A DNA stretch of 59,081 nucleotides, counting the filler, from Dugesia japonica (Eukaryota), in assembly GCA_001938525.1 (NCBI GenBank). It is 5 parts of 5 records of this genome, joined end to end, with 100 filler letters (N's around TTAATTAATTAA, not from the genome) between each part and the next. Parts side by side here need not be neighbours in the genome. Positions count along the whole stretch, not along the records: positions 25,991 to 36,617 come from MQRL01578011.1; 4 more parts are not named here. One strand, 5' to 3'. This document shows positions 1 through 59,081 of this stretch, piece by piece (within the stretch, counting starts at the first letter, position 1; every line of letters begins with the position of its first letter). The notes beneath the pieces are model-generated. The model ran no database searches and was not told where the DNA came from. It saw only the letters and a program-made list of their open reading frames with translations. The position numbers were made by a program, and so were the translations under genes.

Positions 1-67
<67 letters not shown>
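1..67. repeat. (TAT)n microsatellite
   Basis: Perfect TAT run. Similar (TAT/AAT)n runs occur at ~4237-4365, ~21513-21690 and 50893-50956, mostly next to N gaps. Confidence 0.95.
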
Positions 68-1621
68 TTCGATTAATATTATTATTACATTAATTTTATT
101 TTTGAATGCAGATTTTTGCACAAGTTATGATGTTTTTTTGAAAAATAACATTATAAATTTAGTTTTTTACAATTAAATATATATTAGTAATTATTATTTT
201 GAATGTTTTCCTTTCTATTTCCAGCTAATTTGCATTTCATTTTGAATAAACTGTTATTGTATGAAATTTTGTTTACACGAGTAAATAATTTAGAAAAATG
301 TTTTCACACATCTCCAAATTTATATAACAAATCCAAAGAAAAACAATTAATCACTAATTAATAGTACTATAATCAACTTCACGAAACAAGTCGAAATTAA
401 GATTAACATGATAAATATTTCCGAAAAATACAAAATGTGGGCTTTTATTTATATGGGTTTTTATTTGTTTGAGCTTTTATCCATGTGGACTTATTTTTAT
501 GAGCTTTTTTTCACGTGCGCCGTTATATTTATTGTTTTATAACAAATGATAATATAAATAAGGCTTAAAAACAAATATATTCAAGCATATTATTTAATTT
601 ACATCTCATAAGTCCTTTTAATGTACTGTTTAAAATTATTTTCAAATTTCAAAATAATAATGGATAACTTTTATTAGCTGTAATAAAAGTTATTTTTATT
701 TTAAGTATTACAACTAAAATTATTAAATTTGTATTTTAAGATTCAGGATGAATTAGTATCATGTAGAAAATTTAAATGTGCTAACAACTTTTCTTTAAAA
801 AAAATAAGAGAAAATCTGCCAACTAAAATGTTTTTAATTGAGATTTTCCACATATCTTTAACAATGGAACTTCACTAAACTAATAATGAATAATGCTAGA
901 CTGTTAACTGATATACACGAAAAAATAAATACACAATTATCAAGAAAATCAAATTAGTCAAAATATATAGAGAAGCACTTCAATAACAAAAAACAACAAA
1001 CAAAAACGAAGTAGATTGAAAAATAGAAATAAAAAGAAAACCAAGATTGTGAATAAAAAAATCAAATTTTCTTATTTCTTGATTGGATGGACAGCTTCCA
1101 ATGTAAATATAATATTATAAAACAAAAATCTCATTTTAATATTTTGTCAAACCAACTTTGTTTGTCATAGATTCCATAACAGAATCTTTTGTTGTTTCTT
1201 TTAATTCTCGGACAAAATTAACCTTGATGGGAAAGGTTCTTGATGTTGGCCTTCAATTTATAACTTGTAAGATTTCTCCAGATTATTCATTACCATATCA
1301 TATTACATTGAAATAATCATTGATGAAATATTTCCACAATACTGAACTTATTTTTAATTTTTATTCTCATTCATCAAGTGTGTCTATTATCTTCATTCGC
1401 GAATGACAAATTGATGCAAATGATTCTCAGTTGTCAGAACTTCTTATTATGTATATTATCCGCGTTTTCGAATTTCGCAGTAGAATTTAAAAGACTTTGA
1501 TTTAAATACATCATTTATCCCAAATTAAAAAAAGTTTTTGAAATATTTTGCTTATTCAAACATAATAAAAACAAATAAATTTAAGTTGAAAATTAATTAA
1601 CTAATTATCGATGCAATTCAG

Positions 1622-2071
1622 CAAATATCTGAAATTTTACAAGATCAGAAAATCCATCATGCTACATGGGCTTATAGTGAAGACTTGATGTTTTTTACGG
1701 TTGAAATTTTTAAAATATATTTTTTATTAATGATTCATTATAAAGGTTAGTTTTAATGTTTATGGTCATGAAAGAATGGATCAGATTATGGAAGATTTGC
1801 GGTTCAAAGGATTTGGATCACATGATCAATCATCAATCCAGTAATCTTTTAAAATTACTTCAAATTTATTTTATTTTTAGTGTATTAGAATCCACAGCCT
1901 ACTTTTGTGATTCTATGACAAACGCGTGAGTCTAAGAAACTGATGGTGATTTTTGAATATCCATGCTAACGATTCCGTTTTAGAACTTCTACATACGATA
2001 AAAATGAAGATAACCAAAATGCTTTTCAAAAATTCATTAATTCTGTTAAATCAAGGATGACTGTGGTCCAG
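1622..2071 (+). CDS. Four internal exons of a DUF389-family membrane protein gene (partial)
   Basis: Exons 1622-1699, 1746-1840, 1881-1925 and 1984-2071 are joined by GT-AG introns of 46, 40 and 58 bp with consistent phases. They give QISEILQDQKIHHATW...VSFNV...LRFKGFGSHDQSSIHVL...FQKFINSVKSRMTVVQ, resembling the F..S(I/V)KSRLTV.QV segment upstream of the eukaryotic DUF389 domain. Confidence 0.7.
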
Positions 2072-2974
2072 GTAAATGTTTAAATAAAAGTGCATTTAAA
2101 AATTTTCAATTATTTCTTTTATCAGATGTACAAAATGTATCTTAAAAATTATGTTAAAAATCAAGTCGAATAAAATCAATTTAATATCACTTCTTTTTGA
2201 ATTATCAAAAATAAAAATACAGTTTCCATACCTGTATAAAGGTAGTACATCTGATAACATCATATTTAATATTTTTTTATTTANTTTATATTTTTCAACT
2301 TTTTTAATGAAAATATAATAAATAAATAAATGTAACACTGAATTAATGTTATTTTATGAACTGCAATTTGAAAGATTTGTAGAAATAAAAATATGTGTTC
2401 ACTATTTTAGCTGGGATATTAAAGCACTGTCAATCAAAAGACATACGAAACTGACCATTAATGGATTATCTAAATTACTTATTTTTAATTATTGCTTTAA
2501 AAATTCGCCTATCTTAAAAAAATCGTAATATTTAAACAACTAAAATTTTCTTTTATTTCATAATTTCCTCACAGTGAGAATTTTCTTTCAAATTTAGAAA
2601 GTTTAAATATCTCAGTGGTTTAAAGGTGGGAAAATGCTGCCTATGAAGTATAAAAACAACAATGCATGATAACATGTTCGATTTTGAAAGAATAGGTTTG
2701 TTAATGGAATAAGAAATTGTCATCACAGGAACGTAAATTGCATTATTAGTAGGTTAGAAGGACGCTAGCATACTCCCGTCCACCGACACTGTTTTTGTAT
2801 TTTTTAAAATTTTTATTTTATATTTTTAGTAGATGTAAAATTTTTACATTTTTGGTGTTAACTTTTTTTATTGTTAAATGCAGAATACTATGACGCATAA
2901 TAATAACGCGACTCAAAATCCGCTGAATTTATCTCCGACATACCTGATGTATATTCATTATTTAAATAAATTCA

Positions 2975-3850
2975 CAGTAGTTGTATGGCTCCAAATTTGA
3001 TTTTCTTTCTAATAATATGCCAAGGAAAGAAAGTTTAGATTTACATTACATTTCTGTAGTGAATGTAATGTTGCTATGCAACGAATTCATGCAGTTTAGA
3101 AATGGATCAATATCTACTTGGTTATCAAAAACCAGAAATATATCATGTAAATAGCGTTTATACACTAGTGGTTTATTTTCAATAAACAAATCAATCTTTT
3201 CCTCAATATTTGAAAGAAACAAATAAGCTTAAGTAGGAGCAAGAGGTTAATCCATAACAACTTTATCAACATGTTTGTACCAATCATCATTAAACAAAAA
3301 TGTACATGAGAATTAGCAGAATTATCAGAAGTAACCTAAATTCAGTCACACGTAACAAATCATTTTTTTGTCAAGTCAATTTTTTCTCGCATGATTCACA
3401 ACAAAGATTAATAGTTACCTCTAATGGAACATTTGTACATAAATTAACAACATCAAAAGATACCATACATTCAGTATTACTAATAACTTCAAAGTTAGAA
3501 ATAAAATTACAAAAATCATAGCTATCCTTGCATTCATATTTGTAGTCAATCAACAATTCAATTTTCATGTCTATAAACTTAGCAAGATTATACTGAGCTG
3601 TGTGAACCATAGATAGCACAGGTCTCATAGGAACATTACTCTTATGAACTTTAGGAATGACATACAACTTAGCTGGTTGTGAACTAAATACCCCAAGAAT
3701 CTTTTACAATTCAAAATCAAGAAGTATATTACTAATTAATTTTTTTAATAAACCATTCAAACTTTCTTCGTCTTTAATAGGTAGAAATTTACCATTTTTA
3801 CGAAATTTATTAATTTTTAAAAATTGCGGTCCTTTCAAAACATCTTCTTT
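2975..3850 (-). mobile_element. Penelope-like element reverse transcriptase remnant (3' part, interrupted by the Polinton)
   Basis: MYVIPKVHK..VPMRPVLS, MVSFDVVNLCTNVP, degenerate GVAMGSPLAP (KVVMD*PLAP), degenerate RYVDD (KRYLHDIF) and LNSLHSNITFT; stops and frameshifts. Confidence 0.85.
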
Positions 3851-4230
3851 ACTAGGTGGTTACGTGAGGACACGACCAGGAAGTGACGCAATCCCCGTTC
3901 ATGCCTTATTGTGTAAACAATAATATGTGTGAATTTTCTCACCTTTGACTTCAATTTTTACACCTTTAAATTAACAATTTATTGTTTTTTAGCAAACATT
4001 GAATTTTTTTATTGTTTTTAATGTAAATACTGAACTTTCACAATTTAAATTTTTTTGTGTGAACTTTCAAACCTTAGATCTAGATCCCCCCCCCTATTTT
4101 GATAAGAGGTAAAACTAGCGATGAGCTTCAATAATTACATATATTTTTACTTGTGAATCTTCATATTTTACGCATGAAGTTTCACACTTCGAGCATGACC
4201 TTATTGATGAATATTAATATTTTATTATTA
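3851..4230 (+). repeat. Left terminal inverted repeat of the Polinton
   Basis: ACTAGGTGGTTACGTGAGGACACGACCAGGAAGTGACGCAATC...TTGTGTAAACAATAATATGTGTGAATT...CCTTAGATCTAGAT...AGAGGTAAAACTAG...CTTCGAGCATGA aligns with the reverse complement of ~12760-13149. Inner boundary is approximate. Confidence 0.92.
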
Positions 4231-4236
4231 TTAATC

Positions 4237-4293
<57 letters not shown>

Positions 4294-4704
4294 NNNNNNN
4301 NNNNNNNNNNNNNNNNNNNNNNNNNNNNNNNNNNNNNNNNNNNTTATTATTATTATTATTATTATGATTATGATTATTTCATTAATTTACTATTATTATT
4401 TTTATTACAATTTCTTTAATATTACTGTTATAAATTATCATTACTTTTATTATAAATATTTTTTTAAAAAGGTTTTTTTACATAATAATTAACAAAATTC
4501 ATTTCCAATACATATCAAATATCAAAATGCAAAGACAAATATTGAAATTCTTTTATTCACAATCAAATCATATAATACTGGTTTATTATCAAAGAATTTA
4601 TCTCTCTCTGATTTCTTTCTTTATCTCTCTTTATTCATATGTAATTGAATTTCGACTGTAAGAATAATAAAACATAACGATTATATTTAGATTTTTATTA
4701 TTTT

Positions 4705-7700
4705 TTTTATTTATTTTATAATGGCCTTAGGCCATAGTAGTATTTCTTTCCACCTAAAAACGCTTATCATCTAAGCACGACAGTGCACATTTCTTGCTTT
4801 CGATCGTATACATATGGTGATTTATTGATCGAAAGCTAGTTTGCTTAACTTTAATTATTTCACCAACTTGTTTTTTTCATTTTCTTCTTCTTCACATATT
4901 CGATTGTATACATTTAAATAATTTACTTGTTTGATATTGGTTTGCTTTAAACTAATACCTTTGGCTTTCATCGTTATGGTTGAATATTCCATCTTCCTCA
5001 AACTGTAACGCTTTGGTCGCAAAAAAACCCATTCATCATAATCTTCTCCTTGACCTTCATCTTTGAACAACCCTATTTGTTGGCTATTTCGTTAGTATAG
5101 AGTGGATGATCTTTAGGATAATTACTGGTATCCAGCAGACCATCCGATTTCACTTCTCTCAACAATCTATTTTTGTCCACTCCAGTACATGTCAAGAAAA
5201 AGCTGTCTGTGTCACCTGCAATGATATGGACTTTGCAGTCAAATTGATGTCTATATTTTTCATACTGTAACTTGTACATGCGTAACTTGCTAAGATCCAG
5301 CACGACCTGACCAATGTAACTTAGCCTATCCAGACAAATACAATTTTTCTCCAGCAAGACACCTTTTAATCCCTCTGCAATATCCACAGTATTTTCGAAT
5401 GTTACTTTGCTCGTATATGTAACAAATTTCTTTTCATTATTGGAGAGTCGGAGATTCATTCGCTTCTTTAAATTCTCCACCGTCTTGCCGTACAGAGCAT
5501 TATTTAGCAACTTATAGAAATCTTTCTCAAATTTTATCTTGGAAGCCGCTCTTCTCATTGAATTTGCGTTTATTAATTTGCAAAATTCTCCGCCTGTTTA
5601 AATCTGATTATCCTATGTACTGCTGTCACACGAGCTCCAAGCTTTATCTATAGCTCCAACAATCGCCAATAAATAATATAATGTCCTTTCAGCTTATGTG
5701 TTAGCAGTAACGTCTTCACCTTTGATCCCCGTAAAGGTAATTGATCTAACCTATCATGATGTTTGATAGGTATCTCCAGATCAATGTCCAACAGGTACCC
5801 AACTTCATTATTGTTGTTGCTACTACATAATATTTTCTGATTCTCCTCTTCCATCTGATCTTCTAATATAAATCCGAAATCTCTATATAGTAAAGGCTGT
5901 GTTAATGCCCATCCATATAGATTATTAATATCAATGTAAAGCAGTGAGGTATTCTCATCTGCCTGCACGTAATGTCTATTTATGAATGTCATGCCACCTC
6001 GAATTCCTGTATCAAATAACCAATAAATTTCCGGATCTTGTAATAATTCAATCGGTCTATCGAATGTTTTGAGTGCACTTGACCAACTTAATCCAGGTAG
6101 CGATACGAATCGAAGTGGCTCCGACCCATCTTCCCCAAGTGCCTTTTCCCTGAATGTTTGGAATACATCAGTCAGTAGATAAATATCCAGTCCCATATAA
6201 TATAGCATGTATTCCAAAAGATTCTCGCTCTTAGATTTCGCCCATGCTGACATTGCCATTTGATATTCTTCACTGGTTATTTCTTGCCATTTTTCCGGTA
6301 GGGACTTTTGATAAACAAGCATCTCATAAGATGTCGCAAACTCGTACGGAAATATTCCTTTACTCTGGTGTCCTTACTGAGGAAATTCACTTGTTGTAAT
6401 TGTCCAGCTTTCGAGAGTTGCAGTCAAAGATGATAGTGGACTGCTCAGGAACTTGAAAGAATCAATAAACCAATTTGACCCCATTACCTACACATGCAAA
6501 AATTGCAATGAATTTTTCGGTAGTTTGTGCAATTGGTCTGGAATCGTTTTAGGGCATATTTGATTATATGATGTGAATCATAACCTTTTAAGTTAGGAAA
6601 CACAATAGCAACTCCATTCTGATCTTCCTAGATAAGTTGCACTGATTCCATGCAGCTCCAAGATATTTTCCCGAGAAATGATCATGATCTCGAACCAGCT
6701 TCTTGTTTTTAATTCCACACAAGTAGCAATGTGTGCTTTTCATAAATGAATCTTGTTCAATCGTTGTTATTTTTCATGCCTACATACATATTTTTCTTGA
6801 AACAAGGAGCCACCACATTCTTTGATAATTGACCAATACATTGAAGAAACTCGAACATAAAATTTTCTCAAGAAAATGAATGATATTCACAATTAATTTA
6901 ATAAAAGCCTCACAGCTATTGATGGTATCAAAAGACCTTCTATATCTGCATATATTACAAATCCCGATGTTATAGTTTTTCCAAAATCCTTGAATATCAA
7001 CTCTTTCTCGTCAGGCATTGTGTACAAGGTTGTTTTTCCGTTATCTGGCTGCATAGTGCTACATGTCGATCAAATGTAGCCTGTGAATAAAATCCGTGCA
7101 GACACTTTTGACACCATTTTCTTGTATTCGACATTTTATTGATTTTACGTCTAAATTTAATAATCTATCCAAATTTACCGTCCAACTGGGTTTTTGTTCG
7201 GAAAATCACACCAACGTGTGGATTTTGTACACAATTTCATTATCTTTTTCTCCATCAAGTACTTCTTTATATTTGAAAACAGTTATTGATAATTCGTTTT
7301 TCCACTCAAATTCTGGGCTATTGATGAGCTTTATTGGCATTGGCTCATCATACACCAATTCATGTAAAAACCTATCGTAATTTTGTGGACGATTACGATG
7401 ATCGTTGATTATATTGTATTTAAGTACCGCCAAGATACTATAAATAAAATATTTATTATCATTGTTACGGACATTCACTATTGATTTGCTTCCCTGTAAC
7501 GAATCAGAACTTTGAATGAATGAGCGACCAGAAAAGTAAATTACAGGAGCAAACTTCACCAAAATAAATCTGAGTTCCAATATTCTTCTAATTTTGCATC
7601 CACTACTTAGCTCAGAATACGTTTCAATTTCTTTATTTGCTTTAGCCGTTATCTTTTCCATAAAATCATTCAAATATTCCATTGCTTTGTAGGATCATGG

Positions 7701-7975
7701 CAATTCCTTAATTTCCTCTCCATAATTCTTCTCAAATTCCGCATGGACTCTAAATTGGAATATACAATGTTTGAATTTCCCAACATCCTCTTCCACTTTA
7801 TCCTTAACATTTGCATGAATGTAGGCGCTTTCATCTTCAAATGATCCACCTTGAACTGGAGACTGATTTTCTGTTTTTCTGTTTTTCTAGCACAGTCATT
7901 AGTAATTGTTGTCATTCTTCTTCTTTTCTGGTTTCCATACAACTCTTCATTTTCATTAATTATTTTTCGTTTCAT
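4705..7975 (-). pseudogene. Protein-primed family B DNA polymerase (pPolB) with N-terminal extension and endonuclease VII-like zinc motif
   Basis: Motifs in correct order across frameshifts: NDNKYFIYSILA / FE..NELSITVF (N-terminal), IYADIE (Exo I), CYLC..VRDHDHFSGKYLGAAWNQCN (EndoVII-like), NLKGYD (Exo II), FIDSFKFL, KGIFPYE, GIRGG, YIDINNLYGWA, KLLNNALYGKT, GDTDS, KAKG, LSCLDDKR, GHY. The 5' end is uncertain. Confidence 0.93.
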
Positions 7976-8615
7976 ATTAATTTTAGCAAATTGCGGTTTA
8001 TTACCCTAATTTTGTTTATAACAAATTGCTGTTGATGATAACGATAAATTAATCAAACTAAATATTAAATTTTCTTTTAATGAGAGTTGTTGCTCATCAT
8101 TATCATCAGATGCTAATGATGATGTTTCAATCATCCCGTCTATACTAAAATCTATTTGTTTTTGTACTATTTATACCTAAAATCCTATCCATTGAATAAG
8201 ACAGATTAGCCTGATTAATAAATGATCTATTAAACATGACGGAATACTGTCGATAATTATTTAAATAATCCTTATGTTTTTTTAAATCCTGATATTGATT
8301 TTTGTAAGTTTGAAGAAAATAAAATAAAGAACTTTTTAAAAACAAATTATTATGATGTAATTAAATATATTAATAATAATAATTTTAATCAATTTTAAAG
8401 TGATCAATGTATACTTTAACAAGTACTAGTCATTAAATGCGTAAGTACACATAACTTATTATTTATTTACGTTTAAAGTATTACAGTATATTATAGTATT
8501 ATTTATAAATTGGTTATTATTGAATTGTTATAATTATATTACATTTCATAGATCATTGTGAAAATGTAAAATAATAAAGGAAATTTTTACATTTAAACAT
8601 TATATTCTTTAATAA

Positions 8616-9077
8616 TTAATTTGATTCATTTAAACAATGTTGTATATATTTTACAATTTCTTTTATAATTCCATGATAATCCAATGACTTTAGTCCGAGA
8701 ATCACCATTTTTCCATTGGCAAAAACATTAACACATAATGACTTATACTTGTTGATTCATAATGCTAGAAATAATTCCGGTTCAAATCAACAATCTAATA
8801 CACTGCTCAGTTTATTTAAATTCACCCCTTGTCCAAGATCACATGTTACAGTAATTGATTGAATGCCATCTATTTGAATTTTGAGATTTTTGCAAGTAAT
8901 TTGTTTATCCATGATTGGTTTCTTGCATCCCATGATTCGACATTTTCCCGATTCAAAAACAATTACTGAATAATCTTTTATTTTTTCTATGTATTGTATG
9001 GGTTTCTTCCAGGTATTAAATTGAAGATCTGAAAGTGAATCAATTTGCTGAGCTCTGTATTTAATATTTGATAACAT
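8616..9077 (-). pseudogene. TATA-binding-protein (TBP)-like gene inside the Polinton (153 sense-codon positions, two in-frame TGA)
   Basis: A single frame holds both TBP repeats: VIVFESGKCRIMGCK, IQSITVTCDLGQGVNLNKL, FEPELFLAL, VNVFANGKMVILGLK (compare TBP ALIFSSGKMVCTGAK, IQNMVGSCDV, YEPELFPGL, LIFVSGKVVLTGAK). No introns. Confidence 0.85.
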
Positions 9078-9157
9078 TGTTTAATGACGAATGAGCAATA
9101 ATCACGAGCTTATATACTTTTTTGTACAAACAAAATCATTTCTATGGTTGTTGTAAA

Positions 9158-9818
9158 ATGTTACTACAAAACAACGTGGTTTTTCAAATAGTCGGTCCCA
9201 GTGAAAGTGGCAAAACATTTGTTTGCAAATTACTACAAAGCAAATTGTTTCGAACAAAGTTCAAACATATTTATTGGCACCAAGGTGGTGGAGGTAAAGC
9301 TAGCTTGACTAATGATTAATTTTGCAAGTTGAGCAAGATTAAAATAATTGATGGATTCGATGATGAGAGGTTAAAGAGATTAAATACTGGTGATGTTATT
9401 GTAATNGATGACTTGTTTCAAGAGGCAAATAAGCAGGCTGATTTTAATAATCTCTTTACAAAAACTGCTCATCATGGTAATGTAACTGTCATCTTCATCA
9501 CCCAAAATCTTTTCCATCAAGGCGGCTTCGTACACGCAATCTAATTGTTCATTATTTGGTTTTTTTCAAAAATCCACGAGATCCAACTGAGGTTGACTAT
9601 ATTTCTCGTCAAGCATTTCCACAACGTAAAGGATTTTTATCTGATGCATTTCGCTATGTAGAATAGTTCTACAAAGGCACATGGATATTTATTTATTGAT
9701 TTTACCTAACAATGGATATTTATTTATTGATTTTACCTAACAATGCCCTGATGATGAACGAGTAAAAACCGATATTTTCAATTCTGAAGGAATAACAGTT
9801 TACAAACCACTGGTATAA
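9158..9818 (+). pseudogene. Polinton DNA-packaging ATPase (A32/FtsK-like)
   Basis: Walker A IVGPSESGKT, Walker B VIVxDDL, LFTKTAHHGNVTVIFITQNLF, YLVFFKNPRD, HGYLFIDF. Contains stops, frameshifts and a ~30-bp internal duplication at ~9682-9742. Confidence 0.9.
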
Positions 9819-9848
9819 ACAAAATTAGTACTTAATCAAAAAGAAGAA

Positions 9849-10340
9849 ATGAATCGATTTAAAAAAGTTGTCATCAAACAGAAGTGTGGTGGTGGTGGTG
9901 GTGGTGGTGGTAGTAATTTAAGACGATTTTCCCGAAGTATTCCATACTTTAGGGAAATTTTAAGGGCTCTATCAAATTCTCGATGGCAAATTATGCACTC
10001 AATGCCGGCATTTGTAATGAGTGATTTCATTAGTGTTTTGCAACAAATTGTTTTGGGCCAAGTCGATGTTGGTCACAAAAGTGGAAAATATTGATTGAAA
10101 CAGTATCAAGAAGTTCTTGTAGATATGGCGAAAGCCATGAATTTAGCAGCAGAGAAACGAATACTTGAAAGACATTTTCCCATACAAAATGAAAACAAGA
10201 AAAAGAGTAAAAAACAAGTTTATTATGGACAAAATGGAAATTGATTTGTTTGGGCTTCACTTTTACCGATTCTAAGTTTGTTGGGAAAAGCTGCTGCAAC
10301 CGGTGCAGATCAAGGCCAATATAATCAATATCTAATTGAA
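9849..10340 (+). pseudogene. Small basic Polinton protein with C-terminal amphipathic segment (putative virion core or membrane-active protein)
   Basis: Lies between ATPase and minor capsid. Ends in QNG..FVWASLLPILSLLGKAAATGA, similar to the QxGxF..LLP.L..LL segments of small Polinton proteins. Reading frame is broken. Confidence 0.5.
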
Positions 10341-10390
10341 TGGCATGGCTATTTAAAGCCTACTTGAATTCAAGCATCTCAAATCTAATA

Positions 10391-11675
10391 ATGAGTTTCT
10401 ATATTGTATTGCCAAGCAATAGTTGTCCAAGAACTCAACCTGATAATAATTCGAGCAAGTATTTGGTTGACTATGAGAATGTTATCAATTTAAAAGATGA
10501 CCATTGGGAAGTTGCCATGACAGAATTTGTTTTCAAATATTGTCCACCGACTATACGGAAAGGTTCAAAAATTGAATATAAAATAAGAGAGGTGATGGAA
10601 ATTGAAGATAAATGTCAATTAAGTATTGTAGGTGGTAGTCTTCAACTTAATAATACCGTCCCTATCAATAAATATAATTGGTATATATTTTCCGATGAAA
10701 AGAAAGTAGTATTAAAACAGATTATCAAGTAAAAATGGAGTTTAAATCGTTATCAGATTCTAAAACATTTACATTCAATTTAATCAATAAATAAGAAGCC
10801 ATTAGTTTCAGTTATTGAATCTGATAAGTAGTTGCTTCTGGAAAATATTCCATCAATAACTTTAAAATTAAAGTTTAACACTATTGAGGAAGAAAAGGCA
10901 AAATAAAAGAAATGGAAGAACATGTAAATGTTGAGACTAAAAATGGAAAACCTGTGGTGTAAGGATTGAAAAATAAAACTTATTGCAAAATCAGTATTAT
11001 TGGTGAAAAGAAAATAACTATCAAATCTGATTGCAATATGGAATTGGAGTTTAATTCATTGTTTGATGCTCGGTTACTAGAGTTTAATTCGCAAAAGACG
11101 AATAACAAACCGATGGATTCATTTATCGAATCAGATACTCAAATGTTGGATAATATTGCCAAAACTGATGTTAAATTAAAATTTACTGAAACCAAAACAG
11201 AAATAAATTATTTTGAATTTGAAATTGATTTAATGGTTACTGATCTGGATAATCTGGTTACATCATTTTTAAAATATATGCCATAAAATATTTAAAGAAT
11301 TTGTTAAAGATTCAAAATTTGGACTGGTCATGTTTAAATTAATTGATAATGTTGAATTTGTATCATTTGATGAGAGTCTTTCGCTAATACTCGGTCTTCT
11401 GCGAAATTCGACAAGTCTACAAAACAAGTAAAGGGTTTGTATAAACCTTTATTACATGGTGTTATTAGATAACTTTATATTTACTCATCAATAGTCGATC
11501 CAATTCTGGTTGGTGATGTACGCGTGCCACTTTTGAGGAGTATATGGGTTGATAATAATAAGCATTCATTTGGTAATGTTGTATAGACTTGAAAATCCAA
11601 TGTATTTACTTGTATCATCATCTTCCATCGTTAAAATTGATGTAAACATAAGTGATGATGCGGGAAGATTGATTG
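10391..11675 (+). pseudogene. Polinton minor capsid protein (penton, single jelly-roll) with a large insertion
   Basis: N-terminal MSFYIVLPSNS..DNNSS.Y.V..WEVAMTEF and C-terminal YIYSSIVDPILVGDVRVPLLRSI...NPMY..V...I.KIDVNISDDAG are characteristic penton motifs. Confidence 0.85.
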
Positions 11676-11752
11676 GACAATATCAGGACAATATCTCCCT
11701 GAACAATATCCCCCAGAACAATATCCCCCTAGGACGATTTCCCCCGGACAAA
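11676..11752 (+). repeat. Tandem ~15-bp GGACAATATCCCCC-like repeats, resembling Mutator-type subterminal repeats
   Basis: ggacaatatca / ggacaatatctccct / gaacaatatccccca / gaacaatatcccccta / ggacgatttccccc / ggacaa. Confidence 0.6.
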
Positions 11753-11914
11753 ACAAATAATGTTGGTAAAAAAATTGGAGCATATGCAACAACGTGTCGA
11801 TTTCAATCAAATCATGTATCAGAATCCATTGACATTTCTATGTGGACAAAATTGTATTGAATGGCTCAAAAGCCAGTATAAACAATGTTAATGTGATTAT
11901 CAATAAATATTTAA

Positions 11915-12700
11915 AATGCCTTTGTTATTTATTGCTATTGAAGCCTTTCAGGATAACAATGCTATGACTATTTAATTAAAGGATTATGTATAATGGATGT
12001 GGATAATATTCTTTAACCGTTTTATTATATGTTTGCCACGGCGGAATCAATGGGTAATTTATCAAAATCTGCTCAAATAACTAATGAGTATTTACGGCTC
12101 TGGCGTCATCATCNNNNNNNNNNNNNNNNNNNNNNNNNNNNNNNNNNNNNNNNNNNNNNNNNNTGTATTGAATGGCTCAAAAGCCAGTATAAACAATGTT
12201 AATGTGATTATCAATAAATATTTAAAATGCCTTTGTTATTTATTGCTATTGAAGCCTTTCAGGATAACAATGCTATGACTATTTAATTAAAGGATTATGT
12301 ATAATGGATGTGGATAATATTCTTTAACCGTTTTATTATATGTTTGCCANNNNNNNNNNNNNNNNNNNNNNNNNNNNNNNNNNNNNNNNNNNNNNNNNNN
12401 NNTTACGGCTCTGGCGTCATCATCTCAGGTGGATTGATGGAGATTGTAAATTTGATCCAATTCAAATTATCAATGACCTACAAGTAATTTCTAATGATAC
12501 ATTACATTACGTCAATGATCAAGTAAATGGAAAGAAAATCAATAATCTCAAGCAATTTTTCCCGAGTCTTTGAATTGTCAATTATTACTCGGATGAGCGT
12601 CCTCAATTAAGTATACCGGATAATATTTTGTGTCCATATTATAATCATGGTGATTACTGTGCTTACAAAATATCTTTAAAACTGTGTGTACATTTAAATA
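11915..12700 (+). pseudogene. Polinton accessory gene, DEDD/DnaQ-like exonuclease-fold candidate (interrupted by gaps and an assembly duplication)
   Basis: Reconstructed across frameshifts: FIAIEAFQ...YLIKGLCIMD...AQITNEYLRLWRHHLRWIDG...CPYYNHGDYCAYK. Matches the VDxxGF..FIxKEL / HGLxWxxG / CxxHxxxCA pattern of a recurrent Polinton ORF. Confidence 0.5.
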
Positions 12701-12759
12701 TTTAACAATATTTAAATGAATATTTTAATTTTTTTTATATTAATAATATAAATTATAAT

Positions 12760-13149
12760 AATTAAATATTAAGATTCTTCAATAAGATCATGCTCGAAGA
12801 TAAAATGAAACTTCACGCGTAAAACATGAAGGTTCTCAAGTAAAAATATATGTAACTATTGAGACTCATCACTAGTTTTACCTCTGAACAGAATATGTGT
12901 GAAAAATCTAGATCTAAGGTGTGAAAGTTCATTATTTACATTAAGGTGTGAAAATTCACACATAAAAAACATTTAAATTGTGAAAGTTCATTATTTGCAT
13001 AAAAATCAATAAAAAAATCAAATTTTTGCTAAAAAACAATAAATTGTTTATTTAAAGGTGTGGAAATTCACACATATTATTGTTTACACAATGAGGCGTA
13101 AACGGTGATTGCGTCTTTTCCTGTTCGTGTCCGCACGTAACCACCTACT
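12760..13149 (-). repeat. Right terminal inverted repeat of the Polinton
   Basis: Ends ...GTGTCCGCACGTAACCACCTACT; reverse complement aligns with 3851-~4230. Confidence 0.92.
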
Positions 13150-13860
13150 TACTTTACTTATGTAATCAAAATCATTCAAAATTTCAAGACCCGTATTAAA
13201 TTAACAAAATTTAATTGGTTATTTGGAAAGACTTTTTAAAATATTAAAATCACCGTTACTTTGCTTAAAGATTTTGTTTAAATATTCATTCAAATATTTT
13301 TGTAACGTCGTTTCAAATTTCCAAAATTTTTACCATCAAAATTAGTCAAATAAAAATTAAAAAATGACTCAATTTTAGAATTAAATTTATCACCACTTTT
13401 TCTAATACGGAATTTGGGTTCTAATATTAATAAATTTTTTTTCTCATCCAATAAAACTATATCACTGAAATTCAAAAGACTATTTTTAATATCACATTTA
13501 AAGACACCGAAAAGTTTTCTTAAATTACAAATCTTTTCATTTTGTGCAAAAATTTTATTTTTAATTAACTTTGTTGAATTATTAATCAAGACTTTAATGC
13601 ATAAATGAAAACAATCAACAAAACTTACATATTCCATTTCTCTAATCTCAGTTAATTGATTCACCATGTCGCTTCTCATTCCTTTCTCTTTTTCAAGCAT
13701 TCTTCTTTTGAATTTTCTTATGAATTAATTTTGTATTTTCTTTCGATAAACTATCATGTATTGATTTGGTGAAAATAAATGTTGGAATAATATTTTCATT
13801 ATAGATGTTTCTATAAAGCAGATATCAGCTTTCTTCTTCATTGACATATGAAATATTTGC
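13150..13860 (-). mobile_element. Penelope-like element, N-terminal part (continues at 3850 on the other side of the Polinton)
   Basis: LLNFSDIVL..KNLLILEPKF (PLE NLS...LGxKF motif) and ILNDFDYISKV, which continues into DVLKGPQF at the left junction on the same strand. Confidence 0.75.
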
Positions 13861-14085
13861 ATATATTTCTTAAATATAAGAAATAAATAGTTTTATTATT
13901 ATTTAAATATTCGAAGAAAAATGGTAATCTTCTAATAAAACTCTGAAACACCATTTAAAAATATGTTTCCGTACATGCCTCGATAAAATAACTGTTACCT
14001 TCTGGTTCAATATTTAATCCTTTTTAAAAATCCATTTTTTAAACTATACTTAATTTAACAATATTTAATTATATATATATATATA

Positions 14086-14185
14086 NNNNNNNNNNNNNNN
14101 NNNNNNNNNNNNNNNNNNNNNNNNNNNNNTTAATTAATTAANNNNNNNNNNNNNNNNNNNNNNNNNNNNNNNNNNNNNNNNNNNN
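14086..14185. other. Artificial contig spacer (44 N + TTAATTAATTAA + 44 N)
   Basis: Six-frame stop linker; identical spacers at 25891-25990, 36618-36717 and 48819-48918. Confidence 0.95.
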
Positions 14186-14304
14186 ATTTAATTATGATCT
14201 TTTACATACGATAATAAATTCTATTTGGAACTCTATTCTTATGCAAAATAGAATGAAAATTATATTTCATTTTGGATTGTTTATTGTTTATATGAATTGA
14301 ATGA

Positions 14305-15185
14305 AATTCACTTTTCTCCGGAGTCTTTTNNNNNNNNNNNNNNNNNNNNNNNNNNNNNNNNNNNNNNNNNNNNNNNNNNNNNNNNNNNNNNNNNNNNNNN
14401 NNNNNNNNNNNNNNNNNNNNNNNNNNNNNNNNNNNNNNNNNNNNNNNNNNNNNNNNNNNNNNNNNNNTTTGTCTCAAAAATATTTTTTCTCAAGATTCTT
14501 TTTTCTCAATTATCTTTTTTTCTCAATTATCTTTTTTTCTCAATTGTCTTTTTTTCTCAAGAACCTTTTTTCTCAAGTATCTTTATTTTAATGAAATCTC
14601 AAATGCAATCAATGGTTAAGTCCAACAATTATTCTCAAAATAATTGCAATTATAAAAATCTTTTTTCTCAAGAAACACGTTTCTCTAGAATTCTTTATTC
14701 TGTAGAACAAGTTGGAATCTTTTTGATCATTCCGGTTCAAGAACTAATAGCTTTGCCAAAGCATTCCATTAGTAAACTAATAAGAACCATAAACAAAATT
14801 CATGTTGTTGAAGTTTTAAAAAATATTCAAAAAGAAATGGAGATTCAATTTAATCGATTTGAAGCTGATTATCCGACACAAAAGAAGTATAATGATGCCG
14901 GAATCAGAATTGGTAATTTAAAAAGTAATTTGAGAAGATAAGATTTATCTCAAATGATACTTGAAGCATAAATGAAGAACATAAGTAAAATTTATTATAG
15001 AATAAAAATATTAAGGTTGATTTTATCTTATCTCACGAATTTCATTTATAAAAATGAAATGTTTTTCTTTTAAAATTTTAATATTTCGTTTTCTGTTTCT
15101 AATCAATAAAGATTTTGGGAAAAAAGAATTCCAGAGAAACGTGTTTCTTGAGAAAAAAGATTTTGGCGAAACGTTATGGAACCCA
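14305..15185 (+). mobile_element. Mutator-like (MULE) element remnant
   Basis: Arrays of TTTTTCTCAAG/T on the left and GAAAAAAGA on the right; near-perfect inverted pair at ~14657-14700 and ~15118-15163; internal PKHSISKLI...KKYND..IRI resembles a MULE transposase C-terminus. Confidence 0.55.
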
Positions 15186-15439
15186 TGGCTTGATTCGAAC
15201 GCAGTTTATTTATTTTGGCCGAATATTATAACTGGGTAATCCAATGGTTGCAAAACTGTGCACCATGAAAATTTTCCAATAATATATACTTTTTATAAAG
15301 TTAACAAATCCAAAGTACGAATAAAAATTATGTTCGCAATCTTTTGTGACATAAAATTATAAACTAAATAATTTTTGTATAATATAACTTGCATAATAAT
15401 AAAGTTTCAATAAATTAAGAAGTTTCAATCGAAATGTTA

Positions 15440-15812
15440 CGTTTTTTGTTGTTAGTAATTCGAATTTTCGACAATTGTCTTCTTCAGGAATTAACTTTTT
15501 GATCCATTCAAGATTTATTTATTGAAATAGAAAAATTGTTGAAATTTATTTTACTTTATTGAATTTTATGTGGTTAATTTATTTGAATTATTATAAATTA
15601 CATTGATTTTTGGTTTATCTTTAATTAGTAATTCTTCATGTTTCTTCCTGTTAATTGTGTGGAAATGTAGCCTGTTCCTAGTGTTTTACATGCTAAATGA
15701 TGTTTTAGTTGAAAGTCTTTGAAGACATCACTTTCTTTTTGCTTGAGATGTTTCTTAATTGTTGTTCTATGATTCTGCATGCTTCACTTAAGTATGTTTC
15801 TTTACATATGGA
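15440..15812 (-). mobile_element. Penelope-like 3' end (GIY-YIG tail plus pLTR)
   Basis: Colinear with 42420-42875; degenerate YIGET.R....RIKEH; hammerhead core downstream. Confidence 0.7.
15455..15494 (-). ncRNA. Minimal type I hammerhead ribozyme motif
   Basis: TTAATTC-CTGAAGA-AGAC AATT GTC-GAAA-ATTC-GAATTAC: catalytic cores, stem II and stem I all present. Confidence 0.65.
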
Positions 15813-16619
15813 GAACAATCCAAATCGATTTCGAAAGTTTTGTTATTGTTGCTACGACTAAAGATCTGAATTGGGCCCTCATATTAATTATTGATTATTC
15901 AGCAGGTTTCTATTGACCCTCGACTTTTTATTTGCGCTCCAATCAGTTCTTCGCATTCCTAGATTCTTGATGTCGTCTTTCATTCGTTTGACGAATGGTT
16001 TATGGTGCTGTTGACAATTGTGTGATATACTAGTAGTACCGGGAACCAAATCTTTTTAAAGATTTCTATAAACTATATAATTTTTGTATAGTATAGTAGT
16101 AATTATAAGATAAAATTAATCCATAAATTAAAAACTTGAATACTAATAGACCAATAATTTAATTAGAGGCGCTGTGGAAAAAATTTTGATATTCTAGGGG
16201 CGCAGCGAACCAAAAATGTTTAGGAATCACATTCAAATTTGTATACTTATTTATATAAATTTATTGTTTATATTGAAATGATGTAGATAAATGCAAATAT
16301 ACTTATGCTGAGTTCAGTTTATTCATATTTGATATTACAAATATGCGCAACATTTAAAATATATTGTTTCGCCATCTTTATTCAATTTAACAATAAAATA
16401 ACACAGAAATTATTACTTTGTAAAATGATTTGTTAATATTAATATAATCAATATGAGTAATATTTTTTCNNNNNNNNNNNNNNNNNNNNNNNNNNNNNNN
16501 NNNNNNNNNNNNNNNNNNNTTTATCTTCTAAAGATATCCATAAAGATAAAAAATGAAAATTTAACGAAATGAGAAAAAACGGTTTATTAAATTGTTATTT
16601 TTAACCACACTTTCTCGCA

Positions 16620-17190
16620 GTTCATCAGGTCTCTGTTAGCTCTCGACTTTCTATTTGATCTTCAATTAATTCTTCGCATTCCTAAATTCTTGATTTTGTC
16701 TTTCATTCTTTTCACTGTTGGTTTATGGTCGTCAAAAATGTCAACTTAAGTTATGATATCAACTGGTGGTGCTTTGTTGTATGAGCGCATACGTTCCTAA
16801 AAACAGTAACTTCTTCAGAAGTTTTGGGATCCACTCCTTATTATCATTTATTGATACAGCCTCTGGTGCGTTCTATAGAGTTCTGTGTCATCTTTCAATC
16901 TTACCATTTGATTGTTGGTGCTATGCCACCGTCCTTCTGTGCTCGATGCCAATAGTTTTACAAAATTTTCTAAACTGCTTTGATTTAAATCGTAATCCCT
17001 GATCTGTGATAATAACTTCTGGGGATCCAAATTGACTGATTCACATGTTTAATATGATGTTATTGATGTCGTTGGGTGTTATGTCACTGCTTTGGCTTAT
17101 AGAATTTTTCTGTCGATCATTTGGAAGTTGTATCTTATATCATATGCTTACAATGTCATGCTAATATAATAAAGCTTCGCAACCGATGAC
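16620..17190 (-). mobile_element. Ty3/Gypsy integrase remnant
   Basis: GSPEVIITDQGLRFKSKQFRKFCKTIGIEHRRTVA*HQQSNGKIER*HRTL; a related fragment lies at ~15900-16010. Confidence 0.85.
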
Positions 17191-20100
17191 AATACACGTG
17201 AATTAAATAATCTAATAAATAAATAATAACCGATAATAATAGTAAAATAAACTAATAAAGAAAATCTTTATGATTCAGATCAGAATTCCAAACTTTATGA
17301 TCGGAAATCATTTAATTTTTCTAAGTTTTAAATAAATTTGAGTATAATATCTAGTTTTCGTATTTCAAGAAAAACCAGTCTAAAGATTTAAAAAATTCAA
17401 TATTATACAAAAAAGAAATTTATTTATCATCAGTTCATATTATGATAAAAGGATAAAATTAATCTTTGTTTTTCTTTTCAAATTATATTTTAATCAAAGT
17501 CAATTTTCAGAATTCTATTAACATTTAATCACAACAGATAATCAGGATCAGCCTTTATTTTTTTTGTTTATTTATTAATTTTAATATTAAATATTTTAGT
17601 TTAAAAAAAACTGTTAAAGTTTTTAGAATTTTTATCTGTTAAATTTCNGAAAATATTTCCTGATTAAATTTTAGTCTGGTTTTATTTTATAAAAACACAA
17701 GTTGAAAACCATTTTAATTGAAAGTTTAATTTTCCTACGAATTGCAAAGTGGTTTTTAGGAGATGACGTAAATAAATTACAATTGATGATTTCTATCTAA
17801 TGATTTTCCAATTATTTCAACGACTTTTATGGGATCTGTGACATCATACTCATTATAGATGACAAGAATTACGAAAATGGACTTTTTTTTTACTTTTGAG
17901 CAAAATTCAATTGATTAATTAAATAATTACATAAAGGAAGTTTGAAATTAATTTAATTTTTGATAATATTTTTGTTTGTCAAGGTCAGTATCATGTTTAA
18001 ATCGTGATTGCTATATTCTAACTCGTCTCTTATTCCTTCATGGTAAGTTACGATTGTTTAAAATTGTTTAACCGACCTAACAAAATTAGTCTTGAATTCG
18101 ATAAAAAATAATTCCTAATCTCAAAATTGGTGTGGGAAAATGATTTACTATAATCGAATCACGATATTTAGAGGTAATACTGTACAATTCATTTTCGGAT
18201 GCATTTCGGTGAATGGTGTGCAGTCAAATTTTTGCATGGCCGCATTTTTTGTTTTATATTAATGTTAAAATTATATTTCTTTCATTTATCTTCTACAACA
18301 CGTAACGCGTTTTTTNNNNNNNNNNNNNNNNNNNNNNNNNNNNNNNNNNTTCCTATGAAAATTTGGTGATTATTTTAATAAATATTTCCAGTTTTAAACT
18401 TTTCTATCTTGTTTGCTGTTTTTACTTTCTAAAACTAAAAAATGTTACTTTTTCGATTTAATTTTTACTTTATATTCGGTACCAGGTATTTGATCAGCGA
18501 GTATAAAATTTGTTGACATGTACAATTATATAATGAAAGAGAGCTTATATATTGCCAGGCTTTGCATGTTTGTTTCAGTACTCAATAAATTATGGAAAAT
18601 TTCACTTGTTTGGCAAATCTATTCTTTATTCCTTCTTAGGCACAAGATGAAGAAAACGAATACAATTTTTATTGAAATATTATATTAGAAGTTAACTAAA
18701 TTTTTACTGTTTTTCATTACTGTGGTAAAACGGGTCAGAGTATACAGGTTTCAACGAAAAATAACTGAAAATATCGACATTTTTCTACTGAATTGCGTTT
18801 TTAAAATTTTCAAATCGAAATTTATTTTCAATAAATTTTGAATCTTTCAGTTATACCCTGCTTTTCTTTTATAAGACACTAGTTTTTACTAAGTAAGCTT
18901 TTTTCGANNNNNNNNNNNNNNNNNNNNNNNNNNNNNNNNNNNNNNNNNNNNNNNNNNNNNNNNNNNNNNNNNNNNNNNNNNNNNNNNNNNNNNNNNNNNN
19001 NNNNNNNNNNNNNNNNNNNNNNNNNNNNNNNNNNNNNNNNNNNNNNNNNNNNNNNNNNNNNNNNNNTACTATTGAGTAAGTTTATGAGCATAATAATTCG
19101 ATTTAAGATATTCAATATTTAAAAATGAACAATTTCTAAATTTAAAATGTTTATTTTTTTACAAAGCAAATTTTTTAAACTCTACTACTAGTCGTGAAAG
19201 TTTTTCAGAATACTTAAAATAGCTAACGTTCTGAAACCATGAAGTATTGGAAGTATGAATATTTCACGTAAATCATATTTTTCAGTTCTAAAAAGTTCTA
19301 GCGGTTTTTTAAAAAAATATATTTTCAATGGAATTCGTAAATATAATTTTTTTTGTATATATCCTTTGATCAGTTCAAATGCAGTTGAACCTATTCTGTC
19401 CTTTGCATCTTAGTGGTTTCGCGAATTTGGATTTTCAGCTCAGACTGAAAACCAATCCAAAAAAAGGAGAGTGGCTTCTGCGAATCGACGATGAAATGTG
19501 TTCTTGTTCTTATCAACATTAGAGTCTAGTTTTAGCCTTATTTCCTCTTGAAAGCAGGCTGAGCTCTCATTAAAAATTTTTAAATCCAAATAGTAAAATA
19601 AAACATATTCTGTCTAAAATTTTTAAGTATCTTAAATTTTGAATTTTCAGGTTTTCATCAAAAAATTTCATAAGAAAAATGAAGAGAAAGTGTGCCAGGA
19701 AACTTTTCAGTTTGCGGCGCACTGAGCCAAAAAAATATTTTTTTCACGACGTACTCATTTAAAAACTGATAATTCCGTAAACGTGAAAGAAATTTTATTA
19801 ACCAATGTTAATCAATCACAGGTAAAACAACTCTATCAACAACTGATCAATTCGAACGTTGACATTGTTTTTCAGCGAAAATAAGATTGATACAAGACTT
19901 AATTTTTGAAAGACAAACACGCAGTTACTCGTCGATCATTTGAAGTCTCTCGCGTTTCTCTGATTTCATCTTTGTAAGTGTTGAAAATCTATTCTCGCAA
20001 AGATAAGAGCTTCCAAATGGTAAAAACAATTCTATTTATTTGTTGCTCAATCGAGGAAAGTTTAAACAATTCCTAACGTTTTCGCGGCANATCGGTTACC

Positions 20101-20780
20101 CGACACTGTATTGCTCTTTGTCATTCTGTATATATTAATTCACCATTACGTTTCTAATCGCATTATTTTTGTAATAACTTCTAGCATTTTGTATTTTTGT
20201 TCCTAATCACTGTTCTTTGTGATAAATAAAACGAAATTTATCAATTTACCAATTATTACCGAAAAATCCTTTTTAACTAAGTATGAAGTGAGATTAAGTG
20301 GTAGTTTTCTATACAAAAAAGTAATAGTCCAGAAGAGTCAAACCATTTTAAAAATTTCTAGTTTCCTTATCAAGTGGAATATTAATATCAATACAATATA
20401 TTAATTTTCTTATTAAAGTTACTTTTAATATTTTTGTAAATTTTAGAAATATAATATTAAAATTTTTGTATTTAAAATATTTAATTGAAACCTATAAATA
20501 AAATCAAATGAACTTTTCGCCTTAAGAATTTAAGAATATTTGCAATTAAGAAATTATAATATAAAAAGAATATTAAATTCAGTTTTCCTACTTGCCTATA
20601 TGTGATGACAAGAATTAATTTATGATGACAACTTAATTCAAATAAGCAAATTTATTGAAATTCGCATAATCAATATTGTACACTTTATTCGTATTTTACC
20701 AGAAAAGTTAAGTATTTGTGTATAATTACTTTTAATTTTGATATTTTGCAATATGTTTATCAATGAATTCTCATTTACAG

Positions 20781-22962
20781 CAACGAGATAGAGTGGCATC
20801 AATGTTCCATAGACAACAAACAGTGGATTGTTTACGCAAATTTAATGCTCGTCGAAAATTGAAAGCAAGCTTATTTATTAATTGATAAAAATCTGAAAAG
20901 GAATTTTTACAGGGTGCTATCCTCACTACTATGTTAGCTACTAAGAATTTTTCATGTGAGTTTGTTTTTTATGGAAACCATTTTACGTTGTTTTATTTTA
21001 AATTCATGTGTTTTTCGAAATTATCTCATTTTTGCGTCGTATACTGCCAAATAACAACTTGTTTACATTATTTCTTATTACATAATCAGAATTGTTATTT
21101 GCACTTTTAATGTTTATTTATTTGCCTGGTAGTTCATTTTGCTGTAATTATTTCATTTGGCATTGCTGTTACATGTGACGTACTACTACAGCTGCAGACT
21201 TGTTCGATAAATTTTGCATATTTACACGATCAATACACACATACAAGCAGGGAAGTTNNNNNNNNNNNNNNNNNNNNNNNNNNNNNNNNNNNNNNNNNNN
21301 NNNNNNNNNNNNNNNNNNNNNNNNNNNNNNNNNTTGATTGGATAAAAATCTGTCTTAAATTTGCATAACTGAATCTAGGTTATAAAACAAAATTGATGCT
21401 AAGTAGATAAATTTTCTAAATGAAAGGTGAGATCCAATACGCATATTTTGGTTGATATTTATTCTTCTAATGACAGTAGTGAATATAATCTCATTTGTAA
21501 AGTATATCTGACCAATTATTATTATTATNNNNNNNNNNNNNNNNNNNNNNNNNNNNNNNNNNNNNNNNNNNNNNNNNNATTATTATTATTATTATTATAT
21601 TATTATTATTATTGATATTATTATCTCATTATTATTATAATCTCATTTGTAAAGTATATCTGACCAATTATTATTATTATTATTATTATATTATTATTAT
21701 TGATATTATTATCATCATCATCATCTAAGAGCAATCTGTATTTATCAATAATTAAGTTATAATTAAAAGTATTTAAAATATTTCTTTGCTGTCATTATTA
21801 AAAGCACTAGTTTGAAATTGGTGGTGGTAATAAACTGTTTATGGATTATTAGAATAATTAATAAATAATATAACATTTAATAAAATCTTTTATATATTTT
21901 TATATATATGATATAAATTTATCATTAACGTTATTCGAAACATAGTAATGTGACTCCGTCATGAAGTTCATTACCACATGGTCCAATATTCTAATATTAA
22001 TAAACTGATTTCACAATATCGACTAATATTGCCTGTCAATTAGTGGCTTAATTGGATATTTACCGTTGTTATCATGACTTATTATTTTAGACATGTTAAA
22101 AGTCTATCAAAATATTTAACAATTAACGATGGAAAATTAGATATTGAACTGAATTATTTTTTGGTTTTAGAATTACGATTGAATTGCATATACATTTCAA
22201 AACGTCAACTGAAAATTAACTTATTAATAAATGCGTTTCAAGTTGTCTTCCATTGCATTAGATATCTCACAGATTTCTCTTTAAAGTAGATATCAAGCTC
22301 ATTTTCAATTTTGTTGATGGTATTTATTTATTACGAGATTGGGTAGATTTTGTTTATTCCTACTTGGTTTGCCAGTATAACAATACTAATTATATAATTT
22401 AAACGGTTCTTTATTTATTATCAATACAATAATATTTGTCATCAATTTAAAATTTTTAGTCTTTTTTACTTAAAAATATTTGCAAAAATGAGGAAGGCAT
22501 GGTTTTGTTAGCGAAGTTCATAAATTGGTAATGATCTTATCAGAAAAGATAATATTCAATTTGTAACAATAGAATTGAAAACAATTTTTGTTCTATATAT
22601 TTTGGCAACCATATAAAATCTCCAAATAAACCGGTTTTCAATTAAATCTCTGCTACATAAGGCAATTGAGAGAAAATCCCGGTGATTATTTACCGTTGAT
22701 AGTATGTAATTCGAGCATTAGTTGTTGTAGGATTGCGATACATTTGCTTATAGGATTGTTGTTTTATCCCATAGATGTAATTGTAGTATTCTTCCATATT
22801 TTTATCTCGATCGTTAATTGGTTATTAAAATTTTGTTCCATGTTTTAGTAGCTAAAAGCATCACCAACAGTACTTCCAATCAAAACAATACCCAGAATAC
22901 TATTGTTAAGAAAACTGACAAAGAAATGATAGACAGCATCGCAACCAATACTGATTCTAAAA
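20781..22962 (+). CDS. CaMKII: Calcium/calmodulin-dependent protein kinase II: autoregulatory, CaM-binding and linker exons (partial)
   Basis: Exon 20781-20864 [28 protein letters not shown]; exon 20913-20955 [14 protein letters not shown]; exon 22852-22962 [37 protein letters not shown]. Phases are consistent. Confidence 0.95.
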
Positions 22963-23319
22963 GTAAATATATTTATTTTTTATTTATGTAATAATTAGAA
23001 TTTATTTAATTTTAATGAGTGACATAATTTAGATGTTTTTTTTTCAATTTATTGATAAATTTAAATTAAATTATTGTCTTGTTTTAGTTTAATAAAATGG
23101 TATAGTAATTAATATTTAACATTTAAGAAATATTTTTTAATGAATTTAATTGGTTGAATTTTTTTATCATATTCATTTAAATTGCTTAGAATATTTTTTG
23201 AAAAATCATAAATGCTTTTCTTGTAAATTTATTTTAATAAAAACTTTGCTATATTTTAGTTTTTTTATTCCATTTAATTTGTATATAAGAAATTTTCAGT
23301 GTTAATTTCGAATCATATT

Positions 23320-23700
23320 TAAAAAATCACCCCAAAAGTGCACAATTCTAATAAATAACCCTAAAATTACACGTTTCAAGAAGACATTTTAAACTTTTCA
23401 AAAGGCAATTCCTGACGAAGACAAAATCGAAATATGGAATTATTATCAAAAACAATTTTTGATCGAAGCTTTTATTTTAATAAATTATATAATTTATGAT
23501 AAAAATGACCCTAAAATTAAACATATTCAAAAATACATATTAAAAGTTTGACCCTAAAATTAAATATATTCAACAAATGACCCTAAATTAATACTAAAAT
23601 AATATTAAATTTAAAGTACACTAAAAAATACATATATTTACAATTTTAATGCGTATAATTTATGTTTAAAAAATGACCCTAAAAAACACATGTTCAAATT
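23320..23700 (+). repeat. Degenerate repeat array of AAATGACCCTAAAATTA..CAT.TTCAA units
   Basis: At least six copies, at about 23325, 23352, 23500, 23548, 23575 and 23668. Confidence 0.7.
23407..23441 (+). ncRNA. Decayed minimal hammerhead ribozyme motif
   Basis: AATTC-CTGACGA-AGACAAAATC-GAAA-TATG-GAATT; same layout as 15455-15494 but the cleavage triplet is mutated. Confidence 0.5.
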
Positions 23701-25034
23701 CTACCCCTGGAGTAATTTTTTAAATAAGATCCTTAATTTCTGTTTTTTTTATTGCGAAGTTGTTTTTACATTAAAATAATTTCATATCGTCCATTAGTAA
23801 GGTTTTTATATTTTTTATCCAGTTGAAAATTGTATGTTATGTTATATAAATTTAAATGAAATACCTTGTGTAAAAATATTCAGTAAAATTATGATGAAAA
23901 TGTCAGATTGTTACAAAAAATATATTAGAGACTCTATGGGACTTTATGTTTGTAGATTAGTTGAATTTGATGGAGCTGATTTATCAACTTCAATCTTAAC
24001 AGAGTTGACTGTGACGTTTAGTTCGGCCACTTCTAATTGACTTTATTTTTTGATATTACTATTGACGGATAGTAATCTTTTTCAATTTGTATGTGATCAA
24101 TAAATTGGTTACAAATTTTCTAATATCACTTGTATGTAATTATGAGATATTCCTTGTATTATTTTNTTTCTCTTCTAATTGCGTGTACATCAATTATACC
24201 AATTCATTTTTTATGTGGCATGTGATTCATTTACTTGTATATTTTAGAAAATACAAGATTTTGTTGGATTTTTTTCAGAGCTTGTTGATTTTGAAATAAC
24301 TATTTCAACATTAGATTAATTGGAATACTGAAGACATTTTACTTGTCATTTCTGATTCGGATAAAAACTCAAATGACCATTTTCATTGGAGTAGAAAAAA
24401 TTATGGGCGAGATTGTTTAGGAAAAAATACAACGTAAAAAATATGAAAATCAATTCGGAATTAGTAATATTGAGATATTTTCTACATTGATTTTCATGCC
24501 TGGCTTTAAAATGAGTATAATATTAATGTCAGTTTAATTGATCAATGGTAATTATGAAAATGATGGTCAAATCATTTTGTCTAGTAATAATTAACCGAAA
24601 TAGTGATCGGTCTACTTTTGTTGTTGACTATGAAATTGCCTATTTGAATTTCAACCAATATATAGTTATGTAAATCATAAAAGAAATACAAAATAATTGG
24701 AAAATATTTTCTTTTTGGGTATTTTGGTTTTATTTAATTAAATATTTATTAATATTTATTTATTTATTAAATATTTATTAATATTTATTTATTTATTAAA
24801 TATTTATTATCAACATTAGATATGCCATCTTCAGGCAAACTGTTTTTAGGTAGTCGTAGTAATATTGCAGAACATAATATTCAGTGCCAATCAGTTAGAA
24901 ATATTATTAATTTCAAAATTTTGTGCAGGAATTTTAAAAATTATTGAGAAAGAATCATGATCTAAAAATTAATATTCAAATTGGTCTTTCTAAATCTTTA
25001 TTTAATTTGATTTTTATTGATTTATATATATATA

Positions 25035-25890
25035 CAGGGTGTACGAGTAGAATTGGCGCTATTTTCTAAATGTAAAATCTTATAAAAGAAATGCATTTAT
25101 ATCATTATTTTTATTGATAAATTTAATGCGATTAATTCTTTATTCAAAAATGGAAATATTACAACATTTCAACAAATTTCAGTGGCCCGAAGAATAGAAA
25201 AGAAAGGTCACAATGTATGCCATATGTGCCGGAATGCCCAACAATGATATTTGTGAGAAATTGAAGTTGTCTATGAGAACAATTCAAAGAATCAGGAAGC
25301 AGTTGGTTGATTCAGATTTTAACGTCGAGTTAAAAACCCAAAATTCATTGAAGATGTGAAGCAACTCGTTGACTATGACACATCCATTTCAATGCTTGAA
25401 ATTTCTCGACAAAAAGGCATCTGCGACAACACTATAAGACTCTATATGGAAGAAGATATTCGCTACAAGTCATATAAGATGCGGAAGGGACAGATTCTAA
25501 CAAAAAAATTGAAAATGAGGCGTCTGTTGAAGAGCAAGAAACTTTTCTGGAAAAGATTAAACATCCACTGAAGCAAAAAATGTTATGGTTTTTTTCGGAT
25601 GAGAAATAGTTTTGTCAGGATCAGGCAAACAATACGCAAAATAACAGATGACTAGCTGTGAGTCCCGACAATGTGCCCAGAGTCATGAAAACCAAATTTC
25701 CAGCACATCTGATGTTTTTTAGTGTTGTTAGTAGTGAAGGTGATGTTATGGCTCCATATTTCATCGAGGAAGGTCTAATGGTGAATCAGGTTATGTATCA
25801 AAATATTTTTTCCACTGTCATAAAACCTTGAATAAAAAGGAAATCTTACGTGTTTCAACAAGATTCAGCTCCAGCACACACGGCCAGGAA
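25035..25890 (+). mobile_element. Tc1/mariner transposon, maT (DD37D)-like, truncated by the contig end
   Basis: TA|CAGGGTG start; FFSDEK, QNNR.LA, MKTKFPAHLM, VVSSEG, YVFQQDSAPAHTA. Confidence 0.85.
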
Positions 25891-27140
25891 NNNNNNNNNN
25901 NNNNNNNNNNNNNNNNNNNNNNNNNNNNNNNNNNTTAATTAATTAANNNNNNNNNNNNNNNNNNNNNNNNNNNNNNNNNNNNNNNNNNNNCGTTGTACAT
26001 TGTAATCTTTCATTACGAATATTGCTTCATTACAAATTAAACATAAAACTCGACCTTGTTTTCTTTTAGGGATATCAATTCTAACTCCTATATGACCACC
26101 GGTTTTTGTCAGAAATTTGTTTTCAGAACAATTGTGTAAAAGCATGGTACTACATCTGGAAAGAAAATATTGAACCGAATATGCAAAATAATTTTACGTA
26201 GCTAAAATTATTCTAACTATAAATTGAAAGATATGTTTGATTAACATAATCTAACCTGAAAATTCATCAGTATAAACACAAAATATGATGCCTAGCCTTT
26301 GATAATAATTTAACTTTGAACTAAATGTAGCAGTAAAAATTAAATTACTTTAAATAAACAGTGATTTTATTATAGTTATTTTCTATAATTTTTATTAAGT
26401 AAAAATATAAAATTCATTTCGGTTACTAATTACAGTAAGTTATATTTTTTTAAAAAACTCAATAGATGTCTAAATATTATTTTTTATGACTTTTCTCTAG
26501 AATAATCTGCGGACCACATGTCGGACAACCCGTTTTAAACAATCACTATTTTTCTTTATTTATTTGAAATTATTTTTAATAAAGTTTTTAGAATCACAAA
26601 TTAATTTTAAATAATTTACTCATATTGAAATTTTGTTCATAAAAATAAACAATTTGTATTATAAATTTTTTATCTCAAATTAATAAAAGCATATTTGTTT
26701 TAGAAAACACTTAGATTTATTAATCAATTAAATTTATTGCTTACCGTTTCTGATTCATAAATTTAAATATTTCCCCTAATTATATATTAGCAATACAAAT
26801 AGAACTGTAAATAATTAAATAAATAAATAATTTATTTTAAGTAAAAATATGTAAGATAATATTGGTAAAATAATTATAAAAATAAAGATGCAGAATATTA
26901 TGAATGAACATAATTAGTAAAAAAATAATTTAGATAAGACTAGTTCTGAATCAGTTGCGTATCGCATGGGGGCAGATTAGTGCATAATCTTTAATCTACA
27001 ATTCTAACCAAATCAAAATATTAAAAATGCTATTAAAAATACCAAATTTATAATATTAGCCATTTATTAAGATTCGAAAATCAATATATTCGAATTTAAA
27101 TAATTTTATACAATTAGTCCTTTTATCAGACGTTCTTAAA

Positions 27141-27362
27141 ATGGCTAGAACTAAAACCAGGCGTAGGAGTAAAACGAGAAAATCTTCTAATATGAAATCT
27201 AAACGCAGAAGGAGAAACATTAGAAGACAAAAGAAGAAAGAGTCACAAGTTGTTCAACAACCGGCTCCATCTTTCAATCCTTTAGTCAATCCAATAGTAA
27301 TAAATCGTCCTCTTCCTCCACAAAATACAGCTGGTGTAAGATATAGACCTATAAATCTATAA
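27141..27362 (+). CDS. Small Arg/Lys-rich protamine-like protein (73 aa)
   Basis: Intact intronless ATG-TAA ORF in AAAATGG context, GC-richer than its flanks; MARTKTRRRSKTRKSSNMKSKRRRRNIRRQKKK followed by a Pro-rich tail. Confidence 0.6.
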   Translation: MARTKTRRRSKTRKSSNMKSKRRRRNIRRQKKKESQVVQQPAPSFNPLVNPIVINRPLPPQNTAGVRYRPINL

Positions 27363-29927
27363 AAATGGAATTATTAATTTCTATGTAAAAAATTTTATTT
27401 GTAATTTAATTTTAAAGAAAAATAATAGAAATATGTAGAAAACTTTTTTATGATTATTTATCTATCTATTTTGTCCTAAATTTATTTTAATAATTAAATG
27501 AATTTAATATTTATAAAATGAAATCACTTAATTCTAAATACGTTCTTGTAAGTAATCATTAGGAAAACTGAAAATAATTACTGTTTATTTAATTTATGTT
27601 TTAATTGTTCAAAGCTGGTATGTTTAATGTACGACCCGCTTGTCCGATCTGGTTCACTTCATGATTTTATCCGGCTCTCGAAATAATTTCATAAGTCAGC
27701 CAAAGAATTTGGTGTAATATATATTTTCCTGCCGTGGTTTCGACTAAGTTGCACATGCTTGGACTAAATAAACACATTTGAAATCATTTGAATTATTCTG
27801 CCACTCCCAACAATCATGATACATTTCCAAAAATGTCTCTTGAAATAACCCCGAAAAATTCTCTACTATTTTTAAATTCCAGCTATAAGTCAATCCCACG
27901 ATTTGATGTAATATTTATTTTTCGGCACAACCACGACTAATTTACACATGACTGATTTAAACAGTAATTATAAATTACTTAGGAAATCCAATGCATAAGT
28001 GACTAAATTTATACGAACCTTCTTTTATGGTTCACAAAATAGAATTATTGCTTTTAAGGAATCTTTTCGAATGGGTTCTGCTATTTAAAAGAAATTAGTT
28101 CACTAGAATTATTTTAATAACACGTATTCTTTTATTATAAAAACAAATAAATCACAACCTCCTTTTTTAGGAGTTGGTCGTATATTTGGGATTTGGCTTT
28201 TTTCTCTCGTTGGACATCGCATTTTGCATTGTTTTGAGTCTATAACAGATGGTTTTACATCGCTGGTCAAAATTGTCAAATATGTAGCACTAATGATTGA
28301 TTTGTCAATCGTTTCTTTATGGTTATTAAATTCTGCATTAAATGTATTAACTTGAAGAACATTTCCAGGAATTAATTTTTTACCGTCATTTTATTTTAAT
28401 TATAATTAATGAGAAACTTTCTTTCATCTACGGTTTTATAAATCTTTTTTAAGTAACCCTCTCTGTTCTGTTTTTACTATTGCCAAATAATTAGTATTGT
28501 ACTCTTATTTTATGCCTTATTTAGTTTTGGAATCTATCTTCTCTAAATGTACTCTCTCTTCGTTTTAAATAACTTTTATGCTGTACCCCATTTTATTTCC
28601 CTGCCTTTTCTCAGCCCATTGCAAGCAATTTGCCCCACATTTCTCTATATCTTTATCCATATTAGTTCATTTATGATTTTTTGATATTAGTCAATGTTCA
28701 GCATTTGGATGGCCTAATTGTCTGTGAAAATATTTTAAAATATTATTGAGATTGTTTTCATTATATTTCCTATGGGAATGTTTTAATTCATTGATTTTTC
28801 GATAACTTTTACCATATGAATTGTTGGATATTTCTACTCAACAAGTTAATTTATGGTCCGTTAATTTAAAATTATTGAATGAAAAATATGTTTATGAGTT
28901 TATGGGTGTAGATTTTTTCCGTTGTATGTTGATACAGTTATTATATAACAAATATAATTATTCAAAATATAGATATAGTAATATTTGTGTAACTTCCATA
29001 TATAAATAAAATAATCAATACCTTTTAAAATTTATTTTTGGTGTATAAAAGATAAAATGTGCTTATACGCTATCCAAATCCTTATCAGCTAATTTTAAAT
29101 CAAACTGGAGCTGCTTCCCACAAAGGTCAGAGTCCAGATGGCAATTTTTACTGAAAAATAAGTAAAAACGATCATTATTTATACTGATTTGATTATGCAT
29201 ATTATACTAGTTTACATGCAAAACTATGAAAATAATTACAGAAAATAATTTACATGCATGAATTTTTCTCACTAAAATCGATTTATTTTTCTTACCAAAA
29301 TAAAATAATTATGAACTGATTTATTACTCTCACCAAAATAAATCTAGAATTATTTACATATGAAAAATTTAGGTTAATTGTTACTAAGTGCGATATTATC
29401 TGCAAATTAAATAAATAAAAATAAAAGTGCAGTATAATTTACAAATTAAATAAAAATAAAATAAAACAAAATATTAAAATGATGATCAATGTTAATTCAA
29501 AGTCTGATCAAAGATATACATTCTCGGACTAAGATCTGAGCATCCACTTGATTGTTGATTGAAAACTGATTATTTGTTTTGTTAACTGTTTCTGTTTCTG
29601 TGGTCTTTGTTTTTATGTTTCGTAGTTGCTTAATTGTATGCTTTTATGTGATCTCAATAGAATCACTCTTATTTTACTTTGAAACTTTGACATTTTATCT
29701 AGTTTCTATGTCGATATATATTATTTCTCATTATTCGCATTGAAATTCTCTGGTAAATGTATCTACGTTTGCTTGCAATTCCACTATTTGATGCTAGATT
29801 TCAAAATCATTAGTTCATTAATCTAGGAGTAATGTGATCCATTTTGTCTTTTCCAAATAAACATTCATGTTAAACTTTCATGATATGTGCGAATAATAAA
29901 TTTCTTTCCCAGTAAATAAAGCTTATA

Positions 29928-30459
29928 CAAGTAACCCTCCTAAAACGCGGTAAATAGGTTCCTAAAATATGCCGCGTTGTAAGAAATCGTGTTGTAGGGG
30001 ACGTTAACTCTATACAAAAATCAGAGTTTGATTCCAAATCGCAAAATTGGTTTTTATAAATACTTACTACATTTTTGTTTTTTATTGAGTTTTAACAACA
30101 TAATTTGATAACACCTCATTTTCTTTTAAACAAAAACAAAACAAAATAAAATAAAAATAGAATTTAAAAGCTACTTAACATATTCAAGTTGTAATGAATC
30201 AAAATAAAAATAAAACGATAGCTTTCAACAATTCTAAATACACTCCCCTCATTACATAGTCTCACTATGCTCCTATATTAATCTTCTATTGATTTAGCAA
30301 CAATTTCTTGAATGACTATTTCCGGCAATAGTGCTTTCCGAAATAATTGCGCTACATATAAAAATAATTCCGTGAAAATCGCGTTGTAGGAAACTTTTCG
30401 CATTTTGCCTTGTAGCGAAATCGCGTTATAGAAGTTCCACGTTGTAGGAGCGTTACTTT
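29928..30459. mobile_element. Non-autonomous pogo/Tigger-like MITE
   Basis: TA|CAAGTAACCCTCCTAAAACG ... CGTTGTAGGAGCGTTACTTT|TA imperfect TIRs; internal CGCGTTGTAG repeats near both ends. Confidence 0.7.
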
Positions 30460-30789
30460 TATTTCTTCACAAAGTAGTAAACTGTCAAGAATTTTTTTGT
30501 GGTGATATAATAAATTCTTTCTACCTTCGAAAATTTCTTAGATATGTTGCAAATTGCGTCTTTTTCGTTATCCTGAATTTCGTTTCAAACTCATCCTATT
30601 GCAAAATGACTAACGTATGTATCCTATACACAAATATCATTCCTAATATGTTTTAATGAGTATAAAACAAATATTTTGGAAAACAAATTTTGATAATTAA
30701 AATTTTTTTTCAATTGCAAATAAAAATATAAAAACATTAATTAAATAAAACAACAGAAATACTAATAATTAGCATTTAAGCAAGATTTG

Positions 30790-31420
30790 GCAGGAATGTT
30801 AAGAATGGAAAACACCTGAAAAGGGTGATAAAAATTTTAGGAATTAAAGAAATGAAAAGATTGATGGAGATTTCTCAGATAAGCAAAGATGTATTCGTGG
30901 CGGATAAGTTGGATGTTAGTCAAACATATTTGATAAAACACAAGAGTGTGCTACATGGCAGACCAATTAATATTAAGCAGTACAAATAACCGATACACTT
31001 AGAAGAACAGATTAATGAAGCGACCCATAATTTATTCGTCAATAATATTATTCGTGGACATAATTCGCTGTGGAATGTTCCCTTAAATTGTGTGTGCAAA
31101 AGGCAACATTGACATTCGACTGTGTCTGAATTTCACACAATTGAATGCATTGACAGATATACAAGCGTTTCCTATGCCTAATATTGAAAAAATTCTAGAC
31201 AAATTAAACGGTGCAATAATATTTTGCTCGATAGACTTAGGAAATGTTTATTATTTAAGTGGAATTGAAAGATGTGTCTTAGGTGAAAACAGCATTTTCT
31301 ACCAAATTTAAAACAATAAAGACTTTTGATAAATCTATTTGTGTAAAGAAATTGCACGGTTTCTTAGAAATTTGTAACTACTATAAGAAATTCATAAGGC
31401 AGTATACTAACAAAGCGTGG
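30790..31420 (+). mobile_element. Ty3/Gypsy reverse transcriptase remnant
   Basis: NSLWNVPL, IRLCLNFTQLNALT..AFPMPNIEKILDKLNGA.IFCSIDLG, KTAFST, GFLEICNYYKKFI; the YxDD region is deleted. Confidence 0.88.
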
Positions 31421-32379
31421 AAACCGGAACAGTTATTCAATGGTACCAGTCCGGGACTAAAACCTCAAAAGATTGGTTTGGATTCAAGTTCGGGTTAATC
31501 AAAATAAAAAATGTGAGTTTAGGGTTCGGGTTAAAAATTTTAAAAAACACATGGTACAAACTACAACATCTTTTTTTTCATGTGCCAACCATCTTTAATT
31601 TCAGTATATTTCTATCTCGTTTTAATCTGAACTATTGATAGAAGAGGTGGCATTTTTGTTGCAAATTAATTTGAGAACATTTTCTTTCTTATTTAAAACT
31701 TGTTCAAGAATATCCCCATCTTCTTCCGAAGAACTAGAAATTGATGTTTTTAAAAAAATTCTCTTCTGTTCTCCCCATTTGTAAATTTTTGTGAATTTTA
31801 AAGGTTTTAAAATTTTAATTCTTAGCATTGCAAATATCTTCGAGTTTTGGAATTAATCTAAATCTGCTATCTAGATTTACTGCTACAATAAAAAATTAAT
31901 GAAGCTGTTTTCTCTTCATAAGTAATGTATCAAGAGATCAAACAATTAAATTTCTTATGTAAGCAGTAATTTCATTAAGTTTTTTAAAATAAAATCACTA
32001 AATCAATTATCAAGTACTTTATCGAATCCATTAATTTGATATAAATTTCAATAGGTATATTCTGAAGAATATGTACATCTTATACAAATATAAACAGATG
32101 CCATAAGTGTACATTAAATTATTATTATTATTACCATTATATTATTGTTGAGGTTCCACCTGAGTAGAACAAAAAGGTGGCTGGGGAAAAACAGCCCTNN
32201 NNNNNNNNNNNNNNNNNNNNNNNNNNNNNNNNNNNNNNNNNNNNNNNNGTGTAGAGCGGTTGACCTCTTCTTTATGAGAGGTGCACACTCATACACCTTT
32301 AATTTGGGTCCATACCTTTCCCTTAACTTATACATAAGATTCGAAGAGAACTAGTTGAAAGATTCTATTGACAAAACTA

Positions 32380-32753
32380 TTATATTTCTCCCAACACACT
32401 AGGATCTAACCATTGATCTGGATCGGTAACCAAGAAATCGAAGGCGGCGACATCGTCACATCGAACCCAGGTAGGGTTTCCTAATTGTCGAGAGAGATCG
32501 GATATATATTGCTGGAGGAAATCAATTTTCCTCTGCAGTAACAATTCATTTTTATCCTCCAATGCTTTTGTCTGCACCACCAGGTCGTTCTGTTTTTTCA
32601 CCGCCTGATCAAGTCTTTTGATTAGGCGATTTTGTTGGTCTAAATTCCTGAAGAGTGCTCTGTCAGTTTTCCGCTTAAGATAGTGTTCTATAAGTAGGCG
32701 GCGCAATATGCGATGACATCTGCGGATATTACTAGGAAAAGTGATGCGAGGCA
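32380..32753 (-). CDS. Orphan antisense ORF (basic N-terminus, coiled coil) starting at a splice acceptor
   Basis: Open frame of ~124 codons; ACTAAT branch-like motif, then TTCTTTTAG|TG CCT; no ATG of its own. Confidence 0.55.
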
Positions 32754-32867
32754 CTAAAAGAATTTAAATTAGTAATTGGAAATTTAACAAAAGTGGTCAA
32801 AAACTAAAACCATAATGAATTCATAAGAACTATTAAATGATATATTTATTTACGGAAACGTGCTTGG

Positions 32868-33224
32868 TCATGGTCGAGATGTTTGGGTGCTTTTTTCTAT
32901 CATCAAAGACTTGAGAGGTGTTTTCTCCTTGAGAAATAAGACATTCTTAACCAGTTTATTCTCTCGGTCATGGCTGGACCGGATCATTTCTGCGAAGGAC
33001 TCGACTTGTCTCTTACACACCCGCTCCTGCGTGTGGGAAGCTTCAGCTCCCTTTTGAATGCGATGCATTTTTGTTTGTACTGCTGTACCTTACTATTGAC
33101 GGTGGTTATTTCAGCCTCCCAACGTCGCTTAGCAAGTCGGTAGAGGTCCCAAGTCATTTCTTGGTCCTCGCTGGTGTCTCTCATTTTTTTGTGGGAGCTG
33201 AAGGACGGTTCAGAGAAGAATGCA
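32868..33224 (-). pseudogene. Orphan antisense coiled-coil ORF ending in KSTQT (frameshifted at A-runs)
   Basis: Acceptor TATTTTAG|TG at 33224; ORFs 32984-33184 and 32868-33068 join if one A is added; AATAAA at 32845-32850. Confidence 0.5.
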
Positions 33225-33384
33225 CTAAAATATTATTATTACAATCATTGAAGCACACAACGCTTAAAAATACACCCTTATATTAATATAGAGTGAAATT
33301 TTCTTTTAATGAATTAACAAGGACATAAATCAGATTATCGTTAAGAAGAGACACTTATTTATTTTTAGGTTACAAACAAAGATA

Positions 33385-33737
33385 TCATTGTGAATCAGTA
33401 ATAGTATCAGTATTAGGATCGGTGTTCTCGACATCGTTAACACCGGAGTGCTCTCTCATGCCCCAGAGTAAGTTGGAAATGAAAGCCTGCACCACTGAAG
33501 GTGGGGCCGGATGTTGATAATTAAACGACGTAACATGGTTAGGCGCCGGTCCGTTCCATTGTTGGAAGTGTATTCTCTCACCAAAGCTCTGGATGCGAGC
33601 CACTGTCGCCTCAACAGGTGGTAAATTTGATCTATCCACCAAAATACCTGCATCTCGATTATGCGGATTATGGTTGGTTCTAATAATTACCCGGCAAGTC
33701 CTCCGATCTATTACCTGTTCCCAAACGGATTCCATTT
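33385..33737 (-). CDS. Orphan antisense ORF (116 aa)
   Basis: Acceptor CCTTTTAAATAG|AA ATG; intact frame MESVWEQVIDRR...; AATAAA at 33358-33363. Confidence 0.6.
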
Positions 33738-33818
33738 CTATTTAAAAGGTAATAATAATTATTACTAACAAATTTCATATATGAAAAAATTATACGAGTA
33801 ATGATTCTAAGACAAAAC

Positions 33819-34042
33819 CTATGAATTGGTTTTATATTTCTTTTTATTATTCAACATAATAGAACTGAAGATGGTCAACTTTTTATCTAAGGGGAACATC
33901 TCTGTGAAACATTGGAGATCAGTCTCGTCAGGATGTTCTATTTTGCCATGAGTTAGAACATGGGCTATCAGTTGCCTCGAACGAGCGGCCTGTCGTTGCT
34001 TCTTTATCAGTCTTAAAGCGCGTCGCAACTCTGCGGGCATAG
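33819..34042 (-). CDS. Orphan antisense ORF (73 aa from MPAELRR)
   Basis: Acceptor CTTTCTTTTAG|CT ATG; intact basic frame. Confidence 0.5.
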
Positions 34043-35063
34043 CTAAAAGAAAGATAATCAAACATAAAATAATGGTTTCTGTTCAAATTTAGTACTCCTG
34101 AGATATTTTACGAGGAATGCTCATTAACAATGACACTCGTTACTGGGGTGCGGTGGCGGGGATGGACCGAGGAATGTAACTAGATTTATGTTGCTTTCGA
34201 AAACAAGAGGACGTAACAATGTATTGGAGTACTAGGTCGAATATTGCCAAAGGAAAACTTAGAGTTGATGCAAACATTATTCCTCGCCTAGAATTATTTG
34301 AAGGATGTAGTTAATATATTCCGCAGTGTAGAAGCAAATTACAACGTTCAGGACAGGTTTCTCGTGATGTCGATGAGATTAATAATTCCGATCATAGGAT
34401 CCATGGTTTTAGTATCAAGGTTGCTAGTAATAATGATAACAATAAAACTGGTCATAATAATGATCAATAATATTTCCAACGATGTTGTTAGTGTGAATCA
34501 TAATGATAGAGCTACCCCTACTAAACACCATACTACCCTCCAAAATAATATTTCCAAGGGCGGTGACAATGATGGCCATACTGCTAGTCATAAACAGCGT
34601 TACATATGATTTTTGCCTCAGTACAGAGATAAAACGAGAAGTAATCTTATGGATGAGAATCACCTATATAATAATAACAACGGTAATTATGACAAAGAAT
34701 ATAATAAATCCGGTTAACGCCAATACGATTGGTCATATAATAATAATACCGAGTAATAATTAATAGTGGTAGGGGTTATAATATTATTATCAATATGAAA
34801 AATCGACGATAATTTTAGTACTAGTGAGGGGAATGCTAACTTAATCGGTAATAATAAATTGAATAATGGTGATAATAAAGATAAAAGAAACACATAATTC
34901 TAAATTTTGACCTCACCAATTATGGATGGATCATCATAGTGGCCATCATAAGCAAATTGTCAGTATCACATCGAGGAATATGCTTAAATTCTTAACAGCG
35001 ATGCTAAATATATGACTAATCTTGGAGAGAGTTATATTATGGTTAATTTTTTTTAAAGAGAGG

Positions 35064-35534
35064 TGTGAGTCATTTCTAATAATTCAACTCAATTTACAGC
35101 TCTCTTATTTTGTTTCAATAGTACGTGTCTGATCCTGGTACACGCTAATTATGTGAGTAAGACCACAAAATATTTTCTGCTACACACCGATATTACATCT
35201 CGGGAATGACAGAAACAATTTAGCCATAACCAGAATTTGTGTGTAATTTGTTACTGATGATGATTACGTACTTGAAAAAGATAAAACTATGATAATTGGA
35301 GCAGCTAGATCAATTCCATTAACAGCGACATTACCAGTATGTGATGAACCAGATCTGGACACTATTAATTCCAGTACGAAATTTATACTGTCCCGCGAAA
35401 ACAATTTATCGGACTATTAGCGCAGGCTTGATAAATCGAGTTAGTGGATATTTTTTGCTGGGATTTCCAATTTGCAAATATATGGATATTATTTTTTTCT
35501 ATTATAAAACAACGCACTGGGTGAGATAATCACA
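35064..35534 (+). mobile_element. 3' LTR of an LTR retrotransposon (471 bp) with polypurine tract
   Basis: T-run and PPT AAAGAGAGG (35055-35063) directly followed by TGTGA; ends in TCACA (inverted TG...CA termini). No partner LTR is visible in this contig. Confidence 0.7.
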
Positions 35535-37569
35535 TTGATAAAAAAAAATATATGTTTTGAGTTTTCGTAATTTAAATATAATTATCATAACTAATTTTAA
35601 TATAATCAATTTTTTCATAGAATTATATATATTTAATATCACCAAAACATTCTAAACATAATTCAACTAAGTATAAAATTAACTTTGTAAATAATTTCAG
35701 TTTTGTTTTCTTTTCTGCAACTTTGCTTAGAGCGCTTGATTTTGATTGAGAATTTCTCCTGATTGTGTTCCTATTATTTTCCTACTAAAATACTTTCGTT
35801 CTAGAATTCCAAAACAGGTATAGTTAAATGATCTTTGAAAAATCGTGATCTTACGAATGATTATGTGATGGCTGATTATAAAGCTTCTCGTCAATTCTCT
35901 TTACAAATCAATTTGGCAAAAATAAAGCTTGGTTAGCTTAACAAAATAATTAAAATTTTTGTCTATATTCTTCTAATTTTCTGGGGGTTTAAGTATCGTT
36001 TTACAAGACACCCAAACTTGTTTGGCATTGGCCCGTTATTTTTACTTCAAACTTCTGGTTTCTCATTGGCGATGGTGCCGATTTTCAGAGTTTTTACGGA
36101 TTTTTTGGCATTCTATTGGTGCCTATTTTTGGAATGGCACATGATAATGATTCCTTTGTTCTAATTTTATTTTTAGATTACCTATTGGTTCGTTCTTTAA
36201 GGTCCTGCAGTACCCTTCTGGATGATGGTAAAATTTTTGGAGTGTAAAATTCAGATACCCTGTCCTATTTTCTTTTTGAATTTTCTTGCGCCGAACTCCT
36301 GCGATTTCCTGGAGCAAAGTTATTCTCCTAAAATGAATTTCGGCCAAATTTTAATTTATTTTATACTTTATTTAATAAATATTTTTTCGTGATTAATTAT
36401 TTTTGTTAATAATTTGCTTTTTTCTTTTGATTATAGTTTATAATTTCTTTTAATTGATGCAATTTGGGCAGGTTGTGTTTGGTTATCTAAGCTCTTCATT
36501 TTCGATTTTTTCTTAATTTCCAAAATTTAATACTTTATTATCTACTTCTGCTGGATCTTTATCCTTGATTTTCTTTCTGGTTTAATTGGTTTTGCCGTGT
36601 TTTGTATTTATTGTTATNNNNNNNNNNNNNNNNNNNNNNNNNNNNNNNNNNNNNNNNNNNNTTAATTAATTAANNNNNNNNNNNNNNNNNNNNNNNNNNN
36701 NNNNNNNNNNNNNNNNNTGCTTCGACCGAATTTCTTATCTAAAATATGATTTGCATTTTTATTCATGAAAAAAAGTACATTGTTAGTTGAAACTGATTAT
36801 GCATACTCTTTATACGCTTCTTTATAAAATATCAATTTTATTTTATCATAATTCTTTTCATTTGACAGCCGGTTGCTTATTCTCTGCTGGGTATTTCAAT
36901 GTCGACTTTTTGGAAAATTCAGCTAGTGCTGAAGACTTTGAAATGTGAGAATTAAAATAAATTTATGAATGAATTTTATGCTTCATTAAACGTAGTGGAT
37001 AATACGGATTCTGGATTGTGTCATTTCTTTTTGACATTTCATTCTTTGAAAATTCTATTCAAAGAAAACTGCACACCATTTCGTTTCAGTATAGTACAAA
37101 GCATAAATGCCAACATCATTGGCACAAAATATAAAAACAGAAAATATTATGTGTAAAGAAAATGAAACAAAAACATTCAATTTATACAATAATGTGGAGT
37201 CAATTTCAAAATATTTTTTTTTACCTTTTTCTCAACATTTTAAATTCACATATATTTTTACTGAATAAATCTTTATATTTTAAACTGATTTACTTTAAAT
37301 CTAAATTAAGTTTTCTATTTTTCTGGATAAACTTTTAAATTAAAGCATAGTCGAAGAATTCTTGTCAACACTTATTTCAAGCATACAGTAACTTTTCAGT
37401 AAATATTTTATTAAATTCTATTTTAATTTTTATAAAGATTTGTATTAATAAAAATATAATTAAATAATTATTAACAGAAAAATATTGTTAAAATGTAGAA
37501 AAATCCACGTAAGTGTGTGTCTGTGAACGTTTAGAATATTTGATGATAAATAAATAAAATCCTAAAATA

Positions 37570-40308
37570 CACAGTCTGAGAATTAAGTTATAAGACTGAC
37601 ACTATATCTACGATGCCAATGCACATATACAGTATGGTCGAAAAAATTAGCAATCCAATAAAAGTTTGAAAAAATTCAATATAAAAATATATTAAAGTGA
37701 AATAAATATCAAAACTACAATATATATTACAGAACACGTTTGCTCTTAAAATTTAAAAATTAAATATAAAATACAATCTATTGTAATATATTTGATTTTT
37801 AACAGTCCAAAAAAATTAAACCTTTCATGAACATTTTATTTTTGTTTTATTAATCCATTTAAGTTATTACAAATACGTTTAAATAAAGTCTAAAATTTAA
37901 ATAAATTAAGTATGTTTAATTAATTGTTTNAAAATTCACAAATAAAGTTATATTTATTCATTTCGTATCATGGGAAGAAATAGCCACTTGACTGAATTTT
38001 TAATGGGGAAAATTGAAGGTTTAAAATGTCAAGGCATATCATTGAATGCCGTTGCGAAACATATTAATAGAAACAAATCAACCATTTCGAAATATATTAA
38101 TAATCAACGAAGTCCAAATGGAAGAAAATGCAAATTATCAATGAGGGATAAAAGGCGCATTATTTGGCTTGCTTTAACAAATAATTTGTCTGAAAGAAAG
38201 CTAAAGACACATCTCAATATTGGAGTGTGAAAGAATACGATACTCAATTAAATAAATGACAGTGGCAACTTGAAATATGCAAAAAAAGATTGGCTGATTC
38301 AAAGTTACAAATTCGACATATTGAAGCTCGTCTTCATTTCGCTAGAAATCACCAAACTTGGGATGTACAATGACGAAATGTAATAATTTCCAATGACCCG
38401 AAATAGTCCAAATGGATTGCAATACTTTTTACAGGACATTATGAACGAAAATGAATATTGCACGTAACGTGTTCGATGCTGCGGATCTGTGATGGTATGG
38501 GGTGGATTTTCTTTTAATGGTACAGTGCCATTGGCGGTTATAAATGGGAGAATTAATACAATACAATATCAAGAAATGTTATCAAATCATTTATTATTAT
38601 TTGTGAAAGTCTTACTGGCGAATCCTGGCTATTTCAACAAGATAATGCTCATACATAATGCAAAATCTACTCTGAAGTGGTTTGAAATAAATAAATCAAC
38701 GTTATAGATTGGCCAACATGTAATCCAGACCTGAATCTGATCGAAAACATTGTGGTATAATGGTGAGAAGTATTGATGATAATGGTAGGCATTATGATAA
38801 TATATAAGATTTGAAAAATGATATTATGAAGGCTTGGAATGAACCGCCGTAACGAACTCGTCAAACGCTTGCGTAATCAATGAAAAATAGAATATTTTAC
38901 CTTATTTTAAATAAGTTAAAAGTTATTAAATACTAGAAGTAAAGCAATTTTCTCACATCTATGCAAATTATAGTAATCCTATTAATAACAGCAAAGCTTG
39001 CTAATTTTTTGACCACCCCATAAACAGATATTTTTGATTTGCATGACATACATGAAATAAATACTTGATTTTTTCTTAACTTTGTTGTTTAAATAAATTA
39101 TTTATTACGTTAAACATTCTGTTTTAGGTTTATTTTTGTAAGCATGTATAAAATATCTAGAAATCTGAGGGGTTGCTAATTTTTTTTAACCACACTGTAT
39201 ATGAAATCTAATATACACATTCAAGCGTAACAATTTTTTTCATTTTGAAATTTTAAGATGTAACAAAGAGCTGTTATCAAATTTACTGCCAAACTTGAAA
39301 AGAATACATGCGAAACATTTCAATTGATGCATCACGTCTACGGTGATCTTTATTTAAGCAGGTCAATGGGTATTCTGTGTAACAGACTTTTCTTGGCAGG
39401 TAGAAAGTCATTGGAAGACGATAAATGTACGGGAAGGTCGATTTCATCTCGAGCATATGGAATTATGGAAAGAGTGACAAACGAATGATGAATTAAGAAT
39501 GATGAAAGAGGCTTTTTTGGTCAATAGAGAAACAATTAGAGTAATTTTACACAAAGATGTGAAAGAAACAAAACTCTGTGTTATATTTGTTCCGTACTCC
39601 TTAACCAACGAAGAGACATTCAGTAGCATTACATATTGCAAAGATATTATTTCAGCTGCTAGAAAAGACGTAAATTTCCTGAAATCAATTGTAACTTGTG
39701 ATGAAGCATAATGCTTTCTATATGATTCCAAGACTAAAAGACAAAGTGCGGAATGGTAGACAAAGAAAATTAAAAAAAGTCCATCAAAAATCAAAACAAT
39801 GCTCATCGTTTTCTTTGATAGTCAAGAATTTTATGATAAAAAGAATTTGCACTGAAACTTTTTAAGAAGTTGTAAAACTTTAGATGGCCAGAATTCGTTA
39901 TATTCATCCAAATTATCGCGATGGAAACAATTTGTGTTTGTTGAAGATAATGCACCCAGCCACATATCAATCATTGTTTATCGATATTAGGCAAAATATA
40001 ATGTCTGTGTGTTGAATCATTACTATGACTTAGAACCCTGTGACTTTTCCTTATTCCCAAATCTTAAAATAAAATTAGAATGGTGTTATTTTAATGAAGT
40101 TACAACCATACAAACAGTTTCGACGTGCTTTTTGGAGGAAATACTTCAACATCAGCTGGAACATGCATTTCAATCTTTATTAAATCAGTGTAACAGATGC
40201 ATTGAAGCCAAAGGTGATTATTTTGAATAAATAAAACAATTAAATTTTTATATTTTGTTTTCTTTTGATTTTACAGACTCAGTCTTAAAACTTACTTATC
40301 ACAATATG
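37570..40308 (+). mobile_element. mariner (DD34D) element interrupted by a Tc1 insertion
   Basis: TIRs TA|CACAGTCTGAGAATTAAGTTATAAGACTGA and TCAGTCTTAAAACTTACTTATCACAATATG|TA. Transposase remnant ~39258-40230: QRAVIKF, SLEDD, IVTCDE, DNAPSH-like, DLEPCDFSLFP, GDYFE. Confidence 0.85.
37630..39197 (+). mobile_element. Tc1 (DD34E) transposon, full length, decayed
   Basis: TA|CAGTATGGTCGAAAAAATTAGCAA ... TTGCTAATTTTTTTTAACCACACTG|TA. Transposase ~37970-38935: MGR, GRKCKLSMRDKR, VMVWGGFS, FQQDNA, WPTCNPDLNLIEN. Confidence 0.92.
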
Positions 40309-41723
40309 TAATTACATATGTTGTGTGATGCATTTTTCTTAGTATAAATATTGATTCAACTTTAGTTTTTTAGTAAATAAAAATGTTTATATTTTTAATG
40401 TATTGAAATTTAAGCGTTTTGACAGAATTTTCTTCATATTTATTTTAATATTTTGTGTTAAGCAATGAATTATTTTATTGATTAATTTAAAATATTATGA
40501 GCTTTATATTGTACACCCCAACAGTTTTCCTGCGGTTTATTTAGTTTGTATGGTTCCTTTCTTGCTATACGTTGTTTACATTATAAGCGTTATTATTTTC
40601 AATTTACAATTTCAACAAAAAATAAAAATTTAACAAGTGAAAATAGAAATTGATATTATTATTAATATAATTGTTTGTTTCAGCATTATTAGGTATTTTT
40701 AGAAAACCATAAATTTTTTAATATTTTTATAATTTAATGCAATAGCATTTCTATTAATAAGGTTTTTATTAATAAGGTTTTTATTAAAATCAATGTTTAT
40801 TAGCGTAAATTTATAAATGTAAATTTCAAATTTAATAGTAGAAATTTTTGCAAATGTTTATTTACAACAGTTTTTTAATGGAAATGCTTAGAATAAAAGC
40901 TTGTTTACAAATTTCCAATTTGAAGTTTAATTTAAGAGTTTTAAATATAAATATTTATTGTAAAAATTATTTTAGGTTTTAAAATAAAGTAAAATATATA
41001 TTTATTAATAACGAATAATAATTTGGTTTTATTTTTTAAATTAATATTTTATATAATTTAAATAATTTAATAAAATATAATAATAATAACTTGTTTAAAT
41101 AAATTATATAAAGCATTAATTGCATAAGGCAATCTTGGGAAGAAACTTTCAAAAAGCAAGAAGAATTTTATAAAAGAATAATTTGTGTTTCAATTAAGTG
41201 TTGACTTGAAATCTCATTGTAATTGAATTAAATGAAGCAAAGAAATAAATCTAATAAATCTATGTTCATATAGTGATAATGTTTTACTTAACTTCATTTC
41301 GGTTGTAAAAAAAGTGGTATTTGTATATTTGATAAATTACATTGANNNNNNNNTTTTTTATTAATATTTCTTGTGTGGTGTCGAGATGTAGTCTGTGCCT
41401 AGTGCTTTCCATGTTATTCGATATTGCTTAGATGATATTGAAGTGTTTATTTATGTCTAAGATATTCTTTAATTATTGTTCTGAATGTTTTTTATGATTC
41501 ACATTTATTTGTATCTTTGTAAAAGGTTGATATTATTTAATAAATTACATTTTTATTTTAAATATTTTCGGATACAGAATAATTTGTTTTGGATTTCTTT
41601 GTCTTTGGGTGTCTAAAAATGTTCGGATTTTGAATATTATTCTTGAATTTAAGTTAGGATTAGTTTATTTTTGTTCGGTTTGTATTCAAAGTGAAATTAG
41701 AAAAGAACAAGTTTAATAGCATT

Positions 41724-42243
41724 TTATGAAAGTACCTATTAAAACCCGTAAAAACATTATTTGATAATATATTTAAAAATATTTAAAATAACCTCTGGCT
41801 TTTCCATCCATTTTTTGACAATCAGCTGAACTTTGTAATCTATATTTAATTTATCGTTTTGATCGATATTAACATTATTCTTTATTTCATCAATAAATTT
41901 ATCATTTGAATTTGTGGAGGAATTATCAGATTTTTTCACATCCCCTTCTGTGAGAACTATGTTGCTTTGTGATTTTCTATTAATATTCGATCTTAATAAT
42001 TTTAATGTTGTAAGGTCAGACTGGTTATTAAACGTTTGAACGGAATCGTTTTCTGATTTGTTTCCTGTTAAATTATGATTATGACTAAGGTGAAAACCGG
42101 TGTCACCATCTGCAGTTTCTGCTAAAGAAGGAAGCTTTGATGGCGAACTAGATAATTTATCATTGACGTGCTTATTAGCGATTGAGTCATCCGATTTTAA
42201 AGACGAATATTCTGTGGAGAATTTATACATTTTTTCTCCCATC
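41724..42243 (-). CDS. Unassigned Ser/Asn/Asp-rich exon plus a probable tiny terminal exon
   Basis: Exon 42243-41793 (ATAATTAG|G ... GAG|GTTATT), a 57-bp intron, then exon 41735-41724 (VLS*); about 150 open codons. Confidence 0.55.
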
Positions 42244-42419
42244 CTAATTATAAATAAATAATAAATTATTAAACCAATGAAATTATTTAAAATAACTAAT
42301 TTTCTAATAGTTAAATTAAAAAATCATTTAGATTTATTGATCGTAAAATAACTAAACAAAAATGGTTCATATTCAAACTTTATTTGTTTTATATATTTAA
42401 ATAAATTAAAATGCTTGGA

Positions 42420-42875
42420 TAAGAATATTTTTTCTGTTATTGTTAGTAATTCAACAAATTGTCTTCTGTAGGAATTATCATTTTGATTTATTCCAGATTA
42501 ATTTATTGAAATAGAAAAATTTTAAGAAAATATTTTATTGTATTTAATTTTAATTGGTTAATTTATTTAAATTATTTTAAATTACATCAATTTTAGATTT
42601 ATCTTCTTTAATTAGTTTTACTTCATGTTTCTTCCTGTGAACTATGGAAATATAAATTCATCCTAATGTTTTCCATGTTATATAATGTTATGGTTCTAGT
42701 GAAATTTTATGTTTGTGTTGAAAGTGTTTCTTTTTGTTTGAGATGTTCTTTAATTCTTGTTTGGATGGTTCTGCATGTTTCCCCTATATACTTATCCTTA
42801 TATAAGGTGCATGTTATTTTATAATTGACATTTTTCTTATTGCATATATTTCTACCATCACAAATACATTTGGGA
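42420..42875 (-). mobile_element. Penelope-like GIY-YIG endonuclease tail and pLTR
   Basis: CIC..NIC.KKNVNYKITC..YIGETCRTIQTRIKEH; a more decayed copy lies at ~41370-41530. Confidence 0.85.
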
Positions 42876-44076
42876 CNNNNNNNNNNNNNNNNNNNNNNNN
42901 NNNNNNNNNNNNNNNNNNNNNNNNNNNNNNNNNNNNNNNNNNNNNNNNNNNNNNNNNNNNNNNNNNNNNNNNNNNNNNNTACATTACTTAGGTACATTTC
43001 TCAGGTAATTTAAATGTAATTAAATTACTGGTTGTTTTTTGTTGGATTTTATTATATTTTGATTTTGCATAACTAGATACCAATGAAGAAATTATATTAA
43101 TTATTTTATATTTTGTATTAATATTTTTTTAATACATTTTGTTTAAATTCTTTGCTTGCATGAAATGTAAACTTTTCAAATTTCAAAAGTTTTACAATAA
43201 TTAAATTAAAGGAATAATTAAAATATTAATTTTACTCAGGAGAGTAACCGAATATCAATGTTCAATGGATGAGAATTGGAATATTATTTGTACTTAAAGA
43301 GATTTTAAATATTAATGTTTATCAATGAGATTTCAATATATTACTGGGGTAATTTGTACTTGTTTATGCACTTTACACATACATTCGTCTACATTTACAC
43401 ATTTTGCGCACATTTCAGCCAATCAAATAACTGAATTTATTATGTATGTTTTATTGATTTTTACTTATGATATTCTCGTTCAGTATAATAATCTCTTGTG
43501 ATGTCATAATATTTAAACTTATCCTTCATAGATTTTCAACCAATCAAACAGTAATATTGATTCATAAATTTTAAATATCTGAGATTTTTTTAATTTTTAT
43601 ATTTATTATATTAAAATTTATTTTTTAAAACATTCAAATATTAAAAGTAAAAAAGTAAAACAAATTTTTAATATATAAACATTTTTTAAATACAAGTTAT
43701 TTAAATAATTTCTTTATGTAAAATAAAATATTTCATAAAAATTAAAACCGATATTTTTTTAAATATTTTATTAAAATTTCTCAGATAATTTGTTTGAATA
43801 CTGTGAATTAATCTTCATCTTTTTTTCACTTTATTCAAAAACTTGTAATAATAAATAAAAACTTATGGATAGTTGTGAGGTTTTGAATTTAACTAATAAA
43901 TCCGATTTTAAAAGTAATTAATAAATATAACCGTGTATAAAAATGAGCGCGGCTGCATGATTTATGGGAAAAAATTTAATTTCGGGTAATCATATAGCAG
44001 CTACATAATCTACGATGTTATCCATCGGGACAGCGTAAGGTTTTGTAATTAAAATTACATATGACGTAATTCATTA

Positions 44077-45268
44077 CTTAAGCAATTAAATAGCCCATGG
44101 CACACTCATTCTGGTTAGGTAATCATAAATACACATGANCTTATCACTGCGATACTATATATTATTANATAATCATTATCCAACCGAATTTTCAAAACAT
44201 TGTTACGTCACAGAGAATGTTCCAATCCAGCACTTCCTTCCTGCTAAAGAAGAATTTATTGAAATAATTTTTAAAAGATAAAATATTGCAAAAGGTCAAG
44301 TTAAAAGTTAAAATTTTTTGAATTTATTTTATTTAATAAATTTTTAATTTGTAGTTCTCTTAATAAGCTTGCTCTAATTAGTAAAAATTATTGAAGCTCT
44401 ACCATATTCGTATATTTGTTCTAACAGAAGATGCAAAAATATCTTCATAAATGTTTCCTATGGATAACGGAGTACAAACAAGCACATCTGATGAACGATT
44501 AAAATTATATATTTCTTTGATTTAGAGGTTTAATTTTATCTTATTGCTTCCATTTTCTCCGTCACTTACAGTCGCTACAGAATCAATGTGCAATCTTGGA
44601 AAATTAAGTTTATATTAATTAGATTTGGTAAACTTTATTTTGAATGACANNNNNNNNNNNNNNNNNNNNNNNNNNNNNNNNNNNNNNNNNNNNNNNNNNT
44701 AAGCAATTAAATAGCCCATGGCACACTCATTCTGGTTAGGTAATCATAAATACACATGATCTTATCACTGCGACACTATATATTATTATATAATCATTAT
44801 CCAACCGAATTTTCAAAACATTGTTACGTCACAGAGAATTTTCCAATACAGCACTTCCTTCCTGCTAAAGAAAAATTTATTGAAATAATTTTTAAAAGAT
44901 AAAATATTGCAAAAGGTCAAGTTAAAAGTTACAATGTTTTGAATTTGTTTTATTTAATAAATTTTTAATTTGTAGTTTTCTTAATTAGCTTGCTCTAATT
45001 AGTAAAATCATTGAAGCTCTACCATATTCGTATATTTGTTCTAACAGAAGATGCAAAAATATCTTCATAAATATTTCCTATGGATAACGGAGTACAGACA
45101 AGTACATCTGATGAACGATTAAAATTATATATTTCTTTGATTTAGAGGTTTAATTTTATCTTATTACTTCCATTTTCTCCGTCGCTTACAATCGATACAG
45201 AATCAATGTGCAATCTTGGAAAATTAAGTTTATATTAATTAGATTTGGTAAACTTTATTTTGAATGAC
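44077..45268. repeat. ~570-bp direct duplication flanking an N gap (44077-44649 and 44700-45268)
   Basis: Near-identical copies with scattered substitutions; each contains the last two exons of the minus-strand gene. Confidence 0.9.
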
Positions 45269-45954
45269 ATATGATAAACAATCAAATTAAACATTACATT
45301 TCAACATTGAACTCCTGCAAATGTAGACAAACTCCTTGTAAAACCAATGCTCTTTGTAAAGTCGATTGGTTTTGTGAAGCTGCAGATAATGCAAATGCTA
45401 ACATAGTTGGACATTTCGGTTGTTCAAGATGCGTTTTCAATCTTTCACCGAACAAATTTGAAGTGGGCTTTGTTTCTGTAGCTCGATAATAGAAGTATAA
45501 TAAATCTATAAAAACGTCGACTCCGAGAGATCTAATTTGAATAATGACAAAACCAATTTTAACAAACAAATACTACATACGATAATTTAAATATCAGTTG
45601 ATTTTTAGATAGTGACATACTTTCCGTTAATGGATTTGAGTCCAACTGATCACGAATGATTCGATCAGTACAATTTATTAAAGCTGTGGCTTGATCTAGC
45701 CACTGATCTCCACTTCTTAAAAGATCAGTGATAAATTGAATTACATGTTTAATTTTTAATAATGTAGATAATTGTTGACGATTTCTAACACACGCTTCAA
45801 TAGATAAACTGCCAAAATCAGTTTTATCATCTGAATTATACATATTCGATTTTGTTGATGAGATACAAACCACTGATGAGAGGAATTGGTGAATAACTTC
45901 ACTAATTGCCCGCAATTTTGGTAACTTAGAATCCTTATTTCTTGATATTAACTC
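45019..45954 (-). CDS. Last four exons of a gene, probably Zwilch (RZZ kinetochore complex)
   Basis: Exons 45954-45581, 45531-45298, 45214-45168 and 45107-45019 splice in frame (GT-AG) to ...SSVRTNIRIW*, followed by AATAAA. ELISRN, QQLSTLLKIKHVIQFI and NPL...IFKL recall the Zwilch C-terminus. The exon structure is more certain than the identity. Confidence 0.5.
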
Positions 45955-48900
45955 CTGTATCATATATGAATCATTTATTAGTAATTTGTACAATTTGAAT
46001 TAATGAAATTAAAGTAATATTAAATCATCATAAAAATATTATATCCAATTACACTACCCCCCCCCAATATAACGGCATTGTTTTACAACGGTGTCTTAAC
46101 AATAACGTATAAAATAAAAACAATAAAAATGCTTCTTCTTCTTATTATTAATATTATTAAATTATTTAATGGATTTTTAATTTCAAACGTCAAATAATCA
46201 ATGTTAACACAGAAGAGGAATCGGAAGATAGTGAGGTGAGATGGTCAGGAAATAGGCAAAGAAATAGGAATCTAGTAGTTTATCTGAAAATAAAGATAAG
46301 CAAAATTGCTGGGTGTAATATAATTGGTCAGGAATCTTCAAACCATTTGATCCTAGGGCTACCTTGAGCGTGCTACAAAGTCAAGGGGGCCATTTCCTAG
46401 CATGCAAACATAATATTGGATAGAAATAAGAACCAGAGAAAATATATGCTCCTAAATATTTTGAGGAATGTACCTAAAAAACAAAGTCTTAATAAAAACG
46501 ACCTCAAACTGTTTTATAGTATCACAAATCGTTAATTTATATTTAATTTATATTTTATTATTATTATAATATTCATAAAAAAAGTTTTATTTTTCATTGA
46601 AAATTTAACTATAAAAAATAAAATAGACCCCGACCCTTAAATAAACTACCCCTTCCTTTATTTAACTAAAACTAAAATATTTTATTTCTCAGACCTTCAA
46701 ATAAACCCCCACCCTCGTTATTGATGATATAATAAATTACGTTTTTAACCATTATTGATGTATTTTAATAAATATAGAAATTCTTTTGTTGAAGAAGATT
46801 CGCCGACTACAATTAAAAAGGTGGGATCAAAACATTTTTCAATTTCGACGGCAGAATGTATCAAATTTAGAATTACAGGACTATCCATGTGGATCTTAAA
46901 AACAATCTATTATCATTGTTAAGGATAACGGAGAAAGTGTTTCGTTGTCAAAGGGAGTTGTTAAAATGACAGATGAAAATTCTTGGACGAGATCTTCCTT
47001 GTTAAAAAAGCGGATTGATTTTATCTTTCCAATAGTTACAACCGAAAGGAACAAAATATTCGATACAAAAGTATTCGATAGCGCAAAGTGCTAAATTTTA
47101 AAGGATGTACAAATGTATTTAGAAAATAGAACTATTAAATGCGCTTAAAGCTAAATTTGAAAACGATTAACTTCACATTATTTATTAAAATGATTTTAAA
47201 AAACAGTTTCCGGGTATTTAAAATGTTTCAATATAGTCAGAGGCTTTTTTATTACGTATATAAATGCTATATTGATTTTCAAAAATAAACAATCTCTTGG
47301 TTTTTAGAGTTTTACATAAGATTTTCATCGTTAGTTATAGGAAGTCATCTATATTATAAGGAATGATATTTCAAATTTCGAAAAGTTTATGTTCTTGATA
47401 ATGTTCGGTTTGCTGGGGAAAATGTATTTTTCCAAAAGTTCAAATTATAAAAATAAGAACTTTTTGAAACCCTACCGTAAAATGGTTTACATATTCGCAA
47501 GCAGAGCAAAATATCTCATCTGAAACTATATAAAGCTTTTGGAAACTATAAAGAAATATCAAAAATGAACACCTGAATATATACGTATTTTATTAAATAT
47601 CAATTGTATTAATATTGACTTTTTTATTAAAAATATTACATTTTTAATATTAACTAATAATTACAAATTTATTTTTGCAATTCGAATTGCTAATAAACAA
47701 AAAATACATCATTTTTGATCACCTTTTTTTTATTTATTGAAACTTTATAAATGCGATAGTTGGTTAAGGCTAATATTTATTCTAGTAATTTAATTAAATT
47801 TAAATGTCAATTTAATTAAATCAGAAATAACATTATTGAAATCAAGTGAAATTTATCAAATTTATAACGCGGTTTATTGAAAACTTAATAACAAAATTTT
47901 CAAATTTTTAAATGATGAATATGAAGTTGAAATAATTGAGACTCTTAATGACTCTCATGATTGGGATTAAATAAATAATTTTTTTCGATATTATTATTTT
48001 ATTTATTCATTTAATATTAATATTGTTAGGTAATTTTAAAAATTCGTAGATATTTTTAAAATTTAATGCAATAATGTTTTAATGTTTATATGCAAATCAA
48101 TGTTTATTAGTTTAAATTTTTAAATGNNNNNNNNNNNNNNNNNNNNNNNNNNNNNNNNNNNNNNNNNNNNNNNNNNNNNNNNNNNNNNNNNNNNNNNNNN
48201 NNNNNNNNNNNNNNNNNNNNTTTTATCGTTTTATTATTTTTAATTCGAAAGTTTTATATTTGTAAAATATATTTTTAAATAAATATAATAAATTTGTTTA
48301 ACTTTATTATTATTTAAAAATATAAATTGGGAAAGGCAAGTTTTGAAAGAAGCGTTCAAAACGCAACAAGAATTTCAAAGAAGAATTATTTGTATTTTAA
48401 ATAAAGTATTGAATCAAAAGTCTTATTTTAGTTGATTNNNNNNNNNNNNNNNNNNNNNNNNAACAAATATAATCCATGATAGATGTTATTATTTTTTTTA
48501 TTTTATTGAATATTAACCAATATTTATTAACTATTTTTATAAGACAATCCTGAAATTATATTTATGACTTTTGATTATGATTTAGAATATGATTGAACGT
48601 ATTTATGAAGAAAGAAAACAATTGGTTTGATTCGGAAAATACCGATACAGACGGTACCGAAAGTATAATACATCTACCATATAGAATTCTTCAAATTATA
48701 TAATTATTGATATATAAATTGCAAATAATCCAAAGGAATAATGTATGCACTCTCAAATATGTAAAAAAGAATATACTATGATCTCTCAATTTCTGTTATT
48801 TTATAAAACCAATATGTGNNNNNNNNNNNNNNNNNNNNNNNNNNNNNNNNNNNNNNNNNNNNTTAATTAATTAANNNNNNNNNNNNNNNNNNNNNNNNNN

Positions 48901-50891
48901 NNNNNNNNNNNNNNNNNNATTATTTAAGAAAACATCTAACAATTCATAATAAACGTCGATGAAAAATCCATATGCAAATAGTTCCAGTGCTTCCTTGAAG
49001 GTCATCCTTTGAATTTTTTGAATCATTTGTATCATATACTTCGAAGAGGTGTATAGTATGCATGATCATATGATAATAAAGATAATAATACTGTTTTACA
49101 AATATTTTAATNTTAAGTAAAGTTATTTTCATTAATTTAATATTAAAAACCGGTAAACATAAAAACAATTCAAATATTTCCGGTTATATTTAATGTAAAT
49201 ATCTTGGTTATATTAATATGGCCAATTAAAAATTTCACAGAAAAAAGTCTTTAGCTTTTAAAGTTATTTGAATTTAGAAGTCGAAATTAAATGATAGCTT
49301 TTACTAGTTTGTTTGAACAATACTATTATAATAGTTTATATTTTACATGTGATAAAATGCTTTGTATTATTGTATTTAATTCTTTCTATGGTGAGCAAAN
49401 GATTTGTTCTTAGAGAAAGGAAATCCTACTGGAAGATTTCCTGAAAGAAAAAGTGCTAGTAGCGAAGAGTAGGAGATTGATAAGTAATCGATAATTTAAT
49501 CTGTGATGGAATAGTTGAAATATTCTGTTTGTTTTAAAATACAATTATATCAGTGAATTTCGAGCAAATTTGTAGAATTTATTATTAATAAATAAAATCC
49601 CATTTACATTAGATAAACAAAAAATTATTTAAAATAAATTCTTTTCATTTATTGTAATTTAGTTTAAAATTTTAAATTTGCAAAGATTTCACCGGAACAA
49701 CTTCAGATAACATAAACACATTAGAGACAGGCAATATTTTTACAATTCACCGGAAGAAACATTAAAATAAATTGATCAAAGAGGATAAATCCAAAATCAA
49801 TGTAGGTTGTTGTAATTATAATAATTAAAATAAACTTTAAAAAATTTTATTTATCGGATAACTTCTAATAGAATGACTATTTGTTTACAAATTTTACATA
49901 AATAATTATTATAAAGAATAAAAAGTTTATTCATTATTTTTTTTAAATTCAAAATAATTTTTAAATTTAATTTTTATTTTTTTAAAATTTAATTTAACTT
50001 TATTTTAGAGTGTTAATTAAATTAATTGAATTTGTTCAAATAATTTTATTAACAAAAAATATTCGTTTTAAAGTTTTTATTTTTTGTAAATGTAATTTAT
50101 TGAAAAAAAAGTTTTGTAATTTTATTTTTCAATTAATATAATAACAATCATCAAAATCGTGCTTGTGTTATTTTAGAAATAAAACACGCATTCATACAAA
50201 TAAAGATAATGTACTGGATAAAATACGGTATTGTTATTGAAGACAAAAATAAAATTTTAATGCAATTAGTTCATTAAATAATTAATTAAACTTATAAATA
50301 TTAATAAAAATAATTGATAATTTATTAAAAATAAAATTTTATTTTTTAAAAAAAAATAAATAAAATTTCCTTTTTTTAATTTAATGATCTTTAACAATCA
50401 CAGAACTGATAGAATATGAAATCTGTATATAATTCATAACAATTTATTTGTTATTGGAGAACGAATTGATAGAGTTTTGGGTTCTTAAGATTGTTTTCTT
50501 ACATTTAGTCTTTTTTTTAATTTTAATGTTTAAATTTAATTTTGTATTTTAGTATTCTGCAATTAAATAATATATTTTTCTGCTATTTTTTCAAATCAAA
50601 ATGAAAATATCAATTTTTTTTAAATTATAAGAATATCATATTTGATTGAAAAATGAAAAAATCTTTTTATTATTAAATGCGTTTGGAATTCAATTCATGT
50701 GCTTCTTAAATGTAATTAAAAAACAATTAATACAATAAAATAAGAATTCCTACAAATTTTTCTAAGATTATTAAGTGCTTTTGAAGTGACGGCAAAATTG
50801 ATTTCCTTTATTAGATCTATTTCAAATGCAAAATATTTATTGGATCCGGACAAAGAAATATGTGAATTTGAATTAATAAAAAAAGATGAAC

Positions 50892-50956
<65 letters not shown>

Positions 50957-51821
50957 NNNNNNNNNNNNNNNNNNNNNNNNNNNNNNNNNNNNNNNNNNNN
51001 NNNNNNNNNNNNNNNNNNNNNNNNNNNNNNNNNNNNNNNNNNNNNNNNNNNNNNNNNNNNNNNNNNNNNNNNNNNNNNNNNNNNNNNNNNNNNNNNNNNN
51101 NNNNNNNNNNNNNNNNNNNNNNNNAATAATAACATTAATAATAATTTTAGTAATAAAATCCGGTCAATAACAATTATTACGTTGCTCGTAACAATTATTA
51201 TCATAATTTTTTCAATTAATTGTAATAAATATATTTGATTTCCATTCTATTTTTTAATAGTATTATTTCTTATCATTATTTTTTTAATGAAATAATAATA
51301 TTAAAATAAAATTTTTATTGTAAAATACATTTAAATAAAATTTTTGAATTATTTTAATTTAATTTAACGTTGAGATTCTACATTTATAATTATAGATTTC
51401 ATTTAAACTCAACTAAAACTTCTTCCTTCTTTGGTTTCTGTTGTTTACTTTAATGAAAAAATATCAATAATGAACGTTTTCTTCCTTGAATTTTAATTGC
51501 AAAGTACATTTCATTCACATTAGCCTCCATTAAATGTTAAATGATAATCTTCATTAAGAACAAATTTTTAATGAATTATCTCTGTTATTATTTTAATCAT
51601 CTTTTAATTTTTGTTGTTTATGCTTTCTTAAAGTTATCAAAATATATCGGTAATATGAAATACAGTATGTAATTTAAAATAGTTTGATTTGATTGGTTAA
51701 TACGCCTTCCAATTAGAATCATTAATTGTTATTGATTAGTCCTTTAATTAAACTGAATTTAGAAATGAAAATCATGAAGAAAAACGAATAAATTTGAATT
51801 ATTATAAATTCGCAACAATTA

Positions 51822-52578
51822 ATGGAACTTTTGTTCTTCAAGTTCTATTTAATCATACTAAATCTATCTTTAATTAGCCATGGTGAAAAGTCTTACAACA
51901 CGAGAATTATTGAACCAGTAGAGAAGCCTTTTGGAAAACCACTTGAAATCAAAATTGGAGTTCTTCTTCCGAATGATTCTAAAAGCCAATGTCAATTAAT
52001 GAAAGTTTTACCAGCAATCGATGTAGCAATAGATTATGTAAGAAATAATTTAAAACTATTCAGAAACGCATCCTTTTCAATATCATATAGTGATTCTGGT
52101 AATAGTCTTTCTAAAGGTCCATTAAATGCAATCGATATGTTTATTGATAAAGCAGCAGCAGTTCTATTAGGACCAATAAATAGTTTCATTATAGCAAATG
52201 TTGTGAGATTTAGTTCTTATAGATATAAAATTCCGATTCTCACTACCCAAGGATTTGCTTCTGATTTGGGGAACAAAAACGTTTACTCATTACTTACCCG
52301 TTTGTCTGGAACATATAAAGATATGGGAGTAGTTTTTGAAAAAGTATTTTGGAACTTTAATTGGACACCAAAACCACATATAACTGTTGTAATTTGGTAC
52401 ATTTGGCATAAAAGTGAAGACTACGAATGTCAATTCCAAACGAAACCAATAATCGATAATTTTAAATTAAAAGGATATAAATACATTGAAATTAGTGATG
52501 AAATCTTTGAAATGGGTGATGACGCAGTTAGAAATTCAACAATTCCTAACTTAATTCGAATCAGTCAAAATGCTCGAA
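51822..52578 (+). CDS. Exon 1 of a natriuretic-peptide-receptor-type membrane guanylyl cyclase (signal peptide plus ANF_receptor domain)
   Basis: Hydrophobic signal peptide; IGVLLP, KVLPAIDVAI, LLGP..F..ANV.RF, IPILT.G, YSLLTR; donor CGA A|GTTAG. Confidence 0.88.
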
Positions 52579-53767
52579 GTTAGATTTTTTTAATTGTAAA
52601 ATCTTTTGTATATGTTTATTGGTTAACTTTTACTACGTAGAACTTTTTGTATTTGTTTGCAAAAACCTGAAATCTGGCCTCGTCATTAAATACAAGTTAT
52701 CTTTTGTTCACCAATACTGAATTCTTCAACATTACACATTCATTTAATTTCTCTTGTTTTCTTTTTATTTTAACAAACTCGTCAGTTTGTCTTCATCTAT
52801 TTAAACTGGCCTTCTAGAACGTGGTTCATCTTGTAAGTTGAAATTTCTCGAATGAAACCTAAAGAACTAATTTTGACATTGGCTTTCAATTATAGAATTT
52901 TCTTCATGAACCCAACCTAGTTTTCTTCTGACATCTGTGACATTTATAATTTTGTATTAATAAAATAAAAGAACATGTCGAAAATGTTATTTCTTTTCAT
53001 CTATGTCAAATATTCCACCTAAAATATAATTTTATATATTAAAACAAATTTACCAATTTGTACCTTCTTGTAATGAGTAATAATGTAATAAATTAAAACT
53101 GTCTTTAGGAATGTAAATTAGGACTATAACATTGATTCAAAAACCGAAGTTGAATTCCGAAAAAATAGATGTTCATTAATTTATATTGAAACGTCTCATT
53201 TTAATAGTCTTATTACTTAACATAATTTAGTTTATATTTTAAAAAAATATATACAACACAATTTAATTAAATGAGATTTATTTATAAAAATCATAATTAA
53301 AAATAAATTGTCTTACAACTGGTTTAAAGAATTTCGATAAATTACAGAAATTTATTTCAGTTCATCAATGAATAATCGTAATATTTAAAATTACATACAT
53401 AAAATTTAATTATTCAACATTTTGGACTTAACTAAATAAAATTGAAACTGAAAATTAAAACAAAATAGAAATATTATTATTTCCCATTTAATTAACTAAC
53501 TAACGAAAGGTGGCAAAAAATAAAGCACATATACACACACATGATTTTGTCAGTATATAGTCTGTTCCAATTTAAGGTTACATTTTAAATTTTCAATAAA
53601 AGAATCTAACGGTATGAAATGTAGCAAAATATTTGCAATTTAATAAATATCAATTCTATCATTTATTTCAAGTAATAAAATTTGTATTAGTTATTCTTTT
53701 GGTCATACCAGAATGTGTTGCGGACTGAGAAAATTGTTTATGTAAATTCGGATATGCTAGCTATTCA

Positions 53768-56000
53768 GTAGTAGCTGGTGTTAAGCAGCACGTTGCCCAA
53801 CGAGGACCACATCATAAAAAACGATTGAAAAAAAAAATAAATTAACAAATATGTTCTGCAGAGGAGATGGTATTGAGAAATACATCAAACCGTGCAAATT
53901 GTCTTTTGAAGCTAAAAATATCACCCAGATTAAATTACAGGAGAGATTAGTCTCTTGTTTGTTAGATGATTATTTGTCGGAAGAATATGTAAAGACGTTT
54001 AAAAACGTTAAAGGTTTTCAGGCTCGTTTACCTATCGCATTTGAGAAAAAGAAAGATGTTATCAAAGACCTTCAAAGTTTTGTTAACTACAGTCGTAGAA
54101 ATGAAGAGATTCAAGTTTACTTTAAAAATGTAAAAGATTTAGTGGAAAGGTTATTCACAAATAAAGATTTTACAAAGGAAAAATGATAGCAAAGAAGCTA
54201 GTTATTGTTTTACAATTGCAAATATTGCGAGAATAATTGGTGGACATAACTATTGATCGTTTTACAGAATTCATTTAAAATAAAAATTTTGATCAAAGAT
54301 TTTGTTTTTTATTGATATTTGATAAAAATTCGAAATTTTGAACTTGTATTTGTCAGGAATTGACTTTTAATAACTAATGCGAGATATTTTTAAGATAATA
54401 AAAAAGTTGAGAAAGAAGAAACTTTGCGAAAACGACAGAATATAAAGCAAGTTGAAGAAACAATGGTTTTAGTAAATCAAGTAGAGAAAAACAGAGATCA
54501 AGTCAATGCAGTTAGAAGTTACGCGAGAGCTACAAGTGGAAATTTTCAGAAACCTGTAAATGATAAAGTGAATAGATATGTGTGTCAAAGAACGGTAAAA
54601 CAAAATATCGAATGTTGATTATGTCATAAGATTAGTTTTACTAAAGCAAATAGTCCAACGAAAAAAGTGGTAGAGTGTTGGACTTGTCATAAAACATGAC
54701 ATATAAGTCGAGATTGTTTAAATGAAAACCAACAAAATGTTTTGGTTGTGGAAAGATTGGCCATATTAGAAAGTTATGTCAAGAAAAGAGGTGTAAACGA
54801 TGTGGTAATGGTGGACATATAGCAGAAGAGTGCTACACAAATTTGAAAATGAAAAGAACAAGTGAGAAATTTATGACTGAAGAAAGATAAATGTCTAATA
54901 ACTGCACCAATATTGTGTTTTCCAGTCATAAACAGAGAATTTATATTAGATACAGATTACAGTTTTGATACAATTGGAGCAGTGTTGTCACAGAGAAATA
55001 AGGAAAGAATAGAAAGAGTTGTTATATATGGGTCATGCTCAATGAAGAGTCCTGAAAATGGATATTGCATCACANGAAAGGAATTATTGGATGTTTATTA
55101 TTCATTCATTCACTTCAAACATTATTTGTACGGTAGAATATTTCCTCTTAGGATAGATAATAAAGCTCTAACATTAATGATGACGAGAAAAAACCAAATA
55201 TGTCACAATTTATCTAGACCAAGTTGTGAAATTTGTGTACAATCTCAAATGTCATATGAAGATGCCAAGAAAGGGAAGATTAAAACGAGAATACTGAACA
55301 TAATTGAAAAGGAAAAAGAAGAGCAATTAAATATTTTTGAGGAAACGTATTTAATCAAGAAAATAAACATTTCGGATAACAAAATACATAAAACAATAGA
55401 AACAATACAAAAAGCTATTTTTGAAATGTGGATGTTGAGATTTGGATGCCTAAGAGAGATAAGATTAGATTGTAGAAAAGCTTTTGAATACCGAGTTATG
55501 AGAGAATTTGCACTGAAGCTATATATTAAACTTTGCTTTTCGAGTCCCTATCATAATATTGCAAATGGACAAATTGAAAAACATTTCAGAATAATTTGAA
55601 ATTTGATTAATACAACACTTTAGGAAAGAAAAACTACAGATTGGGCAGATCGTTTTTTCGGAAATAGAATTTACAATGAACACGACAAAACAAAAAACGA
55701 CTGGAAAGAGCTCGGTTGAGATCGTTTTTGTAAAGATAATTAGCAGAGAAAAGTGGTGACTCAGACGTTACAAACAGAACTAAAGCTAACACTTCAGACG
55801 TGATTACTAACAGACAATTAAAAGTGCGTGATTATGTATTCATCAAGATAGAAAGTACAAATATTAGTCAAGACAGATTTGAAGGACCTTATCGAATAAT
55901 TGATATAATTCATGAAATACGGTATGCGGTACAAGGAGAAAATGGACAGCGATTAGAAAGAAATGTGGAAAAACCTAGAAGTTCTTTTAGAATGGGAATA
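53768..56000 (+). mobile_element. Ty3/Gypsy LTR retrotransposon remnant (gag with CCHC knuckles, RNase H, integrase; protease and RT deleted)
   Basis: gag from 53851; knuckles at ~54610-54835; FILDTDYS..IGAVLSQ, YCITxKELL, HFKHYLYG (RNase H); SSPYHNIANGQIEK (integrase); RFEGPYRI; PPT-like AGAATGGGAA at 55989-55998. Confidence 0.88.
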
Positions 56001-56992
56001 TAAGAATATAATTATTGTTTAATAATTTCATCCAATAGAAAGTGACCAAATTCAATATTAAGATTTAATCAATTCTTTTCAATAATGATTATCTTGGATT
56101 TTATTAGTTAAATAAATAACGGTTAAAAATGTTAATTGTGATTTGGAAAATGAATTACCAATTAAAGATTTACCTAATACACATAATCCTAATCAAAACT
56201 TGATTGTCTTCCTGAACATTGAGAATAATTATTTCAAAATGACTGTATTTTTTATATTTGACTCTCCATTTTCATATTATATTGAAGTTATCGCAAAATT
56301 CGATATTGTTAAAATAATTTATTTAAACAATAGTATGGCATTAAGATAGCATTAATATATGTCTAACAATATTTTATTTTTAAGTACTAAGTCAGTCTTT
56401 TCTCTTCTTAGTGTTCTCGGAAAACCATAATTTTCATTCACAAGTAACACGAAAGCAATGCCAAGAACTTATGAATCAATCTAATATAAAGATTCTCATT
56501 GTCATTTTTTCTATGCAAAGATTTGTAAAATTTATTATCATTTAGTTGTTAACATAATTGTTTATTAAATTCAAATTTTATTTTATATTATTTTAACTTT
56601 AATATACTTATGTAAAATATGCAGTAAGTAGCATAATTTACTATTATATTAACTATATTTACTATTATTGCAGTTTTATATCATTTAAATAATATTTTTT
56701 TTATCGTTTCTCTTTAATTACTTTTTGGAATTAATTTCATTTTTATTTTGAATAATTTCTCAAAATAGTTTTAAGATTTTCTTACTGAATTATTTCAGCA
56801 TATTGATAATTGAATAATGCGATCGATTCGATTTATGATTGACATAGTTCCTTATTTAACAACAGATTTCTGATTTATTTTTAATTTTTATTTTTATCAA
56901 ATAAATTTAAAATTCATTGATATTAAATAGAAAATTAATAATAAAATAATTATAGAAAATACATTAATATAGAATAAAACACAAACTATTTA

Positions 56993-58103
56993 TTAAGTGG
57001 TTGCATTAATTCTCGCTGTTTTTTAATAATAAGAAGAAATGTAAATAAAAACGCCAGATACTTTTATTTTTACATAACATCTCATTCAAAGTAGCGTTCA
57101 TCATTGCTAACAACATTTTCCAACCTTTCTGGCAACAAATGAATTCCACGATAAAAAGATTTTTCTTAATTGGAATTTACCCAATAGTCAAGCAAATTTG
57201 GACTTCATGTTGAAATTCTGTACACAACGACCTTGTTGCATTGAGTGAAAAAGGTAGTAATCACTTGGTGCGATGTCTGATCAGTATGGCGGGTGAGGTA
57301 AAATTTCCCATCCGAATTTTTATATCGTATTCCTCACTAAAATCAACGTGTGGGGTCGAGCATAATCATGGTGTAACAACGCCATCTCATATCTGTTGGA
57401 ATAGTCTAGTGGTTTTTCATGCAATGCTAACCTTAATTGTTGTTGATAACGCCGACCATCAACCGTTTGACGCTTGTTCAGAAGTTCAAAATAAATAATC
57501 TCCCTTTGATCCCAAGAAATGGATAAAATCACCTTGTTTTTATGCAAGTCTCGTTTTGGTGTTGATTTTCCAGGGTGACCAGGCTTCCCCCATGATTTTC
57601 TTAGTTTNNNNNNNNNNNNNNNNNNNNNNNNNNNNNNNNNNNNNNNAATGCGATGTAAAAAGGACTTTTCCTTTGCCTGCTGGGCAGCGTCTGACAAATG
57701 CTAATCGTTTTGCGATATATGTTTCTTGTTTGAACCGATTTTGGATATCCTGCAAATCAATGTTAGCCATTTTGAATTGCCGAAACCATTCTCGACAGCA
57801 TATTTCAGACAGCTCATGGTTGCTATAAGCTACTGAAAGCATCCTATGAGTTTCTGCAGCACTTCTTTTAAGATGAAAACAAAAAAACAACGCCTCCTGT
57901 AAATGTGCTTTTTAGGAATAAAACTAAGCATATTAAATGGAACGGTTTTTGTTTGCTGTACAACATAACTAAATAATATACCATTCTTTTAACATTTAAA
58001 TATTAATACTTAACAAATCTTAACGATAGATTTAAATTATCGCTGAAATATTTAATAAGTTAGTTAATTAAAACAAACAGCAAGAATTAATGCAACTACC
58101 TAA
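56993..58103 (-). mobile_element. mariner (DD34D) element, internally deleted
   Basis: TIRs TA|TTAAGTGGTTGCATTAATTCTCGCTGTTT and AAACAGCAAGAATTAATGCAACTACCTAA|TA; AAETHRML, CREWFRQFK, LHHDYARPH, DIAPSDY, GRYFE. Confidence 0.92.
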
Positions 58104-59081
58104 TAATAATTCAGATTTATTTTGTCTAATTTAAAGTAATCCCTTCTTTTTTCAACTAACAAAATGCCAACGTTGAATTTTTGAATTATTTTCTTTACTC
58201 TCTATGAGCACATCCTTTGATATTTGTTTTATTTATTCTAACTAATCCAAACGGGTTCATAAAATAATGTTTTTTAATAATAAATTAAACATAAAAATTA
58301 ATAATATTACGTTGGATAAATATTTAATTAAAGTTAAATTACATGTCACTCAAGGCTGAAATAGCAAACGGGAAGAGTTCTTTTTTCTAGAATTTTCGAA
58401 TGTGTTTAAAATTATAGTTCACAGTAGTAGTAAAAAATATAATATTATTTGATATAAATAATATTTACAATCGAAAAAAATATTGTATATTTTTGTAAAC
58501 TTTTTTTTTTATCTAAAGCAATGTCAATTAAATTTAACCGTAAAAGTTTACTTTATTATTGTAATTTATAAACAAAAATAAACATAAAATCAAAATTTGT
58601 CAAACGTTTTCATTATAAAGTCAAATGTTTCTTTTCGATCATATCAAAAATAGATTGCTCTAATAATTAGTACTGTTTAGGAACTCTTGAAATTTGATTT
58701 TCTACTCTTGAAAAACCACAGATACAGTTATGCGTTTTTTTAAAGATCATGTTCATTCATTAATAACATTCTTAAAATAGTTTGCGTAAATAATTTTAGC
58801 TTTAACTTACCAAAATAATTAGCATATTTTGATTTGAAATGTATAATATTTTAAAAAATTCGAAACACTTAATTTAATACATATACAAACCAATACAAGT
58901 CAGTAAAAAGTTACAATGAGAAAATTAACAATAATATATACGGTTAAAAACTATTACAGATGTTAAATCCTAAATTTATTTGTTTGAATTTATGAAAATG
59001 TAAAAAATTTTTTATCAAATTTTTCAATTTAATCACTAGAAAAAATTGATTAAAATATAGAAAAATATAATTATTATCATT

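Follow-up and report, generated by a model that had tools for sequence, protein, structure and literature searches.

Antisense reading frames, each behind its own acceptor-like site, in a multi-copy element of the planarian Dugesia japonica

The window, that is, the whole stretch of DNA analysed here, comprises 59,081 nucleotides of the Dugesia japonica assembly GCA_001938525.1, filler included, and the features described below lie in the part that comes from MQRL01578011.1 (positions 25,991 to 36,617). On the minus strand, four GC-rich blocks, A, B, C and D, begin at 34042, 33737, 33224 and 32753, each of them preceded by a spacer rich in AT and by an acceptor-like TAG. The blocks have 41–46% GC, while the three spacers between them measure 81, 160 and 114 bp at 19–24% GC, in agreement with the ~80–160 bp AT-rich spacers reported in a first-pass annotation, which also read the sequence correctly at all seven of the acceptors and sites that it named. 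All four blocks start in phase 1, two of them (A and B) with NN-ATG and the other two (C and D) with TG.

Block A (33819–34042, minus strand) follows the acceptor TTTTAG|CT ATG and carries a 73-codon basic ORF (pI 10.2), whose tail is AT-rich and has an AATAAA at 33848–33843 within the frame. Block B (33385–33737, minus strand), behind AAATAG|AA ATG, carries an ORF of 116 codons (pI 5.8); in both blocks the ATG lies two bases past the acceptor. Block D (32380–32753, minus strand), behind TTTTAG|TG, is open in phase 1 for 123 codons (pI 9.5), in which there is not one methionine, and an upstream exon is therefore needed. A stop ends each of these three frames, so that the earlier description of intact phase-1 ORFs, one of which (D) lacks an ATG, holds. 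Block C (32868–33224, minus strand) also follows TTTTAG|TG, and in this copy its frame is disrupted: phase 1 meets a stop at 33181, and the open frames are 33223–32984 and 33089–32868, which implies two frame breaks, one near 33181–33200 and one within 33089–32987. A possible fifth GC-rich block, E (32114–32350, minus strand), is of uncertain status; it is open in phase 0, has an internal ATG and is split by a 50-N gap at 32199–32248. Candidate polyadenylation signals AATAAA on the minus strand begin 22 nt past the 33385 stop of B (33358–33363) and 18 nt past the last stop of C at 32868 (32845–32850), closely behind both stops as had been noted, although the hexamer is fairly common in AT-rich spacers and A and C contain two further copies. 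No AATAAA follows D before the N gap. On the other side of the array, a multi-copy internal stretch (34043–35054), in which both strands lack a long intact frame, is predicted to be the first intron of an antisense RNA.

The arrangement is not what chance would be expected to give. Among 35 YAG sites with a clean upstream tract, drawn from 143 minus-strand AG sites in 32100–35060, the main acceptors of A–D hold ranks 1–4 by GC step. Three weaker acceptors proposed at first, of which 34663 and 34287 lie in the stretch 34043–35054, did not fare as well: 34663 ranks 6th of the 35, 34287 and 32350 are outside the best 14 listed of the 35, and the phase-1 frames behind all three run for just 2–6 codons. 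The acceptor-frame array on the minus strand is, on balance, partly confirmed. Across the whole window, with both strands counted, there are 512 AT-context YAG sites, of which three, namely A, B and D, have TG or NN-ATG behind them together with a phase-1 frame of at least 70 codons, and two minus-strand frames of at least 118 codons were obtained in 0/2000 block shuffles. At the array's own rate (12/103 AGs), the start pattern of TG or NN-ATG behind all four AGs has a chance of ~2e-4, an estimate qualified by the post hoc choice of the pattern. An exact TG follows ~5% of AGs each, and both ATG-less blocks, C and D, have it. The phase-0 frames of the four blocks close after 9, 8, 4 and 21 codons.

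The array belongs to a repeated element and is not single-copy. In the DNA run, 5523 contigs matched, and the bins of the array have depths of 216–138,360 compared with 10.5 for a single-copy contig, where depth of reads or contigs is no exact copy number. Matched depth differs ~60-fold among the blocks, with 4,198 in the bin of A, ~2,600–3,800 in the region of E and 138,360 in C. Loose ends of 15–60 contigs each occur at 32937–33008, and the core of block C (~32940–33010) is common to many diverged relatives. Among the 12 of 21 indels listed, all four in 32380–34082 are in spacers, although spacers account for 23% of that length, with the caveats that one pair of the four is separated by 5 bp and that AT-rich spacers readily gain indels; none of the same 12 of 21 is at the frame breaks of C. 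Among 40 of 400 single-site differences listed, four fall in A, B or D, one silent and three not, too few for a selection test. Processed copies were not seen, as no intron ends at the claimed acceptors among 15 of the 18 DNA joints listed. A joint of 32140 with 35592, considered as a possible empty-site mark, was dropped; its one side is 24 letters long and AT-rich.

A plus-strand remnant of a Gypsy reverse transcriptase (RT) had been placed beside the array. A Ty3-like relic (E 2e-5) does lie at ~31100–31440, but its tie to the array did not stand: it lacks ~115 residues of the RT core, contains stops and frame breaks, and has the single-copy depth of 10.5, as against at least 216 in the array. 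The relic probably belongs to a different element. Pfam profiles gave no RNase H or integrase match between the relic and the array, and no gag or pol tied to the array was found; the 5' end of the element lies outside the window.

Upstream of the blocks in their own direction lies a polypurine-tract-like AAAGAGAGG (35055–35063, plus strand), which is short, with a T run before it and TGTGA (35064) after it. The latter opens a candidate 3' LTR (35064–35534, plus strand; TGTGA...TCACA, 471 bp), whose right end is uncertain. TG...CA termini together with a polypurine tract (PPT) are a trait of Ty3/Gypsy elements, as is a dispersed multi-copy state, and these traits are present here, but no second LTR copy is present in the window and no step-up in depth marks the LTR. 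Nor does read depth confirm the right end; multi-copy depth falls to 29 in the bin 35424–35624, and the signal ends near 35424–35440, earlier than an end at 35534 predicts. Within the candidate LTR, the predicted donor of a shared leader (35270–35271, minus strand; TTCAA|GTACGT) would end the exon in A. With a generic scoring matrix, it is the top-scoring minus-strand GT in 34043–35700 (3.45 vs 3.15 and 3.13 for the next); two donors with the exon end in G score nearly as high, and three GT sites inside the array score above it. About 110 nt upstream of this donor, a motif match to TATAAA (35382–35387, minus strand) is a candidate antisense promoter box. Between the box and the predicted donor there are two short upstream ATG frames, and none of the three ATGs in 35540–35272 is open to this donor. 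Rfam gave no match in 31900–36617.

Comparisons of the predicted products with known proteins returned no relatives in the collections searched. No Pfam family was found for A, B, the frames of C or D, exact protein look-up matched 0/6, and there was no homologue in PHROGs (best E 0.027), among PDB sequences (where the top matches, both to designed proteins, had E 0.53 for B and 0.031 for D) or in metagenome contigs. A search of 5.8 billion proteins, confined to near lengths, yielded no homologue of B, D or the last frame of C, and the ESM Atlas yielded none of B or D, with recognition scores (1592 and 1442) below the level typical of known families. In viral contigs no homologous locus was found; one search counted one relative of D among 12 stretches and returned no locus. 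Block A was compared with Pfam, with PHROGs and with the window itself, and was included in the exact look-up. Judged from these frames, the array likely encodes proteins of at least four families without a match in the collections searched. A 14-residue likeness of B to block E (E 0.003–0.011 in a set of six sequences) was judged weak.

The AlphaFold model of B is unusable (pLDDT 39.5), and that of D predicts a single coiled-coil-like helix of 83 residues (7–89; mean pLDDT 78.5). Maximum 19-residue hydropathy is 0.69 or less in all frames, so that no membrane segment is present in any array product; moreover, the array is antisense to the PPT, and env-like ORF3 genes have a sense orientation and a membrane span. 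Because three of the products are basic, D is predicted to be a long helix and none has a membrane segment, the products are likely to be soluble accessory regulators rather than envelope proteins.

Matched RNA reads were few in three runs, 114, 10 and 2 from 1,888, 1,749 and 1,592 million letters, all of them partial and none 99% alike, and none of them covered B, the candidate LTR or the greater part of D. Reads of the run X16 over block C have a direction bias (3.36 vs 0.43), which was set aside, as the same run shows both directions in other bins. The antisense leader with alternative terminal exons that the first-pass annotation had put forward agrees with the anatomy, including a best donor whose exon ends in A, but no splice junction was found in the three runs.

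The reading that we favour, at about even odds (roughly 0.5), is that the locus is the 3' part of a multi-copy Gypsy-type LTR retrotransposon, which would express four antisense frames through one LTR leader cis-spliced to alternative terminal exons. The antisense leader would start in the candidate 3' LTR, run to the predicted donor at 35271 and be joined to one of the four exons; its terminal A would complete the start codon A|TG of C and D, while A and B would bring their own ATG. Each unit, consisting of acceptor, ORF, stop and often AATAAA, would thus give a separate mRNA, with the acceptor and the poly(A) site deciding which one is made. The acceptors and poly(A) signals of the array would survive reverse transcription because they point away from the genomic RNA, and the likely job of the products would be to aid the element's own expression or RNA handling. 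In the adenovirus major late unit, one leader is spliced to a choice of many acceptors, each with a poly(A) site apart, in a DNA virus, for structural genes and with an own ATG in each exon. The scheme proposed here is alike in its one leader, many acceptors and separate poly(A) sites, a likeness by layout alone.

Other explanations share part of this evidence. The same leader splicing might take place in an element without LTRs, of which the array would be the sense genes, with a promoter at ~35390–35440 and with the PPT and TG...CA as coincidences. Such a mobile or virus-like element would suit the end of multi-copy depth ~50 bp upstream of the minus-strand TATAAA with no LTR-like step-up, the single LTR in the window and the single-copy RT relic; it is nevertheless unlikely, given that the T run, purine tract and TGTGA directly adjoin, that the inverted TCACA comes 471 bp on, and that no capsid, polymerase, transposase or helicase match was found in any frame tested. 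Somewhat less likely is a leader which has its own ATG and adds a short peptide at the N-terminus, with its end in phase 1, as in HBZ, from a donor other than 35271. The phase 1 of all four blocks, even of A and B, where a non-coding leader would make it unnecessary, speaks for this, and the N-terminus of spliced Hbz does differ (PMC10186651); against it, the ATG-less blocks C and D start exactly with a TG, A and B have their own ATG, and the best donor lacks an ATG open to it.

Resolution of an operon by spliced-leader (SL) trans-splicing, also suggested at first, is improbable. Flatworms do have SL trans-splicing and operons, and the short AT-rich spacers with a poly(A) signal and an acceptor look like operon spacers, but the fit is poor because flatworm SLs are reported to end in ATG (PMC12582326, available text), which would read the phase-0 frames that close within 4–21 codons, and D would be left without any start codon. 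Slightly less probable again is an ordinary multi-exon gene, captured or element-borne, in which the spacers are plain introns containing stops: their length and AT content are intron-like, the exons are all in one phase, and 17 nt ahead of its stop D has a possible donor in phase 1 (score 1.31), but ahead of the stops of A, B and C all phase-1 donors score below zero (best −0.78), an ATG is two bases into A and B, AATAAA stands behind two stops, and the ~60-fold spread of depth looks as if the blocks were common to relatives separately. The least probable is non-coding repeat DNA with frames and acceptors by chance; the missing homologues, the lack of observed expression and the low Atlas recognition would agree with it, but the shuffles, acceptor ranks, phase coherence and placement of indels in spacers do not.

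Antisense genes are known from other LTR elements. Plant Gypsy elements have antisense additional ORFs (aORFs) between pol and the 3' LTR, such as gene23 of Grande, those of RIRE2 and TRP28 of Retand (PMC7264820; PMC11963269). These resemble the array in being orphan, upstream of the 3' LTR, in many copies and proposed as accessory regulators; according to the available texts, however, they are one or few per element and mostly long (>600 bp), with the TRP28 domain, and that of Grande is expressed from its own internal promoter, whereas the array, in an animal host, has several ORFs of 220–370 bp with one acceptor each and one phase. TRP28 (PF04195) was not found in A–D, for which Pfam is empty, and the available texts of PMC7264820 and PMC11963269 contain no short-ORF array with own acceptors or a split start codon. 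In deltaretroviruses (HTLV-1 Hbz, APH-2/3/4, BLV AS1/AS2), antisense RNA from the 3' LTR is likewise spliced to a downstream exon, with alternative polyadenylation in BLV (PMC10186651); there, one protein is made per virus, and the RNA is non-coding in BLV, in contrast to the at least four predicted alternative coding exons of the array, which have no similarity to HBZ. A start codon made by splicing, AT|G, is described for env of Drosophila gypsy and the springer clade (PMC2585583; bioRxiv 10.1101/2023.08.03.551782), but this is a single sense gene, while the array is antisense, is predicted to form A|TG at two of its four exons and lacks a membrane segment.

Among planarian elements, Burro/GYPSM1 encodes gag, env and pol in one giant polyprotein that also has BIR, BCL2 and ankyrin domains (PMC6431247), and no giant ORF of this type is in the window. 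GLT and GLT2, whose names are Repbase-based, are closer to the array by eye. On the opposite strand of the GLT2 probe, of which the first 400 of 485 nt were covered, a stop is followed by a spacer rich in AT and then by TTTAG|TG, behind which phase 1 stays open for 78 codons, and a second frame is also open for ~72 codons; the first 400 nt of the GLT probe read as a stop, a short spacer and an ATG-ORF (PMC8532177 Table S1). The spacer-acceptor-TG unit of GLT2 is thus like that of the array, the ORF layout is not described in the available text of PMC8532177, and the layout may be lineage-wide. The four published GLT/GLT2 primers, which are short, have at best 5–7 mismatches of 20 in the window. 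The literature searched holds no description of the array layout; an account of the ORFs may already exist in Grohme et al. 2018, the PMC6431247 supplements or Repbase.

LTR elements with additional ORFs in antisense have been described before. The layout found here predicts a precise scheme, with four junctions from one donor and a start codon formed at the joint, for at least four protein families without a match in the collections searched, and one core is common to very many repeats in the genome. Planarian Gypsy-type elements are desilenced under PIWI knock-down, GLT2 in smedwi-2 RNAi animals (PMC8532177), and the array proteins would be candidates for the action of such elements in specific cell types or for coping with piRNA silencing. 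More tentatively, and with somewhat less confidence than in the reading of this locus, it is possible that planarian Gypsy-type elements, including the array family, its abundant relatives and GLT2, carry a modular battery of antisense accessory genes, in which interchangeable exons receive the first letter of their start codon, A, from one LTR leader. If this is true, small genes would be added, swapped and dropped as acceptor-ORF-poly(A) cassettes while the genomic RNA is undisturbed, and an invertebrate retrotransposon lineage would possess expression of the grade of complex retroviruses together with several new protein families.

The minus-strand blocks A (33819-34042), B (33385-33737), C (32868-33224) and D (32380-32753) make up a multi-copy array of orphan reading frames that is real and non-random. 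Their acceptors read TTTTAG|CT ATG at 34042 (A), AAATAG|AA ATG at 33737 (B), TTTTAG|TG at 33224 (C) and TTTTAG|TG at 32753 (D), exactly as the first-pass annotation had it, and take ranks 1-4 by GC step among the 35 clean minus-strand YAG sites of the region. GC content is 41-46% in the blocks and 19-24% in the spacers, which are 81-160 bp long. Phase-1 frames run for 73, 116 and 123 codons in A, B and D, respectively. Over both strands of the whole window, such a start pattern is combined with a long phase-1 frame at 3 of 512 AT-context YAG sites, namely A, B and D, and none of 2000 local shuffles gave two frames as long as those of B and D. Block C is broken in the present copy by a phase-1 stop at 33181, with two other frames spanning 33223-32984 and 33089-32868. 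AATAAA does follow the stops of B (22 nt) and C (18 nt), as had been claimed; two additional copies fall within A and C, and D is followed by none. Of three weaker acceptors also put forward, all with phase-1 frames of 2-6 codons and a low GC-step rank, those at 34663 and 34287 are not accepted, and the block behind 32350 (32114-32350) is kept as a possible one. The array's left end holds 34 nt (32105-32138) that are 76% alike to the block C acceptor region (33216-33249); reading TTTAA|TG on the minus strand, they may represent a further, decayed cassette start.

When contigs from one DNA run were placed on 30600-36617 at 86% likeness (5523 placed), a single-copy contig of depth 10.5 matched 30685-32004 at 25 differences and 6 gaps; the run thus comes from the same species or one very close to it. 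Depth, which under this placement does not equal copy number, is 216-590 over 34017-35423, lies at about 2,200-4,200 over A and B, reaches 12,664 over D, and falls to 29-52 over 35424-35825. Relatives are thus far more numerous over the coding blocks than over the stretch upstream of A, and the array stretch plainly belongs to a dispersed family. The core of C (32940-33010) has the highest depth, 138,360, and a diverged relative of it is transcribed in one RNA run, with loose ends at 32950 (13 reads) and 33002 (8 reads); there is a very abundant related family. All four indels in 32380-34082, among the 12 listed of 21 in all, fall in spacers, which make up 23% of the length; this is moderate evidence of constraint on the blocks, because AT-rich spacers favor indels. 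Among 40 listed single-site differences, the four within blocks A, B and D (one silent, three non-silent) are uninformative on selection. Deletion variants, such as 33674-34688, are seen as DNA joints.

Since D runs for its full length without methionine directly behind the region's second-best acceptor, it needs an upstream exon. A leader ending in A would complete an ATG start codon with the TG of C or D, and the same joint would be harmless to A and B, whose ATG comes two bases in. At the array rate (12 of 103 AGs), the four start patterns have a chance probability of ~2e-4, for a pattern picked after the fact. The top-scoring minus-strand donor in 34043-35700, TTCAA|GTACGT at 35271, has an exon ending in A and lies inside the candidate LTR (35064-35534, plus strand); with a generic matrix the scores of two G-ending donors are only slightly lower, and 35271 is predicted to be the donor of the shared leader. 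TATAAA occurs at 35387-35382 (minus strand), and none of the 3 upstream ATGs is open to this donor. Within the predicted first intron, 34113-34900 (+) carries Asn/Asp-rich, A- and G-skewed frames with few stops and without a Pfam match, possibly a decayed sense-strand ORF.

One antisense leader joined to alternative exons, as the first-pass annotation proposed, is what this layout predicts, in the form of a single cis-spliced leader common to the blocks, with a split start codon; we give the full mechanism a probability of about 0.5. The blocks do not resemble internal exons, because A, B and C have no positive-scoring phase-1 donor before their stops. An operon resolved by SL trans-splicing, the other proposal, would use the same acceptors and fits poorly: flatworm spliced leaders reported in the accessible part of PMC12582326 end in ATG, and that frame soon closes, after 9, 8, 4 and 21 codons in A, B, C and D. 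Antisense placement would make sense for a retroelement: genomic RNA would not use splice acceptors or poly(A) signals of the opposite strand, and these would be copied intact. Three RNA runs of 2026 (5,229 million letters in all) yielded 114, 10 and 2 placed reads, all partial and 0 at 99% alike; they contained no splice joint in the array, and their depth was zero over B, most of D and the candidate LTR. The array family is silent or absent in these samples, and therefore the reads neither show nor refute splicing. According to PMC8532177, SMEDWI-2 represses Gypsy-related elements in Schmidtea, and its knock-down lets them emerge; in a planarian host, repression of this type would account for the blank result.

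A T run, AAAGAGAGG and TGTGA stand in order at 35046-35068, and TCACA ends at 35534; these motifs resemble the annotated polypurine tract and 3' LTR (471 bp, plus strand). Against this reading, the window holds no second copy of the LTR, the DNA run shows no depth step-up over it, and the multi-copy signal ends near 35424-35440, short of the LTR end. On balance, the LTR reading is reasonably likely. To the right of the LTR candidate, 35826-36617 forms another multi-copy repeat (depth 577-6,028). The reverse transcriptase relic left of the array is Ty3-like, matching residues 110-160 of Ty3 RT (E 2e-5) and weakly residues 275-318; it lacks about 115 residues between the two matches, has many stops and sits on the single-copy contig. 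The array's place between RT and LTR is therefore one of position rather than linkage, and the relic is probably an older, separate element. Candidate membership of the array in the Gypsy group is likely. Between relic and array, 31460-32000 is AT-rich DNA in which AACCCGAA motifs recur and a short frame resembles a hAT transposase motif; no Pfam match was found there.

The window itself is AT-rich (mostly 20-30% GC), gapped and rich in decayed mobile elements, with Tc1/mariner pieces, TTA microsatellites and a receptor-type exon at 51798. Its character is that of animal DNA, and composition, TTA microsatellites and the mix of elements suggest a planarian flatworm. Beside a broken protein-primed polB (5073-6373; PF03175, E 9e-10) lie further orphan frames and a TBP-like piece (8787-9080), and 5073-11860 is likely a Polinton/Maverick relic. 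Another RNase H relic of Gypsy type (PF17917, E 2e-19) lies distant from the array at 54877-55599 (+). At 27147-27362 (+) there is a short, very basic, Arg/Lys/Ser-rich, protamine-like ORF with no Pfam and no exact protein match.

Antisense LTR ORFs, spliced antisense genes and splice-made starts are already known: plant Gypsy elements have antisense ORFs before the 3' LTR (PMC7264820; accessible part of PMC11963269), and the portions available to us describe spliced antisense genes from the deltaretroviral 3' LTR (PMC10186651) and, for Drosophila gypsy env, start codons created by splicing (PMC2585583; bioRxiv 10.1101/2023.08.03.551782). Bdelloid LTR elements carry extra ORF3s, and the available part of PMC5408684 describes no antisense ORF; planarian Burro elements, although they carry accessory ORFs, are set apart by a giant polyprotein as defining feature (PMC6431247, in part). 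The closest lead is the GLT2 probe of PMC8532177 Table S1, available for its first 400 of 485 nt. By eye, its opposite strand has a stop, then about 80-95 nt of AT-rich spacer and TTTAG|TG, followed by 78 open codons in phase 1, where no ATG comes before codon 32; another frame stays open for about 72 codons. Because none of four GLT/GLT2 primers matches the window (5-7 mismatches each), the likeness in the available probe sequence establishes a common layout and not family membership. No published account of such an array was found; Grohme et al. 2018, Repbase and one supplement, outside our scope, may contain one.

The protein collection search found no relatives of B, of D or of the final frame in C, Pfam and PHROGs none of A-D, and PDB sequences and the Atlas none of B and D. 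B is acidic and the other three are basic (pI 9.5-10.2); no membrane segment was found in the A-D products, which are not envelope-like. HHpred or AlphaFold had been suggested for each ORF; single-sequence prediction gives D as one helix (residues 7-89, mean pLDDT 78.5), and modelling of B yielded nothing usable. Our best guess, by analogy, is that the products would be soluble accessory regulators of element RNA or host silencing, and the array most likely works like a multi-gene version of the deltaretroviral antisense genes.
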